This document shows positions 1 through 62,340 of a stretch of DNA of 62,340 nt, piece by piece. Positions within the stretch are counted from its first letter, which is position 1. Each line of letters opens with the position of its first letter. Made by a program: the position numbers and the translations under genes. The DNA comes from Candidatus Binatia bacterium. GTDB taxonomy: Bacteria; Desulfobacterota; Binatia; Bin18. Below the pieces are notes generated by a model, which had not been told where the DNA came from, ran no database searches, and worked only from the letters and a program-made list of their open reading frames with translations. The stretch lies in contig CAXXHG010000037.1 of the NCBI GenBank assembly GCA_963666315.2, positions 1-62,340 on the forward strand, read 5' to 3'.

Positions 1-1857
<1,857 letters not shown>

Positions 1858-2136
1858 TCTCCGCGAGGCGCTCGTAACGGTCGTCTCCTGTTGCGTCCGC
1901 CAAGGCGAGGTAGTTGCAGACCGCAAAGGCATCAGTCCACAGATACCGCTCCGGAGGGCGGTCGGGGGCGAGACCGGTGCGCTCGGCGAAGCCCGCCATG
2001 AGGTCGATCGTTTCTTGGATGCGCGGCTCCACGTTGATCGGAGCCCTCCCTTGTTCGCCGGCCCACGTGATGCTGAGACCGACCGCGACCGCGAGCAACC
2101 AGCGGCTCACGCTCCTAGTGTCGGGCAAAGCCGTGC
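1858..2136 (-). pseudogene. N-terminal fragment of a conserved hypothetical protein (RYLWTDAFAVCN motif)
   Basis: MAGFAERTGL...RYLWTDAFAVCNYLAL runs directly into the antisense of the katG stop, so it is truncated. Confidence 0.5.
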
Positions 2137-2252
2137 TGACCTGCCCCCCTGAAACAGACCCAGCCTGAGCGGTAGGATCTCGGGCGTGGGGAAAGGAGGC
2201 AGGATGCCCACGAAGCACTACAGCACGGGACAGATTGTCCGTAAGCTGCGGC
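2137..2252 (+). mobile_element. IS3-family left-end remnant (terminal IR plus first codons of OrfA)
   Basis: TGACCTGCCCCC terminus, GGAGG RBS, then MPTKHYSTGQIVRKLR, typical of IS3 OrfA starts. Confidence 0.6.
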
Positions 2253-2428
2253 GAGACGAGGTTGAGCTCGGCCGCCAGATCTCTGCAGCTGATAGTCTGC
2301 AGATTCCCTACGTCCTGATTCTTGGGCCTGACGAGGTCGAACGCCAAATCTATACTTTGAAAAACCTGGCGACTGGGGAACAGCAGACGCTGGCGGAAGA
2401 TGCGCTTATCGCAGTGCTGCGATCATAA
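2253..2428 (+). pseudogene. Histidyl-tRNA synthetase C-terminal anticodon-binding fragment
   Basis: LGRQISAADSLQIPYVLILGPDEVERQIYTLKNLATGEQQTL matches the HGTP anticodon-binding domain pattern; fused in frame to the IS3 stub. Confidence 0.6.
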
Positions 2429-2432
2429 TGTG

Positions 2433-2464
2433 AGGTCGGGTTACGCTTCGCTAACCCGACCTAC
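2433..2464. repeat. REP-like palindrome
   Basis: AGGTCGGGTTA-cgcttcgc-TAACCCGACCT followed by AC (GTAG on the minus strand), between convergent genes. Confidence 0.6.
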
Positions 2465-2496
2465 GGTCTGGGCCATTGCGTGCCTTCGGCGGTTCC

Positions 2497-4299
2497 CTAG
2501 AACACCATCTCAAGCTGGGCGATCAGATTATCCCGGTCACGCAAGAAGCCAATGCCGTTATATTGCCCATCCAGGTAGTTGTACTGCAGCGTCAGTCGGA
2601 AAGGATCGCGCGTAAGTGTTATGCCCGGCTGGACCAGCCAGGATCCCTGCCAGTCGTAGAAATAGACGAGCTGAGGTTTGATCACCCCGGACCGGAAGGA
2701 TGTTGAGATGCTGAACGTGTTCACGAATTGGTGCTGATCGATATTGACCAAAGTTCGGTTCTGGCGGTTCGGGTCGCTGACCGGGACCGAAAAATGGCCG
2801 AAGTCGTACGGCCCAACCGACTCCAGCGAGGTATCATTAAAGTCGACGATATGGGTGCCAAACATCTGGGCACTAATAATAAAGGACCGCTGAGGATTGA
2901 GGACACGAATATAACGGTTCACATCCACGCCCAATACCCAGCGGACCACGTGCGAGTGAGCAATATCGTTTTCGTAGGCCAATAAGGGTGAGCCCGTCAC
3001 CGGATCCACTCCAACTTGTCTGTAACCGGGAGTGATCTGGCCATCTGTCTCGACTGGTCCGAGGAGAATGTTTGGCCCGAAATTCTTAAAAAACGGCTCA
3101 TCCCAGAAAACGGCGGCCTCACTACGGATAATGGCAAACAGGCTCGGGATAGGGAAAGAGGCGGTCAGTCCTGAGATTGCAATTTTCGGGTACAGCACGT
3201 TGGCCTGGAAATGATCCAGAATATACTGGGACGTCTGTCCATCGTTGACCGCCTGGTCAAACTCGGCCAGGTTAATCGGTGAGTTACTCCTAGGGGTCAC
3301 AATCCGTACCTCGGGCGTGTCGATAAACGTGTAGTAATGCGCAGCCGACAGGGTGAGATCACCGGCTCTGGCTGTGAGGCGAAAGCCACCCCGGGTGTCT
3401 TTGAAGTTCTGAGCGGGCTTCTTGACCACACTACTCAGCCCGAGTGGATTGGGGGCCGACCACGGGGAGCCAGCTGGAACGGGGCTCGAAATATTCTTGT
3501 CAAAGGCTCCGTAGCCTTCGATGTTGAACTCGGAGAAAGGGCCAATATCCTCAAAGCTATATACGGCCCGAATCATATCCAGCGGCACCCGCCGATCATC
3601 CAAGGACACAAGAAAGCCGCCAAAGCTGTCGTCCAGAGGATTGATCTGATCCAGCAGGCGGAACGCGTCGGTCTCGCCCCAGGACAGATTTTGACGCCCA
3701 ATGCGTAAAAATAAGGACTCCCAAGACAGGTCGACATAGGCCTCAAACAGCCGATGGCGTTTGCGCAAAGTGCGCCGGGGGTTTAAGCGTGAGCAATTTG
3801 TAAACTGACGTGGACTGGTCCGTTTTTGTTTACTGGCAGGAGCGCAGTTGGAAAGCAGCGGAAACCGTTCGCTATACACATCCGGGCCGTAATCCCAGAC
3901 TCCATCGTACTCGCCCCGATAGGTCATGAAATAGCTCATATCTTCAAGCTGCAGCCACTGGAGAGGTTGCAGCAGCGGGGCCAGAAAACTGAGACGTCCC
4001 TGGTAGCTGCCCTCAATCAGGTCTAGTAAATCGTGGCGGAGTTCGAGTTGCAGGAACGTGCGGTTCTGCAACATATTGAACGAGTTATACGGGGTCTGGA
4101 GGCGCGTATTCTTGGCTGCCTTCTCAACTGCCATGGCCGTCCGGTTGTATACGCGCCCGTTAAAACGTAGGGTTTGCGCTTCGTCCAGAAAACGCGCCGA
4201 TACGAGGCCGGGCCCTACAAGGGCAGACTCAAGGAATAAGACGGCGAAAAAAAGAAACCAGGCCGGCCTCGCTCCCGTTTTTGTGTGCGGCTCAGTCAT
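2497..4299 (-). CDS. DUF1302-family outer-membrane beta-barrel protein
   Basis: Signal peptide, LRIGRQNLSWGETDAFRLLDQINPLD motif, C-terminal LRDRDNLIAQLEMVF; adjacent to DUF1329 gene. Confidence 0.8.
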   Translation of the reverse strand: MTEPHTKTGARPAWFLFFAVLFLESALVGPGLVSARFLDEAQTLRFNGRVYNRTAMAVEKAAKNTRLQTPYNSFNMLQNRTFLQLELRHDLLDLIEGSYQGRLSFLAPLLQPLQWLQLEDMSYFMTYRGEYDGVWDYGPDVYSERFPLLSNCAPASKQKRTSPRQFTNCSRLNPRRTLRKRHRLFEAYVDLSWESLFLRIGRQNLSWGETDAFRLLDQINPLDDSFGGFLVSLDDRRVPLDMIRAVYSFEDIGPFSEFNIEGYGAFDKNISSPVPAGSPWSAPNPLGLSSVVKKPAQNFKDTRGGFRLTARAGDLTLSAAHYYTFIDTPEVRIVTPRSNSPINLAEFDQAVNDGQTSQYILDHFQANVLYPKIAISGLTASFPIPSLFAIIRSEAAVFWDEPFFKNFGPNILLGPVETDGQITPGYRQVGVDPVTGSPLLAYENDIAHSHVVRWVLGVDVNRYIRVLNPQRSFIISAQMFGTHIVDFNDTSLESVGPYDFGHFSVPVSDPNRQNRTLVNIDQHQFVNTFSISTSFRSGVIKPQLVYFYDWQGSWLVQPGITLTRDPFRLTLQYNYLDGQYNGIGFLRDRDNLIAQLEMVF

Positions 4300-4323
4300 G
4301 AGGCATCAGGTGAGAGAGACCTC

Positions 4324-5598
4324 TCACTTGCCCAACCGCACCATTTGTTTGACCGTAAATGTCCGCGGCTTCAGTGGTTTGTTCAACAAGATTCTGTCTG
4401 CAGTCCAGAGCGCGGCCGTATTGCTCTTATAGTCTATCCACACATTGCCTAAGTGCAGATGGGTGCCTTTCACATGCGCATTGTCGGGATCCGCAGCCGG
4501 GTCTCCAAACGTGTGAAAGAGCGTCCGCCAGTGATTCCCCTCGCGGTCATACACAAAGAGACACAGGGCTGAATAGATCTGTCGGTCAATGTAAAAGCGA
4601 CGCCTGCCGTATGGGTGGCCAGAATCGTTCGGGGTTGCTTCGAGCACCACGACTGTACGCAACTCCCACGGGGACTGTGGATACCAGCCGCCCTTGCCCC
4701 CGTACTCGGGCGGCGTTCCGCCTATGAACCCTGGGACCAGCGCCACCTGTTCGCCGATGTACTTCCAGGTGAAGTCGCGCATATAGCCCTGAAAGCCGGC
4801 GTGATCTTCTACTAAGAAGTTTGCCTCAAACGAGGATGCGAGGGGATTCACCACGATGCTGCGTGTGCGGCGACTCTGCGGATCATACGCCCAGCTCTTC
4901 TGGTTTGCCGTATCCGCTGCATAGTGAAAGGTGAGACGCTGAGCGCCCTCAAGATCTTGCGGGCTCAGGACAATCGAGTGCTCTCGCCACCAGGTGCCTT
5001 CTTTTGCCCACTTCGGGACGTTGAGGTCGGGATTGGTGCGGTACATGCCGTATTTGCGTATATAGCGGGTGTCCACCGCACGTTCGGTATTGCCGGAACT
5101 ATTGACCGTACGCAGTACGCCTTGGGTCACCATCGTATCGCCCATATAGCGGAGACGAAAATTCCAGGCGGCTTTGAGCCCGGCTTGCGGGTCAGCAGGA
5201 TCAATCAGGGGAAAGGGCTGGCCAACGGTGTAGTTCTGGAGTTCGCCATCCGCGCCGATTTGGACCTGACCCGCGTGCTCGATTGAGGCCTGCCTATAGT
5301 CGTCAAGGATGGGAAAGTCTGTTGTTGCCTGCACCGTAATCTCGAAATCTCCGGCTTGGACAACGCGTACAATCTCCGGCGGCAGCACCTTTGCTGCGAC
5401 CTGGACATTCTCTTTGGTAATGGTCATGCCGGGCGTAATCCCGTCAACCTGCGGACTGCCATTGCGGTAGGGAAGAAAACCGTCCAGCAGTTTTTGGTCT
5501 TCCTCCTGGGCGGAAACGCTGAGCGGCAGCGTAGCCAGCATGCTGACTACGCAAATGACAATAAGGGCGTCTAGAAATTCGTAGTTTCTCGTTTGCAC
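4324..5598 (-). CDS. DUF1329-family periplasmic protein (LolA-like fold)
   Basis: GQPFPLIDPADPQAGLKAAWNF, SWAYDPQSRRTR, HPYGRRRFYIDRQ motifs; signal peptide. Confidence 0.8.
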   Translation of the reverse strand: MQTRNYEFLDALIVICVVSMLATLPLSVSAQEEDQKLLDGFLPYRNGSPQVDGITPGMTITKENVQVAAKVLPPEIVRVVQAGDFEITVQATTDFPILDDYRQASIEHAGQVQIGADGELQNYTVGQPFPLIDPADPQAGLKAAWNFRLRYMGDTMVTQGVLRTVNSSGNTERAVDTRYIRKYGMYRTNPDLNVPKWAKEGTWWREHSIVLSPQDLEGAQRLTFHYAADTANQKSWAYDPQSRRTRSIVVNPLASSFEANFLVEDHAGFQGYMRDFTWKYIGEQVALVPGFIGGTPPEYGGKGGWYPQSPWELRTVVVLEATPNDSGHPYGRRRFYIDRQIYSALCLFVYDREGNHWRTLFHTFGDPAADPDNAHVKGTHLHLGNVWIDYKSNTAALWTADRILLNKPLKPRTFTVKQMVRLGK

Positions 5599-5798
5599 TT
5601 TAAGATCCCCCCAAATGCCGAGTCTGCCGAATCTGCAAAGTCTGCAGGATATGAATGAACGTTCGGTCTCTTTTAGAGCTTACCCCCCTGACATGCAAGA
5701 GGCCGGAAGAGGCTGGAAGGGAGCCTGAGATCAAGAGGAGTGGGCTTTAGGGGCTTGGTCCGGTACAATATGTCCCTTCCAAACAGAGGAGAAAACTC

Positions 5799-6114
5799 AT
5801 GCTCACACTCCATCATAACGAAATGTCCACCTGTTCCCAAAAGGTACGTTTGACCTCGGCTGAGAAGAACCTGGAGTGGAAGAGCATCCATCTAAGATTG
5901 CGTAAAGGCGAGCAATTTGACCCGGTTTGAACATCTCCACTTGCTCGGCATGCTGGACAGCCTACCGCGCCTGCGCGGCTGATACGAGCGGGTCAAAGCA
6001 CGGCCAAGTTATCGAACCGCTATGACTACATGGGAGAGTCCGGCCTATTTCGAGCTGTATAACACCATGGTGCCGCAGGAATGGCCACGGGTGCAGGCTA
6101 TTCTCCAGGCGTGA
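5799..6114 (+). pseudogene. Glutathione S-transferase pseudogene with internal deletion
   Basis: RBS GAGGAG + MLTLHHNEMSTCSQKVRLTSAEKNLEW...GEQFDP jumps to a C-terminal segment LPRLRG*YERVKARPSY; stops and frameshifts. Confidence 0.7.
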
Positions 6115-6253
6115 CAGGGGCGACAGCAGCCAGTATAGAGGTATCCCTCGACAGCAGTCAGTCCCCTAGGTTAGTCTCAGTCTTACCGTCCTCCTCCCTG
6201 CCTGTGGCGAATCGGGTCTGTCAAAACCGCCACGCCAGCCCGCCCCGCTCGAT

Positions 6254-6898
6254 ATGGCCACGGTAGGAACGATATCTGGAACCATACACTTTGAAGGACC
6301 AGTGCCAGAGCAAGGCGTTCTCCAACTCGGTGGCTGGTCCGAGTGTGCAGCGCAACATGAAGGCACGGCGTATGCCAGCGATGTGCTCGTCACAAACGGC
6401 AAACTCCAAAACGCGCTGGTGTATATCAAAAACGGACTCGGCGACCGTGTTTTTACTGTTCCTGAACAGCCGGTACAGAACGACCAAAAGGGCTGCGTCT
6501 TTCTTCCCCACGTGATGGCGGTCCAAGTCGATCAACCGATCCGCTTCCTCAACAGTGACCCCACGGCCCACAATGTGCACGGACTGCCCGCCAATTCCTC
6601 GCGGTGGAATTTCAGTCCGGGTCTCAAGGGCGCCTCACGCACGATGAGCGTCGCCGCGGAAGAAACCGGTATTGAGGTCAAATGTGACATCCACGGCTGG
6701 ATGCGTGGATATGTCCGCGTGTTCGATCACCCCTATTTTGCGCTGAATGGCGAAGATGGATCTTTTACTCTCAACAATGTCCCGCCAGGTGAGTACGCAC
6801 TCGAAGCCTGGCACGAACGCTTTGGGGTGCAGCCGCAGAAAGTTTCCCTTTCAGCCAAAGGCGAAGGGACGGTCAAGCTGACGTTTACGGCAGGCTAG
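6254..6898 (+). CDS. Cupredoxin-like / carboxypeptidase-regulatory-like domain lipoprotein (signal peptide disrupted)
   Basis: DQKGCVFLPHV, NSDPTAHNVH, VKCDIHGWM, DHPYFA motifs; upstream in-frame LTVLLPACG lipobox follows a TAG at 6167-6169 and has no start. Confidence 0.65.
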   Translation: MATVGTISGTIHFEGPVPEQGVLQLGGWSECAAQHEGTAYASDVLVTNGKLQNALVYIKNGLGDRVFTVPEQPVQNDQKGCVFLPHVMAVQVDQPIRFLNSDPTAHNVHGLPANSSRWNFSPGLKGASRTMSVAAEETGIEVKCDIHGWMRGYVRVFDHPYFALNGEDGSFTLNNVPPGEYALEAWHERFGVQPQKVSLSAKGEGTVKLTFTAG

Positions 6899-6964
6899 AG
6901 AGACGAGAGGGGCGGGTCATAAACCGCTCCTACTCTTATTTTACGAAAAATAAAGAGTCCGGTA

Positions 6965-7591
6965 CTAATCCACCGGCCATTCCTTGGCAACCTTGCCACC
7001 AATCTGAAAGATCATGTGATACGACAGACCAAAGCCGAGCCCCAGTACGATAATCAGCCACAGCGGTCCAAAAGTAATCGACGGGTAATGCCCGGCTCCG
7101 GCTATCATGCCGAAGAGCATGGGCACGGACAGAAACGTATTCGCTCGAGAAGCCAGCAGGGCCTTCTTAGGCAACGCTGGGTCTGGAGCTTCACCCTTCA
7201 CTATTGCAGTAATAATCTGTTGCTGGGCCGGCCAAATGATGAACCAGACATTGAACCACATAATCGTTCCGAACAGCGCACCCATGGTAATCCACAGTCC
7301 CGCGCTCGACCCAAATAAACCGGCATCGCCGGTAAAGCCGCTGCCGAGGAGAAAATACTTCCACAGGATCAGCAACAGACCGGATAGAAAGGTAAACATG
7401 GCTCCCCAGCGGAACCACCACAGCGTGCGCGGCATGAGTTGCGGCACCACCTGTTTCCGGACTTCCGCTTCGAGTGCGCCTTGGAAGTGGGCGTTGATTA
7501 AATTGAAGTAGTACAGTAGGCCGACCCAGGTAATGCCTGCTAAGAGATGGATCCACCGGAAAAGCGCTTGCCACACATCGTTCACATCCAT
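6965..7591 (-). CDS. Urate hydroxylase PuuD-like membrane protein
   Basis: FRWIHLLAGITWVGLLYYFN, WWFRWGAMFTFLSG, GTIMWFNVWFIIWPAQ, ASRANTFLSVPML. Confidence 0.75.
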   Translation of the reverse strand: MDVNDVWQALFRWIHLLAGITWVGLLYYFNLINAHFQGALEAEVRKQVVPQLMPRTLWWFRWGAMFTFLSGLLLILWKYFLLGSGFTGDAGLFGSSAGLWITMGALFGTIMWFNVWFIIWPAQQQIITAIVKGEAPDPALPKKALLASRANTFLSVPMLFGMIAGAGHYPSITFGPLWLIIVLGLGFGLSYHMIFQIGGKVAKEWPVD

Positions 7592-7790
7592 AGCTCATTC
7601 CCCTATAGGAAGGGCAGACTCCTTGTCAATGCGGTCTGGTCAATCCGGCCAATTATGAGTAGCCCCCGGAAGAACGCTTCGGTAAGTAGCCCTCAGTCCT
7701 GAGTTGACCGAGGAGGGTCGTCAGTCCAGAGGCAGAGTGTAGAATTGAGTGATCCGACTCGCCTCTACTGCCATCAAAGGACGACGACCC

Positions 7791-8006
7791 ATGCTCGACA
7801 CCATAGAGGACCAGATGACCATAATCTCCTGTTTTGTGGACGATTTCTTCCACGCCCAGCCTGCAGTGGCGCCGCACGCATGCCCCCGCTTCAGCGCTGC
7901 CGAAGTCCTGACCGTGGCCTTGCTCCAAGGCGTCTTTGAGGTGGCCACTTTGAAGCGGACCTATCGCCTGGCGGCCAGCAACTGGCAGGCATCAGCCCTG
8001 GTCTGA
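7791..8006 (+). mobile_element. IS982-family transposase N-terminal fragment
   Basis: MLDTIEDQMTIISCFVDDFF...PRFSAAEVLTVALLQG pattern; truncated. Confidence 0.6.
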
Positions 8007-8017
8007 TAGGGCTGGCC

Positions 8018-8368
8018 CTACAGGGCCAGCAAGACACCAAGGAAGATCGTCGCCATGAGCAACGACACCTTGCCTGCGACCTGGTGCTCACCTAGTTTCC
8101 AGTAAGCAATGATCGCCAGGACCATCAGCACCTCGACCAAGCCGAACTTGGCAAAACGTCCAATGTCGTTCCAGTTGTAAGCAACAAAGAACATGGCGGC
8201 AAAAGCCAGGGCCAGGCCACCCAGCCAAAGTAGGAGATGATCAATAAAGGTTCGCCAGGCCTGGCCATCGGGGGTGATCTTTGCCGCGGTCAGGGCGTCG
8301 ACTATCTTCTCCGTCGGGATAGCGCCCTGCTCGACGAATGGAATGATCTGGTTGCTGGGTGAAGTCAT
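8018..8368 (-). pseudogene. DUF2157-family membrane protein, C-terminally truncated
   Basis: LLWLGGLALAFAAMFFVAYNWNDIGRFAKFGL; TAG stop followed by GQPYQT sequence then the IS982 stub. Confidence 0.7.
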
Positions 8369-8398
8369 GGCCTGTTTTCGGGTACGGCTGCTCTTTAT

Positions 8399-8529
8399 TC
8401 ATGACAAAAAACATCCAGAGTGACACACTTCCCCTCTCAATCCTCGGCCCCGTCTTGGCGTGATGTTTTGACGAAGTTGTAGAATATCACGCCAAGTGGT
8501 TCCCTAGGCTGAATCGACACTGAGCAAGG
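8399..8529. repeat. ~130-bp non-coding hairpin-containing repeat, copy 1
   Basis: Aligns with 9906-10035 (TCATGACAAAAAA...TCAATCCTCG...GTGGTTCCCTAG...TCGACA); hairpin CTTGGCGTGAT/ATCACGCCAAG. Confidence 0.85.
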
Positions 8530-8557
8530 CGCCGAAGAAGACGTTGCGGCTCTAGTG

Positions 8558-8666
8558 GCCTAACCGCCCGGTCACCGTTTGCCGCCCACACCGGGGCTTC
8601 TCAGGTTCACACCAAGCCGCAAGCGGACGGCAGTACGGCGTACTGGGGTGGCTGGCTTGGCTAGAC
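8558..8666 (-). other. Degenerate integron attC-like site
   Basis: On the minus strand, just after the LLM stop: imperfect hairpin AGTACGCCGTACTGCCG...CGGCAAACGGTGACC ending in a perfect GTTAGGC core; inverse core is degenerate. Confidence 0.35.
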
Positions 8667-8671
8667 GTGTA

Positions 8672-9796
8672 CTATACCCGTAACCCAGCTTGACGCATCA
8701 AGGGCAGCACTCTCTCACCTAAGTAGTCCAGCTCCTCCAGATAATCGTGGCCAATGAGGGCGATCCCCTCAACCCCGATGTCCGAGAGCTTGAGCATCTC
8801 GTCTACGATTTGTTCAGGCGTACCCACCAGGGGATATCCGCCCCAGCCTGCTATCCAGCGCGCAGCAAATTTCTTGATCTGGCTGCCAAAGGATTGACTC
8901 TCCGTGCCTAACGTTCGCATGATGTTCGCTGCTGCGTCCCAGTCCCCTTTCTCCAGAATGTAGTCGAGCGCTTGCCGGGCTTCGCGCTCCGTGTCTCGAC
9001 ACAGGATGAAGCCATACGTCAGCACCCCGACCTCGCGCTTATACTCCTGCGCACGACGACGCACGTCTTCCGCAATGACTTTGCCGTTCTCCAAGGTGGC
9101 TACTGAGATGAAGTTGAAATCAACGTGCCGGGCCGAAAAGTCTCGTCCCGCTGGCGAGGCTCCCGCATTGACCACGACCGGGTAAGGTTTCTGGATGGGT
9201 TTGGGGAGCAAATACCCGTCTTTAACCCGAAAGAATTCTCCGCTGTGTTCAAAGTGCTGCTCGGTCCACAGCCGCTTGACTACTTCCAGCCATTCAGCCG
9301 CGTAACGGTAGCGGTCGTCGTGCTCCATCTGGGTCACCCCAAACATTTCCATTTCCGGCGTGTACCAACCACACACAACGTTAAGGCCCCAGCGGCCGTT
9401 GGAGATGTGATCGATAGTCGCCCCCTGCTTGGCCGACACAATCGGATGCACCGTCGGCACGTGGGAGGTGGCAAAGATCATAATGCGCTCCGTTTGCGCC
9501 GCGATTGCGGCGGCCCAAGTGTATACCTCCAGACAGTCGCCGTTGTAATCGCTCTTCCCACCCAGGCTTTTCCAGCGCCCAAAGGGGATGAGGAATTCCA
9601 AACCGAGCGCTTCAGCCTTCTTGGCAATCTCCAGATTATGCGAGTAGGTGGGTTTGAATGAGGTCTCGGCGAAGGTCATAGTCCCGCCGTAGCTCACGTT
9701 CATCCCAAAGACGCCAAGCTTCATCTTGTTCGCGTTATAGAGCGGCACGTGTTGGCGGCGATACGATTGTAACTCATCTAACTCATCTGGGTTCAT
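8672..9796 (-). CDS. LLM-class flavin-dependent monooxygenase
   Basis: AKQGATIDHISNGRWGLNVVCGW, VVVNAGASPAGRDFSARH, LVGTPEQIVD. Confidence 0.9.
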   Translation of the reverse strand: MNPDELDELQSYRRQHVPLYNANKMKLGVFGMNVSYGGTMTFAETSFKPTYSHNLEIAKKAEALGLEFLIPFGRWKSLGGKSDYNGDCLEVYTWAAAIAAQTERIMIFATSHVPTVHPIVSAKQGATIDHISNGRWGLNVVCGWYTPEMEMFGVTQMEHDDRYRYAAEWLEVVKRLWTEQHFEHSGEFFRVKDGYLLPKPIQKPYPVVVNAGASPAGRDFSARHVDFNFISVATLENGKVIAEDVRRRAQEYKREVGVLTYGFILCRDTEREARQALDYILEKGDWDAAANIMRTLGTESQSFGSQIKKFAARWIAGWGGYPLVGTPEQIVDEMLKLSDIGVEGIALIGHDYLEELDYLGERVLPLMRQAGLRV

Positions 9797-9905
9797 GTTT
9801 GTTGCTCCTCCTCAGGTGTGACACCCAGCTCATAATATGCTGCTTATTGAAAATGGACAAACCTTGCAACTTTTGCAGCATTTGACCATTCCAATATTGG
9901 CTCGA

Positions 9906-10035
9906 TCATGACAAAAAATATCCAGATTAATAATACTTACCCGCTCAATCCTCGACCCCGCCTCGGCGTGATATCTTGCAAAAGTTGCAGCTTATCATGC
10001 CGAGTGGTTCCCTAGACTGAGTCGACAGTGCAAGG
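9906..10035. repeat. ~130-bp non-coding hairpin-containing repeat, copy 2
   Basis: Homologous to 8399-8529; hairpin CTCGGCGTGATA/TATCATGCCGAG with a compensatory change. Confidence 0.85.
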
Positions 10036-10238
10036 GTCAGGCGGGAGAAAGGTGTCGAGGCACCGCAAGAAACCCACCCCGGCGCTATGCGCCACCCCTC
10101 CCAAGAGGCCTCCAAGGAGGGGATAGTAAAACTGTGGGGTGATGGGCTCTGGGGGGGGACGTAGACAGGCAGGATCATAACATCTGGAGCGTGGACGAAG
10201 GGAGAGGCAAGAGCCGAATCTTTCTGTTCGGGAGAGAA

Positions 10239-10553
10239 TCAGTACCAATACCGATGCGTGCGATAGCTTGGGTAAAAGTAATCATGCTGGCCATGATGAT
10301 CCTGCCGATGATGGCCGCGGTAATGCCGGCGGTAGGGGCGGTAGTCATAACGATCATAATGCCGATAGCCATGCCGATCATAATGCCGATAGTGGTGCCG
10401 ATACGCCCGATGGCGCGGATAGGAGTAATGGCCGTGATGGCCGTAATGATGGCGATAGTGATGCCCGCTCCACGTCCAGCCGGTTGACGGGACAAAAAGA
10501 AACGTGGCACCAATCAGGAGAGTCAATACAACAAGGGCCGTTTTCTTACGCAT
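10239..10553 (-). CDS. Secreted His/Arg/Tyr-rich low-complexity small protein
   Basis: GGAGG RBS, signal peptide MRKKTALVVLTLLIGATFLFV, then HHYRHHYGHHGHY repeats. Confidence 0.65.
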   Translation of the reverse strand: MRKKTALVVLTLLIGATFLFVPSTGWTWSGHHYRHHYGHHGHYSYPRHRAYRHHYRHYDRHGYRHYDRYDYRPYRRHYRGHHRQDHHGQHDYFYPSYRTHRYWY

Positions 10554-10712
10554 GAGGGCTTCCTCCTTGTTCTGTATCCTGTCCATGTAAACTGTTGAGA
10601 CGCGGAAAAGTTCCGTTTCTTGGGATGGTCAGCCCATTTGAGTTGCGTGTCAAGCGTAAAATTTATATGAGCAGAGAGAGGGAAATATTCTTGCACGGCA
10701 GCAGAGGAAGTC

Positions 10713-11420
10713 ATGACTGAGCACCCACCCCCAACTCAGCATATATTGGAAGGCGGCTTCCGCCTACGACCTGAGCAGGTCGTAGGGTATGCAAAACGAC
10801 ACGAAGAATTTATGCCGTATGTGATCAAACAACCCGGGTTCCGGGAAACCTATGGTGGCCCCATCCCGCGTAGCCCGTGGTGGTTCTTTACCGCGAAGTT
10901 CGACACGCTCGAAGATATGGAGCAGTGGCAAAAAGATCGCGCGCATGTCGACGTGCAGGACAGCGCGCGCGCGACGTGGTGGACGGGCTATTATATTCGA
11001 AAGGGACGCCTGCTCGCCCCAGGAGAATCCGTAACTGGACAGATCTTGAGTGAAACCATGATCTGCCGCGACACTGTGCTGTCACAAGAAGAACGTACTC
11101 GTATCCAAGCAGCGCTTTCGAAGTTGGCTGAGGCTGGTATCCGACCGTATGAAACTGTCTGGAGCGAGCGTACTGCCGTGCCGTATGTGTTTACCCAGTT
11201 AGCGGGGATTGCCCCGCAGCGAGCACCCCAGCACTATGTCCTGCTCAGCTATTGGCACAGGACAACAGACTGTCAGTCCTGGCAGGAGTCCGCCGAGTAT
11301 CGGCACATCACCGACCTCGGCACAATTCGTTCCACATGTTTTCAAATTATCCCTGAACGACAACGCCGCATGGGGCTCCGGCCTGACCGCATGCAGCGCG
11401 AGTGGCTGGTTGAGGAGTAG
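10713..11420 (+). CDS. ABM (antibiotic biosynthesis monooxygenase)-like dimeric alpha-beta barrel protein
   Basis: KQPGFRE...KFDTLEDMEQWQKDRAHVDVQ and a second LSYW...WQESAEY unit. Confidence 0.55.
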   Translation: MTEHPPPTQHILEGGFRLRPEQVVGYAKRHEEFMPYVIKQPGFRETYGGPIPRSPWWFFTAKFDTLEDMEQWQKDRAHVDVQDSARATWWTGYYIRKGRLLAPGESVTGQILSETMICRDTVLSQEERTRIQAALSKLAEAGIRPYETVWSERTAVPYVFTQLAGIAPQRAPQHYVLLSYWHRTTDCQSWQESAEYRHITDLGTIRSTCFQIIPERQRRMGLRPDRMQREWLVEE

Positions 11421-11546
11421 GGGGAAGGAGTCACCAAGCCAATACGGATGCATTTTTTCGGAATGTTGGAGTCGAATACGATGTGATCAATGTCAATGCG
11501 GCTGCGTTTACGTGTGTTGAAACGGAGCTGATATAAAGGGGACCGT

Positions 11547-11786
11547 ATGGATAAAAAAGCGATTATTGCGGCCAAGCTGGCCGAATGGGAACTTAAGCTC
11601 ACTGACGCTGAGCTTGATCAACTTGTTGTTCCGTATGAAAACCTCTTGCGCTGGCAAGGCATAGTCGAAGGCATGCTCAAGTCGCGCACGCTTGTCGCCG
11701 GCATGCGCATGCCGGAAAGTGAACCGTTACTTATCCATGCCCTGGATAGGGTTGATACAGCGTTCGACAAGACAGGGGGCGCATAA
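11547..11786 (+). CDS. Small amidase-associated protein (GatC/AtzG-like)
   Basis: 79 aa with LKLTDAELDQL...ESEP pattern; stop overlaps the amidase start (TAATG). Confidence 0.5.
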   Translation: MDKKAIIAAKLAEWELKLTDAELDQLVVPYENLLRWQGIVEGMLKSRTLVAGMRMPESEPLLIHALDRVDTAFDKTGGA

Positions 11787-13186
11787 TGACAACCGCACCA
11801 GAACTCGCGTATATGCCGATCTCTGAGCTATCAGGCAAAATCCAGAAGAAAGACATCTCTCCCGTCGAGATCACTCAGGCCATGCTGGCTCGGATTGACG
11901 AACTCGAACCCCAGCTGCATGCCTTCAACATTGTCTTCAAGGACGAGGTGTTAGTAGCCGCCCGGGACGCCGAGGCCGAAATTCAGCGCGGCGACTATCG
12001 TGGTCCGCTGCATGGTGTCCCGATTGGGATTAAGGACATCTATGAGTGTGGTCCGACGACGTGTGGTTCACAAGCGTTGGAAAACTATGTGGCAGAAGAG
12101 GACTGTACGTCGGTTGCCAAGCTCAAAGAAGCCGGAGCCCTGATCCTGGGGAAGACGGCTACCTATGAGTTTGCCTACGGATTTCCCACAAACCAGTCCT
12201 ATTACAAACCCACCCATAACCCCTGGAATCTTGCTCGCGACGCGGGCGGTTCGAGCAGTGGCACGGCAGCCTCTACGGCCGCCGGCATGGCCTACGCCGG
12301 CATGGGCTCGTGCACGGGCGGCTCGATTCGTTGGCCGGCACAGTGCTGTGGCATTGTCGGGCTCAAAGCAACCTATGGGCGGGTGAGTCGGGCAGGCGTG
12401 TATCCACTGTCGTGGAGCCTCGACCATACTGGGCCTCTTACCCGGACGGTTACCGACGCAGCCCTGATGCTGCAAGGCTGTGCCGGCTACGATCCGCTTG
12501 ATCCTGCTTCAGCAAATATTCCCGTTCCAGACTTCACCGCAAAGCTCGGCCGAGACATCACAGGCATCCGCATAGGTCTCTTACGTTCGATCTATGAAGA
12601 CGACTGTGATCCTAAGCTACTTGGCCCATACCATGAAGCGGTAAAAAAGTTCGGGAATCTTGGAGCGGAAATCGTCGACGTTCCGTCTATTACGCTCACC
12701 CAGCTCCAGGCCATTGAATGGCCCGGCTTGTTTGCCGAATGTGCGACTATTCATGTGGACAATATTCGTAACTGTGGAGACAAATATAATCCGCATGCAA
12801 AACTTTTTGCCGCATATGGGCTGCTTGTGAGTGGCACCCAGTATCTCATGGGAGCACAGGTGCGAGCGCAGGTGCGAGACGACTTGCTAAACGCGCTGGA
12901 CAAGAAGGTGGACGTGCTTATGCTTCCGACGTCGGGCTTCCAGATTAATCCGATTGCCGATGAGTCACCGGGATTGAGCATTGTGTCTTCTGACTTTTCG
13001 GTCTACACACCGATTTTCAATTTCACTGGCCTACCGGCCATTCAGGTGCCGTGCGGGTTTGATAGCGACGGACTGCCTGTGGGGTTCCAGATTGCCGGCA
13101 AGCCGTTTGATGAGCAGACCATCTGCCAGGTTGCGTATGCCTATGAGCAGGCCGCTGAGTGGCATACCCAGCATCCGGAGCTGTAG
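11786..13186 (+). CDS. Amidase-signature family enzyme
   Basis: PLHGVPIGIKD, GGSSSG, GSCTGGSIRWPA, GLPVGFQIAG. Confidence 0.92.
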   Translation: MTTAPELAYMPISELSGKIQKKDISPVEITQAMLARIDELEPQLHAFNIVFKDEVLVAARDAEAEIQRGDYRGPLHGVPIGIKDIYECGPTTCGSQALENYVAEEDCTSVAKLKEAGALILGKTATYEFAYGFPTNQSYYKPTHNPWNLARDAGGSSSGTAASTAAGMAYAGMGSCTGGSIRWPAQCCGIVGLKATYGRVSRAGVYPLSWSLDHTGPLTRTVTDAALMLQGCAGYDPLDPASANIPVPDFTAKLGRDITGIRIGLLRSIYEDDCDPKLLGPYHEAVKKFGNLGAEIVDVPSITLTQLQAIEWPGLFAECATIHVDNIRNCGDKYNPHAKLFAAYGLLVSGTQYLMGAQVRAQVRDDLLNALDKKVDVLMLPTSGFQINPIADESPGLSIVSSDFSVYTPIFNFTGLPAIQVPCGFDSDGLPVGFQIAGKPFDEQTICQVAYAYEQAAEWHTQHPEL

Positions 13187-13210
13187 AATCGTACTTAGAG
13201 GCTAAAGGAG

Positions 13211-13239
13211 AGCGGGGGAAGGGGGCAACTTCCCCCGCT
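13211..13239 (+). terminator. Hairpin downstream of amidase
   Basis: AGCGGGGGAAG-N7-CTTCCCCCGCT 11-bp stem; no U tract. Confidence 0.45.
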
Positions 13240-13274
13240 AGAGGGATGAGGAAGGACGACTTACACGTATATAT

Positions 13275-13312
13275 TCAGACGCGCAGGCACCAATCAGACG
13301 CGCAGGCACCAA
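13275..13312. repeat. Perfect 19-bp tandem duplication
   Basis: TCAGACGCGCAGGCACCAA x2. Confidence 0.9.
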
Positions 13313-13953
13313 AAAAATTCACCAGACTTTGCACGAGACCTTGAAAGATAAAACGCGACGAGTGGTTTTGGCGAGTGCCAGATATTTCTCCCTTTCCAGT
13401 CTGCTTTGGATCCCTGAAAAATACGAAGAATATCAATGCATTGTATGAAACAATGGGGTTGCTATGGGACGAATAGCGCTCCGAACTATTTCTTCTTTTT
13501 CTTTTTCTTCCCCGGTTTCTTCTCTTCGCCCTCTTTCGGTGGTGGAGGGTTATAGATGTTCTGGGCCGTTCGCATACAGCCCTGCGGCGACCCGCTTATG
13601 GCGTGCCCACTCATTCTCATACAGCCAGGTGGGCACTTCACCTTTTTTTTCGGGCAACCGAGACTATCGTATTGAGATAGCGCTGTGCTGCGTTGAGTTG
13701 CGGAACAGTATCACTCCGGATGAACCGACGCAGAGAGGCCGCTTTGATACACGGTCCCTCGGCTTCCCAGGCCATGGCCCGCTCTTCCATGGCTTCTAGC
13801 TCGACCACAGGCTCGTTGTCGTCAGCCGACTCCCAGAGTGCTCCAGCCTGAACGAGATCTGTCCACAGCAGCGCAAGAGCAAGGACCAGGGGCAAACGGA
13901 AAACAGCGATACCAACCTCATGGCGAGAGTATCGGCTGTTTCGGCGGCAGGCT

Positions 13954-15241
13954 TTACCGTAACCGCAGTCCGTAGTCCTTAATTTTCTTTTGTAACATTT
14001 GTCGACTGATCCCCAGCACTTTTGCCGTTTGGACCGCATTCCCCTGATGCTGGCGGAGCATCTCCGCGGCCGATCAGGTGCGTCACCAGGAGGGGGATAT
14101 CTTCTCGCGGCTCTCGGAGTGGAGGGATAGGAATATCCAAAACGTTGAGACGATAGTATAAATCTTCACGAGACTGTTTGTGGCGTACGGCTTGGATGAG
14201 GTCCCGGTTTGTCGCCGAAATGATCCGTACATCGACATGCCGAAGCTGTGTGTCCCCCACGCGGCGGATCTCGCCCTCTTGCAGTACCCGTACGAGCTTC
14301 ACCTGCAGGGCGGCTGACATTTCGCTGATCTCATCGAGAAAAATCGTCCCACCATCAGCAACCTCAAATAGGCCAACCTTATCCGCCACCGCATCCGTAA
14401 ACGCTCCTTTCCTATGCCCAAACAGTTCGCTTTCGAGCAGGGCGTCTTGGAAAGCCCCGCAATTGACAGTGACAAAAGGCCGCTCCTGGCGGGGGCCGTT
14501 GTGATGAATCGCCTGAGCAACCAACTCCTTGCCCGTCCCGGTCTCACCTTGGAGCAGGACCGTAATCGACGACGGCAGCGCACTCTCCATGAGGCTGAAA
14601 ACCCGCCGTATCGCCGCGCTGTTGCCGAGGATTTCAGTAAAGTGTCGCGACTGCGCGATTTCCCGCTGGAGCGTTGCAACCTCCTGCTTGAGGCGTGCCG
14701 CTGATTGCCGCGTCTGTTGGTATAAGCGTGCGTTCTCAATCGCAATCGCAATTGAGCCGGACAGCGCGTGCAGAAAGGTGAGGTCTTCCTGAGTAAAACA
14801 CTCTCTCAGCTTATTCCTGAGCTGAACGACGCCGATCGTTCCAGACCGCGTTCGGAGTGGGGCACACAGCAGCTCTCTCGTACGTGCCTTGGTCTGTTTA
14901 TCAACGTCTGCATAAAAGCGCGGATCCTGGGCCACGTCAGGGACAAGGAGCGGTTGTTCATTTTTCAATACCTAGCCTGCTATGCCCCGATCTGCGGGGA
15001 AGCGGATCGCGTCAAAACGTTTACCCCGCTCTCGGCTCACATCGACCATGACCGGGAAATACAGCTCATCGCGCTCACTGTCTAAGAGGAGAACGGCGCA
15101 GCTTTCCGCCTCAAGAACGCTATTTGTTCTGGCTATAATGACAGACAGCAACTCCTCTAAGTCCGCCAGGGTGCTGAACGCCTGACTGAGCTCCAAAAGG
15201 AGGGATAACCGCTTGGTATTTTCTCGCTCCTGCCGTCCCAT
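13954..15241 (-). pseudogene. GAF + sigma54 AAA+ + Fis-HTH activator pseudogene
   Basis: GAF domain with in-frame TAG at 14972-14974 (GIAG*V); GETGTGKE and GAFTDA motifs; the WPGNVREL region is deleted at ~14070, followed by an out-of-frame HTH (HQGNAVQTAKVLGISRQMLQKKIKDYGL). Confidence 0.85.
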
Positions 15242-15680
15242 ACACGATCTTTTACAAATCTGCTCCTCATCGTCAAACAGCCGCATTCAGTGATCTGTAC
15301 CAGGCCGCCGAGAGCAGCCGTATTATGGGTGATGTATTGATAGCAATCCTTCGGCCCTTTCCAGTCGCTGCCGAAATTTGTAAAGACCGCGAAGAGCAGA
15401 GTATTTCAGCCGGACGGTTCATCACCGGACTGTTTATCAAATTGACCGGTTTAGACATCCTAAAAAAAGGTGCCCGAATTTATACAGAAAAGGTTGCATA
15501 ATTTGAATTTGAAAGATAAGGATGACGCGGGTTTAAGCCCGGGACCTTTTGGTTGACCTTGCGATTGAACCTGAAAAACACTGGTATGAGCGAGCCCGAA
15601 GCATGGCATGTCATGTCTGCCGTAGCCAGACGATTCGGGATTCTCGTTTGACTCGCATGACGCATTGAGGAGCTGGATGT

Positions 15681-17828
15681 ATGGCTGCAACACGGCCGCG
15701 CACTCGTAGAGATAAATACTGGATCGCCCTCGACGCCGGCGGAACCTTGACTGATACGGTCATCGTGGACACGCAGGGCCGGTTTCTGGTCGGGAAGAGT
15801 CTGACCAACAAACAAGATGAATCACAAAGCTTCTTAAGCTCGATCAAGGACGGCGTTGCCAGCGACAGCCGCTCCGTCGACGAAACATTGGGCAAGAGTG
15901 ACGTGATCGTGTATGCGGGCACGATCATGCTGAATACGTTGCTAAGTAAGACGGGTGCCAAGGTCGGCCTGATGGTCAGCCAAGGCTTCGAAGACTACCT
16001 CCTGATGGAGAAGGGCGAAGGCGGTTGGATCAGTTATCCCTATACCGACCGGCTGCATACCGTGACCCACCATCACGAAGATCCCGTTATTCCGCGCAGT
16101 CGTATCGTCGGGGTGCAGGGTAGGCTGGACATGTTCGGCGCCGAGGTCATTCCGCTGCGTCAGAAGGATGTTGAAGAGCAAACGAAAGTACTGATCAAGG
16201 CCGGGGTCGAATCGATTGCCATAATGTTTCTCTTTTCGCACATGAACCCGGCCCATGAACAGCTGGCGAAAAAGATCATCCGACGCATCAACAAAACGAT
16301 CCCGCTCGTGCTGTCTTCAGAGATTGCCCCGACACATAAGGAATATACGCGCCTGGCGAGTGTCGTTGCGCAAGCCTATGCCGGAGCGCGCGCGCGGGTA
16401 CACTTCCAGAAGGTCGAAAAGACGGCTCATAGTCATGGCTTCGACAAAGAGGTGTCTACTTTGCTGGCGCATGGCGGCACGGTCCCGATCAGCACCAAAC
16501 GCCTGTACGAATCATATGTATCGGGACCCGTGGGCGGCGTGTTGGGCTGCCATTACATCGGCGAGATTATCGGCTCCGGCAATGTCGTCGGCTGCGATAT
16601 CGGTGGGACCAGCTTCGATGTCGGGATCATCCGCGACGGTATTATCCCCATCGTGCGGGAACCGACTTTGCTCAGTTTCCGCACGAATATTCCCATGATC
16701 CACACCGAATCGATCGGTGCCGGCATGGGCTCGGAGTTGGGCGTCCATCCTTTGACCGGCAAACTGACCGTCGGACCAAAAAGCGCGGGTTCGGACGTCG
16801 GCTGTTGCCTGAATTGGAACGTGCCCACCATCACCGACTGCCATATTCTGCTGGGGTATTTGAATCCCAACAATTTTTTGGGCGGCGATGTGCCTTTAGA
16901 TCTTGATAAAGCCGTCAAGGCGCTCGAGCCCATAGCCCGGAATTTCAAGACTCAGGTGTATGAGTTCGCCGAGCGCGCGCATTTGCTGGTGTGCGATTAT
17001 ATGCGCGAATTTCTGGTGAATATGTTGCGCGGTCGTGGTTATGATACGCGGGACTACACCATGCTGATGTATGGCGGAGGCGGGCCGTTAGGGCTGGCCG
17101 ACGTAGTCGAGGACCTTGAGATGAAAGACATCATCAGCTTCCCATTCGCGGCGGTGTTTTCGGCATTTGGTGTCCTGTGTGCACCGCGCCGGTATCGTTA
17201 CCACCAAAGTATCGTCGCCGCGTGTCCGCCTGGCGACGCGCCGCACGTACAGGAAACGAAAGGGCTTGCGCTCGAAGCTATTAACACTGCGTGGCTGCAG
17301 TTAGAAGTGCGTGCGCGCGCTGACTTCAAGCAGCACGGCTGGGACATGAAAGACGCCCATCTTTCACGCGCGGCCTACGTCCGCTTCACCAACCAGCTGT
17401 CGGACTTTGAGGTGCTGTGGGATACCCCCAGACTAGAATCCGTCGATGACGTGGATGAGTTGATGAAACGATTCGAACACGTCTACACGACTATTTATCC
17501 GGAGCAGGCGATGTATTCAGAGGTCGGTTTCCAGATTCTGGAAGTCGCCTTGACGGCAGAGGTTGCGACCCCGAAACCAGTCATACCGGAGCTGAGGACG
17601 GCAGGCAAGAAACCATCATCGGCTGCTGAGAAAGGAGCCCGCAGAGTGTACTACCGTGGCAAGAACAAAGAATTTCGCGTGTACGAAATGGACGAACTAC
17701 GAGCCGGCAATGTCGTCAACGGGCCGGGGATCATTGAGCATCCCGCGACGACCTTCTATATCCCGCCGGGCCGGCATGTCGCCTTCGACAACCGTCGCAT
17801 CATCCACTATCGCCGCGGCGTGCAGTGA
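15681..17828 (+). CDS. acxA: Hydantoinase A / acetone carboxylase beta subunit-like protein
   Basis: LDAGGTLTD, SGPVGGVLG, DIGGTSFDV, YGGGGPL, GPGIIEHPATTF. Confidence 0.8.
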   Translation: MAATRPRTRRDKYWIALDAGGTLTDTVIVDTQGRFLVGKSLTNKQDESQSFLSSIKDGVASDSRSVDETLGKSDVIVYAGTIMLNTLLSKTGAKVGLMVSQGFEDYLLMEKGEGGWISYPYTDRLHTVTHHHEDPVIPRSRIVGVQGRLDMFGAEVIPLRQKDVEEQTKVLIKAGVESIAIMFLFSHMNPAHEQLAKKIIRRINKTIPLVLSSEIAPTHKEYTRLASVVAQAYAGARARVHFQKVEKTAHSHGFDKEVSTLLAHGGTVPISTKRLYESYVSGPVGGVLGCHYIGEIIGSGNVVGCDIGGTSFDVGIIRDGIIPIVREPTLLSFRTNIPMIHTESIGAGMGSELGVHPLTGKLTVGPKSAGSDVGCCLNWNVPTITDCHILLGYLNPNNFLGGDVPLDLDKAVKALEPIARNFKTQVYEFAERAHLLVCDYMREFLVNMLRGRGYDTRDYTMLMYGGGGPLGLADVVEDLEMKDIISFPFAAVFSAFGVLCAPRRYRYHQSIVAACPPGDAPHVQETKGLALEAINTAWLQLEVRARADFKQHGWDMKDAHLSRAAYVRFTNQLSDFEVLWDTPRLESVDDVDELMKRFEHVYTTIYPEQAMYSEVGFQILEVALTAEVATPKPVIPELRTAGKKPSSAAEKGARRVYYRGKNKEFRVYEMDELRAGNVVNGPGIIEHPATTFYIPPGRHVAFDNRRIIHYRRGVQ

Positions 17829-17856
17829 GGGCGCCGCGCAACAGGAAGCATCGACC

Positions 17857-20100
17857 ATGCCTATGAAAAGGACTACACATTTGACTCTGCTCGAACAGTT
17901 GGACCTGTCCGAAAAGCTCTATGAAGAAACGGGTCATTACCAAGGTCTGAAGAAACTCGCGCTGCACGACAAAGATCCCCTGACGTTCGAGGCGTTTCAC
18001 TCGCGCCTGATGTCCACTGTCATCTCTGTGCGCGAAACGATGAAGCATATTGCATCCTCGCCCGCGATTCGCGATTTCGAGGAATTCGTCATCGGCATCT
18101 ATACCCCAGAGGGCGATGCCGTCGCTTTGTCCACCGGCATCATGGTGCACGTCCACACCTTGTCGGAATTCATCAAATTCATAATCCGCAATAACTACGA
18201 AGATGATCCGAAGATCCGGCCGGGGGATATATTCGAGAACAACGAATCCTGGGCGGGCGGGGTGCACACACCCGACGTCATGACTTTGATCCCCATGTTT
18301 TACAAGGGGGAAGTAATCTGCTGGATCGGATCGGTATCCCACGAGCTCGAAGCCGGGACCTATGAAGGGCCGGGGATGACTGTTTTCTCACCAGACCGCT
18401 TCGGCGAAGGATTACATATCAGCGCCGAGAAAGTGGGCGAGAACGATCAGTTCCGCAAGGATTATCTTATCCGTTTGAAACTCAATCTGCGCAACTCGAA
18501 CTGGTGGACGCTGGATGACAAGGCCAAGCTTTCCGGCTGCCTCATGATCCGGGACGCTCTTCACAAGGCGATCGCTAAGTTCGGCCTCGATTACTACAAA
18601 CAAGGGATCCGGGAACTCATTGAGGAAGGCCGGCGTAACTTCGTCAAACGCGTGAAGACCACCATGGTCCCCGGGACCTACCGCGGTCTGACTATGCCGG
18701 TGCATAAGCGCTCGCATATTCCGTCGACCCACCCGCTGGCCCGCAGTGATTTCATCGACCTGGTCCACAACGACATGACCGTGACGAAAGAGGGGCATAT
18801 CGAGCTTGATTTCGAAGGGAGTACCGGCTGGAGTTTCCATCCCTTTAACTGCGCGGTCGGACCCATGAACGGTGGCTTCTGGATCACCCTGACGCAGCTG
18901 CTCAATTACGACGGACGGGTGAACGACGGGGCCTATCTCGCGGTCAAACAATATCTGCCCGAAGGGTCGATCGTGAACGCAAATTATGCGGGTGCCGCGA
19001 CGTCACTTGCCTGGTGGACCTTGATCCCGATCTTTGGGAATGTCTGGCGCATGATGGGGATCAGCTGGTTCGCACGCGGCTTCCTTGAAGAGATCATCAT
19101 GTCGACACCGACGTGCATCGTCGGTGTGGCCGGATTCGACCAATACGGTCATCATACTGGGTATCAGAATTTCGAAATGGCGGCGGAAAGTTTCGGTGCA
19201 CGCGGCGTCGACGACGGCATGGATTGCGGCAGTCCCATCTGGAACTCCGAAGGCGTACAGGGCGACGCGGAGGTGTGGGAGCTGACCGGCCCAAACGTGT
19301 ATATAGGCCGCGCCTTTACCCCCAATCACCATGGCCCCGGCCGCTTTCGCGGCAGTAGTGCCTGGGAGTCGTTGTGGATCGTGCGCGGTTCGCGCTTCGT
19401 TCACGTGACCTTATCAGCCTCCGGGGCACATAACGGCGGCATTTTTCACAAGGGTCTGTTCGGTGGGTATCCCGCACCTGGTTGGAAGTGTCTGTGGGCG
19501 CGCGGGGTGAACCTGCAGGAAATGGCAGCGCGAGACGAGCGCATACCGCGCAGTGTCAATGAAGCCGAAGCCATGCTGAAAGACGGCCGCGTCAAGGCTG
19601 AGGAATGGTATTGTGGTCCGCTTAACGCCTGGTCGCCGAATCTCTCCGACGGTGACTTGTTCGGGGTGATGTACTCGAGCGGGCCAGGCTATGGTGACCC
19701 CATCGAGCGCGAGCATGCGCGTATCGAGAAAGATTTAGCAAACGGTCTCATCACGCCGAACTTCGCGCGCAAGGCCTATGGCTACGCGAAGAGTGTAGCC
19801 AAGACCGAAGAGAACCGGGCGAAGATCCGGGCGCAGCGCCTTGAAGAATCGGTGCCCGCCTCGCAGTGGTGGCGCGCAGAGCGCAAGCGTGCACGTGTGG
19901 GCGATGTCGGCAAACTCGTTTCCGAGACCTTCGCCCGCTCCGTGCGGATGTCGGATAAGATCAAGGATATGTATCTCGATTTTTGGCAGCTTAAGAAATT
20001 CCCTTACACCGATACCGGGACGATCGATTTCCATACTGAATCTCCGACCGGCTTTTACTACCCAAAGTCGCCACAGAAGCCGTACAAGAAAGCGGTGTAG
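17857..20100 (+). CDS. acxB: Hydantoinase B / acetone carboxylase alpha subunit-like protein
   Basis: STGIMVHVHT, GGVHTPDV, SVSHELE, GDAEVWE, GPGYGDPIER. Confidence 0.8.
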   Translation: MPMKRTTHLTLLEQLDLSEKLYEETGHYQGLKKLALHDKDPLTFEAFHSRLMSTVISVRETMKHIASSPAIRDFEEFVIGIYTPEGDAVALSTGIMVHVHTLSEFIKFIIRNNYEDDPKIRPGDIFENNESWAGGVHTPDVMTLIPMFYKGEVICWIGSVSHELEAGTYEGPGMTVFSPDRFGEGLHISAEKVGENDQFRKDYLIRLKLNLRNSNWWTLDDKAKLSGCLMIRDALHKAIAKFGLDYYKQGIRELIEEGRRNFVKRVKTTMVPGTYRGLTMPVHKRSHIPSTHPLARSDFIDLVHNDMTVTKEGHIELDFEGSTGWSFHPFNCAVGPMNGGFWITLTQLLNYDGRVNDGAYLAVKQYLPEGSIVNANYAGAATSLAWWTLIPIFGNVWRMMGISWFARGFLEEIIMSTPTCIVGVAGFDQYGHHTGYQNFEMAAESFGARGVDDGMDCGSPIWNSEGVQGDAEVWELTGPNVYIGRAFTPNHHGPGRFRGSSAWESLWIVRGSRFVHVTLSASGAHNGGIFHKGLFGGYPAPGWKCLWARGVNLQEMAARDERIPRSVNEAEAMLKDGRVKAEEWYCGPLNAWSPNLSDGDLFGVMYSSGPGYGDPIEREHARIEKDLANGLITPNFARKAYGYAKSVAKTEENRAKIRAQRLEESVPASQWWRAERKRARVGDVGKLVSETFARSVRMSDKIKDMYLDFWQLKKFPYTDTGTIDFHTESPTGFYYPKSPQKPYKKAV

Positions 20101-20111
20101 GGGGTAGCCAT

Positions 20112-20621
20112 ATGTCGAAGGAAACACAAACCAGCCAAGAGGTCACCCGTTCATTGGTGCACCGCGAACTCGCGTGGCCCGATTTGTTTAAACTCATGCG
20201 GGATCCGAAATCTCCGGATCGTTTCGACGAAATGATTGCCGCTCGGCAGGCGATGGTCCCGTGGAAAAACCGCATCCTGCTCCCGCTCGGCGAGAACCTG
20301 TTTATCGTGGCCAAGAACGGAAAGGCGATCATCAAAACTCTAGCTGGCGCAGAGCTGTGCGCGTGGAACGAGAATTGGAAGATGCAATGTCGCGTGCGTA
20401 TCAGAAAGAACACTGCCGATTTCAACAAGATCTTTCCGCCCGAGCACATGACCATCGATCCCGAATTGGTTGAAATCCGCGAATGGATTTGCCCCAAGAG
20501 CGGGATGCTGCTCGACGTTGACTGTGTCCCCCCGACGTATCCGGTGGAGATCGATTTCACCCCGGACTTGGAGGCGTTTTACTCAGATTGGTTGGGGCGT
20601 AAGCTGCCCGTCAGGCTTTGA
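20112..20621 (+). CDS. acxC: Acetone carboxylase gamma subunit-like protein
   Basis: PKSPDRFD, RILLPLGENLFIV, NWK, IREWICP, PPTYPVEIDFTPDLEAFYSDWLG. Confidence 0.75.
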   Translation: MSKETQTSQEVTRSLVHRELAWPDLFKLMRDPKSPDRFDEMIAARQAMVPWKNRILLPLGENLFIVAKNGKAIIKTLAGAELCAWNENWKMQCRVRIRKNTADFNKIFPPEHMTIDPELVEIREWICPKSGMLLDVDCVPPTYPVEIDFTPDLEAFYSDWLGRKLPVRL

Positions 20622-20853
20622 CTTGACCGCCCAAGCTAGGGCGATGCGGCGCTACCTGGCTAAACAATCTGTGGTCTCAAATCTCTCCCGGCACGTAAGC
20701 AGGAGAGGCCGGAGGGAAGCAAGATATGCCGACTATACGACTTGGGGCGCGCGCCTGTGTATTAGGAATACTTACGCTCAGCTGGCTCGGGTTCGCCTCG
20801 CCTCACTCAGTGTGGGCTCAGGCGACCCTGGAGAATCCACCGCCGGGATCATT

Positions 20854-21129
20854 TCAGAGTGGGATTGGGGTGGTCTCGACATGCTGCCGGCCATAATCCG
20901 GTGCAATCTCGGCCACGAAGACTGCCAGTGTCTCCGCCGGTACTGAGAATCTGAGGCAGCCAGACGCACCGATATATTGCGTATGCACACCCTGCTGAGC
21001 CAATTCCGACCAGTGGACGGTCTGCCTCGCTGTTACCGGCATGGGTGCGGCAACCGGGTGTACTACCGTTCCGCCGCAACCAGCCACACATAACGCGAGC
21101 AGGCCATACACGAGCAGGTGGAGACTCAT
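20854..21129 (-). CDS. Small putative lipoprotein (possibly a fragment)
   Basis: MSLHLLVYGLLALCVAGC lipobox-like N-terminus. Confidence 0.35.
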   Translation of the reverse strand: MSLHLLVYGLLALCVAGCGGTVVHPVAAPMPVTARQTVHWSELAQQGVHTQYIGASGCLRFSVPAETLAVFVAEIAPDYGRQHVETTPIPL

Positions 21130-21291
21130 ACGGACTACTTAGCAACGCGCACGGCGCCGGTGCAAGGTGAACAGGCTGTACTACGCTCCATCATTTCTTT
21201 TGGTACAGGCCGAGATCGGAAGCCTCGACAGTGATGCTACTCGTGGTTGCCCCGATCAGGGGAGGCCGCGCAGCGGAAAGCCCAACGGAAA

Positions 21292-21319
21292 CCGCCCGGG
21301 GAGGAGGGACCCCGGGCGG
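21292..21319 (-). terminator. Terminator-like hairpin after S8 gene
   Basis: CCGCCCGGGG/CCCCGGGCGG stem followed by TTT on the minus strand. Confidence 0.5.
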
Positions 21320-21369
21320 GCAAGCAACCTGCGGAGGGAAGCAGGTCACGGAGTGAAGGGCATGAGCCC

Positions 21370-23364
21370 TTAGTAATCGTAGACGTTCACGGCTACACCC
21401 AACCGGATCTTGTTGGATGAATCCCGGTTCGCATACCGGTTGATCTTGAACGTGTAGTACCCGGAGACGGTGGGCTCAAAGTCAAAGTCTTCCCACCCGT
21501 CGTCCCAGGAATAGGATCCGCCCAGATATGCGCCAGAGGGATTGTAGACCCGGATGTCAAAGTCTATGCCGATCGGATGCGCGTCGCTGCGGTGACTATA
21601 GACGTAGGTGCCGCGGGACAGCCATGTCATGGCGATCCGGACGGCGTCATACGAACTTGAGATGTACACTTGGCGGGTGATGTATCCGTCCGTCAAGCCA
21701 TCCCCAGCATCAAGGGTACTGAAAGAACTGTTGCTGCCGTGCATCCAGTAGTTGTGACCGTTGTAGTGACTGCTGAGAAAGTCGATGCCACCCAAGCCGA
21801 CCGCGTCCGCACCACCAGAGATCTCATCCGTGGCCCCTGCCAATTGCTTGGCCTTGGCCAGATGCGGCTTGTACTGCAGCCAGCTGTAACTGGACAATGA
21901 ATCCGACGTGAAGGCCGCCGCATGTGGCGAGGCCATACTGGTGCCACTCTTCGTAAAGCCGCCGGCGGTGATGCTGCTTCCTGGCGCTAAAATTTCCGGC
22001 TTTTCGTTTCCGGTCTCGGGATCCAGAAAGGATGAATCCGCCGCGATGGCATCCGTAGCGTCGCTATAGTTACCAACCGTGGTGACATTCAGTCCTTTAC
22101 CCGGTGAAGTCACATACTCTTCCCCGTCTTCATCGCCCTCGTTTCCGGCCGATTTGAATGCGGGGATTTCGTGGTCATAGATGAAATCGTCCCAATCCCT
22201 ATCGCTGGTATGATATCCGGTATCGGAGTAGTGGCCCGCCGACATCGTGACGACCTGGATGGGGATATCTACCCGACTGACGCCGAGGAGGTCGAGGATC
22301 AAGTCTGACAACCAAGACCCGTACAGATCGATTGAAAACGGTAAATCACTATCGCCTCGACAGTACAGATGACCATCTGGTGCTACACCTTTGATTATCC
22401 CGGCCACGTTACGCGAATGGTCACTCTCGCCGCCCGCTGAACCGAGCCTGGTGTAGTCGCTGACGCGGCTGTCATTGGGACAGTCTGGTTCAGTCATATA
22501 CACGGCGATGCCATCGCCGCGGGTGGAGGCATAGGAGAGTGCCCAGGGGTCAATGCCTGACGCGATCATTGCCGAACTCAGTTCGTCTTGGGGTTCTTCA
22601 TACAACTCGATACCGATGATGGTGGAGTCGTTACTGTTTGCGAGATCTTCGATCTCTTCGCCCGTGAGCTCCAGCGTGAGAGTGTTGGTGAGGGAGGCGA
22701 GGGCCTCTTTCGGTAATTCAATGTTATGACGTTTGGCAAAGGCTTCGAGGAGCTGTAACCGTTCTTCCACACGCGCTGCCGCTTGTTCGCCCCGGGTTTG
22801 TCGTTCGGCGGCTTGCAAGCGGGCAAAGTCCTTCTCACTGACCGTCCGGTCGTTAATCTGCAGCTCCGACTCACCGCTGTCGCTCGTCTCCACCGTGCCG
22901 GTCTGAGGGGTTTCGCTGGGCACCGTGAGTGCGAGTTCCAACGCCACGTTGACCTTGTGCACCCCACTCCGGCCATTGCGGGTCCGCAGGAGCTGCTCTA
23001 ATTCAGGTTCTAGAATGTTCTGGGTGATCTGTGGTAGAACCCGCTCGGACACTTCGTTCCCTGTCTCATCGAGAATCACTGTGGTCACGTTACCCTTGGC
23101 ATCCACCCATTTCTCGAAGGTAAATTCGCGCCCGGCTAACTCTTTCGTCTTTGTAGCGACCAGTTCGACTGAATTGACGGGGCCCGTGTCCGTGCTCGTC
23201 CGCCTAACCGGACCAGTCGCCTTTGTGACGGCGCGCTTGAGTTTTAATTTCCCGGTACTCTGCAGCACGCTCGCGGCCTGGGCCACGGGGGCCATGGCGA
23301 CGCTAAGCGCGAGGGCGGAGACCGTATACTTCCAACCTGCGTGATGTGATGTGTTCTTTTGCAT
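21370..23364 (-). CDS. Secreted S8 (subtilase) serine peptidase with prodomain
   Basis: Signal peptide, SDHSRNVAGII, KSAGN, SGTSMASPHAAA; RBS AGGAAAGGA before MQKNT. Confidence 0.88.
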   Translation of the reverse strand: MQKNTSHHAGWKYTVSALALSVAMAPVAQAASVLQSTGKLKLKRAVTKATGPVRRTSTDTGPVNSVELVATKTKELAGREFTFEKWVDAKGNVTTVILDETGNEVSERVLPQITQNILEPELEQLLRTRNGRSGVHKVNVALELALTVPSETPQTGTVETSDSGESELQINDRTVSEKDFARLQAAERQTRGEQAAARVEERLQLLEAFAKRHNIELPKEALASLTNTLTLELTGEEIEDLANSNDSTIIGIELYEEPQDELSSAMIASGIDPWALSYASTRGDGIAVYMTEPDCPNDSRVSDYTRLGSAGGESDHSRNVAGIIKGVAPDGHLYCRGDSDLPFSIDLYGSWLSDLILDLLGVSRVDIPIQVVTMSAGHYSDTGYHTSDRDWDDFIYDHEIPAFKSAGNEGDEDGEEYVTSPGKGLNVTTVGNYSDATDAIAADSSFLDPETGNEKPEILAPGSSITAGGFTKSGTSMASPHAAAFTSDSLSSYSWLQYKPHLAKAKQLAGATDEISGGADAVGLGGIDFLSSHYNGHNYWMHGSNSSFSTLDAGDGLTDGYITRQVYISSSYDAVRIAMTWLSRGTYVYSHRSDAHPIGIDFDIRVYNPSGAYLGGSYSWDDGWEDFDFEPTVSGYYTFKINRYANRDSSNKIRLGVAVNVYDY

Positions 23365-23618
23365 GATCGTGTCCTTTCCTGCTCCGCCCGGATAATTACT
23401 GTGTGTCACAGTGTGGGCGGGATACCGGAGGAATAACGCACAACCCGTGCCAACCGCTCAGGAATGAGCACGCTCTTTCTGTATTTCAAGTTATTTCAAT
23501 ATGTTACAGCGTCAAAGCACGGTGAAGGTAGGCAGACGGGTCCCCAGCGGTCTCATCCATCGAGACCGTTCTGATATATCGCTTTGATGAGTTATGGCGA
23601 AACGATATGGCCGCTTGA
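23351..23618 (-). promoter_or_regulatory. Sigma54 promoter module, copy 1
   Basis: TTGGCACGGGTTGTGC (GG-N10-GC) at 23438-23453, IHF-like TTTCAATATGTTA, and a 47-bp block (23572-23618) identical to copy 2. Confidence 0.75.
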
Positions 23619-23786
23619 AGTCGCCAATCAGCGCGCCGGTAGGGGTATTTCGATAGTCGTGTGGGGAGCCGGCGGCCTCCACTGCCAAGACGCCCGAGTC
23701 CTCATTGAGGTGCGACTCGCCATGCGTTCTCGCCAGCGGCGAGGCATTATATCAAAGGGCAGAGAAGATACTGTCAACAACGCGTG

Positions 23787-23883
23787 CGGCGATACCCCTC
23801 AATAATCACGGCGAGGAGCACCCCCGCCAAAAAGGCCCCGATCCCGTCGTGCGCGACCAGTGGACCGACCAGCACGGCGTAGA
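23787..23883 (-). pseudogene. 3' remnant of an IPTL-CTERM-extension gene
   Basis: Near-identical to 37016-37113; encodes YAVLVGPLVAHDGIGAFLAGVLLAVIIEGYRR. Confidence 0.8.
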
Positions 23884-24228
23884 TCCTAACCTATCGGTGC
23901 GGACAACTTTCAGCGCAACAATGATTTGCGGTTGATCTACATCGAAAACAGCTATGAACGGAAGAACATCACAGAGAGTTATGAGCGAAACTGGATGAGC
24001 GGCCTGGACGAACTGTGTGACTTCCCGTGTGAGCTAGTGAGCATACTGGTTGTGCAGGACGAACGAGTTGCCGATTTGCATACAGAGGGGTCGTAACCTG
24101 AGAAATGCCGTTTCGCGCTTTTCTGGCTTACCTGTGGTCTGAGTCGTGCTCACGCAGGAGAGCCTGATCATCGGGGGCGAGTAAACCAATAGTTTTTCCC
24201 CAGGGCGGAAGATGAGGCGCGGCCCCCG

Positions 24229-27200
24229 TTATGGCATGACGTCAAAAGGCTCGGAGGACGATGACGGTTCTGGGGCATCGAGGAACAGCGCCAGCTCCTT
24301 GGCGCACAATCGATCGGCGTCCAAAAGTTGGATTTCGACCTGCGGGAGGGCGGCGGGGGAAGAGGCTGTCGATTCGGTCACGGCCAGGATCTCAAAGGCC
24401 ACAATCCCGAGCGTCGCTCCCTGGAGGCTGCCCGTTAAGGGAGCGTAGGTCACCTGGACATCCCGGTCATAGACCACGGCGCAGACCTGTTTCCCCGCCA
24501 ATAGCCGCAGGCCGGTCGCGCGCAGCGGCGTGATATCGGGGATCTGAGCGAGCAGCGCCTCAGGGTTCCCGTGGCGGTCGGGGGTGCCGAGGCCGGGATC
24601 CGCGTTGAGGTAATTGCGCAGCCCCTCGCCCGTCCGCCCCACTGCCGCCCACGAGGCGGGGATCGTCTTCAGCGCGAACCACCCTTCATCCCCGACTGCG
24701 CCCGTATGCAGAGTGAGGGTCTCGCCCGTGTGGTCCGCAAAGAACAGGAGCCGTTCGCGCAGCCCGATCTCGGCCATGTCCGCATTCACGTCCAACTCCG
24801 AGAAGAAGTTCGGCGGCGTGGCGTGGTCGATGGAGTCCTCGTCGATGAGTAAGAAGGTGTGGGTGCCGTCGAGCAGTGGATCGTCGCCGGCTTTGTTCGG
24901 AGAGCCACTGATGGGGCCCCCCACACCGGAGGCAGGGACACCATTCGCATTCCTCAGCGCATTCGATACGCCGTCCCCCGCGGCGCCTGCCGCAAAGACA
25001 AACTCCCGGTCCTGCCTGCGCACTGTGTCCATGGCACTCTCACAGGGGTCCGGGTCCGTGTTAGCCGTGAACGTTGCCCCCAACTGTATGGAAACCCCCG
25101 CCTCCAAACGAATTGTCCTCGACCGCAGTGTGATCGCGGTCCCGCTCGGGACGGTCATAGTCGGCCCGAACGTCATCGCGCTCTCGGATCTGAAGACCTG
25201 CGTCCCGCTCATCGTTTGGTTGGCTAGGACGAGATCGGCCGGCACGACGGCAACATCACATGCGAGTGCGAAGCCGCTCAAGGCCACGCCCATGTCCCAG
25301 GAATCCGATGAGCTCTGGATCCTCAGCTCCAGCGTCGCTTGTTTGGGCCCGCTGCTGGATGGATCAAAGGTCACGGCGATGGTGCGTGACTGCCCGTTGC
25401 TAAAAGGTCCGGAATCGACCATCGGCGAACCGGTGGCAAACTCGCCGGGGTCCGTGCCGGTCAAGGTGCGGCTGCCGATGGCCAGGCTCTCGGTACCGGT
25501 ATGGGTGAGGGTGACGGTCATCGCCGAGGTCGCACCATCGTCCACGGCTTGATTACCGAGATTCAGGGTCCGGGTGAAAGTGAAGGGGAGCTCTACCAAC
25601 CCTTCCAGGAAGGCCTGGATATCCTGCACCTTCTGCGAACTGCTCACGTCCAAGATGTCGCCGACCTGAACACCAGCAGGCGAGTTTACGAATTGGGCCG
25701 TATCGTAAAACTGAATCGCCCCGAGCAGCGTAGCGACGGAATTGTCATGGAAGAAGGGAGCCGTATTCTTCACGCCGAACAGCGGCCGGGTGCTGAATTC
25801 CCGGCTGTTGGCGGCGAAGCCCAGGTCTTGCTCAGTGGGCAAGCCGTCACTCGTGTTGATCGGCAGGTTGGCGACCCCGGTATTGAACTCCTCGTTGACG
25901 CCCACAGTGGTGCCGAACTGGCCGTCGGAGGTGGCCAGGACGTTACCACTGTGACAGACTCCGCATTTTGCCGTACCGAAGAAAAGAGCCCGGCCTCGCT
26001 TTTGCGCTTCGGTGGTCACGAACTTGTTGAAGTTGTTGCCCTCGTCGAAATTTTCGTCCGAGGGTAGAAAGATGGTGTCCATAAACGCGGCCATGGCATC
26101 CAATTCGGCCGTGGTGGGCAAGCGGAAATCGTTTGCCGCCACCGGCAGCAAAGTCCCCACCCGCTGCAAATGCCGTGGAAAGTGCTGCTGCACCGCTCCC
26201 TTGGCAAAGGCCTGGAGATCAGCGAATTCACCACTGAGGCCGTACGGCGCCGTGTGCTTGAGATTGAGAAGGTTGGGCGACATTCTCATGAATGTCGTTT
26301 CAGGGAAACCATTGATGTTCTCTGTAATCAGCGCCCTGCCGCCGGTCATGAATGCCGTATCTTCGATCCCTCTGGGCTCGACATTTACCGGATTCGGGCC
26401 AACCAGATTCCCGGCGGTGAACGACACCAACGTACCGGTATTGCCGGCGGCGTCGGAAATCACGTTGCCCGACACATTCAGAGCAGATCCGCCCAAGATG
26501 TGATAGGTCGTCCCGGTGCCGGCCAGTACGGTCGCGGTGCCGCCCATGGTACCGGTGATCGTGGTTCCCAGAAAAAAGTCGCTGGGCTGAGTCGTGCCCG
26601 AGCCGGCGCCCGGGTTCACGGATCCGGCACTGTTGACCACCAGGGTATTCACATTGACTGTATTCATAAAAAGGAGATCGGTAGCCGGCAAGGTAGCGAC
26701 CTTCGCCGGCGTCAATCCGAAATCGTTGCTCATGAAATGGCAAGTGCCACAGGTGCGGCCGTTGCCCAAGAAGCGCTCTTTGAAAAACAGGTCGTCACCC
26801 TGATCCGCCATGCTGCTCGCCACCGGCAAGACCGCTTCACCCACGGTATTCGTCTCCACCCCTGAAGGATTGTTTTGAGTGCTGTTCGGCGTTGGCACGG
26901 CCAGGGCGAAGTTCGCATTCGTGTTGGTGCCGGAACCGAAGGAGAAATTGGCATTACGGCTCAAGCTCTGAGAATTCATGATCAACAGGTCCGAAGCAAA
27001 AGGGGACCCGGAAGCTTCTTCCGTCGCTCCTGTGAATCCGGCTCCACCATAGGAAAGGCATAGATTGACGTTAAACGCACCCGAGCTATCTGGATTGTTT
27101 TTGAAACAGACCTTTCCCGCAATCGGCATGACCCCTGCCGGGATGATGAAATCAGGGGTAATATCCGTGAGATCCGCAAACGCCTGAGTTGCGAACAAGA

Positions 27201-27720
27201 CAGTGTCTGCCGGCCCCCCGGGATTAGTGGGAACGACGAATCGCCCCGTTTGAACTCCCCCCGAGTCGAAGAAAACCACCATCGCCCTGCCGGGGGTGCT
27301 GGGCGACCAATTTTTCTGCCCGCTGCCCTGCGCCACCATTTCAAAAAATTGGATACTCGAATCGCCATTCAAGCCGGCCATGAGCTCGTTGATTCGGACA
27401 AAGTGGTTGGTCGCCAGTGCAGGCTGCCAGGAAAAGAGCACAAGGCCGAACGCCACAAGCCACCGAATAGGTCCGGAGACTCGACAAGACAAGGGGCCAC
27501 CGAGAATGTCGGATTTTTTCAGTTTGCTTTCTCCCTTGATTGGCGCGGAGAAAGTCGCCCAATTTTGGTAAAATGCGGGTTTTGTATGGCCGGGGAGACT
27601 TTGCCCCGCTCCATCAATGGATTTCTGAAATTGCGAGCCTCCTGCACGAATATCGGACCTTCCCTGAAAGACTCCGTGGCTGCTTTTAAACAGGCCAAGC
27701 GCCTGCGCAAAATGATACAA
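24229..27720 (-). CDS. Large secreted multidomain di-heme cytochrome c peroxidase/MauG-like protein
   Basis: Signal peptide WLVAFGLVLFSWQPALA, two CxxCH motifs (CGTCH, CGVCH), TAPFFHDNSVATL, ASH/choice-of-anchor-D-like Ig domain; true start probably near 27520. Confidence 0.7.
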   Translation of the reverse strand: MYHFAQALGLFKSSHGVFQGRSDIRAGGSQFQKSIDGAGQSLPGHTKPAFYQNWATFSAPIKGESKLKKSDILGGPLSCRVSGPIRWLVAFGLVLFSWQPALATNHFVRINELMAGLNGDSSIQFFEMVAQGSGQKNWSPSTPGRAMVVFFDSGGVQTGRFVVPTNPGGPADTVLFATQAFADLTDITPDFIIPAGVMPIAGKVCFKNNPDSSGAFNVNLCLSYGGAGFTGATEEASGSPFASDLLIMNSQSLSRNANFSFGSGTNTNANFALAVPTPNSTQNNPSGVETNTVGEAVLPVASSMADQGDDLFFKERFLGNGRTCGTCHFMSNDFGLTPAKVATLPATDLLFMNTVNVNTLVVNSAGSVNPGAGSGTTQPSDFFLGTTITGTMGGTATVLAGTGTTYHILGGSALNVSGNVISDAAGNTGTLVSFTAGNLVGPNPVNVEPRGIEDTAFMTGGRALITENINGFPETTFMRMSPNLLNLKHTAPYGLSGEFADLQAFAKGAVQQHFPRHLQRVGTLLPVAANDFRLPTTAELDAMAAFMDTIFLPSDENFDEGNNFNKFVTTEAQKRGRALFFGTAKCGVCHSGNVLATSDGQFGTTVGVNEEFNTGVANLPINTSDGLPTEQDLGFAANSREFSTRPLFGVKNTAPFFHDNSVATLLGAIQFYDTAQFVNSPAGVQVGDILDVSSSQKVQDIQAFLEGLVELPFTFTRTLNLGNQAVDDGATSAMTVTLTHTGTESLAIGSRTLTGTDPGEFATGSPMVDSGPFSNGQSRTIAVTFDPSSSGPKQATLELRIQSSSDSWDMGVALSGFALACDVAVVPADLVLANQTMSGTQVFRSESAMTFGPTMTVPSGTAITLRSRTIRLEAGVSIQLGATFTANTDPDPCESAMDTVRRQDREFVFAAGAAGDGVSNALRNANGVPASGVGGPISGSPNKAGDDPLLDGTHTFLLIDEDSIDHATPPNFFSELDVNADMAEIGLRERLLFFADHTGETLTLHTGAVGDEGWFALKTIPASWAAVGRTGEGLRNYLNADPGLGTPDRHGNPEALLAQIPDITPLRATGLRLLAGKQVCAVVYDRDVQVTYAPLTGSLQGATLGIVAFEILAVTESTASSPAALPQVEIQLLDADRLCAKELALFLDAPEPSSSSEPFDVMP

Positions 27721-27779
27721 GCAAACGGAATAGACCTTCAGAAAGTACGCATGACACGGCCTCGTTCTGCGTTCTGTTG

Positions 27780-28051
27780 TGTGTAACTCTGCATGATCGT
27801 GTCCTTTCCTCTTGTACCACCCGGTAGATTACTGTGTGCCACAGCGTTTGCGGGTTACCCGAGGAGTAGAGCACGACCCGTGCCAACCGCTCAGAGCAGA
27901 TCAGAGTCTTTCTAAATTTCTTCTTATTTCCATATGTTAGAGCATAGACGCACGGTGAAGGTAGGCAGGCGTGGCCCCTTCAGCCCCCTCCACAAAGACC
28001 GTTGTGATATATCGCTTTGATGAGTTATGGCGAAACGATATGGCCGCTTGA
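27780..28051 (-). promoter_or_regulatory. Sigma54 promoter module, copy 2
   Basis: TTGGCACGGGTCGTGC at 27871-27886; same RBS/ATG context; 47-bp identical block at 28005-28051. Confidence 0.75.
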
Positions 28052-28206
28052 CGGGAGGCATACCCTTTCCTTACCAGGGTCCTGCATCCATACACAAGAG
28101 AGAACGGTCAGTGAGAGCCAGCACCGGGCGGTTGTGCGTCTTCTCCCCCTGCACCCAAAAAAGTGTGCAATCATGGTGTGCGTACTCCGTGAAAGGACGG
28201 TGCCCC

Positions 28207-28809
28207 ATGGAAGATCAAGACCGCAACTCGTTTGAGCCGTATGACGAACACCATCGCTGCCAAGCGTTGGCGAAGCAGAGGAGAAAGCAATGTGGCCGCG
28301 CTGCCGCGATTGGCAAGCGAACTTGCAAATTTCACGGTGGTGCGAGTCTCGTGGGGCCGGACCATCCCCGCTACACGGGCAAGAGCCGCTACTTGTCTAA
28401 ATATCTGCCGCGCCGCCTGGAACAGCGTCTGGTGGAGGCGCAACAACAGCCGGATCTGGCCACACTGCGGAAGGAACTGGGGTTGCTTGATCTTCGGCTC
28501 AACGATCTGCTGCAACGGCTAGGGCCGGACACGCCGGAGACCGTTCGGGAGGCGATCTGGCCCGAGGTGTACGGACTCGTCCATCTCAAAGCAAAGACGG
28601 TAGATGTCTACGCCCGCAAAGCCAAAATATATGAGCAATTCTTCACGCTGAGTGAGGTATCGGCAGTCGTACAAGGGTTGGTCGCAGTGATTGAGCGATT
28701 GCCATTGGAGCCCGAGGAGCGGGCGCGTGCCTTTCATCAATGCCGGGCGGTCATCGATTTCCATGCGAAAACGTATCACGCCGACCAAGCGCCGGGGTCG
28801 CTTACCTAA
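28207..28809 (+). CDS. HGGxSTG-domain protein (mobile-element associated)
   Basis: RCQALAKQRRKQCGRAAAIGKRTCKFHGGAS Cys/His motif followed by a helical region. Confidence 0.65.
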   Translation: MEDQDRNSFEPYDEHHRCQALAKQRRKQCGRAAAIGKRTCKFHGGASLVGPDHPRYTGKSRYLSKYLPRRLEQRLVEAQQQPDLATLRKELGLLDLRLNDLLQRLGPDTPETVREAIWPEVYGLVHLKAKTVDVYARKAKIYEQFFTLSEVSAVVQGLVAVIERLPLEPEERARAFHQCRAVIDFHAKTYHADQAPGSLT

Positions 28810-29196
28810 GGACGTAGCATTGCGAGATGCGCATGCGGGCAGGCATTTTTTCAAATATATCAAACAGGCATCGAGCAGCGTTAGTGAACCCATATCTTCG
28901 TAGTTTGTGACAGCATGAAGCGACGGCCATCCTCAAACGCGCAGGTCGAGCAGAACCAGGAGGGGGACGAAATGCTTCGGCAACATGACCTGGGTGCGGA
29001 GGAAAGCTGCTGCGCGGTGCGCTTATACCCGTTTCCCCGCTGGTGCCTTGCTCGTTCCAATCCGAAGGAGGTCTCTGACTTTCACAAATCACCTCATGAG
29101 AATCCCTGGCATTACTGCCTCCGGCAGGACCGGTCTGACGGGCCGCAGATAACCTTAGTCATCGCGCCTTCACCGTGAAAATATGTTGATGACACA

Positions 29197-29331
29197 CTAA
29201 TCTATAAAGAAATGATAAATTAGTAATCCAATTAGGATCCCTTTAATAAAAGATATCCAAGCGATTCCATAATAGGAAATTCCAAGCGTTTTCTTCCACC
29301 AGTCTACGTATTTTTTGTGCCAATTAAGCAT
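29197..29331 (-). CDS. 44-aa AT-rich small membrane protein (not in ORF track)
   Basis: MLNWHKKYVDWWKKTLGISYYGIAWISFIKGILIGLLIYHFFID; markedly low GC. Confidence 0.6.
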   Translation of the reverse strand: MLNWHKKYVDWWKKTLGISYYGIAWISFIKGILIGLLIYHFFID

Positions 29332-29354
29332 CTTAACTTCTCTTGTTTCTAAGT

Positions 29355-29510
29355 TTAAAAACTATCATCCTTATACCAACTCCCAGTCTTTGTATCCCAC
29401 ATAGCCTGTCCTCCCACTGCCGGAAAGTGATATCGCCCACTCTCGCTGATCATCCAGGCGCTCGCCATTAAAGCGACGGACAGAATGACCGTACAGAGAA
29501 TATTGTTCAT
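29355..29510 (-). CDS. 51-aa small protein with hydrophobic N-terminus (not in ORF track)
   Basis: AGGGAG RBS; MNNILCTVILSVALMASAWMISESGRY...WDTKTG. Confidence 0.45.
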   Translation of the reverse strand: MNNILCTVILSVALMASAWMISESGRYHFPAVGGQAMWDTKTGSWYKDDSF

Positions 29511-29721
29511 ACACACTCCCTTTACGAAGCGCTGACCTTCGTGCTTAGCGCTGTTTCCGGCTGATTATCAATGGACTAGCTAGCATGGGTACTCACCTCT
29601 TGAACAAGGTGTCACTGCATCTGACACCGATGACACCCTTAGCCACGTTTCTTCCACCTGCCAATCCCCATTGGCCGGGTAGGTGTCACCCCCCATGACA
29701 CCTATGACATCTAGGCCCTCA

Positions 29722-31465
29722 TTATTCCGCCTTTCTATTGCCTCTGATGAGGTAGTTTTTCGGCTTCCTAGTCTCTGGATTCGTCCGCCTCTCACGCACC
29801 AATATGTGTTGCCTTTCAGCCTTTTCGATGGCTCGGCGGGCTGTCGCCTCTGCCACCGAGAAGCGGGCCACAATGTCCGCTTTCGTCTTTTCCAGCCATG
29901 CGCCATCAGACCCCAGCATCTCCCAAATTTCTTTGGGCGTGACGCTGGCTTCGATATCAACAGGCGTGAAGATGTACGAGTCTTGTCTTCGCTCTAGGGT
30001 GAGGCTCCATATCGTCCCGCCATAGTTAGCTTTGTCCAAGTCCAGCTTGAATCGTTCAACCCCGTTATCGCCACCTTGCTGCGGCTTGAGGCGTAGCATT
30101 GTTCGGCACCAATCCCGGATGGCCGATGCTCCTCTGGGTGCCGCACTATTAGATTCCGCTACTTTGGGCTCATGGTGGGCGATAATAAATGTGCAGCCCG
30201 TCTCCGCTTGATACGGGGTGAACAGATCAAGCACCTCACGCATGGCAGAATTTGAGTTCTCGTCCTGGTCATGCGAGCTCACTAAAGGGTCAAGTATCGC
30301 CACGGTTGCTTGATGCTGCCGAAAAGCGTCGAAAAGCGCCGTTCTCCGTGCTTCGTCGGTCAGCATGAGGATAGAGTCAGGCGCTTCGAGAAAAGCGATG
30401 CGGTCAGCGATCTCGTCTCCGTAGCCGAGCGCCCGCATTTGCTTGACCCACCGAAATCTCACCTCACTGAGAGGATCTTCCGCCATGTAGACGACTACTC
30501 GTTGCGGGCCAGCAACAGCAAGTCCGGCATACCCCAATAGAGGCCTACCCGCTAACAGGTCGCACGCAATCTGGAGAAGAAGCGTACTCTTCCCACGTCC
30601 GCCCATCCCGGTCAGCAGCACTTTCCCGCATTCCCCACCCTGGGACGATTGGAGCTGGACGCTCGATTGTGGCTGACTGCAGTTCCGTGCCCGTCCACAA
30701 TCTAACCCGTGGATATGGGGACGAGAGTTCTTCGACATCGAGGGCGCGAAACGCCTCAACGTCGTACGCGTCAAGATAATCATCCAGTCCACACTTCGCC
30801 CCTTTCAGCTCCGGTAAGTTGATGGAAAAGACGACGCGTGCTCCGCGGCTGTACAGTTCCTTGGCTAAACCATCCCGTGCAGCCAGAACATTGGGATTTG
30901 TCGCTGTATCTGAGTCAAAACAGATCGAGACCAACCGATCTTGCCAGGGGATTAAATCCAGGTCAGTGATGGGGCCGCTCTTCCCTGTTTGAGAATCCTT
31001 CCCACGCCAACAAGTCACACCACTCAGCCCAACAAGGTTCACCCCCGCCTGATACGCCCACAGCGTCTTGAATTCACCCTCTGTGATGCCGATTACGACC
31101 GACGGATCATTGATCCAGGATTCACACTCTGGTGGATAGTAGACCGCATTCCCAGCCCCTCGTGGTGACAGATACTTGGCTGGTTTACCCTTGATAGTTG
31201 GTGGCGTGTCCGGTCTGACGCGTGTGAGCGACACTGTCTTGTTGAACGGGTCCTGGTAGGGAAGCGCAATGCCAGGGCAGCCGATCGTTCGCCCTAGAGT
31301 ATCGCCCGCCTCGGCTGGAGAGACGCTGAAGAGACGCGCTGCGGCAATCGTCTGATCAGACAGACCTCGATCCTGCAGATGTTTTCTATGGGGTGCGGTC
31401 AACGGATCGTTGATCGTATCGACATGCGCCGGGTCGAAACCCTTGGTGTCTGTGTGTGTTTGCAT
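29722..31465 (-). CDS. DUF3854/TOPRIM primase + AAA_25 helicase fusion (frameshift ~30630)
   Basis: KYLSPRG, ITEGEFK, ICFDSD, GLDDYL; Walker A GMGGRGKST, ILDPL, DENSNS, IIAHH, RGASA split across two ORF-track frames. Confidence 0.85.
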
Positions 31466-31583
31466 AACCCTTTCAGTCGAATAATTCTTCTCGGCGCTTT
31501 GCTGTTCAAGCCAGGCTATGACCACCTCCCGCCGCTACGAACGGTATCGGCCTCCTCTACTATTTCTCTTTGCGCGTGACCGT

Positions 31584-31798
31584 TTAACTTCTTTCTGCAC
31601 GGCTGGGCAGTTGAGCCCGACGCCGGGCCTGTCTGTCCGCTAACCATTGGACCATGTCGTCTTCGTAGAAACGCACGAGCCGTCCAATGTGCTGTTGTGG
31701 ACAGCCTTCAAAGTCCAAAAGCGGACGGCGGCGGGAGTGCAATTAAGGCGCTCCGCCAGTTGGCGATAATTGAGCCGCGGTTTTTCGGATGTGCGCAT
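31584..31798 (-). CDS. Excisionase/AlpA-like HTH protein (one frameshift; not in ORF track)
   Basis: GGAGGA RBS; MRTSEKPRLNYRQLAERLNCTPAAVRFWT / EGCPQQHIGRLVRFYEDDMVQWL. Confidence 0.65.
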
Positions 31799-32021
31799 GA
31801 GTAATCCTCCTTCTCTTCCACATTGGGCTGATCATACTGGATAGCAGCCGTCTTGTACATCACATATAGTTATCTTTCTTATCCTCTTAAAATAGGATTA
31901 TAAATAGGATAAAATATATTCAAGTGAGGGGAAAGACAGGGAGACCCAGAGAGCGGGCGTCGATTGAAGAAAATGAGGACGGCGGCGTGATGAGGAGGTG
32001 GAGGGATGAGGAGGTGGAGGG

Positions 32022-32606
32022 ATGCTGAGAAAACAATCAACTGGGGACCACAGGTTGGCATTTTATGCACAGTTGGCGTCGATGGCGGACCTCACCATGC
32101 TCAAAAAGAAAGAACAGAAAGCCGTGGAAAAAGTGGCCCGTCGCGCCGGGTTTCAGTTCACGCGACTAGAATCGCCAGATCGCCACTGGGAGATTATTCG
32201 CGAATGTCACGCGGACGTGTATAGGACGATTAATACGGTCTTGGATCGGCGGCAGGTATCGCTCAAACCGCTCGCTAAAAAAGAAGAGTCTGATCAGGCG
32301 CTATTAGGAAAAAACTACCGGCTACAACCGGTGCTGGTACATACTTGGGAGAGTCTATGGGCTGAGATTAAAACGGGGCTGTACAAGGTGCTCAAGCAAG
32401 AGGAATTTCCGTTACGACGGTGTCCGCATTGCAAGGCAGGGGTGTTTGTAGCCGGCGGGCGGCGGAAGTATTGCTCGCGAACATGTACGACGCGAGCGGT
32501 GGATTTGCGGCGAAAAGATGATCCGAAACGTCGCGACGATGTGTTGCGCAATATGAGGCATTACCATGCCAAGAAACGAGCAGCGGCTGCCAGGCCGATT
32601 GTTTAG
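32022..32606 (+). CDS. CGNR zinc-finger domain protein
   Basis: LRRCPHCKAGVF...RRKYCSRTC; divergent from xis and upstream of int. Confidence 0.65.
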   Translation: MLRKQSTGDHRLAFYAQLASMADLTMLKKKEQKAVEKVARRAGFQFTRLESPDRHWEIIRECHADVYRTINTVLDRRQVSLKPLAKKEESDQALLGKNYRLQPVLVHTWESLWAEIKTGLYKVLKQEEFPLRRCPHCKAGVFVAGGRRKYCSRTCTTRAVDLRRKDDPKRRDDVLRNMRHYHAKKRAAAARPIV

Positions 32607-32642
32607 ACATCACCTCGCTATGGCATGAAAAGGAGGTACGAT

Positions 32643-33710
32643 ATGCCGAAACTCAGATATGGCTCGGGGGGTGTATATCGACGGGGGCGCATTTGGTGGA
32701 TCACGTACAATGTGGCCAGTAAACAGCGGCGGGAATCCGCGAAGACGACAGACAAAAGTGAGGCGAGCCGCTTGCTCCGGCAGCGGCTCGGTGAGATCGC
32801 GGAAGGACGGTACGTTGAGACAGGGAAGGGCCGGCTCAGTTTTGAGGACTTGGCGAACATGGTTGTGGCTGACTACGAGGTCAAAGGGTTGGCTACTCTT
32901 CGCGAGTTACGGATTCGTGTTGACAAACATCTTCGCCCCTTCTTTGCGGGAAAGTTGGCGCAGGATATTAGTGCAACGGACGTGAGAGTTTTTATAGCGA
33001 AGCGGCAGGCTGCGGGCGCTGCAAATGCTTCTATCAACAGAGAGACAAGCGCTTTGAAGCGGTCATTTAATCTAGCGATTCAGGCAGAGCGTCTCTACAA
33101 AAAACCTTACATGCCCCGATTGCCGGAGAAAAACGTTCGCGAGGGGTTCGTGGAGCGCTGGGAGTATGAGGCGGTGCTGTCGAAAGTGCCGGAATATCTT
33201 CGTCCCCCTATGATGTTCGCCTATTGGACGGGATGGCGGTTGAATAAGGAGGTGTTGGCGCTGGAATGGTCCAACGTCGATTTGGACGAGGGAACAGTAC
33301 GACTCCGGTTCGGGTCAACGAAGAATGGAGATGGGCGGGTGATTTTCCTCCCGGAAGATCTGTATGCAATGCTGGCGCACCAACAGGCAGAACAGCGGCG
33401 GGATTTTCCGGCCTGCAGCCGCGTGTTTCACCGGGACGGTCACCCGATCAAATCGATACGCGGGTCCTGGGAACGGGCTTGCGCAGAAACGGGACTGACG
33501 GGTAAGATTCCGCACGACTTTCGGCGGACGGCGGTACGCAACTTGGTCCGGGCCGGGGTTTCGGAACATGTGGCGCAGACGATGACAGGCCACAAGACCC
33601 GGGACGTGTTTGATCGGTACGACATTGTGAGTGAGGGAGATTTGCGAGAGGCGGCGGTGAGGCTCAACAGGCGGATAAGCCTCAAACCATCACAAAACCA
33701 ATCACAATGA
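32643..33710 (+). CDS. int: Tyrosine integrase (element A)
   Basis: AGGAGG RBS; catalytic TGWR, TKNG, HDFRR, GHKT, DRY; arm-binding-type N-terminus. Confidence 0.93.
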   Translation: MPKLRYGSGGVYRRGRIWWITYNVASKQRRESAKTTDKSEASRLLRQRLGEIAEGRYVETGKGRLSFEDLANMVVADYEVKGLATLRELRIRVDKHLRPFFAGKLAQDISATDVRVFIAKRQAAGAANASINRETSALKRSFNLAIQAERLYKKPYMPRLPEKNVREGFVERWEYEAVLSKVPEYLRPPMMFAYWTGWRLNKEVLALEWSNVDLDEGTVRLRFGSTKNGDGRVIFLPEDLYAMLAHQQAEQRRDFPACSRVFHRDGHPIKSIRGSWERACAETGLTGKIPHDFRRTAVRNLVRAGVSEHVAQTMTGHKTRDVFDRYDIVSEGDLREAAVRLNRRISLKPSQNQSQ

Positions 33711-33760
33711 GCCAAACGGAGGGAGTTGGAACCGTTCTAAGTCATTGATTTCATTACTGT

Positions 33761-33799
33761 GCCGGGATGGCGGAATTGGCAGACGCAGTGGACTCCAAA
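33761..33799 (+). mobile_element. att site: 5' half of tRNA-Leu (A/B junction)
   Basis: 38 of 39 nt identical to 41743-41781; similarity ends at the anticodon loop. Confidence 0.9.
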
Positions 33800-34004
33800 G
33801 GCACTACGAGTGATATAACTAAATGATATACAGAGCTACGGAGTAGGATAGGGCTGTTCTTTCAGCGGATTAGACCAACCGCGACTTACTCCGTAGCACT
33901 CCGTACTTCTCCTTCTCACAGCCAAACGACGGCAAAAACAACGGCGATTTGAGCGGATGCTCTCGGGCCGGCCCCTGACGCAGTTTGGGGGCCCCTCCTC
34001 CCCG

Positions 34005-34110
34005 GGGTGGGGTCGTGTTCGAGGATCCATTTGCAGACGCGCTCGAACTGAGTGCCGCGTACCTTTTTCTCTCTCGAGAAGGTCTGTCGAAATTCTGCGA
34101 AGGTGGCCAT
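34005..34110 (-). pseudogene. N-terminal stub of a restriction endonuclease-helicase-like gene
   Basis: MATFAEFRQTFSREKKVRGTQFERVCKWILEHDP resembles the GxxFE start of Mrr-like nuclease/DEAD helicase fusions. Confidence 0.45.
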
Positions 34111-34237
34111 AGGTGTGTCTGCTGCGCGGTGATATGCAGTAGTCGCAATGTACCCTCACGTACCACAAGTCGGCATAAGAATCACCGATTTCCCTCCGAG
34201 GCCATTGCCCAAACCGTTCTACGTGCGCTAGGACACG

Positions 34238-34681
34238 ATGATGCGATGGTTCTTCACAATATGACTTCTTGTGACTGCCCTCCACTGGAGCCCGGACGCC
34301 AACGCGGACGAGATCGCTGAGCTCCGGGCACGGGCGGAGCAAGGCAACGCCAGGGCCCAGTTCAATCTGGGCAACATGTACAACGGCGGCGACGGGGTTG
34401 TGCAGGATTACAAACAAGCGCTGTTCTGGTACCGCAAAGCCGCCGACCAAGGCAACGCCAGGGCCCAGTTCAATCTGGGCAACATGTACAACGGCGGCGA
34501 CGGGGTCGTGCAGAACTACGTCCAGGCACACAAGTGGTACAACCTGGCCGCGGCAGACTCCACCGGAGAAACGCACGAAAAGGCCGTTCGCAATAGATCC
34601 ATTGTTGAGAAAAAGATGACGCCGCAGCAGGTCGCGGAGGCGCAACGACTTGCCGGGGAATGGAGGGTCCGTCAGCCGTAG
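34238..34681 (+). CDS. SEL1-repeat protein (signal peptide interrupted by TGA at 34262)
   Basis: Two near-identical AEQGNARAQFNLGNMYNGGDGV repeats; KKMTPQQVAEAQRLA tail. Confidence 0.8.
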
Positions 34682-35007
34682 GCCGGAGGAGTCTGGGAAT
34701 GAATGATCTACGCCGTGGTAGGATAACCCTTTAAGGGCGTCCGGCAGAAACGATACTGTCGACCTGCCTGCAGCGCCCGAGCGGACTATCAACGGCATGC
34801 AGCGCAGCGTCGGAAAAATGGCGTCAAACGATACCGCGAGGAGAAGAGTCGCTCGCCCACCTCGTAGTACGGCCATGCGTATGAATATATTCCGCCGCCA
34901 CGTCGACAGTCATCTTGCCCCGAGAAAGCGGTGCAGCGGGTGGGGTGGGCGGTGGTTCTTCTGGTTAGTCAGAATAGTTTGGGAAAATTAGGGAGGAGGG
35001 AAAGCGG

Positions 35008-36513
35008 ATGCTGTCCAGATGGTCTGCTCTACTACTGCTATTTCTACTTGCAAACTCAGGGTGCGGGACGGGACCAGTAACATTATCAGCACAGGCGGAG
35101 GCCAAGGCCAAACGCCACCAACGGTACAAGGCGGATATCAGCCGAAAAGCGCACCTGAAAGTGGTGATGGCGCACGGCGAAAAAAGCCAGGCAGCAGGGC
35201 GGCCCCCGGTTATACAAGGAAAGGAGCCGGGGGAAGTACGACTCGAACCAGGGCTTGTCTCCTCGTCATCCTTGCGCCCTCTCAGCATTAGAGACCGCAC
35301 AAACTCGGTTGTTGTGGATTGCCGGTTGGACAGGACCCTCTCGTTATTACTGACGTACCAGGGAACAAAGCTCTCACTCTCAGGTCGTCGGATTGTCTTT
35401 CAATTTGATAATGGCCCAGAGTATAACAGCACCGGTATGAAACTTCGCCATGAGAAGACGAAGAAATTTGTGGAAGATATGGTCAGTCATCGCACTCTTG
35501 CCTTATGGGTTCCTGGCGACGCTGCGAACCGGGCCAAATTCGACCTACGACCCGTCCGCCAAGACTTACAATCGTTGGTCAATCGGTGCAAAGTACCAGT
35601 CCACGATCCCGAGGGTATGCCCCGTCGCGTCACTATTGCCTCCCGCCGTGCCAACATTCGTACTAGAGCGGACGTGAAGTCGGATGTCCTCGGTCAGGCA
35701 ACGGCGGGCCTGTCGTTTCCCGTGGTCAGCGAAGAGGGAGAATGGCTTAAAATCAATTACGCTGACAAAACTGGATGGGTGCACCTTGCCGTGACAGAAC
35801 GAGGCAAGGAGAGGAATGTGAAGCACCTTCAATTTTCCGTTGACACGTCCGTTACCACCGCGTCACGGAAACCGAACGACGTCGTAGCGTCCAAAGTCGC
35901 CAACACTGTTGGGCCGTCCGACACAGCGAACCCTGATGAACCTGTGTCTGAAACGAGATCCGGAAACCCGACTTCCCGCCGAACCAGAAAGGTCAAGACG
36001 CGAGCTGGCCCGTTTGGTTTGTCCATGGGCATGAAGAAATCTGATATTAGGTCGGAACTCGTAGAGTTCGAACGATACCAATTCAAGACTTCAAGTCTCC
36101 CCAAGACACACCCCGCTTTCAATATTTACGTACTCCAAATCACGCCAAAACGCGGCCTCTGCTATATAAAGGCTGTCGGCAAAACGCTCCAAACAAACCG
36201 TTATGGCGGCTCGCTCCTTCTTAAGTTCAACCAAATGGAAGCGAAGCTCGATTCCGCATATGGTTCGCACGAGCGAATCGATAGGCTCAATTCTGGGAGC
36301 ATCTGGAATGAGGCGGAGGACTGGATGATGGCATTAAAAAAAAGGGAACGGTACCTTTTTACGACATGGACATTAGACGGCGACCTCGCAAAGATTGGCC
36401 TCATTGCGACAGCACTGACCACGGAGTCAGGTTATCTGGCCGTTGAGTACTATTTCCGTTCTCATGATGACTGTGATGCAGAGCGTGACTCTGTTGAGGA
36501 TAGCGTGCTCTGA
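35008..36513 (+). CDS. Putative lipoprotein with SH3b domain and unknown C-terminal domain
   Basis: LLANSGC lipobox; ANIRTRADVKSDVLG...GEWLKI...TGWV SH3_3 pattern. Confidence 0.6.
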   Translation: MLSRWSALLLLFLLANSGCGTGPVTLSAQAEAKAKRHQRYKADISRKAHLKVVMAHGEKSQAAGRPPVIQGKEPGEVRLEPGLVSSSSLRPLSIRDRTNSVVVDCRLDRTLSLLLTYQGTKLSLSGRRIVFQFDNGPEYNSTGMKLRHEKTKKFVEDMVSHRTLALWVPGDAANRAKFDLRPVRQDLQSLVNRCKVPVHDPEGMPRRVTIASRRANIRTRADVKSDVLGQATAGLSFPVVSEEGEWLKINYADKTGWVHLAVTERGKERNVKHLQFSVDTSVTTASRKPNDVVASKVANTVGPSDTANPDEPVSETRSGNPTSRRTRKVKTRAGPFGLSMGMKKSDIRSELVEFERYQFKTSSLPKTHPAFNIYVLQITPKRGLCYIKAVGKTLQTNRYGGSLLLKFNQMEAKLDSAYGSHERIDRLNSGSIWNEAEDWMMALKKRERYLFTTWTLDGDLAKIGLIATALTTESGYLAVEYYFRSHDDCDAERDSVEDSVL

Positions 36514-36542
36514 GTTCTTTTTTCTCCCCCGTAGACGGGCAC

Positions 36543-36854
36543 TCATCCAACCAGCGTCGAAATCTGCAAGTCGACGATGTTGTTGCAGCAAGCAATCCGG
36601 TGCAAATCCATGCCAAATTGGACGGGAAAGGCGTGCTGCGAGGACTCACGTTTCACACACGGTCCGGAAGTTACGCGGTAGATGAAAGTCTGCTCGACGC
36701 CTGCCAACAAGGCGCCTGGGACGAGGGCCCACCGCCCGCGGCTGTGTCGGAAGACGGCCATTACCATTTCATCTTCCGATCTCGAGTAAGCGTCCGAATC
36801 GACGCCACAGACGGCCGAGTTATAAAAACATTCCTCTCGGTAGGCCTGTTGTAG
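36543..36854 (+). pseudogene. TonB C-terminal-like fragment
   Basis: RSGSYAVDESLLDAC...PPP pattern; no clear start. Confidence 0.3.
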
Positions 36855-37008
36855 CACGCTCCTCGAAGACGTTTATTGTATTTGGGGTAGAGCGGGCGTT
36901 CATAGGAGAGGCCTCTGCTCGTCCTATTTGCTGTGAAAGAGATTCAGGGGCAAGACGTTCATTGCTGGAAGGATTTCAGCGCCTGCCGCACCGCACAGAG
37001 GAGTCCCA

Positions 37009-38026
37009 TTATGGCCGGCGATACCCCTCAATAATCACGGCCAGGAGCACCCCCCGCCAAAAAGGCCCCGACCCCGTCGTGCGCCACCAGTGGGCCAACC
37101 AGCACGGCGTAGAACCCGAGGCCAACAGTCGCCGTGACTTGGCCCAGCAGCATCGACGTGAGCCAGGATCCGTGCGAGACCATGACCGTACCCGAGATCC
37201 CGGTGACCATCGCCGGCACGGCTGCGAGCTGCCAGGTCGCGATTGCAAATAAGGACAAAGTCAGGAGAATCATGCCCCACTGGGGAAGCGTCGGAATGGG
37301 GACAGGCCCCGACTGGAACACAAATACCCCTCCGTGCGTCCCGGCATATAGCTTCATTCCACCGGGCGCAACCGCGAAGGCTAAGACTAATGGGTTGGTC
37401 AGGCCAGTGTTCATCTCCGCCCAGGTCGCACCTGCATTGATACTCTTGAACACCCCTCCTTGCGTCCCAGCATACAGGATATCGGAATGAGCCGGATCCA
37501 TGGCGAACGAGCGGACGATGAGGTTGGTCAGGCCGGTGTTCATCGCCGTCCACGTCGCACCTGCATTCGTAGTCTTGAACACGCCTTCTCCGCCAAGCGT
37601 GCCGGCGTACACGGTGTCAGGGTTGGTCAGAGCAATGGCTAGGGATTCGGCTGAGAAGCCGTTCACCTGTGCCCAGGTCGTGCCCATATTCATACTTTTG
37701 AACACACCCAAATTTCCCCCGGCGTACAGGGTCGTAGAATTGGTCGGGTCGATAGCCAGGGAGTCGATGTCTCTAGGATTGGTCAGGCCGGTGTTCATCG
37801 CCGTCCAGGTCGTGCCCATGTTCGTACTCTTGAACACGCCTCCTTCAAAGGTCCCGGCATACACGATGTCAGGGTCGGTGGGATCCACGGCTACGGCCTG
37901 GATGAATGGAACTGCGGGGCCATTCGTCGTCCATGCATTCAGGCCCGCGTAGGCAGGCGGGGTACGCATAAAGACGGAGACCAGGACAAGCACCACGCAT
38001 CCGCACCACACAGCCATGGACGGCAA
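37009..38026 (-). CDS. BNR/beta-propeller secreted protein with IPTL-CTERM signal and extra TM extension (frameshift ~37050)
   Basis: Repeated YAGT..GGVFKS.N.G.TW; PIPTLPQWGMILLTLSL; C6 here vs C5 in the 23.8-kb copy restores FLAGVLLAVIIEGYRRP. Confidence 0.8.
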
Positions 38027-38306
38027 GTCAGCCGGCCCTGCAGCTGCGTGGGCAACACAGCCTGTGGCATAAAAATATCCATCGCCAGTTCCTCTCGATT
38101 CTCCCAGGAGCGAAGGTCCGCAAATACTCGCATGGGTGCCACCTTTGACGAGACGGAATACCCCTTGTGTCTCATAGTGCCTAGCGCGAGTGTTGATACA
38201 TAAAGAGAAACACCACGCATCCGGGCTGTGACTGGTCTACCAGTCAGGGTAGCCAGGGCTATCCTCCACTACTAACTTTACGACCTGCGTGGTGAGCCCC
38301 GGCTGT

Positions 38307-38873
38307 TCACTGAGCGCGCCGTATGGCCTCCCGCAGTAACCGGGTCAGGCTCGGGTTGTCGTAAGTGATGTTCTGCGCAATCTTTCGCATCGACGCGGAG
38401 AGCCGCCGGTAGCCCCAGAGGCTACGTCGCAGGGTTTCTTCCCACCCTTCTCGTTGATAGTACAGCGGCAGATTGACCTTAAAATAGGAGATACTGTCGG
38501 CATCCTTGAGCAGATCAGAACGCGGGTCGCCCCCAATCTCATGTAGGCGGACCAAGCGACATGCTTCGTCCGCAATCGGCAGGGCGACGGCGCACCGCTC
38601 GAGGATCGCCTGTAGCATCTGCGCCCCATGCTGCGCGTGCGCAGCCTTGAATGCCTCATAGTCCCCATAGTCGGCACGCCGCACTTTTTGGGCCTCAACC
38701 GCGCGGTCAATGTCATGGGCAAGGGCGGCAAGTTGTATCGCCTGGTCCGCCTGGGGGGCAAGCGTGCGCAGCCACGCAAGCGTATCTTCAGCGTGGCGAG
38801 GATCTTCCGGCACCCGCGAACCGGCCACAATCTCCCGGATTCTCTGTTTTGCAGCCGCTACGCTAGCCATCAT
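38307..38873 (-). CDS. HD-superfamily / DUF4202-like hydrolase
   Basis: DPRHAEDT, LAALAHDIDR, AAHAQHGA, LVRLHE, LLKDADSISYF; overlaps the DIPPS stop. Confidence 0.65.
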   Translation of the reverse strand: MMASVAAAKQRIREIVAGSRVPEDPRHAEDTLAWLRTLAPQADQAIQLAALAHDIDRAVEAQKVRRADYGDYEAFKAAHAQHGAQMLQAILERCAVALPIADEACRLVRLHEIGGDPRSDLLKDADSISYFKVNLPLYYQREGWEETLRRSLWGYRRLSASMRKIAQNITYDNPSLTRLLREAIRRAQ

Positions 38874-40182
38874 GTCGGCAGACAATAAGGCGACGGATGG
38901 TTTCAAGATTCATAAGAACGGCAATCACTCCTAAAACCAGACACACTTGGTTACAGATAGCCGCCAGGAAGATGAGAAAGACCCGCACGTCACGGCCCAG
39001 GCGAAAGCCCCGGCCACGGCTGATCTGGGTGGCCATGAGATGATCGTATTTGTCCGCCGTATAACTCACCATAAACGATCCGATGATGGCCAAAAACCCA
39101 ATCACAAGGACGAGGCCCTGCGGGGTGTCTGCATACGCATACCAAGTCAGACCGAACAGCAGAAAAGCGTCGGCATACCGGTCGAGGACTGCATCCAGCC
39201 AGCCCCCGTAAGTGCTGCTCTGGAACGTGAGCCGCGCCACTTCGCCGTCCGACCCGTCGATAATAGACGCAAACTGGGCCAGCACCCCTCCCGCCACAAG
39301 GGTCGCATAGCTCCCGAGAACAAACAGGCCGGCCGCCAGGACGGAACACCCAAACGAAAACACAGAGATGTGATTGGGGGTAATGGCATACTGCACCAGC
39401 CGACGAGACAACCGTATGGACAGGGGACGGTTCACATACCGCGCCACCGGGCCGTCGTTGGGCTTATCCCGCAGCTAGGCTAAGAGGGCGCGTTCCGCTT
39501 TGCCAAAGGCAACCGGATCATCCACGTCTATCCAGAACCCTCGGATGGGCACTGCCGTGGCTTTCCCCCGGGCGGCCAGCACCTGCACGGCGGCGGAGAG
39601 CGTCGCGTTTCCGTTCTGCTCGATACACGTGGTCAGTGCGCCAAAAATGGCGGGCGTACACACGAAAATGCCGGTGTCGAAGCCGTTGAAGTCGGAGAGT
39701 CCCTTGCCGATCTGCGTGATCCGGCTCCCGTCCGTCTTGACCCGGGTCACATCGGCCATATCGATGAGAGGATTGTGGAGGTCGACGTCCACGCCCAAGG
39801 CAATTGCGTCCTTCTCGAGGGACACGTGCATCAACGCCTGCGCACCGGCGGGGTCAAAGACATGATCCGCCATAAGCAGGAGAAACGGTTCGGTGAGATA
39901 CCCGTCCGCTTTCAGGACGGAGAGTCCGTTTTCTTTTTCCCATTCGTCATTCAGCAGCACCGTCATCCGAATCGCCAGCCGCTGTGCGAAGCGCGTGAGA
40001 AACGTGCGCAGCCGATCCCCCTGGTAGCCGATGACCACATAGAAGTCATCCGCGCCCGCCTCTCGGGCGGCGCGGATGACGCGTTCGATCAGGGGGACGC
40101 CTAAGAGGGGCACGAGGGGTTTGCTGTCGCCCTGGTGTCGGAGTCGGCGGCCCTGGCCGGCCGCAATGATCAGACACTGCAT
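38863..40182 (-). CDS. Bifunctional inositol-1-phosphate cytidylyltransferase / CDP-alcohol phosphotransferase (IPCT/DIPPS-like), in-frame TAG at 39475-39477
   Basis: IIAAGQGRRL, ENGLSVL, LLMADH, WIDVDD; reads RALLA*LRDKPNDGPVARYVNR; DGSDGEVAR...GGWLDAVLDRYAD. Confidence 0.85.
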
Positions 40183-40186
40183 CGGG

Positions 40187-41278
40187 TCAGGAGCGCTGGA
40201 TGAAGGCTTCGAGCATCTGAAAGGCCTCGTCATCGGTGAACTGCTGGGGGGGATGTTTGCAAAAATAGGCGGAGGGGGCCTCTAGGATGCCCCCCTGCCG
40301 GCGGTTCAAGGCCAGTTTGACACACCGGATCGCGTCTATGGCGACCCCGGCGGAGTTGGGGGAATCCTCCACGGAGAGGCGCAGTTCTATGTTCATATCG
40401 ACCCCGCCGAAGAGCTTGCCTTCCATGCGCAGAAAACACACTTTGTTGTCTTTCTGCCACGGCACGAAATCGCTCGGCCCGATATGAATGTTTTCATCCG
40501 CCAACCGGGTAGCCGACACGGATTGCACCGCCTCGGTCTTGGACACTTTCTTCGAGGCCAGCCGGCGGTGATTGAGCATGTTCAGAAAATCCGTGTTGCC
40601 GCCCGTATTGAGTTGGTAGGTGCGCTCCAGTTTCACCCCGCGCTTCTTGAACAGATCGGTCAGGACCCGGTGGGTGATCGTCGCCCCCAACTGCGCCTTG
40701 ATGTCGTCCCCGATCAGAGGCAGCTTGCGCTCCGCAAACCGCTGCGCCCAGAGCGGGTCGCTGGCGATGAAGACCGGCATATTATTGATAAACGCGACGC
40801 CGGCCTGGAGCGCGCATTCGGCATAGAACCGCGTCGCCTCTTCCGAGCCCACGGGTAAATAATTCAGCAGCATGTCCGCGCCGGAGTCTTTGATGATCTT
40901 GACCACGGCCGCGGCGCTGGGTTCCGCCTGGTCGGCCACGACGAAGGTGTATTTATCGTCATACTCGTGCATATGGGGAGACACTCCATCCAGAATCTTC
41001 CCCATCTGGACCGTGACCCCCGCCGGCGGCAGATCGGCACAGAAGACGGTCGTACAGTTCGGCGGGGCAAAGATCGCCGCATGGACGTCTTGCCCCACTT
41101 TGCGCCGGTCGATATCAAAGGCCGCGACGACGCTGATATCGCCGGGCTGATAGCCCCCGATGTCCCAGTGCATCAGGCCGACGACGTCCTGGGGTTGCTC
41201 CCGGTAGTACTCGATGCCCTGCAGGAGGGAACTGACGCAGTTCCCCACTCCGACAATCGCGATCTTGATTCCGCTCAT
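40187..41278 (-). CDS. ino1: myo-Inositol-1(3)-phosphate synthase
   Basis: GVGNC, NYLPVGS, GDDIKAQLGATITHR, YQLNTGGNTDFLNM, VEDSPNSAG. Confidence 0.95.
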   Translation of the reverse strand: MSGIKIAIVGVGNCVSSLLQGIEYYREQPQDVVGLMHWDIGGYQPGDISVVAAFDIDRRKVGQDVHAAIFAPPNCTTVFCADLPPAGVTVQMGKILDGVSPHMHEYDDKYTFVVADQAEPSAAAVVKIIKDSGADMLLNYLPVGSEEATRFYAECALQAGVAFINNMPVFIASDPLWAQRFAERKLPLIGDDIKAQLGATITHRVLTDLFKKRGVKLERTYQLNTGGNTDFLNMLNHRRLASKKVSKTEAVQSVSATRLADENIHIGPSDFVPWQKDNKVCFLRMEGKLFGGVDMNIELRLSVEDSPNSAGVAIDAIRCVKLALNRRQGGILEAPSAYFCKHPPQQFTDDEAFQMLEAFIQRS

Positions 41279-41433
41279 TGCGTGCTCCTTACTCTTCATG
41301 GAAAGACGGGCGCCCCGGCGAGCCGAACACTGTCTCGGCGGCAGGTTGCCTAGTCCTCACTGCGTGGCGGCGGACGTTCTCATCCGCCCGCCAGAACTGA
41401 TCGAACAGGAGCGTAGACGAGTGGCCGGGTGCT

Positions 41434-41730
41434 AATATTCGTTGGTCTTGGGACCGGGCTTGCGAGGAGGCCGGTCTAGTCGGTAAGATTCCGCACGACT
41501 TTCGGCGGACGGCGGTACGCAACTTGGTCCGGGCCGGGGTTTCGGAACATGTGGCGCAGAGGATGACAGGCCATAAGACACGAGCGGTGTTTGATCGGTA
41601 CGACATCGTGAGTGAGGGGGATTTGCGAGAGGCCGCGGTGAAGCTTAACGCCCGGATAAACGCTCAAACGACGGCAAGAACAACGGCAATGGGCCAAACA
41701 GAGGGAGTTGGAACCGCTCTAAGTCATTGA
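41434..41730 (+). pseudogene. 3' remnant of element B integrase
   Basis: Highly similar to 33455-33750 (KIPHDFRRTAVRNLVRAGVSEHVAQ.MTGHKTR.VFDRYDIV). Confidence 0.9.
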
Positions 41731-41742
41731 TTTCATTACTGT

Positions 41743-41826
41743 GCCGGGATGGCGGAATTGGCAGACGCAGTGGACTCAAAATCCACCGGTGGAAACACTG
41801 TGCGAGTTCGAGTCTCGCTCCCGGCA
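41743..41826 (+). tRNA. tRNA-Leu(CAA)
   Basis: GCCGGGA/TCCCGGC acceptor stem, GTGGA-CTCAAAA-TCCAC anticodon arm, long variable arm, GCGAGTTCGAGTCTCGC T arm; no encoded CCA. Confidence 0.95.
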
Positions 41827-42315
41827 TATTTCCTTTCTTTTGATCGGCGTAGGCACTAAAGGTTTTGGCGCTCTACAGACTTAGTACGGGTGAGGCTATG
41901 GGCAGGGCGCTTCCATCCTCCTCTCCACCCCCCTGCTCATGGTCTCCCCCTTTTCCCCAACACTTAAAGAATGCAGACAGGCATACCGAATCTTGCTTGA
42001 GGGAGAAGTCGGTTGGATTAAACCTATGGATGACGGTACGGCAGTCGGCATCAATATTGCCAACCGTAAACAACGCCAGGAATGAGTCGAACTCGTGTTT
42101 CACCTTCAACACCGACGCTCCCGCCGGCCTAAAGATTATCTGACCGCCATATCCGCCATATCTGTATAGATCTCAGGACTCTGTCTCTTGTCCCTCTTGC
42201 TCATCACATGGGACCAAAAGGAGAGCAGGCGCGGGTGAGGGTTGTCTCTCAGCCGGATTTGCTGTAGGCAAAAAGCCAGCTTTTTGGCAGTTTTGTGCTG
42301 ATTTGAGGATACATC

Positions 42316-43983
42316 ATGAGTGATTCAGGCAGCGTTGCGAAAGCCCAACAGGAATGGGAGAATTCGGTTCTGAAGAAAGCGCTGTCGCGCTCACCCGAGC
42401 GTAAGGAGCGCTTTCACACTACGTCCGACATTGAGATCAAGCGGGTGTATACCAATGCGGATACACAGGCGGATGCCTACCAGGACAAGCTCGATTTTCC
42501 CGGTCAGTATCCGTTTACCCGCGGGGTGCAACCGACCATGTACCGCGGCCGCTATTGGACTATGCGCCAGTACGCGGGTTTTGGCACGGCTGAAGAGTCC
42601 AACCAGCGCTATCGCTATCTGCTTGACCAGGGACAAACCGGACTGTCCGTAGCCTTTGATCTACCAACGCAAATGGGTCGGGATTCCGACCACGTGCTTG
42701 CCTCAGGCGAAGTTGGTCGGGCCGGCGTGGCCATAGACTCCTTGGCTGACATGGAAACGCTGCTGAACGGGATTCCGCTCGACAAGGTCAGCACGTCGAT
42801 GACGATTAATTCCACGGCGTCTATTCTCTTGGCGCTCTATCTGGTCGTAGCGGAAAAACAAGGCGTGAGCTGGGATAAAGTCAGCGGAACAATCCAGAAC
42901 GACCTGCTTAAAGAATATATTGCGCGCGGCACGTATATCTATCCGCCCAGCCCGTCGCTTCGTATTATCACCGATATCTTCGGCTTCTGCGCCGACCAGG
43001 TGCCGAACTGGAATACGATTTCTATCTCCGGCTATCATATTCGCGAGGCCGGCTCGACGGCGGCGCAAGAGATTGCCTTTACGCTGGCTGATGGGATTGC
43101 CTATGTGGATGCCGCCTTGTCGGTTGGTCTCGATATAGATAGGTTTGCCTCGCGGCTGTCGTTCTTCTTTAACGTCCACAACAATTTCTTTGAGGAAGTG
43201 GCCAAATTTCGTGCCGCTCGACGGCTATGGGCGGAAATCATGAAAGAGCGCTTTCAGGCCAAAAACCCGCGCTCATGGATGCTGCGTATGCATGCGCAGA
43301 CGGCAGGTTCTACGCTGACCGCCCAGCAGCCGGATAATAATATTATTCGGGTTACGCTCCAGGCTTTGGCTGCCACCTTAGGTGGGACAAACTCCTTGCA
43401 TACCAATTCAAAAGACGAAGCCCTGGCTTTGCCGACGGAAGACTCGGTACGGATCGCGCTGCGGACGCAGCAGGTCATTGCGCATGAGTCGGGTGTGGCC
43501 GATACCATTGATCCCTTGGCTGGATCCTATTTTGTGGAATCCTTGACCGACGAGCTTGAGGCCAAAGCGCTTGCATATATCGACCGGATCGACAAGCTGG
43601 GTGGCGCCGTGAAAGCCATTGAGACCGGCTACCAACAGCGGGAAATCCATGAAGCGGCATTTCGCTACCAACAAGCCGTTGAGACCAAAGAGCAGGTGAT
43701 CGTTGGGGTGAATGAATTCACGGTTGAGGAAGATCATCACGACGCGCTGCACAAGATCGATTTGGCCGTAGAGAAGCGCCAGAAAGAAAAAGTGGCCGCC
43801 GTCCGGGCTGAGCGCAGTCAGGCTGCTGCACTAGGCGCGCTGCAGCGAGTTGCACAGACCGCGCGGGACGGTGGGAATCTGATGCCGGCGATTTTGGATG
43901 CTGTGCGCGCCTATGCCACGCTGGGCGAAATTTCAGACGCGATGCGTGAGGTATTTGGCGAGTATGCGCCGCCGACGTTTTAA
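42316..43983 (+). CDS. Methylmalonyl-CoA mutase family, substrate-binding (large) subunit
   Basis: [38 protein letters not shown]; lacks a B12-binding domain. Confidence 0.93.
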
Positions 43984-44047
43984 GGGCCATAAGGACTGAG
44001 GGTCGAGTTTTTGAGCATATTGTTTGAGCATATCAAGGGAGAATCAC

Positions 44048-45118
44048 ATGAAAGGAACAGTCAGTTTTATTCCACGCGCGCGCATGATTGAGTTCTTTGA
44101 ATACGACCTGCCGGAGGTTGCCGATGGGGCCATCTTGGCAGAAGTGAGCCGCACCAATGTGTGTGGATCCGAAGTCCATATGTGGCGCGGCGAGTTTGGG
44201 AAACGTGGTGTCATGCCCGGCCATGAGATGGTCGGGCGTGTGTATCAATTAGGCAAAGGCGTGACAAAAGATACGGCCGGGCAGCCACTGAAAGAAGGCG
44301 ACCGTATTGCTCCGGTGTATTATGAGACCTGCGGCGAGTGTGTGAACTGTCGTGACGGCAATGCCGCTGCGTGCGTTGTCCTGGGTATCCGCGCCCGACG
44401 GGTCGGCCCCCACGATCCGCCCCATTTTCATACTCCGTTTGCCACCCACTATTACATCCAGCCCGGCCAGCATGTGTATAAGGTGCCCGACCATGCTGCA
44501 TCGGCGGCAAACTGTGCCTTGTCTCAGGTATTCTTTGGTTTAGATCAGGCAAACTTACGCTATGAGGAAACGCTGGTTGTCCAAGGTGCGGGCGGCCTGG
44601 GGCTGCACGCCATGACCGTTGCGAAAGCGCGTGGCGCGCGCGTAATTGCCATTGATGGGGTTGATCTGCGGCTCAAACGCGCCCAGGCGTTTGGCGCAGA
44701 CGAACTGATCGACATGCGTGAGTACACCGATACCAGGGCGCGGGTCGGGCGCGTGCGGGAACTCACCAATGGCTTGGGCGCGGATGTTGTACTTGAGGTT
44801 GCCGGAGTGCCCCAGGCATTTCTGGAAGCTATCAATCTCGTACGCAACGGCGGTCGAGTCATTGAGATCGGCAATATCTCTATGGGCATGACGGTTGAGC
44901 TGCCGCCCGCCCTAGTGACCTTTAAATCAATCCATATACTGGGTGTGGCCACCTATAATCCGCACTATCTGCTCAAGGCCCTACACTTCCTGTCCGCTCA
45001 TATTGACAAGTATCCTTACGACGAGCTGGTGGATGCCGAGTTCCCGCTTGAGAAGGCGGGCGAGGCGATGGAAAAGTCAGATCGTAAAGAGGTCACGCGG
45101 GCGGCATTGGTACCGTAG
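44048..45118 (+). CDS. Zn-dependent MDR alcohol dehydrogenase
   Basis: VCGSEVH, GHEMVG, CGECVNC, GAGGLG. Confidence 0.9.
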   Translation: MKGTVSFIPRARMIEFFEYDLPEVADGAILAEVSRTNVCGSEVHMWRGEFGKRGVMPGHEMVGRVYQLGKGVTKDTAGQPLKEGDRIAPVYYETCGECVNCRDGNAAACVVLGIRARRVGPHDPPHFHTPFATHYYIQPGQHVYKVPDHAASAANCALSQVFFGLDQANLRYEETLVVQGAGGLGLHAMTVAKARGARVIAIDGVDLRLKRAQAFGADELIDMREYTDTRARVGRVRELTNGLGADVVLEVAGVPQAFLEAINLVRNGGRVIEIGNISMGMTVELPPALVTFKSIHILGVATYNPHYLLKALHFLSAHIDKYPYDELVDAEFPLEKAGEAMEKSDRKEVTRAALVP

Positions 45119-45171
45119 CAGCGGGGTTGGTTATCCCTGGCCTGTCCTAGTGAAAAAGGAGAAGCGAGCGC

Positions 45172-45555
45172 ATGAAAGAGTCACTCAAACCCGGCATGTC
45201 TGCTGAACAAACCATCACGACGACGCCCGAGATGGGCATTGTCCACCTGGGCCCGGGTGCACCCCAAATGTACTCAACCCCGTCGATGATCCAGCTCATG
45301 GAAGGAACGTGTGTGCAGTTCCTCACGCCTCATGTGGATGCCGGCGAGCAAACGGTGGGCTTTCATATTGATGTGAGACATCTTGCGCCCACTACGATTG
45401 GGCAAAAAGTGAGGGGGAAAGTGACGCTGAAAGAGATCAAAGGTCGCCGTCTGCTGTTTGGCGTGGAAGCCTATAATGAAGATGGGACCAAGATCGGGGA
45501 CGGCATACATGAGCGGGCGGTGGTGAATATTGACCGCTTTTCTGGGCAGAAATAA
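45172..45555 (+). CDS. FlK-like hot-dog thioesterase
   Basis: YSTPSMIQLME, TVGFHIDVRHLAPT, GIHERAVV. Confidence 0.85.
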   Translation: MKESLKPGMSAEQTITTTPEMGIVHLGPGAPQMYSTPSMIQLMEGTCVQFLTPHVDAGEQTVGFHIDVRHLAPTTIGQKVRGKVTLKEIKGRRLLFGVEAYNEDGTKIGDGIHERAVVNIDRFSGQK

Positions 45556-45604
45556 TACTGCTCCCGGGTGTTTTGTTTCGGCACGGCGTGCCCGTCTTTT
45601 TTTG

Positions 45605-45928
45605 TTATCTGACCTGTGACCCGGCCCGTGTACGCTTCTCGGGCCGCAGCACAATCACCTGCTCTCCGTCTGACGCGGCGAGCAGCATGCCTTGGCTCTC
45701 TATGCCGCGCAGTTTTGCCGGCTGAAGATTGGCGACCACAACAATTTGCCTGCCGACTAATTCTTCCGGGCTGTAATGGGCGCGTATGCCGGCCACGAGT
45801 TGGCGTTCTTCTTCTTCCCCGATATCTACCTTCAGTACCAGCAGGCGGTCTGCGTTGGGATGGGGCTGAACGGATTTGACCGTCCCGACCCGCAGCTCAA
45901 TTTTGCTGAATTCTTCAATCGTTACCAT
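45605..45928 (-). CDS. Stand-alone tRNA-binding OB domain (MetRS C-terminal / CsaA / Trbp111)
   Basis: IELRVG, HPNADRLLVL, VANLQPAKLRGIESQGMLLAA. Confidence 0.9.
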   Translation of the reverse strand: MVTIEEFSKIELRVGTVKSVQPHPNADRLLVLKVDIGEEEERQLVAGIRAHYSPEELVGRQIVVVANLQPAKLRGIESQGMLLAASDGEQVIVLRPEKRTRAGSQVR

Positions 45929-46059
45929 GGACTTGGACTCCTCCTCAGATTTCGAGCCACTATAACCACGTGAGAAGAAAGAGCAACAAGGCTTTTGACT
46001 TTTCCGGCTCGTCCGGCCATAATCCTGAATCGGCCTGTGAAAAAGGAAGAATAATAAGG

Positions 46060-46515
46060 GTGTTGCAGCTCCAGCCACAGACGCGAGAGGCTCTGGGTCA
46101 GCATGCACGGGACACGTTTCCGGATGAGTGCTGTGGGGCAATTCTGACTATCGATGGTCGTGAAGAAGTGCGCCGGATTGCCAATGTCCAAAACGCGATG
46201 CATGCGAAGGACGCGCAGACCTATCCCCGCGACGCAACGATTGCGTATTTCATGCAGCCCAAAGAGCTCTTTGCGGTGATTCAGGCTGTTGATGAGGGCA
46301 GGGCTGTGCTGACGGCTTTCTACCACTCGCATCCCAACCATGACGCTTATTTTTCTGACGAAGATAAAGCCCAAGCTCTATTTGGAGATGAACCCTCGTA
46401 TCCGGATACCTCCTATGTGGTCGTTTCCGTATATGATAGTGGGGTCCGGACCATGCGGGCATATGGCTGGGATGAAGCCAGCCAGGATTTTGTTGAAACG
46501 GGATTACAAGCCTAA
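46060..46515 (+). CDS. JAB/MPN (Mov34) metalloprotease, Mec-like
   Basis: PDECCG and FYHSHPNHDAYFSDED (JAMM motif). Confidence 0.88.
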   Translation: MLQLQPQTREALGQHARDTFPDECCGAILTIDGREEVRRIANVQNAMHAKDAQTYPRDATIAYFMQPKELFAVIQAVDEGRAVLTAFYHSHPNHDAYFSDEDKAQALFGDEPSYPDTSYVVVSVYDSGVRTMRAYGWDEASQDFVETGLQA

Positions 46516-46563
46516 GAACGTGTCTACGAAGTTTCTGAGGTACTGCAAGAAGAGGATGGAGTT

Positions 46564-47196
46564 ATGATGCGAGTACAGGCTGTGCGCAGGATGGTGGTTA
46601 TGGCCGGGGTGATGGGTGCGCTGGGCATGTTTGTCGCAACGCCGCTGTGGGCCAATGATCTCCCGGGTAAAGGGACGTGGTCGTTTGGCATGCGGTCCGG
46701 ATTCACGGTCAGTGATGATACCGGCACACGTGAGATTGAAAAGGTTCCGCTCCATTTACACATTGGCTATACGGCCTTTAAGGGCTCAAAATGGTTTCTG
46801 CCCAAAGGTTCTCTGGAAATCGCCACAGAACCCTTTGCCACTCTTGTGACGTATAAGACCCAGGGTTCTGTGGAGCGCCATAAAGCCAATTATGAAATCG
46901 GGCTGATGCTGCCGGTCCTGACCTATCATTTTGATCTCGGCATTCCTGCCTACCCCTATATTGAGGGCGGCCTGGGCGTTATGTACCATGATTTCCAGGG
47001 CTATGATTTAGGCGGTGGGTTTAATTTTGCGGAGATGGCCGGGGGCGGTGTGACCTATTTTCTTGATACGAATTTGACGGTTAATCTTGGTTACCGCTTT
47101 CAGCATGCATCCAATACGAGCTTGTATGATGAAAACCGAGGCTTCAATACGCACACCTTTATGGCCGGGTTTTCGTATTTGTTGCCCGCCCAATAA
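46564..47196 (+). CDS. PagL-like lipid A deacylase outer-membrane beta-barrel
   Basis: PYIEGGLG, FNFAEMAGGG, YRFQHASN...NRGFN. Confidence 0.75.
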   Translation: MMRVQAVRRMVVMAGVMGALGMFVATPLWANDLPGKGTWSFGMRSGFTVSDDTGTREIEKVPLHLHIGYTAFKGSKWFLPKGSLEIATEPFATLVTYKTQGSVERHKANYEIGLMLPVLTYHFDLGIPAYPYIEGGLGVMYHDFQGYDLGGGFNFAEMAGGGVTYFLDTNLTVNLGYRFQHASNTSLYDENRGFNTHTFMAGFSYLLPAQ

Positions 47197-47199
47197 TTG

Positions 47200-47250
47200 A
47201 ACGATCCCCGCCCAGTGATGGGCGAACGTACCCCGCTCAGTAATGAGCGG
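47200..47250 (+). repeat. Tandem 25-bp repeat forming two GNRA hairpins
   Basis: CGCCCA-GTGA-TGGGCG and CGCTCA-GTAA-TGAGCG. Confidence 0.75.
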
Positions 47251-47279
47251 ACGCTGTCTTCCAAGAAAGAAAAGGTCTC

Positions 47280-47864
47280 ATGGCGGAGAAGAACAAGAAA
47301 GCCCCTAAGGACGAGGCATGGTGGGTTGAGGTAAACAAAAAGCGCGAGCGAGCAAAGCCGACCGAACGTGAAGCCCCAATCGGGAAGTCATTTTTCAGCA
47401 GTGTTCAGGATTACGACCAGGTCCAGGCTGAAAAAAATCTGACTGATCTGAACCTCAAGCTCCTGTCTGACGCTCATGCCGAACCTGGAGTGTGGAGCTA
47501 TTTTGCCTTACTTGAGGAAAAATCCTCTCAGCGAGAAATAGACAAAATCAAGCGCGCCGTGCCTCTGCCCAAGAATGCACGTGGAGTCATCGTAGACTCA
47601 GGTCTATCGCTGCGTGCCATAGTGAAGGATACCTCGGATCATGGCGTCTTGATGGAGTTTAATTTCATCGCTGAGGCGTCCTTTGACTGCTGGATTCGGA
47701 ATGAATGGGTGTGTGAGAAAGTCTTTAAAGGCAAACATGAACTGCTCAGACGGGCAGACCAACTTCTCAAGAAGTATCTGCGCCGAGGAGCACGTGCGGG
47801 CGAGGAATTCTTTGATGCGCCGAGCCCGGCTGGGGCCCTGCCGCCGGCGCGAACCGAGTGGTAG
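47280..47864 (+). CDS. Hypothetical protein
   Basis: 194-aa ORF in a co-directional run; no recognised motif. Confidence 0.55.
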   Translation: MAEKNKKAPKDEAWWVEVNKKRERAKPTEREAPIGKSFFSSVQDYDQVQAEKNLTDLNLKLLSDAHAEPGVWSYFALLEEKSSQREIDKIKRAVPLPKNARGVIVDSGLSLRAIVKDTSDHGVLMEFNFIAEASFDCWIRNEWVCEKVFKGKHELLRRADQLLKKYLRRGARAGEEFFDAPSPAGALPPARTEW

Positions 47865-47908
47865 CACGCTCACAAAGCAGGTCAGTAGCAGGTCCTCAGG
47901 AGGATACG

Positions 47909-48751
47909 ATGTCGAGTACAGCAGCCTGTCTTCGTCAGATGATCAATGGACCAGAGATGGTCGTTGCTCCATTCATATTTGATGCCTTTCAAGCCAAGAT
48001 TGCCCAAGCTGCGGGTTTCCAGACCGTATACATGACTGGGTTCGGGACCGCTGCTTCGCGTGGATTTCCCGACGTGGGCCTGCTGACTATGGCCGAGATG
48101 GTCGAGAATGTACGCTATATTGCCAACGCTATCGATATTCCGCTGGTGTGCGATGCGGATACCGGCTACGGCAATCCCGTCAACGTGTACCGCACTGTTC
48201 GTGAATATGAAGCCGCGGGCGCTGCCGCATTACATATCGAAGACCAGGTGTGGCCCAAGCGATGCGGATTTTTATCCGGCAAACAAGTCATTCGGATGGA
48301 AGACATGGTGCCCAAAGTCAAGGCGGCGTGTGATGCCCGGCGGAGTGCCGACTTTGTGATTATCGCGCGGACGGATGCCTTAGCGGTGAATGGCTGGGAG
48401 GATGTTATTCGGCGTGCCCGCGCGTACCGAGAAGCAGGCGCGGACCTGATCTTTGTGGATGGGATTAAGACGCACGATGACATCACTCGGTATGTGCAAG
48501 AGCTGGGAGATCTGCCCCTGCTGTATAATGGGCAACTTCTGCCCACACAAGAGATTGCGAAATTCGGCTTTAAGCTGACGATTTATTCTGCAACGCTGAT
48601 GGCGGCCTATGTCCGTATGCGCGACGCTATGCAGGAACTCAAGACAACGGGCAGCATCGCCCATGGTGCCGAGTGGCAGTGTTTCGAAGAACTGACTTCT
48701 CTCCTGGGCGTGCCGGAAGCCATGGCGATAGGCAAGAAGTACGAGCAGTGA
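47909..48751 (+). CDS. Isocitrate lyase / PEP mutase family protein (PrpB-like)
   Basis: DADTGYG, IEDQVWPKRCG, IIARTDA. Confidence 0.9.
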   Translation: MSSTAACLRQMINGPEMVVAPFIFDAFQAKIAQAAGFQTVYMTGFGTAASRGFPDVGLLTMAEMVENVRYIANAIDIPLVCDADTGYGNPVNVYRTVREYEAAGAAALHIEDQVWPKRCGFLSGKQVIRMEDMVPKVKAACDARRSADFVIIARTDALAVNGWEDVIRRARAYREAGADLIFVDGIKTHDDITRYVQELGDLPLLYNGQLLPTQEIAKFGFKLTIYSATLMAAYVRMRDAMQELKTTGSIAHGAEWQCFEELTSLLGVPEAMAIGKKYEQ

Positions 48752-48777
48752 TTTATTCAAGCAAGAAATATATTTGA

Positions 48778-49590
48778 CTAGCCCACCCGCTGGAAGCCAA
48801 ACAGCGACGAGCGACGGTGGGTCCGTCCGGCTGGTTTTGCTCCTGCGACCACCACTCTGAGCTCAGCAGAAAAATTCTCCAGATCTTTGCGCTTCTCTTC
48901 CTCAAACTCGTCGAGGTCACGCTGCCGCTTTTTTTGAAACGTAGAAAAATCGCTAGTCCACTGGGACTGAAACGTGTCTAGGGCTGTAGCGACGTCCTTA
49001 TACATGGACGAGTTCACAACCAGCGAACCGGCACAGTGCGTGCAATAGAACACCATACCGATCCGAAAATGCCGAAAGGGAGCAGTGAATTCTCCATCGC
49101 AACGCTGACAATTAATGGGTACCTGCCATTCATCTACGCTGGGTATGGATAGGGCCATAGGATCTGCAACGGATGCTGGTGCCGGTGCTGAGACGGGGGC
49201 CGCTTGTGGAGCGGGGGCAGGGGCCGCTGCATCCGCGGCTGCGGGGGCCTCGGCTCCTCCTCCTTTAAACCGTGAGGGAAAGTCATCCGCAAACGTGTCC
49301 TCCGGGTGGAGTTCCTTGGCACGCGCGAGCAGTGCCGCTTCAGTTTCCACAATGTCAGGATTCGGGAGGCAGCAATCAACCGGACACACCACGGCACAGG
49401 CCTCTTGATCGAAAAAGCCGACACATTCCGTGCATTTTTCCGGTACGATGTAAAAGATATCGTCGTCGATGGCCGCGTGGGTCGCGCCGTTGAATTCATA
49501 CTCGACCGCGCCTTGATAAATGGCGGTATTGGGACATTCCGGTTCGCAGGCTCCGCAGTTTATGCATTCCTCTGTGATGATGGTTGCCAT
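48778..49590 (-). CDS. YfhL-type 2[4Fe-4S] ferredoxin with C-terminal Zn-ribbon/coiled-coil extension
   Basis: CINCGACEPECP, CTECVGF...CAVVCPVDCC; Ala/Pro linker; CQRC...CTHC. Confidence 0.85.
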   Translation of the reverse strand: MATIITEECINCGACEPECPNTAIYQGAVEYEFNGATHAAIDDDIFYIVPEKCTECVGFFDQEACAVVCPVDCCLPNPDIVETEAALLARAKELHPEDTFADDFPSRFKGGGAEAPAAADAAAPAPAPQAAPVSAPAPASVADPMALSIPSVDEWQVPINCQRCDGEFTAPFRHFRIGMVFYCTHCAGSLVVNSSMYKDVATALDTFQSQWTSDFSTFQKKRQRDLDEFEEEKRKDLENFSAELRVVVAGAKPAGRTHRRSSLFGFQRVG

Positions 49591-49876
49591 GAGTGGTCAC
49601 TCCCTTTGCGTGTATACAACTGATAGTGTCGGTTTGTATCGACCGCATTCTCAGACAGATAACACTAGGATAACGCGTCTGAGGGTTTCTTAACTACTAA
49701 TAAAATAAAGGGACACCAAGTCTACGGGTAGCCAGTTGCTTGGTGGCTGTCAATGACCCCGATCCTGGGTGGTTCCTGCGTCTATCCTGCCTTGCAAAGC
49801 AAGCGGGCAGGACGGATAATACGGGCACAGTTCAAGTCGAGTTTCCCCCGAGAGTCCCATGTGGAGAAAGTCTCGT

Positions 49877-50158
49877 ATGGCGGCTGACAAAAGTGTGACG
49901 GAAAAAATTCTCAGTGTGCTGCGTCCATATGCGGCCCACTGGGGCGGAACGCTGAGCCGGGGAGATCTCGTCATCCCGCAGCGGGAAATTCCGCGGATGA
50001 TTCATGAGATTATCGATGCCACGCACGACGTGTCTGCTGGACAACAAGAGGCTAGCGACCTGGACCTGTTTCAGGTGCTCAACGAAACACGCCGTCTGCC
50101 CTCGGTTCAGGACCAAATTGATCGGCTGAAGGGCCATTTTCGGATCAATAAGAAATAA
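49877..50158 (+). CDS. Hypothetical protein
   Basis: GGAG RBS; 93-aa ORF upstream of RNase Z-like gene. Confidence 0.5.
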   Translation: MAADKSVTEKILSVLRPYAAHWGGTLSRGDLVIPQREIPRMIHEIIDATHDVSAGQQEASDLDLFQVLNETRRLPSVQDQIDRLKGHFRINKK

Positions 50159-50179
50159 GCCGCTGTTTTTCCCTGTCGT

Positions 50180-51244
50180 ATGAACCTCGCCTTTGCCCCA
50201 CGTCTGGTGAATGGACCGTTTGGTGACCCCGGACTGTATATCCATATGCGCTGGGAAGGCCGCGCGCTGCTGTTCGATCTCGGCCAGAGCGATGCTTGTC
50301 CTGCGGGCGACCTTTTACGGGTCAGTCATGTTTTTGTGTCGCACTGTCATATGGATCACTTTATCGGCTTCGACCGATTACTGCGCCTGTTTTTGAGTCG
50401 AGACGCGCGGTTGTCAATTTATGGTCCGCCGGGAATACTTGACTGTGTGGAGGGAAAACTCCGCGGCTATACCTGGAATCTGGTCGACGGCTACTGCTTC
50501 TCGCTTGAGGTCGCCGAAGTTGGCCCGGACACCATCCAGCGAGCCCTGTTTCATGCGGCGACCGGCTTTACGCGCGAACTACTGTCCTCGTCTCCGTTTA
50601 CCGGAGTCCTGCTCGATGAGTCGGCGTTTTGTGTTCGGGCGACTCATCTCGATCACCGGATTTACTCTCTGGCCTTTGCGTTTGAAGAAAAGAGTCATCT
50701 CAACGTTGACAAAGCGCATTTAGACCGCCTCGGCGTGCCGACCGGTGCGTGGTTGTCCGAACTGAAAAGCGCGCTTCGCCGGAATGAGCCGGATGCTTTT
50801 CTTGTCTGCGCGACATGGCAAGAAGACGGACAAGAACGCAGTCGGGATTTTCGCCTTGGAGAGGTCCGCGGCTCCCTGGTGAAGGAAACTCGCGGGCAGA
50901 AATTCGCCTATGTTGTAGACACGCTGTATAGCCCGGAGAATGCCGCGCGGATTACCAGGCTGGCCCGAGACGCGGACGTGTTCTTCTGTGAATCCCCATT
51001 CCTGGACGAAGACGAGGAGCAGGCGACCAAGCGCTATCATCTCACAGCCAAACAGGCCGGACTGCTGGGCCGTTCGGCACATGTCCGCAAGCTGCAGGTG
51101 TTTCATTTTTCCCCGCGCTATTCGGATCGTGCGCAGCAAATCTATCGTGAGGCGCAGGCTGCTTTTCTTGGAGCGTCCGTTCAGGCGGCTGCGCCGGAAC
51201 AGGCTGCTGAATCCGACGCCGTCTCCGAGGCGCCTGCGAAGTGA
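50180..51244 (+). CDS. Ribonuclease Z-like MBL-fold protein
   Basis: LVNGPFGDPGLY, SHCHMDHFIG, HLTAKQAG, FHFSPRY. Confidence 0.85.
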   Translation: MNLAFAPRLVNGPFGDPGLYIHMRWEGRALLFDLGQSDACPAGDLLRVSHVFVSHCHMDHFIGFDRLLRLFLSRDARLSIYGPPGILDCVEGKLRGYTWNLVDGYCFSLEVAEVGPDTIQRALFHAATGFTRELLSSSPFTGVLLDESAFCVRATHLDHRIYSLAFAFEEKSHLNVDKAHLDRLGVPTGAWLSELKSALRRNEPDAFLVCATWQEDGQERSRDFRLGEVRGSLVKETRGQKFAYVVDTLYSPENAARITRLARDADVFFCESPFLDEDEEQATKRYHLTAKQAGLLGRSAHVRKLQVFHFSPRYSDRAQQIYREAQAAFLGASVQAAAPEQAAESDAVSEAPAK

Positions 51245-51253
51245 TGCCGGCCC

Positions 51254-51697
51254 ATGGCGATATCTATTCCTGAATCCGTTCAGCGTTTTATCAATGCCCA
51301 CGTAGTAGCGCACTTGGCGACTGCGGACAGCAATGGTCAGCCGCATGTCATTCCCTTTTGTTATGCCTTTGACGGCGAACATATCTATTTTGTGGTCGAT
51401 CAAAAACCCAAGCGCCAGACCGGCAAACCGATCAAGCGGATTCGGAATATGCTAGAGAATCCGCACGCGGCCATTGTCATCGATGACTACGCTGATGACT
51501 GGACGCAGCTCGCCTATGTATTGATCACGGGAACCACGGCCTTGGTGAGTGACGAAACCGAGTATGACCGGCTATTAGCGCTCTTGCGCGAACGCTATCT
51601 GCAGTACCGGGAGATGGAGCTGACTTTTGCCACTAATGCCATGGTGCGGATTACGCCAACCAAGGTTCACGCCTGGGGTAAAATTGAAAAAGATTGA
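51254..51697 (+). CDS. PPOX-class F420-dependent oxidoreductase
   Basis: AHLATADSNGQPHVIPFC, VDQKPK, RIRNMLENP, DDYADDWTQL. Confidence 0.85.
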   Translation: MAISIPESVQRFINAHVVAHLATADSNGQPHVIPFCYAFDGEHIYFVVDQKPKRQTGKPIKRIRNMLENPHAAIVIDDYADDWTQLAYVLITGTTALVSDETEYDRLLALLRERYLQYREMELTFATNAMVRITPTKVHAWGKIEKD

Positions 51698-51721
51698 GCA
51701 AGATTGAGAAAAAATGGTAGG

Positions 51722-51876
51722 GTCGCGTCTACGTTGAAGTTGTGCATGGCGGTGCGTTCATGCTTCGACGGGCTCAGCACGAACGGGCCTTGTCTGCCAC
51801 CTCTTTTTCCGTTCGCCCTGAGCTTGTCGAAGGGGAACGGCGGCAACACAACGCATAGTTTCGACTCAGACACGAC
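51722..51876. mobile_element. MITE-like element with an internal REP-like hairpin
   Basis: Imperfect 24-bp terminal IRs (17/24); internal CTTCGACGGGCTCAGCACGAACGG / CCGTTCGCCCTGAGCTTGTCGAAG; GTAGG on both flanks. Confidence 0.55.
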
Positions 51877-51913
51877 AGTAGGCTGCGCCCTGCGCACTGA
51901 AGGATAGCGCTGC

Positions 51914-53110
51914 CTATAAACGAGCCAGAACCTGGCGCATAATCGAAACCGCCCGGTCGATCTCTTGCGAAGAAATGACCAACGGTGGGGCAAGGCGGAC
52001 GACCGTATCCGCATGTAACGTCCAGCCTAGAACGAGGCTGCGCGCAAAACATTCTTGAACAAAACGTTGCGTGACCTGCTGCGTGGCAAAATCCATCCCG
52101 ATGAGCAAGCCGCGTCCGCGCACTGCCGTGCAGCCGCCTTCGCCCCTAAGCGTTCTCAGCTTACGAATAAATTCCTCACCTTTTTCCCGTGCCTGCTGCA
52201 CCAGGTTTTCTTGAAGAATCACGTCGAGTGCAGCCAGGCCGGCCGCGCAACAGACCGGATGGCCACCGAAGGTTGTGACATGCGCCAGGGCTGGGTCGTG
52301 TGAGAGTGTAGCCATGATCTGCGGCGTGCTGATAAAGGCACCCAGTGGCATACCGCCGCCCAAGGCTTTGGCAACAAGCAGGATGTCGGGTACGACGTTC
52401 CAGTGCTCGCTTGCAAACAGTTTGCCCGTGCGCCCAAAGCCGGTGATGACTTCATCGAAGATCAATACAGCGCCGACTTCAGTACAGCGCCGGCGCAGGG
52501 CGGGAAGAAAATCGTCGGCCGGGATACGTACTCCACCCTCACCTTGAATCGGCTCTATGATGACTCCGGCTACGGTCTCGTCGATTGCTTGCAAGGCGTT
52601 GCGGTCATTGAAAGGCAGAAACGTGACGGTGGGCAGTAAGGGTTCAAACGGTTCCCGATAAACGGGATTGCCGCCCACAGACACCGACCCAAACGTGTCG
52701 CCATGAAAGCTGCCCACGAAACTCACAAACCCTGAGCGAGCGGTGTGTTTGCGCGCGGTCTTGAGCGCACCTTCGACCGCTTCCGTACCACTATTGGTGA
52801 AATAGGTCACAGACAGATCGCCGGGGGTAATTTCGGCCAACCGGCGGGCTAGATCGACTTGCGGTTTCTGGATGTATTCGCCATACACCATGGCGTGCAG
52901 ATAGCGTTCGGCCTGGGCTTTGATGGCCTGTACGGCTGCCGGATGCGTATGACCGATGCCGGTCACGCCGATGCCGGACAGCAGGTCCAGATACTCTTTG
53001 CCACTGGTGTCTACGACAATACAACCATGAGAAGCCGAGACCTCAACGCCCATGGGTTCCGGAGACGTTTGGCTCACAAAACGGAGAAAGTCGTCACGAA
53101 GAGAGGCCAT
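51914..53110 (-). CDS. Class III PLP aminotransferase (ArgD-like)
   Basis: NSGTEAVEGALK, SFHGDT, IEPIQGEGG, FDEVITGFGRTG, AKALGGGMPLG. Confidence 0.9.
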   Translation of the reverse strand: MASLRDDFLRFVSQTSPEPMGVEVSASHGCIVVDTSGKEYLDLLSGIGVTGIGHTHPAAVQAIKAQAERYLHAMVYGEYIQKPQVDLARRLAEITPGDLSVTYFTNSGTEAVEGALKTARKHTARSGFVSFVGSFHGDTFGSVSVGGNPVYREPFEPLLPTVTFLPFNDRNALQAIDETVAGVIIEPIQGEGGVRIPADDFLPALRRRCTEVGAVLIFDEVITGFGRTGKLFASEHWNVVPDILLVAKALGGGMPLGAFISTPQIMATLSHDPALAHVTTFGGHPVCCAAGLAALDVILQENLVQQAREKGEEFIRKLRTLRGEGGCTAVRGRGLLIGMDFATQQVTQRFVQECFARSLVLGWTLHADTVVRLAPPLVISSQEIDRAVSIMRQVLARL

Positions 53111-53242
53111 AAACAAAACATATGTGAGCGGGCAGTGTTCAGCAATTCCACTCAGCGTAATCCGACGCCTCGGGGTATAGAGGGCATTTTCTCCAGCCCA
53201 TGAAATTGGTAGCGTGCACGTTGCGGACAAAAGGAGGAAATC

Positions 53243-54346
53243 ATGGCCAAAAATAAAGTCTTAGTTGCCGGCGCATCCGGCTTGGTTGGGTTTGCCGCGG
53301 TGCGACATTTTGCCGGTCTTGAGGATTGGGACGTCGTTGGGGTCTCGCGGCGTATTCCTGACGGACTCGACGGTGCGACTTTGTTGTCGGTTGATTTGCA
53401 AGACAAGGCCCGCTGCGCCGAGGTCTTTAGTCACATGCACGATGTCACCCATCTGGTGTATACCGCGCTGTATGAAAAGCCCGGCGTGGTGCGCGGGTGG
53501 CGTGAACGGGATCAGATGGACACGAATCTCATGATGCTGAAGAATCTCTTTGAGCCGCTGAAAGGGGCAGCCAAGAATCTCCAGCACGTTTCTCTGCTGC
53601 AAGGCACCAAAGCCTACGGCGCGCATATCGAACCTTTTCCTGCTCCGGCGCGTGAACGCTGGCCACGGCATCAGCATGAAAACTTCTATTGGCTACAAGA
53701 AGACTATCTGCGTGCGCAGCAGACGGGACAATCGGGGACACACTGGCACTGGACGATATTCCGACCCCAACTCGTTTTTGGTGAAGCGCTCAAAGGCAAC
53801 CTCAACGTCCTGCCTGCGCTTTGTGTGTATGCTGCACTGCGTAAAGAAGCTGGCTTGCCGCTATCGTTCCCCGGCGGTCCGTCTTACGTGGTTGAAGCAG
53901 TGGACGCTGACCTGCTGGCCCGTTCCTGCGCCTGGGCAGCAACCAGCCCAGCGGCGCAGAATGAGACGTTTAACAGCACCAATGGTGATGTGTTTGTGTG
54001 GCCGAATGTGTGGCCGGCCATAGCCGACGCCTTGGGCATGGAAGTCGGTCCGCCCGAGCCGGTGTGTCTGACCGAACAGACGCCCCAGCGCGATGCCGAA
54101 TGGGCCGCCATAGTTGACAAATACAATCTCAAAGCACCTCGGAAGATGTTGGACTTCGTCGGCGGCTCGTTTGAGCTGACCGACCTGTCCTTTCCGTATG
54201 GCGCGTCCGAGCCGCCTCCGCCGGTTATTGTGAGTACGATTAAAATCAGGCAGGCGGGCTTTCACGACTGCGTCGATACGGAAGATATGTTTCGGCGGCT
54301 TATCCAGCGCTATCAGGGGTTAGGCTGGATACCGCCGGTAGCGTAG
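53243..54346 (+). CDS. SDR oxidoreductase, PRISE (progesterone 5-beta-reductase-like)
   Basis: VAGASGLVG, LLQGTKAYG, NFYWLQED, NETFN..NGDVF.W, KIRQAGF. Confidence 0.85.
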   Translation: MAKNKVLVAGASGLVGFAAVRHFAGLEDWDVVGVSRRIPDGLDGATLLSVDLQDKARCAEVFSHMHDVTHLVYTALYEKPGVVRGWRERDQMDTNLMMLKNLFEPLKGAAKNLQHVSLLQGTKAYGAHIEPFPAPARERWPRHQHENFYWLQEDYLRAQQTGQSGTHWHWTIFRPQLVFGEALKGNLNVLPALCVYAALRKEAGLPLSFPGGPSYVVEAVDADLLARSCAWAATSPAAQNETFNSTNGDVFVWPNVWPAIADALGMEVGPPEPVCLTEQTPQRDAEWAAIVDKYNLKAPRKMLDFVGGSFELTDLSFPYGASEPPPPVIVSTIKIRQAGFHDCVDTEDMFRRLIQRYQGLGWIPPVA

Positions 54347-54452
54347 TGGGAAACGCGATTCATCACCGGATGCGGGCCCGCTGACGATGTTTGTCCTCAA
54401 GTAGTTCCCGGATGGCTTCATAGTCCACCGGGACCTCAGTGAAAATTTTTTG

Positions 54453-54475
54453 CGGCCAGGGCGGAGCCTTGGTCG
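54453..54475 (+). other. DGR-type short hairpin with GGA loop
   Basis: CGGCCAGGGC-GGA-GCCTTGGTCG immediately upstream of the avd stub. Confidence 0.4.
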
Positions 54476-54495
54476 AGTTATGAGAAAGTGCACCT

Positions 54496-54672
54496 ATGCA
54501 AGAATCGCCCATCTTTATTAAAAGCTTTGAGCCCCTGGGATGGATTCTTGATCACACCCGCAAGTTTCCCAAACATCAACGCTTTGTGATGGCTAAACGG
54601 ATTGAAGAAGCGGCGCTGGAATTTCATGACAATTTGAGAGAGCTGATTATGCGGCCTTCCGTTGACGCTTGA
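54496..54672 (+). pseudogene. avd: Truncated DGR accessory variability determinant (Avd, four-helix bundle)
   Basis: MQESPIFIKSFEPLGWILDHTRKFPKHQRFVMAKRIEEAALEF; truncated against the convergent HTH gene; not in ORF track. Confidence 0.7.
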
Positions 54673-54991
54673 TGGGGACAAAACGAATGTCTATCCGCTT
54701 GTTTAGAGCTGTCGCAATACGTCTCAACATGCTCAGCGAATGCCCTTCGTAGCCGGAATTTTCAAGCCGACAGATGACCGATGCAGTCGTCCTGACAAGT
54801 TCCGCCAGTTCCCGTTGCGACAGGCCGCCTCTGGTGCGTAAGTCATAGATTTTCGCTGCTAGCTCCGCATTCGCGACTTCGTCTTCAAACGAGGCGACCC
54901 GCTCAGGGTCATCTTCAATATAACGCTTATAATAACGCTTATAAGCAAACTGTCGGGCGTCGGATTTAAACTGCTGCTTTTCTCTTGCCAT
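54647..54991 (-). CDS. XRE-family HTH protein (orphan antitoxin-like)
   Basis: IYDLRTRGGLSQRELAELVRTTASVICRLENSGYEGHSLSMLRRIA; 12-bp tandem duplication (YKRYYKRY). Confidence 0.8.
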   Translation of the reverse strand: MAREKQQFKSDARQFAYKRYYKRYIEDDPERVASFEDEVANAELAAKIYDLRTRGGLSQRELAELVRTTASVICRLENSGYEGHSLSMLRRIATALNKRIDIRFVPIKRQRKAA

Positions 54992-55115
54992 GGTTAACGC
55001 TGAGGAAGCTCTTGTGTAGATTCCCCTGACCCCTTCGACATGCTCAGGACAGGCTTCATCCTCTCCAGCTCCCCTGAAATTGGGGGCGAGGAAATTCTGA
55101 GTCAATAGTTATTCT

Positions 55116-56665
55116 TTACAACCGCTCCCAATCGACACTCTGCTCAAACGCATACGCGACCTGAAAGAGCGTACTCTCCTTCCAACGTCGCCCGACGAGC
55201 TGCAGGCCGATGGGAAGGCCGTCGCGTAGGCCGCACGGTAAATTGAGCGCCGGATGGCCCGACAGGTTAAACGGACTGGTATTCTGACCTGCGGCCGCGC
55301 TGCGGCGGACGAGGTCTTTGAACGTCAGTCCTGCCTCCAGCTTTGGCGCGCGCATGGGCGTGGTCGGCATGGCGAGAACATCCACGTCTTGCAGTGCCTG
55401 CTCGATCTGCTGGGTGAAGCTGAATCGTAAGTTTTGGGCCAGGGCGTAATAGCGATTGTTGTACTCGCGGCGTAGATAATTGCCGACGGGTATAATGAGT
55501 TTCAAAAACGGCGGCAGATCGTTGCTGCGTGCCCGGCGGGCGCGACCAAATGCCTCGACCCAGCCGACGTTACTCACGCCGCCATGCCCATAGCCTTCGC
55601 CGTCGGACTCGATCATGGCTGGAATCGAATGACTGGTAATGCCGGTCCAAATCGCCCAGGCGTTTTTGAACATGGGCAGCGAAAGCACAGTGCATGTCGC
55701 ACCGAGCGTACCAAGCTGAGTCATGCTCTTTTGAAAGGCGTCAATAACCTCCGGTTCTACGGCTCGACCTTGCAAACCTTCCTTCACAATACCGATGCGC
55801 AGACCTTGCAGGCTTTGCCCATCCGTTTTTAATGCTTCCGCGTACGGCTCAACCTGAATCGGTCCGCGTACCCACTGCGGATCACGGGGATCGTCCCCGG
55901 CTATGACTTCCAGCGTTTGAGCAACTTCCTGGACGGTGCGGGCCATGGGACAAATAAAGTCCAGGGTGTGGTCCATATAGGTCAAGCCAAAGGACGGCAC
56001 CAGGCCGTGGGTGGCTTTGATACTCGTTATCCCGCACCAGGCGGCAGGAATCCGACCGCTGCCGCCTTCATCCACACCCAGAGCAATATCTACGTCGCCG
56101 TTTGCTACGGCGGCTCCACTCCCGCCGGACGATCCGCCCGGCGAATGATCCGGATTCCTGGGGTTACGAGCGTAGCCGAACTCGCTCGTTTCAGCAGAAG
56201 GAGAAAGGGCAAAACTGTCCATATTCAGCTTGCCGACGATTTCGGCGCCTGCGTCTAAGAGTCGTTCGACCACGGTCGCATCGTAGTCCGGCACATAGCC
56301 CGCGGCGAGGCGAGAGCCGTTTGTGAGTGGAATGCCTGCCACGGCGATATTATCTTTGAGACCGATTTTTTTGCCCACGAGTTTGCCGCTCGACGCACCA
56401 GTGACACGACATTTGCGAATAAAAATATTATACGGGTCTTCTTCTTCCGTGGGCCGGTAGCCGGGATCGCGGTCGTATATTTGATCGGCCAGCGCGGCTG
56501 AGGCAGGTCGTCTAAACGGTCCAACGTGCTGAGTAGCCCTTCACTCAGTTCCTGGATATCTTGGGCTTCCTGAGGAGTCAGATGCAGATACTCTCGTGCG
56601 GCTAACTCGGTCAGTTCCTCTGCCGTGGGTCGTCGAATCTTTCCGGTTGATCGGAGCCGTCGCAT
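55116..56665 (-). CDS. Amidase-signature enzyme (frameshift ~56473)
   Basis: IGLKDN, GGSSGGS, GVDEGGSGRIPA; N-terminus is in an adjacent frame. Confidence 0.88.
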
Positions 56666-56677
56666 GCTGTTCTCCTA

Positions 56678-57145
56678 CTACCCGATAAACTTTTGTTTGG
56701 CCCAGCCTTGATCAAACGGCGTCCAGCATTCCGGGGCGAGGATGAGGTTTTGCATCTTCCACTCGCCGTTGATTTTGACGTATTCTTCCTCGTATTTGGC
56801 AACCCCCCAGACGGCTTGCTCACCACCTTCGACCATGGTGCACGGCTCCAGGAGGTACCAGTGGCCTGTGGCTTTATCTCCGCTGACCTCAATCCGCGGA
56901 TTCATAACGTAATGGATGGCGAATCCCAGGATTTTCGGAATAGAGCGGAAAAAGTCCCGAATAGCCGCCGCCCCTTCGAAGCGTCCGAAGCTGCCGCCAT
57001 CCCAGATGGCATCCTCCGTAAAACAACCCACAAACGCATCTTCATCACGCTCGTCGGCTGCCGCGCAGTAGCGGGCCTTGAGCTTTTTGATGGCTTCGAC
57101 GTCTTCAAGCGTTTGGATACGTTGGCCGAGTTCTTCGATATCCAT
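56678..57145 (-). CDS. NTF2/SnoaL-like protein
   Basis: LEDVEAIKKLKARYC, FTEDAIWD, HYVMNPRIEV, YEEEY...GEWK. Confidence 0.88.
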   Translation of the reverse strand: MDIEELGQRIQTLEDVEAIKKLKARYCAAADERDEDAFVGCFTEDAIWDGGSFGRFEGAAAIRDFFRSIPKILGFAIHYVMNPRIEVSGDKATGHWYLLEPCTMVEGGEQAVWGVAKYEEEYVKINGEWKMQNLILAPECWTPFDQGWAKQKFIG

Positions 57146-57165
57146 GCGGTCCTCCTTATTTGCGG

Positions 57166-58299
57166 TTACAGGCCAAAAAACTGTACAGCGTTTTCTCCCA
57201 ATATTTTATCTACTGACTCTTGTGGCAATTTTGTCAAGGCTTTGCGTGCCTTGGCCACCGGCTCAGTAAATCCTTCCGCATGTGGATAATCTGAGCCGAT
57301 AAAAAACTTATGATCGCCGAGCAGCTCGACCATGTATGGTAGTAGGCGTTCTTCCGGGTCAGCCGCAATCCAGATATTGCGCTCAAAATACTCACTGGCC
57401 GGGCGCTCCATCTGACACGAGTGGCCCATATAACTGTAGCGATAGTCGAGCCGGTCTAACCATTCCACCACCCAGCCGCTGGCGGATTCAATCGTGGCCA
57501 CGCGCAGCTTTGGAAAGCGCTCAAACACGCCGTCGTAGACCATGGTGGTGAGGGCCATGCGGGGGTCTTGGATGCCATTCATACTCAGAAACATAAAGCC
57601 CGGTCGTCGGTCGGCATACCAATCGTGGCCGAGGTAGTTGCGATGGACAACGAGATGGATGCCGACGGCCATGTCGTGATGCTGGGCGGCGTCCCACACC
57701 GGATCAAAATCCGGACTGCCAAAGCTCTTGCCGTCAATCGGCAGGGCGCCAACAAAGACGGTACGGGCTCCCGCCTTTGCCAAGCGTTCGAGTTCCCGAA
57801 CGGCTGCAGGGGGATTGCGGATTGAAATATGGCCCACCGGGTAGAGCCGATCACGGTGCTGGGCACACACCTCCAGTGCCCAGGTGTTATACGCCCGGCA
57901 GTGCGCTGCGGCTAACTCCGGGTCGCTAATCTGGCCTTCCCACATGAGGCCTAAGGTTGGATAAATAAACTGACACGCAAAGCCTTCCTGATCCAGAAAG
58001 GCAATCCGCTTATCCATATCTTCGAGCGTATTATTAAACGCGCTCGAAAAGTCGAACGAGCCCAGTCCTACACCCTTTTCTTTTTGGCCATAGCCCACGC
58101 CCACGCCCAGCATGTCCTCCATGCTGAACTCGCCCACACCCCGAATGCGTTTTGACTCATTGATGAGCATGACGTAACGACCCGTGTCTGGATCTTTTGC
58201 AAATCGCAGACAGCGCGAACGAAATTTGGGTTCGATATAACGCTCCCACAGATCCAGGGGTTCCATGAAGTGGCTGTCAGCATCAATTATGCGGCTCAT
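57166..58299 (-). CDS. Amidohydrolase_2 family protein
   Basis: IDADSH, YPTLG, GVFERFPKLR...ESASGW, GSDYPHAEG. Confidence 0.9.
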   Translation of the reverse strand: MSRIIDADSHFMEPLDLWERYIEPKFRSRCLRFAKDPDTGRYVMLINESKRIRGVGEFSMEDMLGVGVGYGQKEKGVGLGSFDFSSAFNNTLEDMDKRIAFLDQEGFACQFIYPTLGLMWEGQISDPELAAAHCRAYNTWALEVCAQHRDRLYPVGHISIRNPPAAVRELERLAKAGARTVFVGALPIDGKSFGSPDFDPVWDAAQHHDMAVGIHLVVHRNYLGHDWYADRRPGFMFLSMNGIQDPRMALTTMVYDGVFERFPKLRVATIESASGWVVEWLDRLDYRYSYMGHSCQMERPASEYFERNIWIAADPEERLLPYMVELLGDHKFFIGSDYPHAEGFTEPVAKARKALTKLPQESVDKILGENAVQFFGL

Positions 58300-58393
58300 G
58301 TTTGTCCCTTTCTATACACGGACTCTGTTCTCGTAGCGGCGAAACGGCTGTTGAAAAGGCTGGGAAAGGAAAGGTTTTGGGCTGCTGCGAGGC

Positions 58394-59394
58394 TCAGCCC
58401 GGCTGCCATTTCACTGCCAACTCGACCGTCCACTCGGGCGCGGAGCGGAACGCGGTCGAGCGCACCGGGCAGTCCTGGACCCGGCACATCGGACAGTGGA
58501 GGGGCATACACGGGTCGAGATGGATAATGGCCTCGCTTTGTCCGTGAAAATGCTTGAGCAGCTGTTCTTCTATCTCCGTATTCGTTGCATGGCCCTGTCG
58601 AGGTCCCAGTAGCGAGGCAGGGTCAAGTGGAAATCAATATGATGGCGTTCCCCCGAATGCCAGGAGCGGAGTTGGTGCAGCTCTATCCATTCAGGTCGCT
58701 GAATGCTGTGGAGCGTATCCACAATATCGCGCAAAACCGTTTCATCTGATGCATCCATAAGATGGCTGACAGATATGCGTAACAAGCGCGTCCCGGACAC
58801 CAGGATGTTCAGCGCGACTGCACACGCAGTGAGAGAATCGAATACCGCCCAGCCCGTCAACCGGACAAGGAGCAGGCCGAGTACGACACCCACGCTGGTA
58901 TAGCTATCGGCCAGCACATGTCTGCCGTCGGCAGTTAGTGCCAGCGAGTGCGAGTGTTTCCCCGTTCGAATGAGAAACAGGCCCAGCCCAGCATTGACAC
59001 AGGCCGAAGCCAGGACGATGACCATCCCCAGATTGAGTTGGAGGAGTGGCGGAGGGGAGAAAAAGCCGGGCAGAGCATGCCACAAGATGACCAGTGCAGC
59101 CAGGATGATGAGTGCGCCTTCAAACCCGGCTGAAAAGGACTCGACCTTACCATGTCCATACGGATGTGAGCGGTCGGGCGGGATGTCGCTCAGGGTAATG
59201 CTATAGAACGCAAACCCGCTGGCGACGACATTAATAATAGATTCAAGAGCATCCGACAGAATAGCGGCCGAGCCGGTCAAAACGGCTGCAACGAATTTCC
59301 CGACAAGAAGAACAATGCCGATTGCGACGGAGACCAGAATGGCTCGGCGGCGCAGTTTGAATTCGGCTGAGTGCGGTACCGAATAGCGATCCAT
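58394..59394 (-). CDS. CDF-family cation efflux transporter (frameshift ~58592)
   Basis: SDALES, HPYGHGK.E, ADGRHVLAD; C-terminal IHLDPC in a shifted frame. Confidence 0.88.
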
Positions 59395-59544
59395 ACGGCC
59401 AAGATATGGAGGATATACAGGATATGGAAGACTCTAGAGAATTCGCGAATTGGAGAAACGGAGACAGGGGGAAACGGCAGAGAATCTAGACCTCCCCATC
59501 TCTCCCTCGTTGGTTCTCCCCCGTCGCCTCTCCCGGTCTTCCGC

Positions 59545-60816
59545 CTATGCCGCTCGCTGGAGTCGGGCTTTACTGGGCGTAAGCTGACAGTCAAAGAACT
59601 CACCGTCCTTCATGATCGCGTGGAGATTCTTCCTGTTTTGCAGCAGAGTGATATCTTTGGCCGGGTTGCCTTTGACGATGAGGAGGTCGGCAATCTTGCC
59701 TGGCTCGATGGTTCCCAGCTCGTCGCCCATGCCGAGCAGCTCAGCGCCGGTTTTGGTGGCCAGCGCAGGACGTCAATCGCTGGAATGCCCGCGCCTTTGA
59801 CATACGCTTCCAGCTCGCACGCATACTCGCCGTGTGGCATGGAGGCGATGCCGAAGTCATCGCCAATCAGCAGTTTCACCCCGGCTTGATTGGCTTTGGG
59901 CAGGACTTTGTACGAGTGCTCTAAATTCCGCTCCATGGCGTCCACACCGCCCCAGCCGCTTGAGCCGGTCGGCGTTTTTCTTCTACAACCTTCCAAGGGA
60001 AGTACAGGCTGGGCGTGACAAAGGTGCCCTGCTTGAGCATGCCGTCGATACACTCGTCGTCCATGCGATCGGCGTGGTCGATGACATCCATGCCGGCTTG
60101 GAGCGCGGCTAGAATGCCTTTCTTGGAAATGATATGGCCACGAATCTTTTTGCCTCGCTCATGTGCGGCATTGGTGGCGGCATCGATTTCGTCTTGGCTC
60201 ATGGTCATGACATCCTCGTCCCACATCAAACCGTGTCCACCGGTCGGGTAGAGTTTGATAATATCCACGCCGAGCTTGATTTCTTCGCGTACGGCTTTGC
60301 GGAAGTCATCCGGTCCATCGCAAATCCTGGCCAGTCCATCCATTTGCATCTTCCAAAGTTGGGATGGCAGTCTACCGAATCGCCCGTTGTGACCACATCA
60401 CGACCGCTGGCGAGGAAACGCGGACCAGGAATCAGACCCGAATTAATGGCTTTTTTCAGCGTGACATCAATGTTGTGCATGGTGCCGGCACCGGCGGCAC
60501 CGGTGTAGCCACAACTGAGTAAAAGTTCGGCGTTTTTGGCTGCTATTAGCGTTAATTCGGTCGGTGGGTGTTTCATGTCGATATCGTTCATGTCGCCTAC
60601 ATTGGCGTAGGCCACGTGGTAGTGGCACTGGATCATACCGGGCATGAGCGATTTACCGCCGAGATCATACACCACATCTTTGGCTGTTGGTTTTGGGCTG
60701 TCGCCGTTTTTTCCCACCGCACTGATACGTTTCCCCTGAACCACAACGGTCGAATTGGGTTGCGGCTTATGTTCACCGTCAATCAGATTTACTCCCCGAA
60801 AAAATATTCGTCCCAT
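59545..60816 (-). CDS. Metal-dependent amidohydrolase (Xaa-Pro dipeptidase-like), about 3 frameshifts
   Basis: LMPGMIQCHYH, GPRFLASG, DIIKLY, GHI, IDHA, LGTIEPGKIADL across frames. Confidence 0.82.
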
Positions 60817-60942
60817 ACTATACCCTCCTCTGTTATGAGTCCTTGCTGAGACTGCGGCTGCTCGCTCTGTCCCTTATCTATCCTATTTCTCTTAACAAGC
60901 AAAACCCGCAAACCGCCAAAACTCCCAAAACTGGTTTTTTCT

Positions 60943-62021
60943 CTATAAGTCCTGGACCTCGGGAATCACTTCGTTGGCAAAACGTGTCATGGCCGCCAAG
61001 ACTTTATCGTGCGGCACCAGCCCGCCGGGATTAAACCAACAAATCAATTCGTTCATCCGGAGTTCTTTATGCAGCGTGCTGATGCGCTCAACACACTCGC
61101 GGGATGAACCAAAGATCGCCATGCTGCGTTCCACTTTCTCAAAGGTTATGCTCTCCAGATTCTTTCGTAGCTCAGCGGTGTAACGGTACGATTCCACATC
61201 ATCCTGTGTCGAGCTGCCGCTCGTCATCATGCCCAGACGCTTTGAAAGTAATTATTAATGCTGGGTTCAACTGTCTTCCGAACGTAGTCGAGATTCTCGC
61301 CTGGATGTACGAAGAACATGGTCGAGACATCTTGCTTGGCACTAGCATTGCCGTTTTGTGGTGCGGGCTGTTCCGTCCAGGACCGACGATACGTGGCCAC
61401 CTGCTCAAACATCTTGGGCAGCGGGTTGGTGACGGACGCGACAAAAATGGGGTAGCCGGTTTTGCCGGCGAACACGGCCGTCTCGGGACTATTGGCGGCA
61501 ACGCGGATAGGAGGATGCGGCTTTTGAACAGGTTTGGGCACCACGCAGGTCTCAGGGATTTGGTAGTACGTCCCGTCATATGAAAAGGACTCGTGTGTCC
61601 ACGCCTGCTTAATGATGTCGAGACTTTTCTTCAAAGCGCCCGCGACTATCCTCCCGGGACCGAATCAAAGCCCGCAAAATGGAGCGGAATCGCCCCGCGG
61701 TCCAACTCCGAACTCTAACCTGCCGTTACTGAGCAGATCGACCGTCGCGCCCTCCTCAGCACAGCGGACCGGATGCCATAACGGCAGGAGGTTCACCGCA
61801 ATGCCCAGGCGGATCCGTTCTGTCTGCTGGGCGATAGCGGTGGCGACGATGAGGGGCGACGACATAATCGAGAAATTCTTATAAAAATGGAGTTCAGCCA
61901 ACCAGGCGCGATTGAAGCCGAGCTCCTCGGCGTGAACAACTTGCTGAATTGTCTCCTGATAACGCGCAGCTTGGGCCTGGGTGTCAGCGCAAGGAAGTTG
62001 GTAGAAAAGGCCGAATTTCAC
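60943..62021 (-). CDS. LLM-class flavin-dependent oxidoreductase, multiple frameshifts
   Basis: AEELGF..AWLAELHF, AEEGATVDLLSNGRLEFGVG, PKPVQKPHPPI across frames. Confidence 0.82.
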
Positions 62022-62122
62022 GTTTTCCTCCTTTGGGAACTATTGGGAACTGTGGGCGCACACCGGCCCATTTTTTGGTTGAGCCTGCCCCGACTATATA
62101 TGTCAAGCACAAGGCTGGAAAG

Positions 62123-62195
62123 GCTGAGCAAGATTAAGCAAAACTGGACAAGACTGGGCAAGACCGGGCAAGATTGAGCGAGATTAGGCAAGATG
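62123..62195. repeat. Degenerate 10-bp tandem repeat
   Basis: CTGAGCAAGA, TTAAGCAAAA, CTGGACAAGA, CTGGGCAAGA, CCGGGCAAGA, TTGAGCGAGA, TTAGGCAAGA. Confidence 0.7.
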
Positions 62196-62277
62196 GATAA
62201 GGACGCGGCTCTCTTGTTCCCGCAGTCTGCCCTGGTATAGTCCCCAGGCAAAATATTCTGTACGAAGGAGGAAAATC

Positions 62278-62340
62278 ATGGCAAATCAAAGTGATCTTGA
62301 AAAGGGGATCGAAATCCGGAAAAAGCTGAGCGGGGATCGA
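62278..62340 (+). CDS. Partial gene, possibly carboxymuconolactone decarboxylase family
   Basis: AAGGAGG RBS; MANQSDLEKGIEIRKKLSG runs off the window. Confidence 0.4.
   Translation, partial: MANQSDLEKGIEIRKKLSGDR

Follow-up and report, generated by a model that had tools for sequence, protein, structure and literature searches.

Two stacked tyrosine-integrase islands that probably entered a tRNA-Leu(CAA) gene from its 5' side, and a candidate tRNA promoter inside the integrase frame

A single stretch of 62,340 nucleotides from a Candidatus Binatia genome (contig C37; hereafter the window) was analysed. We are fairly confident that it carries two stacked tyrosine-integrase islands, A and B, which entered tRNA-Leu(CAA) from the 5' side. 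Comparison of the junction and integrase sequences suggests that the rebuilt tRNA is most likely transcribed from a sigma-70-type promoter in the 3' coding region of the integrase (TTGCnn-N18-TAAGAT).

By ARAGORN the window has a single tRNA, tRNA-Leu(caa) at 41742-41827 (+), and this is the only Leu(caa) gene among the 50 tRNA genes of the 47 contigs. The gene is intact and would combine a 5' half derived from element B with a host 3' half. A string of 35 nt from the 5' half occurred at exactly two places, 33761-33795 and 41743-41777, and was not matched in 100 shuffles. Both copies belong to a direct repeat (33456-33804 and 41437-41786; 87-88% identity, spacing 7,981-7,982 bp) which covers the last ~85 integrase codons, a spacer and the tRNA as far as the anticodon loop. 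In the upstream copy integrase A is followed by a 50-nt spacer and a 5'-half block at 33760-33799 (+). This block corresponds to nt 1-36/40 of tRNA-Leu(CAA): nt 1-36 are identical, with a single mismatch at 33796, followed by AAA. In the downstream copy the end of the integrase B remnant lies 45-70 nt ahead of the co-oriented tRNA at 41742. The IHF consensus WATCAANNNNTTR matched three times in the window. Two of these matches were inside the two spacers, at 33738-33750 (-) and 41720-41732. The earlier note had described an integrase, an IHF-like box and a tRNA-Leu 5' half which recur about 8 kb downstream as an integrase 3' remnant, the same spacer and the complete tRNA. This was borne out: the copies are 7,982 bp apart with 88% identity, and the remnant aligned by tblastn with residues 271-356 of integrase A (78-80% identity).

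Integrase A (32625-33710, +; 361 aa) is an intact tyrosine recombinase. It matched Pfam Phage_integrase (PF00589, E 1.1e-16), Phage_int_SAM_1 and PHROG 1 integrase (E 4.6e-51), and the catalytic R, HxxR and Y are present in the translation as TGWR, HDFRR and RY. A homologue search of the genome contigs returned one locus, L069, which is the contig of genome G024. The last codons of integrase A contain a pair of 7-nt direct repeats, ATCACAA N5 ATCACAA (33689-33707, +), a candidate arm-type site. The end of the B remnant carries a different pair, ACGGCAA N5 ACGGCGA (41671-41689).

Sister genomes showed how the islands sit. In G024:C53, positions 9298-9624 match the A copy (33473-33799) at 97.9% identity, against only 87.8% for the B copy, and the A-type 5' half there runs directly into the tRNA 3' half. 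Therefore, relative to G024, element B (33800-41781) is a precise insertion. It is bounded upstream by the 5' tDNA fragment at 33760-33799, which has the same orientation as the tRNA. The sequence behind this fragment, 33800-33950 (+), is the left arm of B. It is homologous to the sequence after displaced host 5' halves in G024:C51 and G020:C17, where a native TTGCCA-N17-TAAAAT-type flank precedes the 5' half, and to a junction in G003:C40, where integrase remnant, spacer, 5' half and left arm follow each other as in the window. The arm repeats co-vary. A-type ATCACAA repeats are found at the end of integrase A and in the left arms of G024:C51 and G020:C17; B-type repeats are found at the end of the B remnant and in the B left arm (33929-33947). 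Five aligned junction sequences diverge right after CTCAAAA, so that identity ends in the anticodon loop, flanked by the dyad of the anticodon stem. These data support a hybrid att site at the 33796-33800 junction and a genuine tandem arrangement of the array. They also uphold the proposal of an attP with a tRNA 5' half and a crossover in the anticodon loop. An empty locus, which the earlier note suggested looking for in related genomes, was found in two forms: G024 is without B, and six genus genomes have a native-promoter tRNA-Leu without integrase sequence.

A direct repeat of ~340 bp on either side of 8 kb might also arise by a segmental duplication of the integrase-end/tRNA region that was not site-specific, followed by divergence, with no second integration. 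We consider this very improbable. The repeat stops at a non-arbitrary point, in the anticodon loop, and the left arm marks attL in other genomes; by their arm motifs the two copies are different element types, and the G024 copy is 98% A-type.

Element B is a shell without an integrase gene. Its island-type genes (33836-38026) code for a 346-aa protein (-), an SH3-domain protein (+), a 104-aa ORF (-) and a BNR/IPTL-CTERM protein (-); homologues of the 346-aa and 104-aa proteins lie beside other tRNA-linked sites of the same genome. The right 3.4 kb is an inositol-phosphate operon (38028-41429, -) with genes for an HD phosphohydrolase, a CDP-alcohol transferase, a cytidylyltransferase and inositol-3-phosphate synthase. 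It is followed by the integrase B 3' remnant and spacer (41430-41741, +; open, ~95 codons). A 1,420-bp part of the operon, 40010-41429, is duplicated on contig C21. The copies are identical up to the last 11 bases and differ at two positions, 41419 and 41421. The breakpoint of integrase B coincides with the end of this repeat, so the truncation is recent and uninformative on when B arrived.

The repeat raises the question of an assembly artefact, in which the join of A to B, or of the B interior to the remnant, would connect misjoined strain variants or repeats, and only a single true island would exist. The assembly is metagenome-derived, with 47 contigs and 92% completeness, and the near-identical 1,420 bp link C37 and C21 such that the four flanks could pair otherwise. 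In G009 the C21 flank, and not the integrase remnant, is found beside the operon at the synthase gene. Contigs C37 and C21 may thus be joined alternatively. An artefact that removes one island is nevertheless improbable. With 12% of positions different between the A and B copies, and with distinct arm motifs, neither collapse nor cross-joining over 340 bp would be expected. The A|B type of junction recurs in an independent genome (G003:C40), and B-type repeats are found both in the left arm and in the remnant of B, as they should be if these are the two ends of a single element.

From the junction sequences we propose the following integration scheme for this integrase clade. The attP would consist of the last integrase codons with the paired 7-nt arm-type repeats, the ~50-nt spacer with the IHF-type box and the tRNA 5' half; it would continue through the anticodon loop as overlap region into a ~170-nt left arm with the same paired repeats. 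On recombination, the promoter and 5' half of the host gene would end up stranded at the island's distal end, and the 5' half brought by the element would become joined to the 3' half that stayed in the host. Island A would have come first, with integrase A, the primase-helicase, xis, the HGGxSTG gene and probably a 1163-aa gene, and would be common to G024. Element B would then have entered the tRNA rebuilt by A and displaced A by 8 kb upstream. The loss of most of the B integrase was a very recent event that joined the inositol-phosphate operon to the remnant.

The opposite order, in which B occupied the tRNA before A recombined with the attL of B (displaced 5' half plus left arm), gives an identical map, and the map alone cannot discriminate. 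At face value A even looks younger, as its integrase is intact and that of B is a remnant. We regard this order as unlikely all the same. G024 has an A-type remnant at the tRNA, an A-type left arm at attL and a cargo gene at about host-level identity (92.5% aa). Because G024 carries A-type ends together with an A cargo gene, the simplest reading is that an A island already occupied the tRNA before G000 and G024 diverged. The truncation of integrase B ends with the C21 repeat and, being recent, is silent on this point. Entry of B into the tRNA rebuilt by A, as the earlier note had proposed, is then the more parsimonious order, with G024 as the B-empty state.

By sequence comparison both islands are decaying. 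B retains both cognate ends, and its integrase is reduced to ~95 codons; A has lost attL through rearrangement and has two frameshifted genes. Upstream of integrase A lies a 194-aa Cys-rich ORF (32022-32606, +) which looks CGNR-like by eye and had no significant match to any family. The excisionase-like HTH gene (31584-31798, -) is broken by a 1-nt deletion; a 93%-identical copy in G020:C103 has an intact 71-aa xis ORF, and the alignment pinpoints the missing base. The N-terminal piece had weak HTH matches only. The primase-helicase region (29722-31525, -) comprises a DUF3854 ORF (30545-31525; E 8.6e-14) and an AAA_25 ORF (29722-30792; E 9.1e-23, both Pfam) that overlap by 248 nt in different frames. 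In relatives the two domains are fused in a single ORF (L107, 537 aa; L110, 442 aa), and the split pair is probably one gene broken by a frameshift. An HGGxSTG-like gene (28207-28809, +) matched NCBIfam NF041373 below the cut-off (E 2e-4); partial copies occur in the tRNA-Ser island on C24 and the tRNA-Arg island on C43. No structural-protein match was found with Pfam or PHROG in 28.0-33.8 kb. Thus, of the gene content in the earlier note, DUF3854, AAA_25 and the lack of structural genes stood, HGGxSTG fell below the cut-off, and the names CGNR and xis are weakly based.

Island A probably begins left of 28207, because the G024 island includes the 1163-aa gene. In the window this gene (24229-27720, -) encodes a di-haem MauG/peroxidase-like secreted protein by NCBIfam and Pfam matches and is probably cargo of island A: in the G024 island, a homologue of 92.5% identity is found between attL and the A-type integrase remnant. 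Next to it is one copy (27767-28051) of a ~285-bp repeated upstream region, with others at 23337-23618 and on C46, C19 and C43. Farther left, a 100-bp fragment (23787-23886, -) is a copy of 37016-37116 (89-92% identity), the 3' end of a BNR/IPTL-CTERM gene. G024 has a full BNR gene at the matching place, between attL and the 1163-aa gene, and the fragment is probably a trace of the left part of island A, now truncated. The host tRNA 5' half that should mark attL of A was expected upstream. It is absent: neither window nor assembly contains a third copy of the 5' half or an A-type left arm, and 23560-23900 had no homology when aligned to attL sites. Therefore, A's own integration cannot be reconstructed here; the host-derived 5' fragment missing here is present in G024:C51 and G020:C17. 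Taken at the sequence level, A is not intact: xis and the primase-helicase are frameshifted and attL is missing.

A is small, with an integrase, an xis-like gene, a primase-helicase and no detectable structural genes, and might recall a PICI-type phage satellite which needs a helper phage for packaging. That A and B are such satellites is quite improbable. Searches of 28.0-33.8 kb and of B with Pfam, PHROG and NCBIfam gave no match to the hallmarks terS, cpm/ppi-like genes or a helper-responsive repressor; packaging, capsid-size-redirecting and repressor genes thus went undetected. The helicase of A is ~30% identical to phage primase/helicases and equally to IncQ-type plasmid RepA helicases. 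B is without any replication or regulatory genes, and the xis and primase-helicase of A are broken. The satellite label of the earlier note is unsupported. Small ORFs without matches are present in the regions searched.

Next, the polarity of the integrase family was compared. Across the phylum-wide family, 21 of 23 loci with a tRNA had 3' polarity; within the genus it was 5' in 9 of 13. Among the relatives' 19 loci, the integrase was co-oriented and just upstream of the tRNA in nine; four were convergent with the tRNA 3' end and six were without a tRNA. Consistent flanking of homologues by tRNA 3' ends would speak against 5' integration. It holds for the distant phylum homologues and not for the close clade. 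A search with L093, an independent 5'-type integrase, matched 4 of 61 genomes (G109 itself and three more), and all integrases were from the phylum set. One integrase family can flip polarity. The same genome has two clean 5'-side islands: at tRNA-Arg(CCT) on C43 the 5' fragment is at 386281-386321 and the gene at 397737, and at tRNA-Ser(TGA) on C24 they are at 113159-113202 and 117586. A third candidate, tRNA-Arg(ACG) on C22, was dropped since the upstream fragment is a tRNA-Arg(TCG)-like 5' half.

How would the rebuilt tRNA be transcribed? Fixed-position comparison revealed a promoter-like TTGCGC-N18-TAAGAT in the codons of integrase A (A-C ... G-K-I, just before HDFRRT; 33479-33508, +) and TTGCGA-N18-TAAGAT in the B remnant (41460-41489, +). 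The embedded hexamers score only 7-8/12, and a consensus promoter scan called no promoter in either window copy. At these codon positions, nine of ten measured 5'-type genes scored 7-8/12 with a TAnnnT second hexamer, and all 21 measured 3'-type genes scored 6/12 or less. The first base of the second hexamer, a third-codon position, is T in 9/10 5'-type and 2/21 3'-type genes. The pseudogenised remnant L017 has TTGCCA/TAAAAT (10/12). Ten genus genomes retain only a TTGCCA-N18-TAAGAT block and the last ~22 nt of the spacer upstream of the tRNA, and in G001 this site is picked up by the consensus scan. Truncation has happened independently three times (in G024, in B and in the genus-wide scar), each time with an end point no more than 25 nt upstream of the first hexamer. 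An embedded promoter, if real, would explain why integrase remnants are always retained from this point on. Other 5'-type integrases of this genome that are more distantly related (C22, C15, and C43 beside tRNA-SeC) do not have the motif at that position. Hexamer conservation in the genus clade could come partly from shared ancestry and coding constraint; convergence is backed by two further lineages only, L079 and L093, in a quick tree with modest support.

Tentatively, and with slightly more doubt than belief, we suggest that a switch from 3' to 5' polarity brings a sigma-70-type promoter into conserved catalytic-domain codons (Ala-Cys ... Gly-Lys-Ile, just before HxxR), with synonymous third positions fixed as T, independently in at least three lineages. 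Once the element has decayed, the host would keep and sharpen only this fragment, and the sole tRNA-Leu(CAA) gene of at least 10 of the 27 other genus genomes would run on a domesticated integrase piece. If true, this would be a case in which a mobile element has permanently changed how an essential single-copy host gene is expressed throughout a genus. A full-text literature search did not find an integrase-embedded tRNA promoter, a weak result as primes in phrases may defeat matching. The locus provides a well-dissected bacterial 5'-side tRNA integration: both att arms are described, the candidate arm repeats co-vary with element type, the empty site is precise, and two genomes share the tandem junction. 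It also yields a testable account of rebuilt-tRNA expression by a promoter in the integrase frame that outlives the element as a permanent scar. For annotation, a short piece of integrase 3' end upstream of a tRNA gene is the mark of an old insertion from the 5' side, and island finders expecting 3' fragments will overlook it.

Insertion at the 5' side of tRNA genes is a rare, already described class. Reverse-orientation, 5'-side tRNA-gene islands were reportedly described by Zhao and Williams in 2002 (J Bacteriol 184:859). Islander accepts a '5' fragment upstream' configuration (PMC4383910). As far as these sources outline them, such islands likewise have a tyrosine integrase adjoining the regenerated tRNA and, upstream, a co-oriented 5' tDNA fragment that was displaced or duplicated; in tandem arrays every unit brings a fragment of its own. 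Here, in contrast, both polarities occur within a single integrase family, the 3' one prevailing in the phylum and the 5' one in the genus, and a candidate tRNA promoter lies inside conserved integrase codons. In the account of the review PMC8371274, pTN3-like integrases of Thermococcales (Cossu 2017; Krupovic and Bamford 2008) use a tRNA 5' half as attB, tRNA-Leu for pTN3. The rebuilt tRNA is no longer under its own promoter and, according to the review, is transcribed from that of the integrase; chromosomal rearrangements linked to the integrase are described as well, and 5'-half integration is called 'seldomly encountered in bacteria' (PMC8371274). By this description the window is alike in the target, the 5' half of tRNA-Leu, and in a tRNA cut off from its native promoter. 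However, the archaeal SSV-type 'suicidal' integrases split their own gene, and the enzyme here is bacterial, non-split and lambda-type. Here, remnants as short as ~85-110 codons are enough, an indication that the promoter is internal. As cited in PMC8371274, Williams 2002 (NAR 30:866) defined a class with integration in the anticodon loop (symmetric sublocation). The identity block here similarly ends in the 7-nt anticodon loop with the anticodon-stem dyad flanking; unlike that class as summarised there, the element carries the 5' side of the gene and not the 3' side. In the present analysis 5'- and 3'-type genes of a single family were compared at fixed positions, and the scar at a single tRNA was traced across the genus.

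The source assembly comprises 47 contigs (4.99 Mb), and the window is the entire contig C37 (62,340 bp). Its single tRNA gene was identified by ARAGORN as tRNA-Leu(CAA) at 41742-41827; of the 50 tRNA genes in the assembly, no other has this anticodon. An intact tyrosine integrase, int A, is encoded at 32625-33710 (Pfam Phage_integrase, E 1.1e-16; PHROG 1, E 4.6e-51). Its stop codon is followed by a 50-nt spacer, tRNA nucleotides 1-36, one mismatch and AAA (33760-33799). A second copy of the last ~85 integrase codons, the spacer and the 5' half was located 7,982 bp downstream (41437-41786, 87-88% identity); unlike the first, it runs on into the complete tRNA. The 35-nt core of the 5' half occurs exactly twice in the window, where chance predicts no occurrence. 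The IHF consensus was matched three times across the window, once in each of the two spacers. Thus, ARAGORN, the Pfam/PHROG searches and the repeat comparison confirmed the earlier note, which had reported that an integrase 3' remnant, the spacer and the complete tRNA-Leu recur about 8 kb downstream of the first 5' half.

Two sister genomes, G024 (on contig C51) and G020 (on C17), have a copy of tRNA-Leu nucleotides 1-43, degenerate or intact, behind a different flank. This flank bears a good promoter, TTGCCA-N17-TAAAAT, and in six other genomes of the genus it is found before the intact tRNA gene. After the tRNA copy both sites contain a ~170-nt stretch homologous to 33800-33950 of the window. 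The two sites are attL junctions, composed of host promoter, host 5' half and then the element left arm, and the sequence to the right of the first 5' half in the window (33800-33950) is not arbitrary. In G020 the displaced 5' half and left arm are included in a 6,706-bp unit with at least two identical tandem copies (locus L061, contig C17, 37-14684), which reflects either the amplification of a unit bearing attL or an effect of assembly. All junction sequences diverge immediately past the anticodon loop CTCAAAA. This indicated that the overlap region is the anticodon loop and the flanking dyad the anticodon stem. The proposal that attP carries the tRNA 5' half with crossover in the anticodon loop was borne out by the junction alignments and the attL sites of the sisters. 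A circular form would accordingly join the integrase end, spacer, 5' half, loop and left arm in this order. Islands of the same design were observed in the source genome (G000) at tRNA-Arg(CCT) (contig C43, 11.4 kb) and tRNA-Ser(TGA) (contig C24, 4.4 kb). There, the tRNA gene is adjoined by an integrase or integrase remnant, and a 5' fragment with the native promoter lies at the opposite end of the island.

The last codons of int A contain the pair ATCACAA-N5-ATCACAA (33689-33707), which is also present in the left arms of both sisters, ~125 nt from the core. The integrase remnant of segment B, which extends from the 5' half of A to the intact tRNA, ends with ACGGCAA-N5-ACGGCAA (41671-41689). 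ACGGCAA-N5-ACGGCGA is found in the left arm to the right of A's 5' half (33929-33947). These paired 7-nt repeats are candidate arm-type sites which appear to co-vary with the element type. Because the repeats at 33929-33947 match those of the B remnant, the left arm following A's 5' half is of the B type and cognate with the remnant adjoining the tRNA. The two ends of B thus match each other, as those of a single inserted element should.

An empty tRNA-Leu locus had been proposed as a thing to look for, and G024 supplied it with respect to B. A block on its contig C53 (9298-9624) matches the A copy (33473-33799) at 97.9% identity, but the B copy at only 87.8%, and passes straight into the tRNA 3' half, followed by the methylmalonyl-CoA mutase gene. 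As this A-type block is joined directly to the 3' half, G024 represents the B-empty state. The G024 island consists of attL, a BNR gene, a copy of the 1163-aa gene (92.5% identical), 6 kb of other DNA and an A-type integrase remnant. The cargo common to G000 and G024 suggests that an A-type island resided at the tRNA before these genomes split and that B later entered the A-rebuilt gene. Insertion in the reverse order, B first and A second, would yield an identical map but is less likely, as the common cargo points to the earlier presence of the A-type island. In G003 (contig C40), an independent and more distant member of the genus, integrase remnant, spacer, 5' half and left arm likewise follow one another in a tandem junction. 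Of the array in which B was inserted into the attR of A, as originally proposed, the tandem arrangement was supported by the B-empty G024, the matching ends of B and the junction in G003; the order is suggested by the shared cargo.

Segment B carries island-type genes at left (33.8-38.0 kb) and an inositol-phosphate operon at right (38.0-41.4 kb). Within it a 346-aa gene has an internal 108-bp tandem duplication (34334-34549) and a BNR gene has internal repeats of 123-132 bp (37374-37844). The products of the operon (38307-41299, reverse strand) are an HD phosphohydrolase, a CDP-alcohol transferase, a cytidylyltransferase and inositol-3-phosphate synthase. Each of the two transferases corresponds to one half of the bifunctional IPCT/DIPP synthase model of Thermococcales, which makes the operon a candidate for a di-myo-inositol-phosphate pathway. 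The synthase gene was present in only three of 28 genus genomes. Except for two bases, 40010-41429 is identical to the inverted 202649-204068 of contig C21; the int B breakpoint coincides exactly with the end of this repeat, and in the relative G009 the synthase gene is in the C21 context. Either a very recent duplication or translocation brought host-side DNA into B, or C37 and C21 were cross-joined at this repeat. The cognate ends of B and the junction in G003 argue that the array of A and B as such is real.

In element A the excisionase-like gene has a 1-nt deletion compared with an intact 71-aa copy in G020. DUF3854 and AAA_25, fused in relatives, are on overlapping ORFs in different frames. 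No attL of A was found in the assembly: a host tRNA 5' half, expected upstream in the earlier note, is absent, and the host flank preceding attL in G024 is located on contig C17 of G000. Left-side synteny with G024 ends at ~20.6 kb in the window, and a 100-bp BNR gene fragment (23787-23886) marks a breakpoint. A ~285-350 bp upstream region is repeated with 80-97% identity at 23337-23722 and 27767-28051 and on contigs C46 (107.8 kb), C19 (43.2 kb) and C43 (387.3 kb). It precedes genes of secreted proteins (S8 peptidase, 1163-aa di-haem protein), occurs also inside other tRNA-linked islands and looks like a shared promoter or leader module. The likeness of A and B to PICI-type satellites was not supported. 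Integrase, excisionase and replication module without structural genes speak for it, but nothing further does, and the helicase of A has ~30% identity to phage primase/helicases and equally to IncQ-type RepA helicases.

The polarity of the integrases was compared across relatives and the phylum. Among 19 loci besides the query from 41 related genomes, nine had an integrase or remnant co-oriented with, and just upstream of, a tRNA (5'-type; Thr, Arg twice, Cys, Lys, Leu-taa, Leu-caa twice and a further Thr). In four it was convergent with the tRNA 3' end (classic, 3'-type), and six, mostly contig ends, lacked a tRNA. In an even phylum sample of 401 genomes, 33 had a match at E 1e-40 or better. 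Here, 21 of 27 new loci were convergent, two co-oriented and four without tRNA. Homologues flanked by tRNA 3' ends had been named as evidence against the 5' model; they prevail in the phylum, whereas the co-oriented relatives uphold it locally. When 32 integrases were placed in a quick maximum-likelihood tree, int A grouped with its paralogue on C24 and a homologue from G009. This 5'-type group (SH-aLRT 90) is surrounded by 3'-type genes, and four changes of the 5' label were required on the tree, at least two of them forced by well-supported branches. An intact element of the int A clade is present at tRNA-Thr in G009 (contig C436). Locus counts and tree indicate that 5' polarity is probably a repeated switch inside one anticodon-loop integrase family and not a property of the whole family.

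Both polarities coexist in one genome: classic 3' fragments are numerous in G000, derived from tRNA-Thr(CGT) and tRNA-Ala (GGC, CGC) on contigs C7, C19, C22, C32, C38 and C40, and all begin at nucleotides 27-42. In the genus member G021 a classic 3'-side island of ~7.7 kb occupies the same tRNA-Leu(CAA) gene (L064, contig C1, 3352398-3360241), and its 3' fragment (nucleotides 30-86) adjoins the mutase gene. An internal tRNA-Leu(CAA) piece, nucleotides 14-43, was seen in G000 (C38, 107429-107471) and G009 (C567; L063, 2602-2644). Both of its flanks are conserved and non-tRNA, with an integrase and 3' fragments of tRNA-Thr and tRNA-Ala nearby; the piece may be the relic of an att site, or else an attP that leaves the gene unrestored. 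ARAGORN also reported a tRNA-like gene of 88 nt whose anticodon has two bases (C22, 83715-83802). It is 93% identical to C19 51759-51846, has its 3' part in common with tRNA-Ala(GGC) and is probably a hybrid att relic.

The rebuilt tRNA-Leu(CAA) is separated from its native promoter. All 11 C-terminal integrase remnants among relatives start at residues 246-278. Alignment of the upstream regions distinguished three independent truncations, the A-type remnant of G024, B in the window and a scar common to ten genus genomes, i.e. an integrase block retained upstream of the tRNA. All three end upstream of the block CGGGCTTGC...GGTAAGATTCCGCAC, at a distance of 25 nt or less. In the ten scar genomes ~200 nt downstream of the block are deleted; the block, here TTGCCA-N18-TAAGAT and called by a consensus scan in G001, and the last ~22 nt of the spacer remain. 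At fixed codon positions upstream of HDFRRT, the hexamers of 10 5'-type and 21 3'-type genes were scored; the motif was not matched in three further genes (two 3'-type, one 5'-type) and in the 5'-type remnant L017, which were omitted. Nine of ten 5'-type genes scored 7-8 of 12 with TAnnnT as second hexamer, the tenth (L011) being probably mis-anchored by the motif search, and all 21 3'-type genes scored 6 or less. The first base of the second hexamer, a third-codon position, was T in 9/10 5'-type versus 2/21 3'-type genes. At the same position, TTGCAA/TAAATT was read in L079 and TTGCAG/TAGACT in L093, the two phylogenetically separate 5'-type genes; the pseudogenised L017, measured separately, has TTGCCA/TAAAAT. 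Against such a promoter, the consensus scan called none in either window copy, and the motif was absent from three distant 5'-type integrases of G000. A tRNA promoter embedded in the integrase coding region is likely, but unproven. In the decayed tRNA-Ser(TGA) island of G000 (C24, 117540-117585) a near-consensus TTGCCT-N18-TAATAT is directly upstream of the rebuilt tRNA.

The tRNA-Leu array is real and well supported, and belongs to a class that is known but uncommon. A 2019 paper on thaumarchaeal elements, citing Zhao and Williams 2002 and four archaeal studies, describes tRNA 5'-distal recombination as 'considerably less frequent' (PMC6563490), and the configuration filter of Islander admits a 5' fragment upstream (PMC4383910). 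According to a 2021 review, bacterial tRNAs retain their own promoter 'with very few exceptions', whereas pTN3-like archaeal integrases use the 5' half and the tRNA is expressed from the integrase promoter, a mode 'seldomly encountered in bacteria' (PMC8371274). To this class the present data add the anatomy of the att sites, a polarity switch in one family and comparative evidence for an integrase-embedded tRNA promoter.
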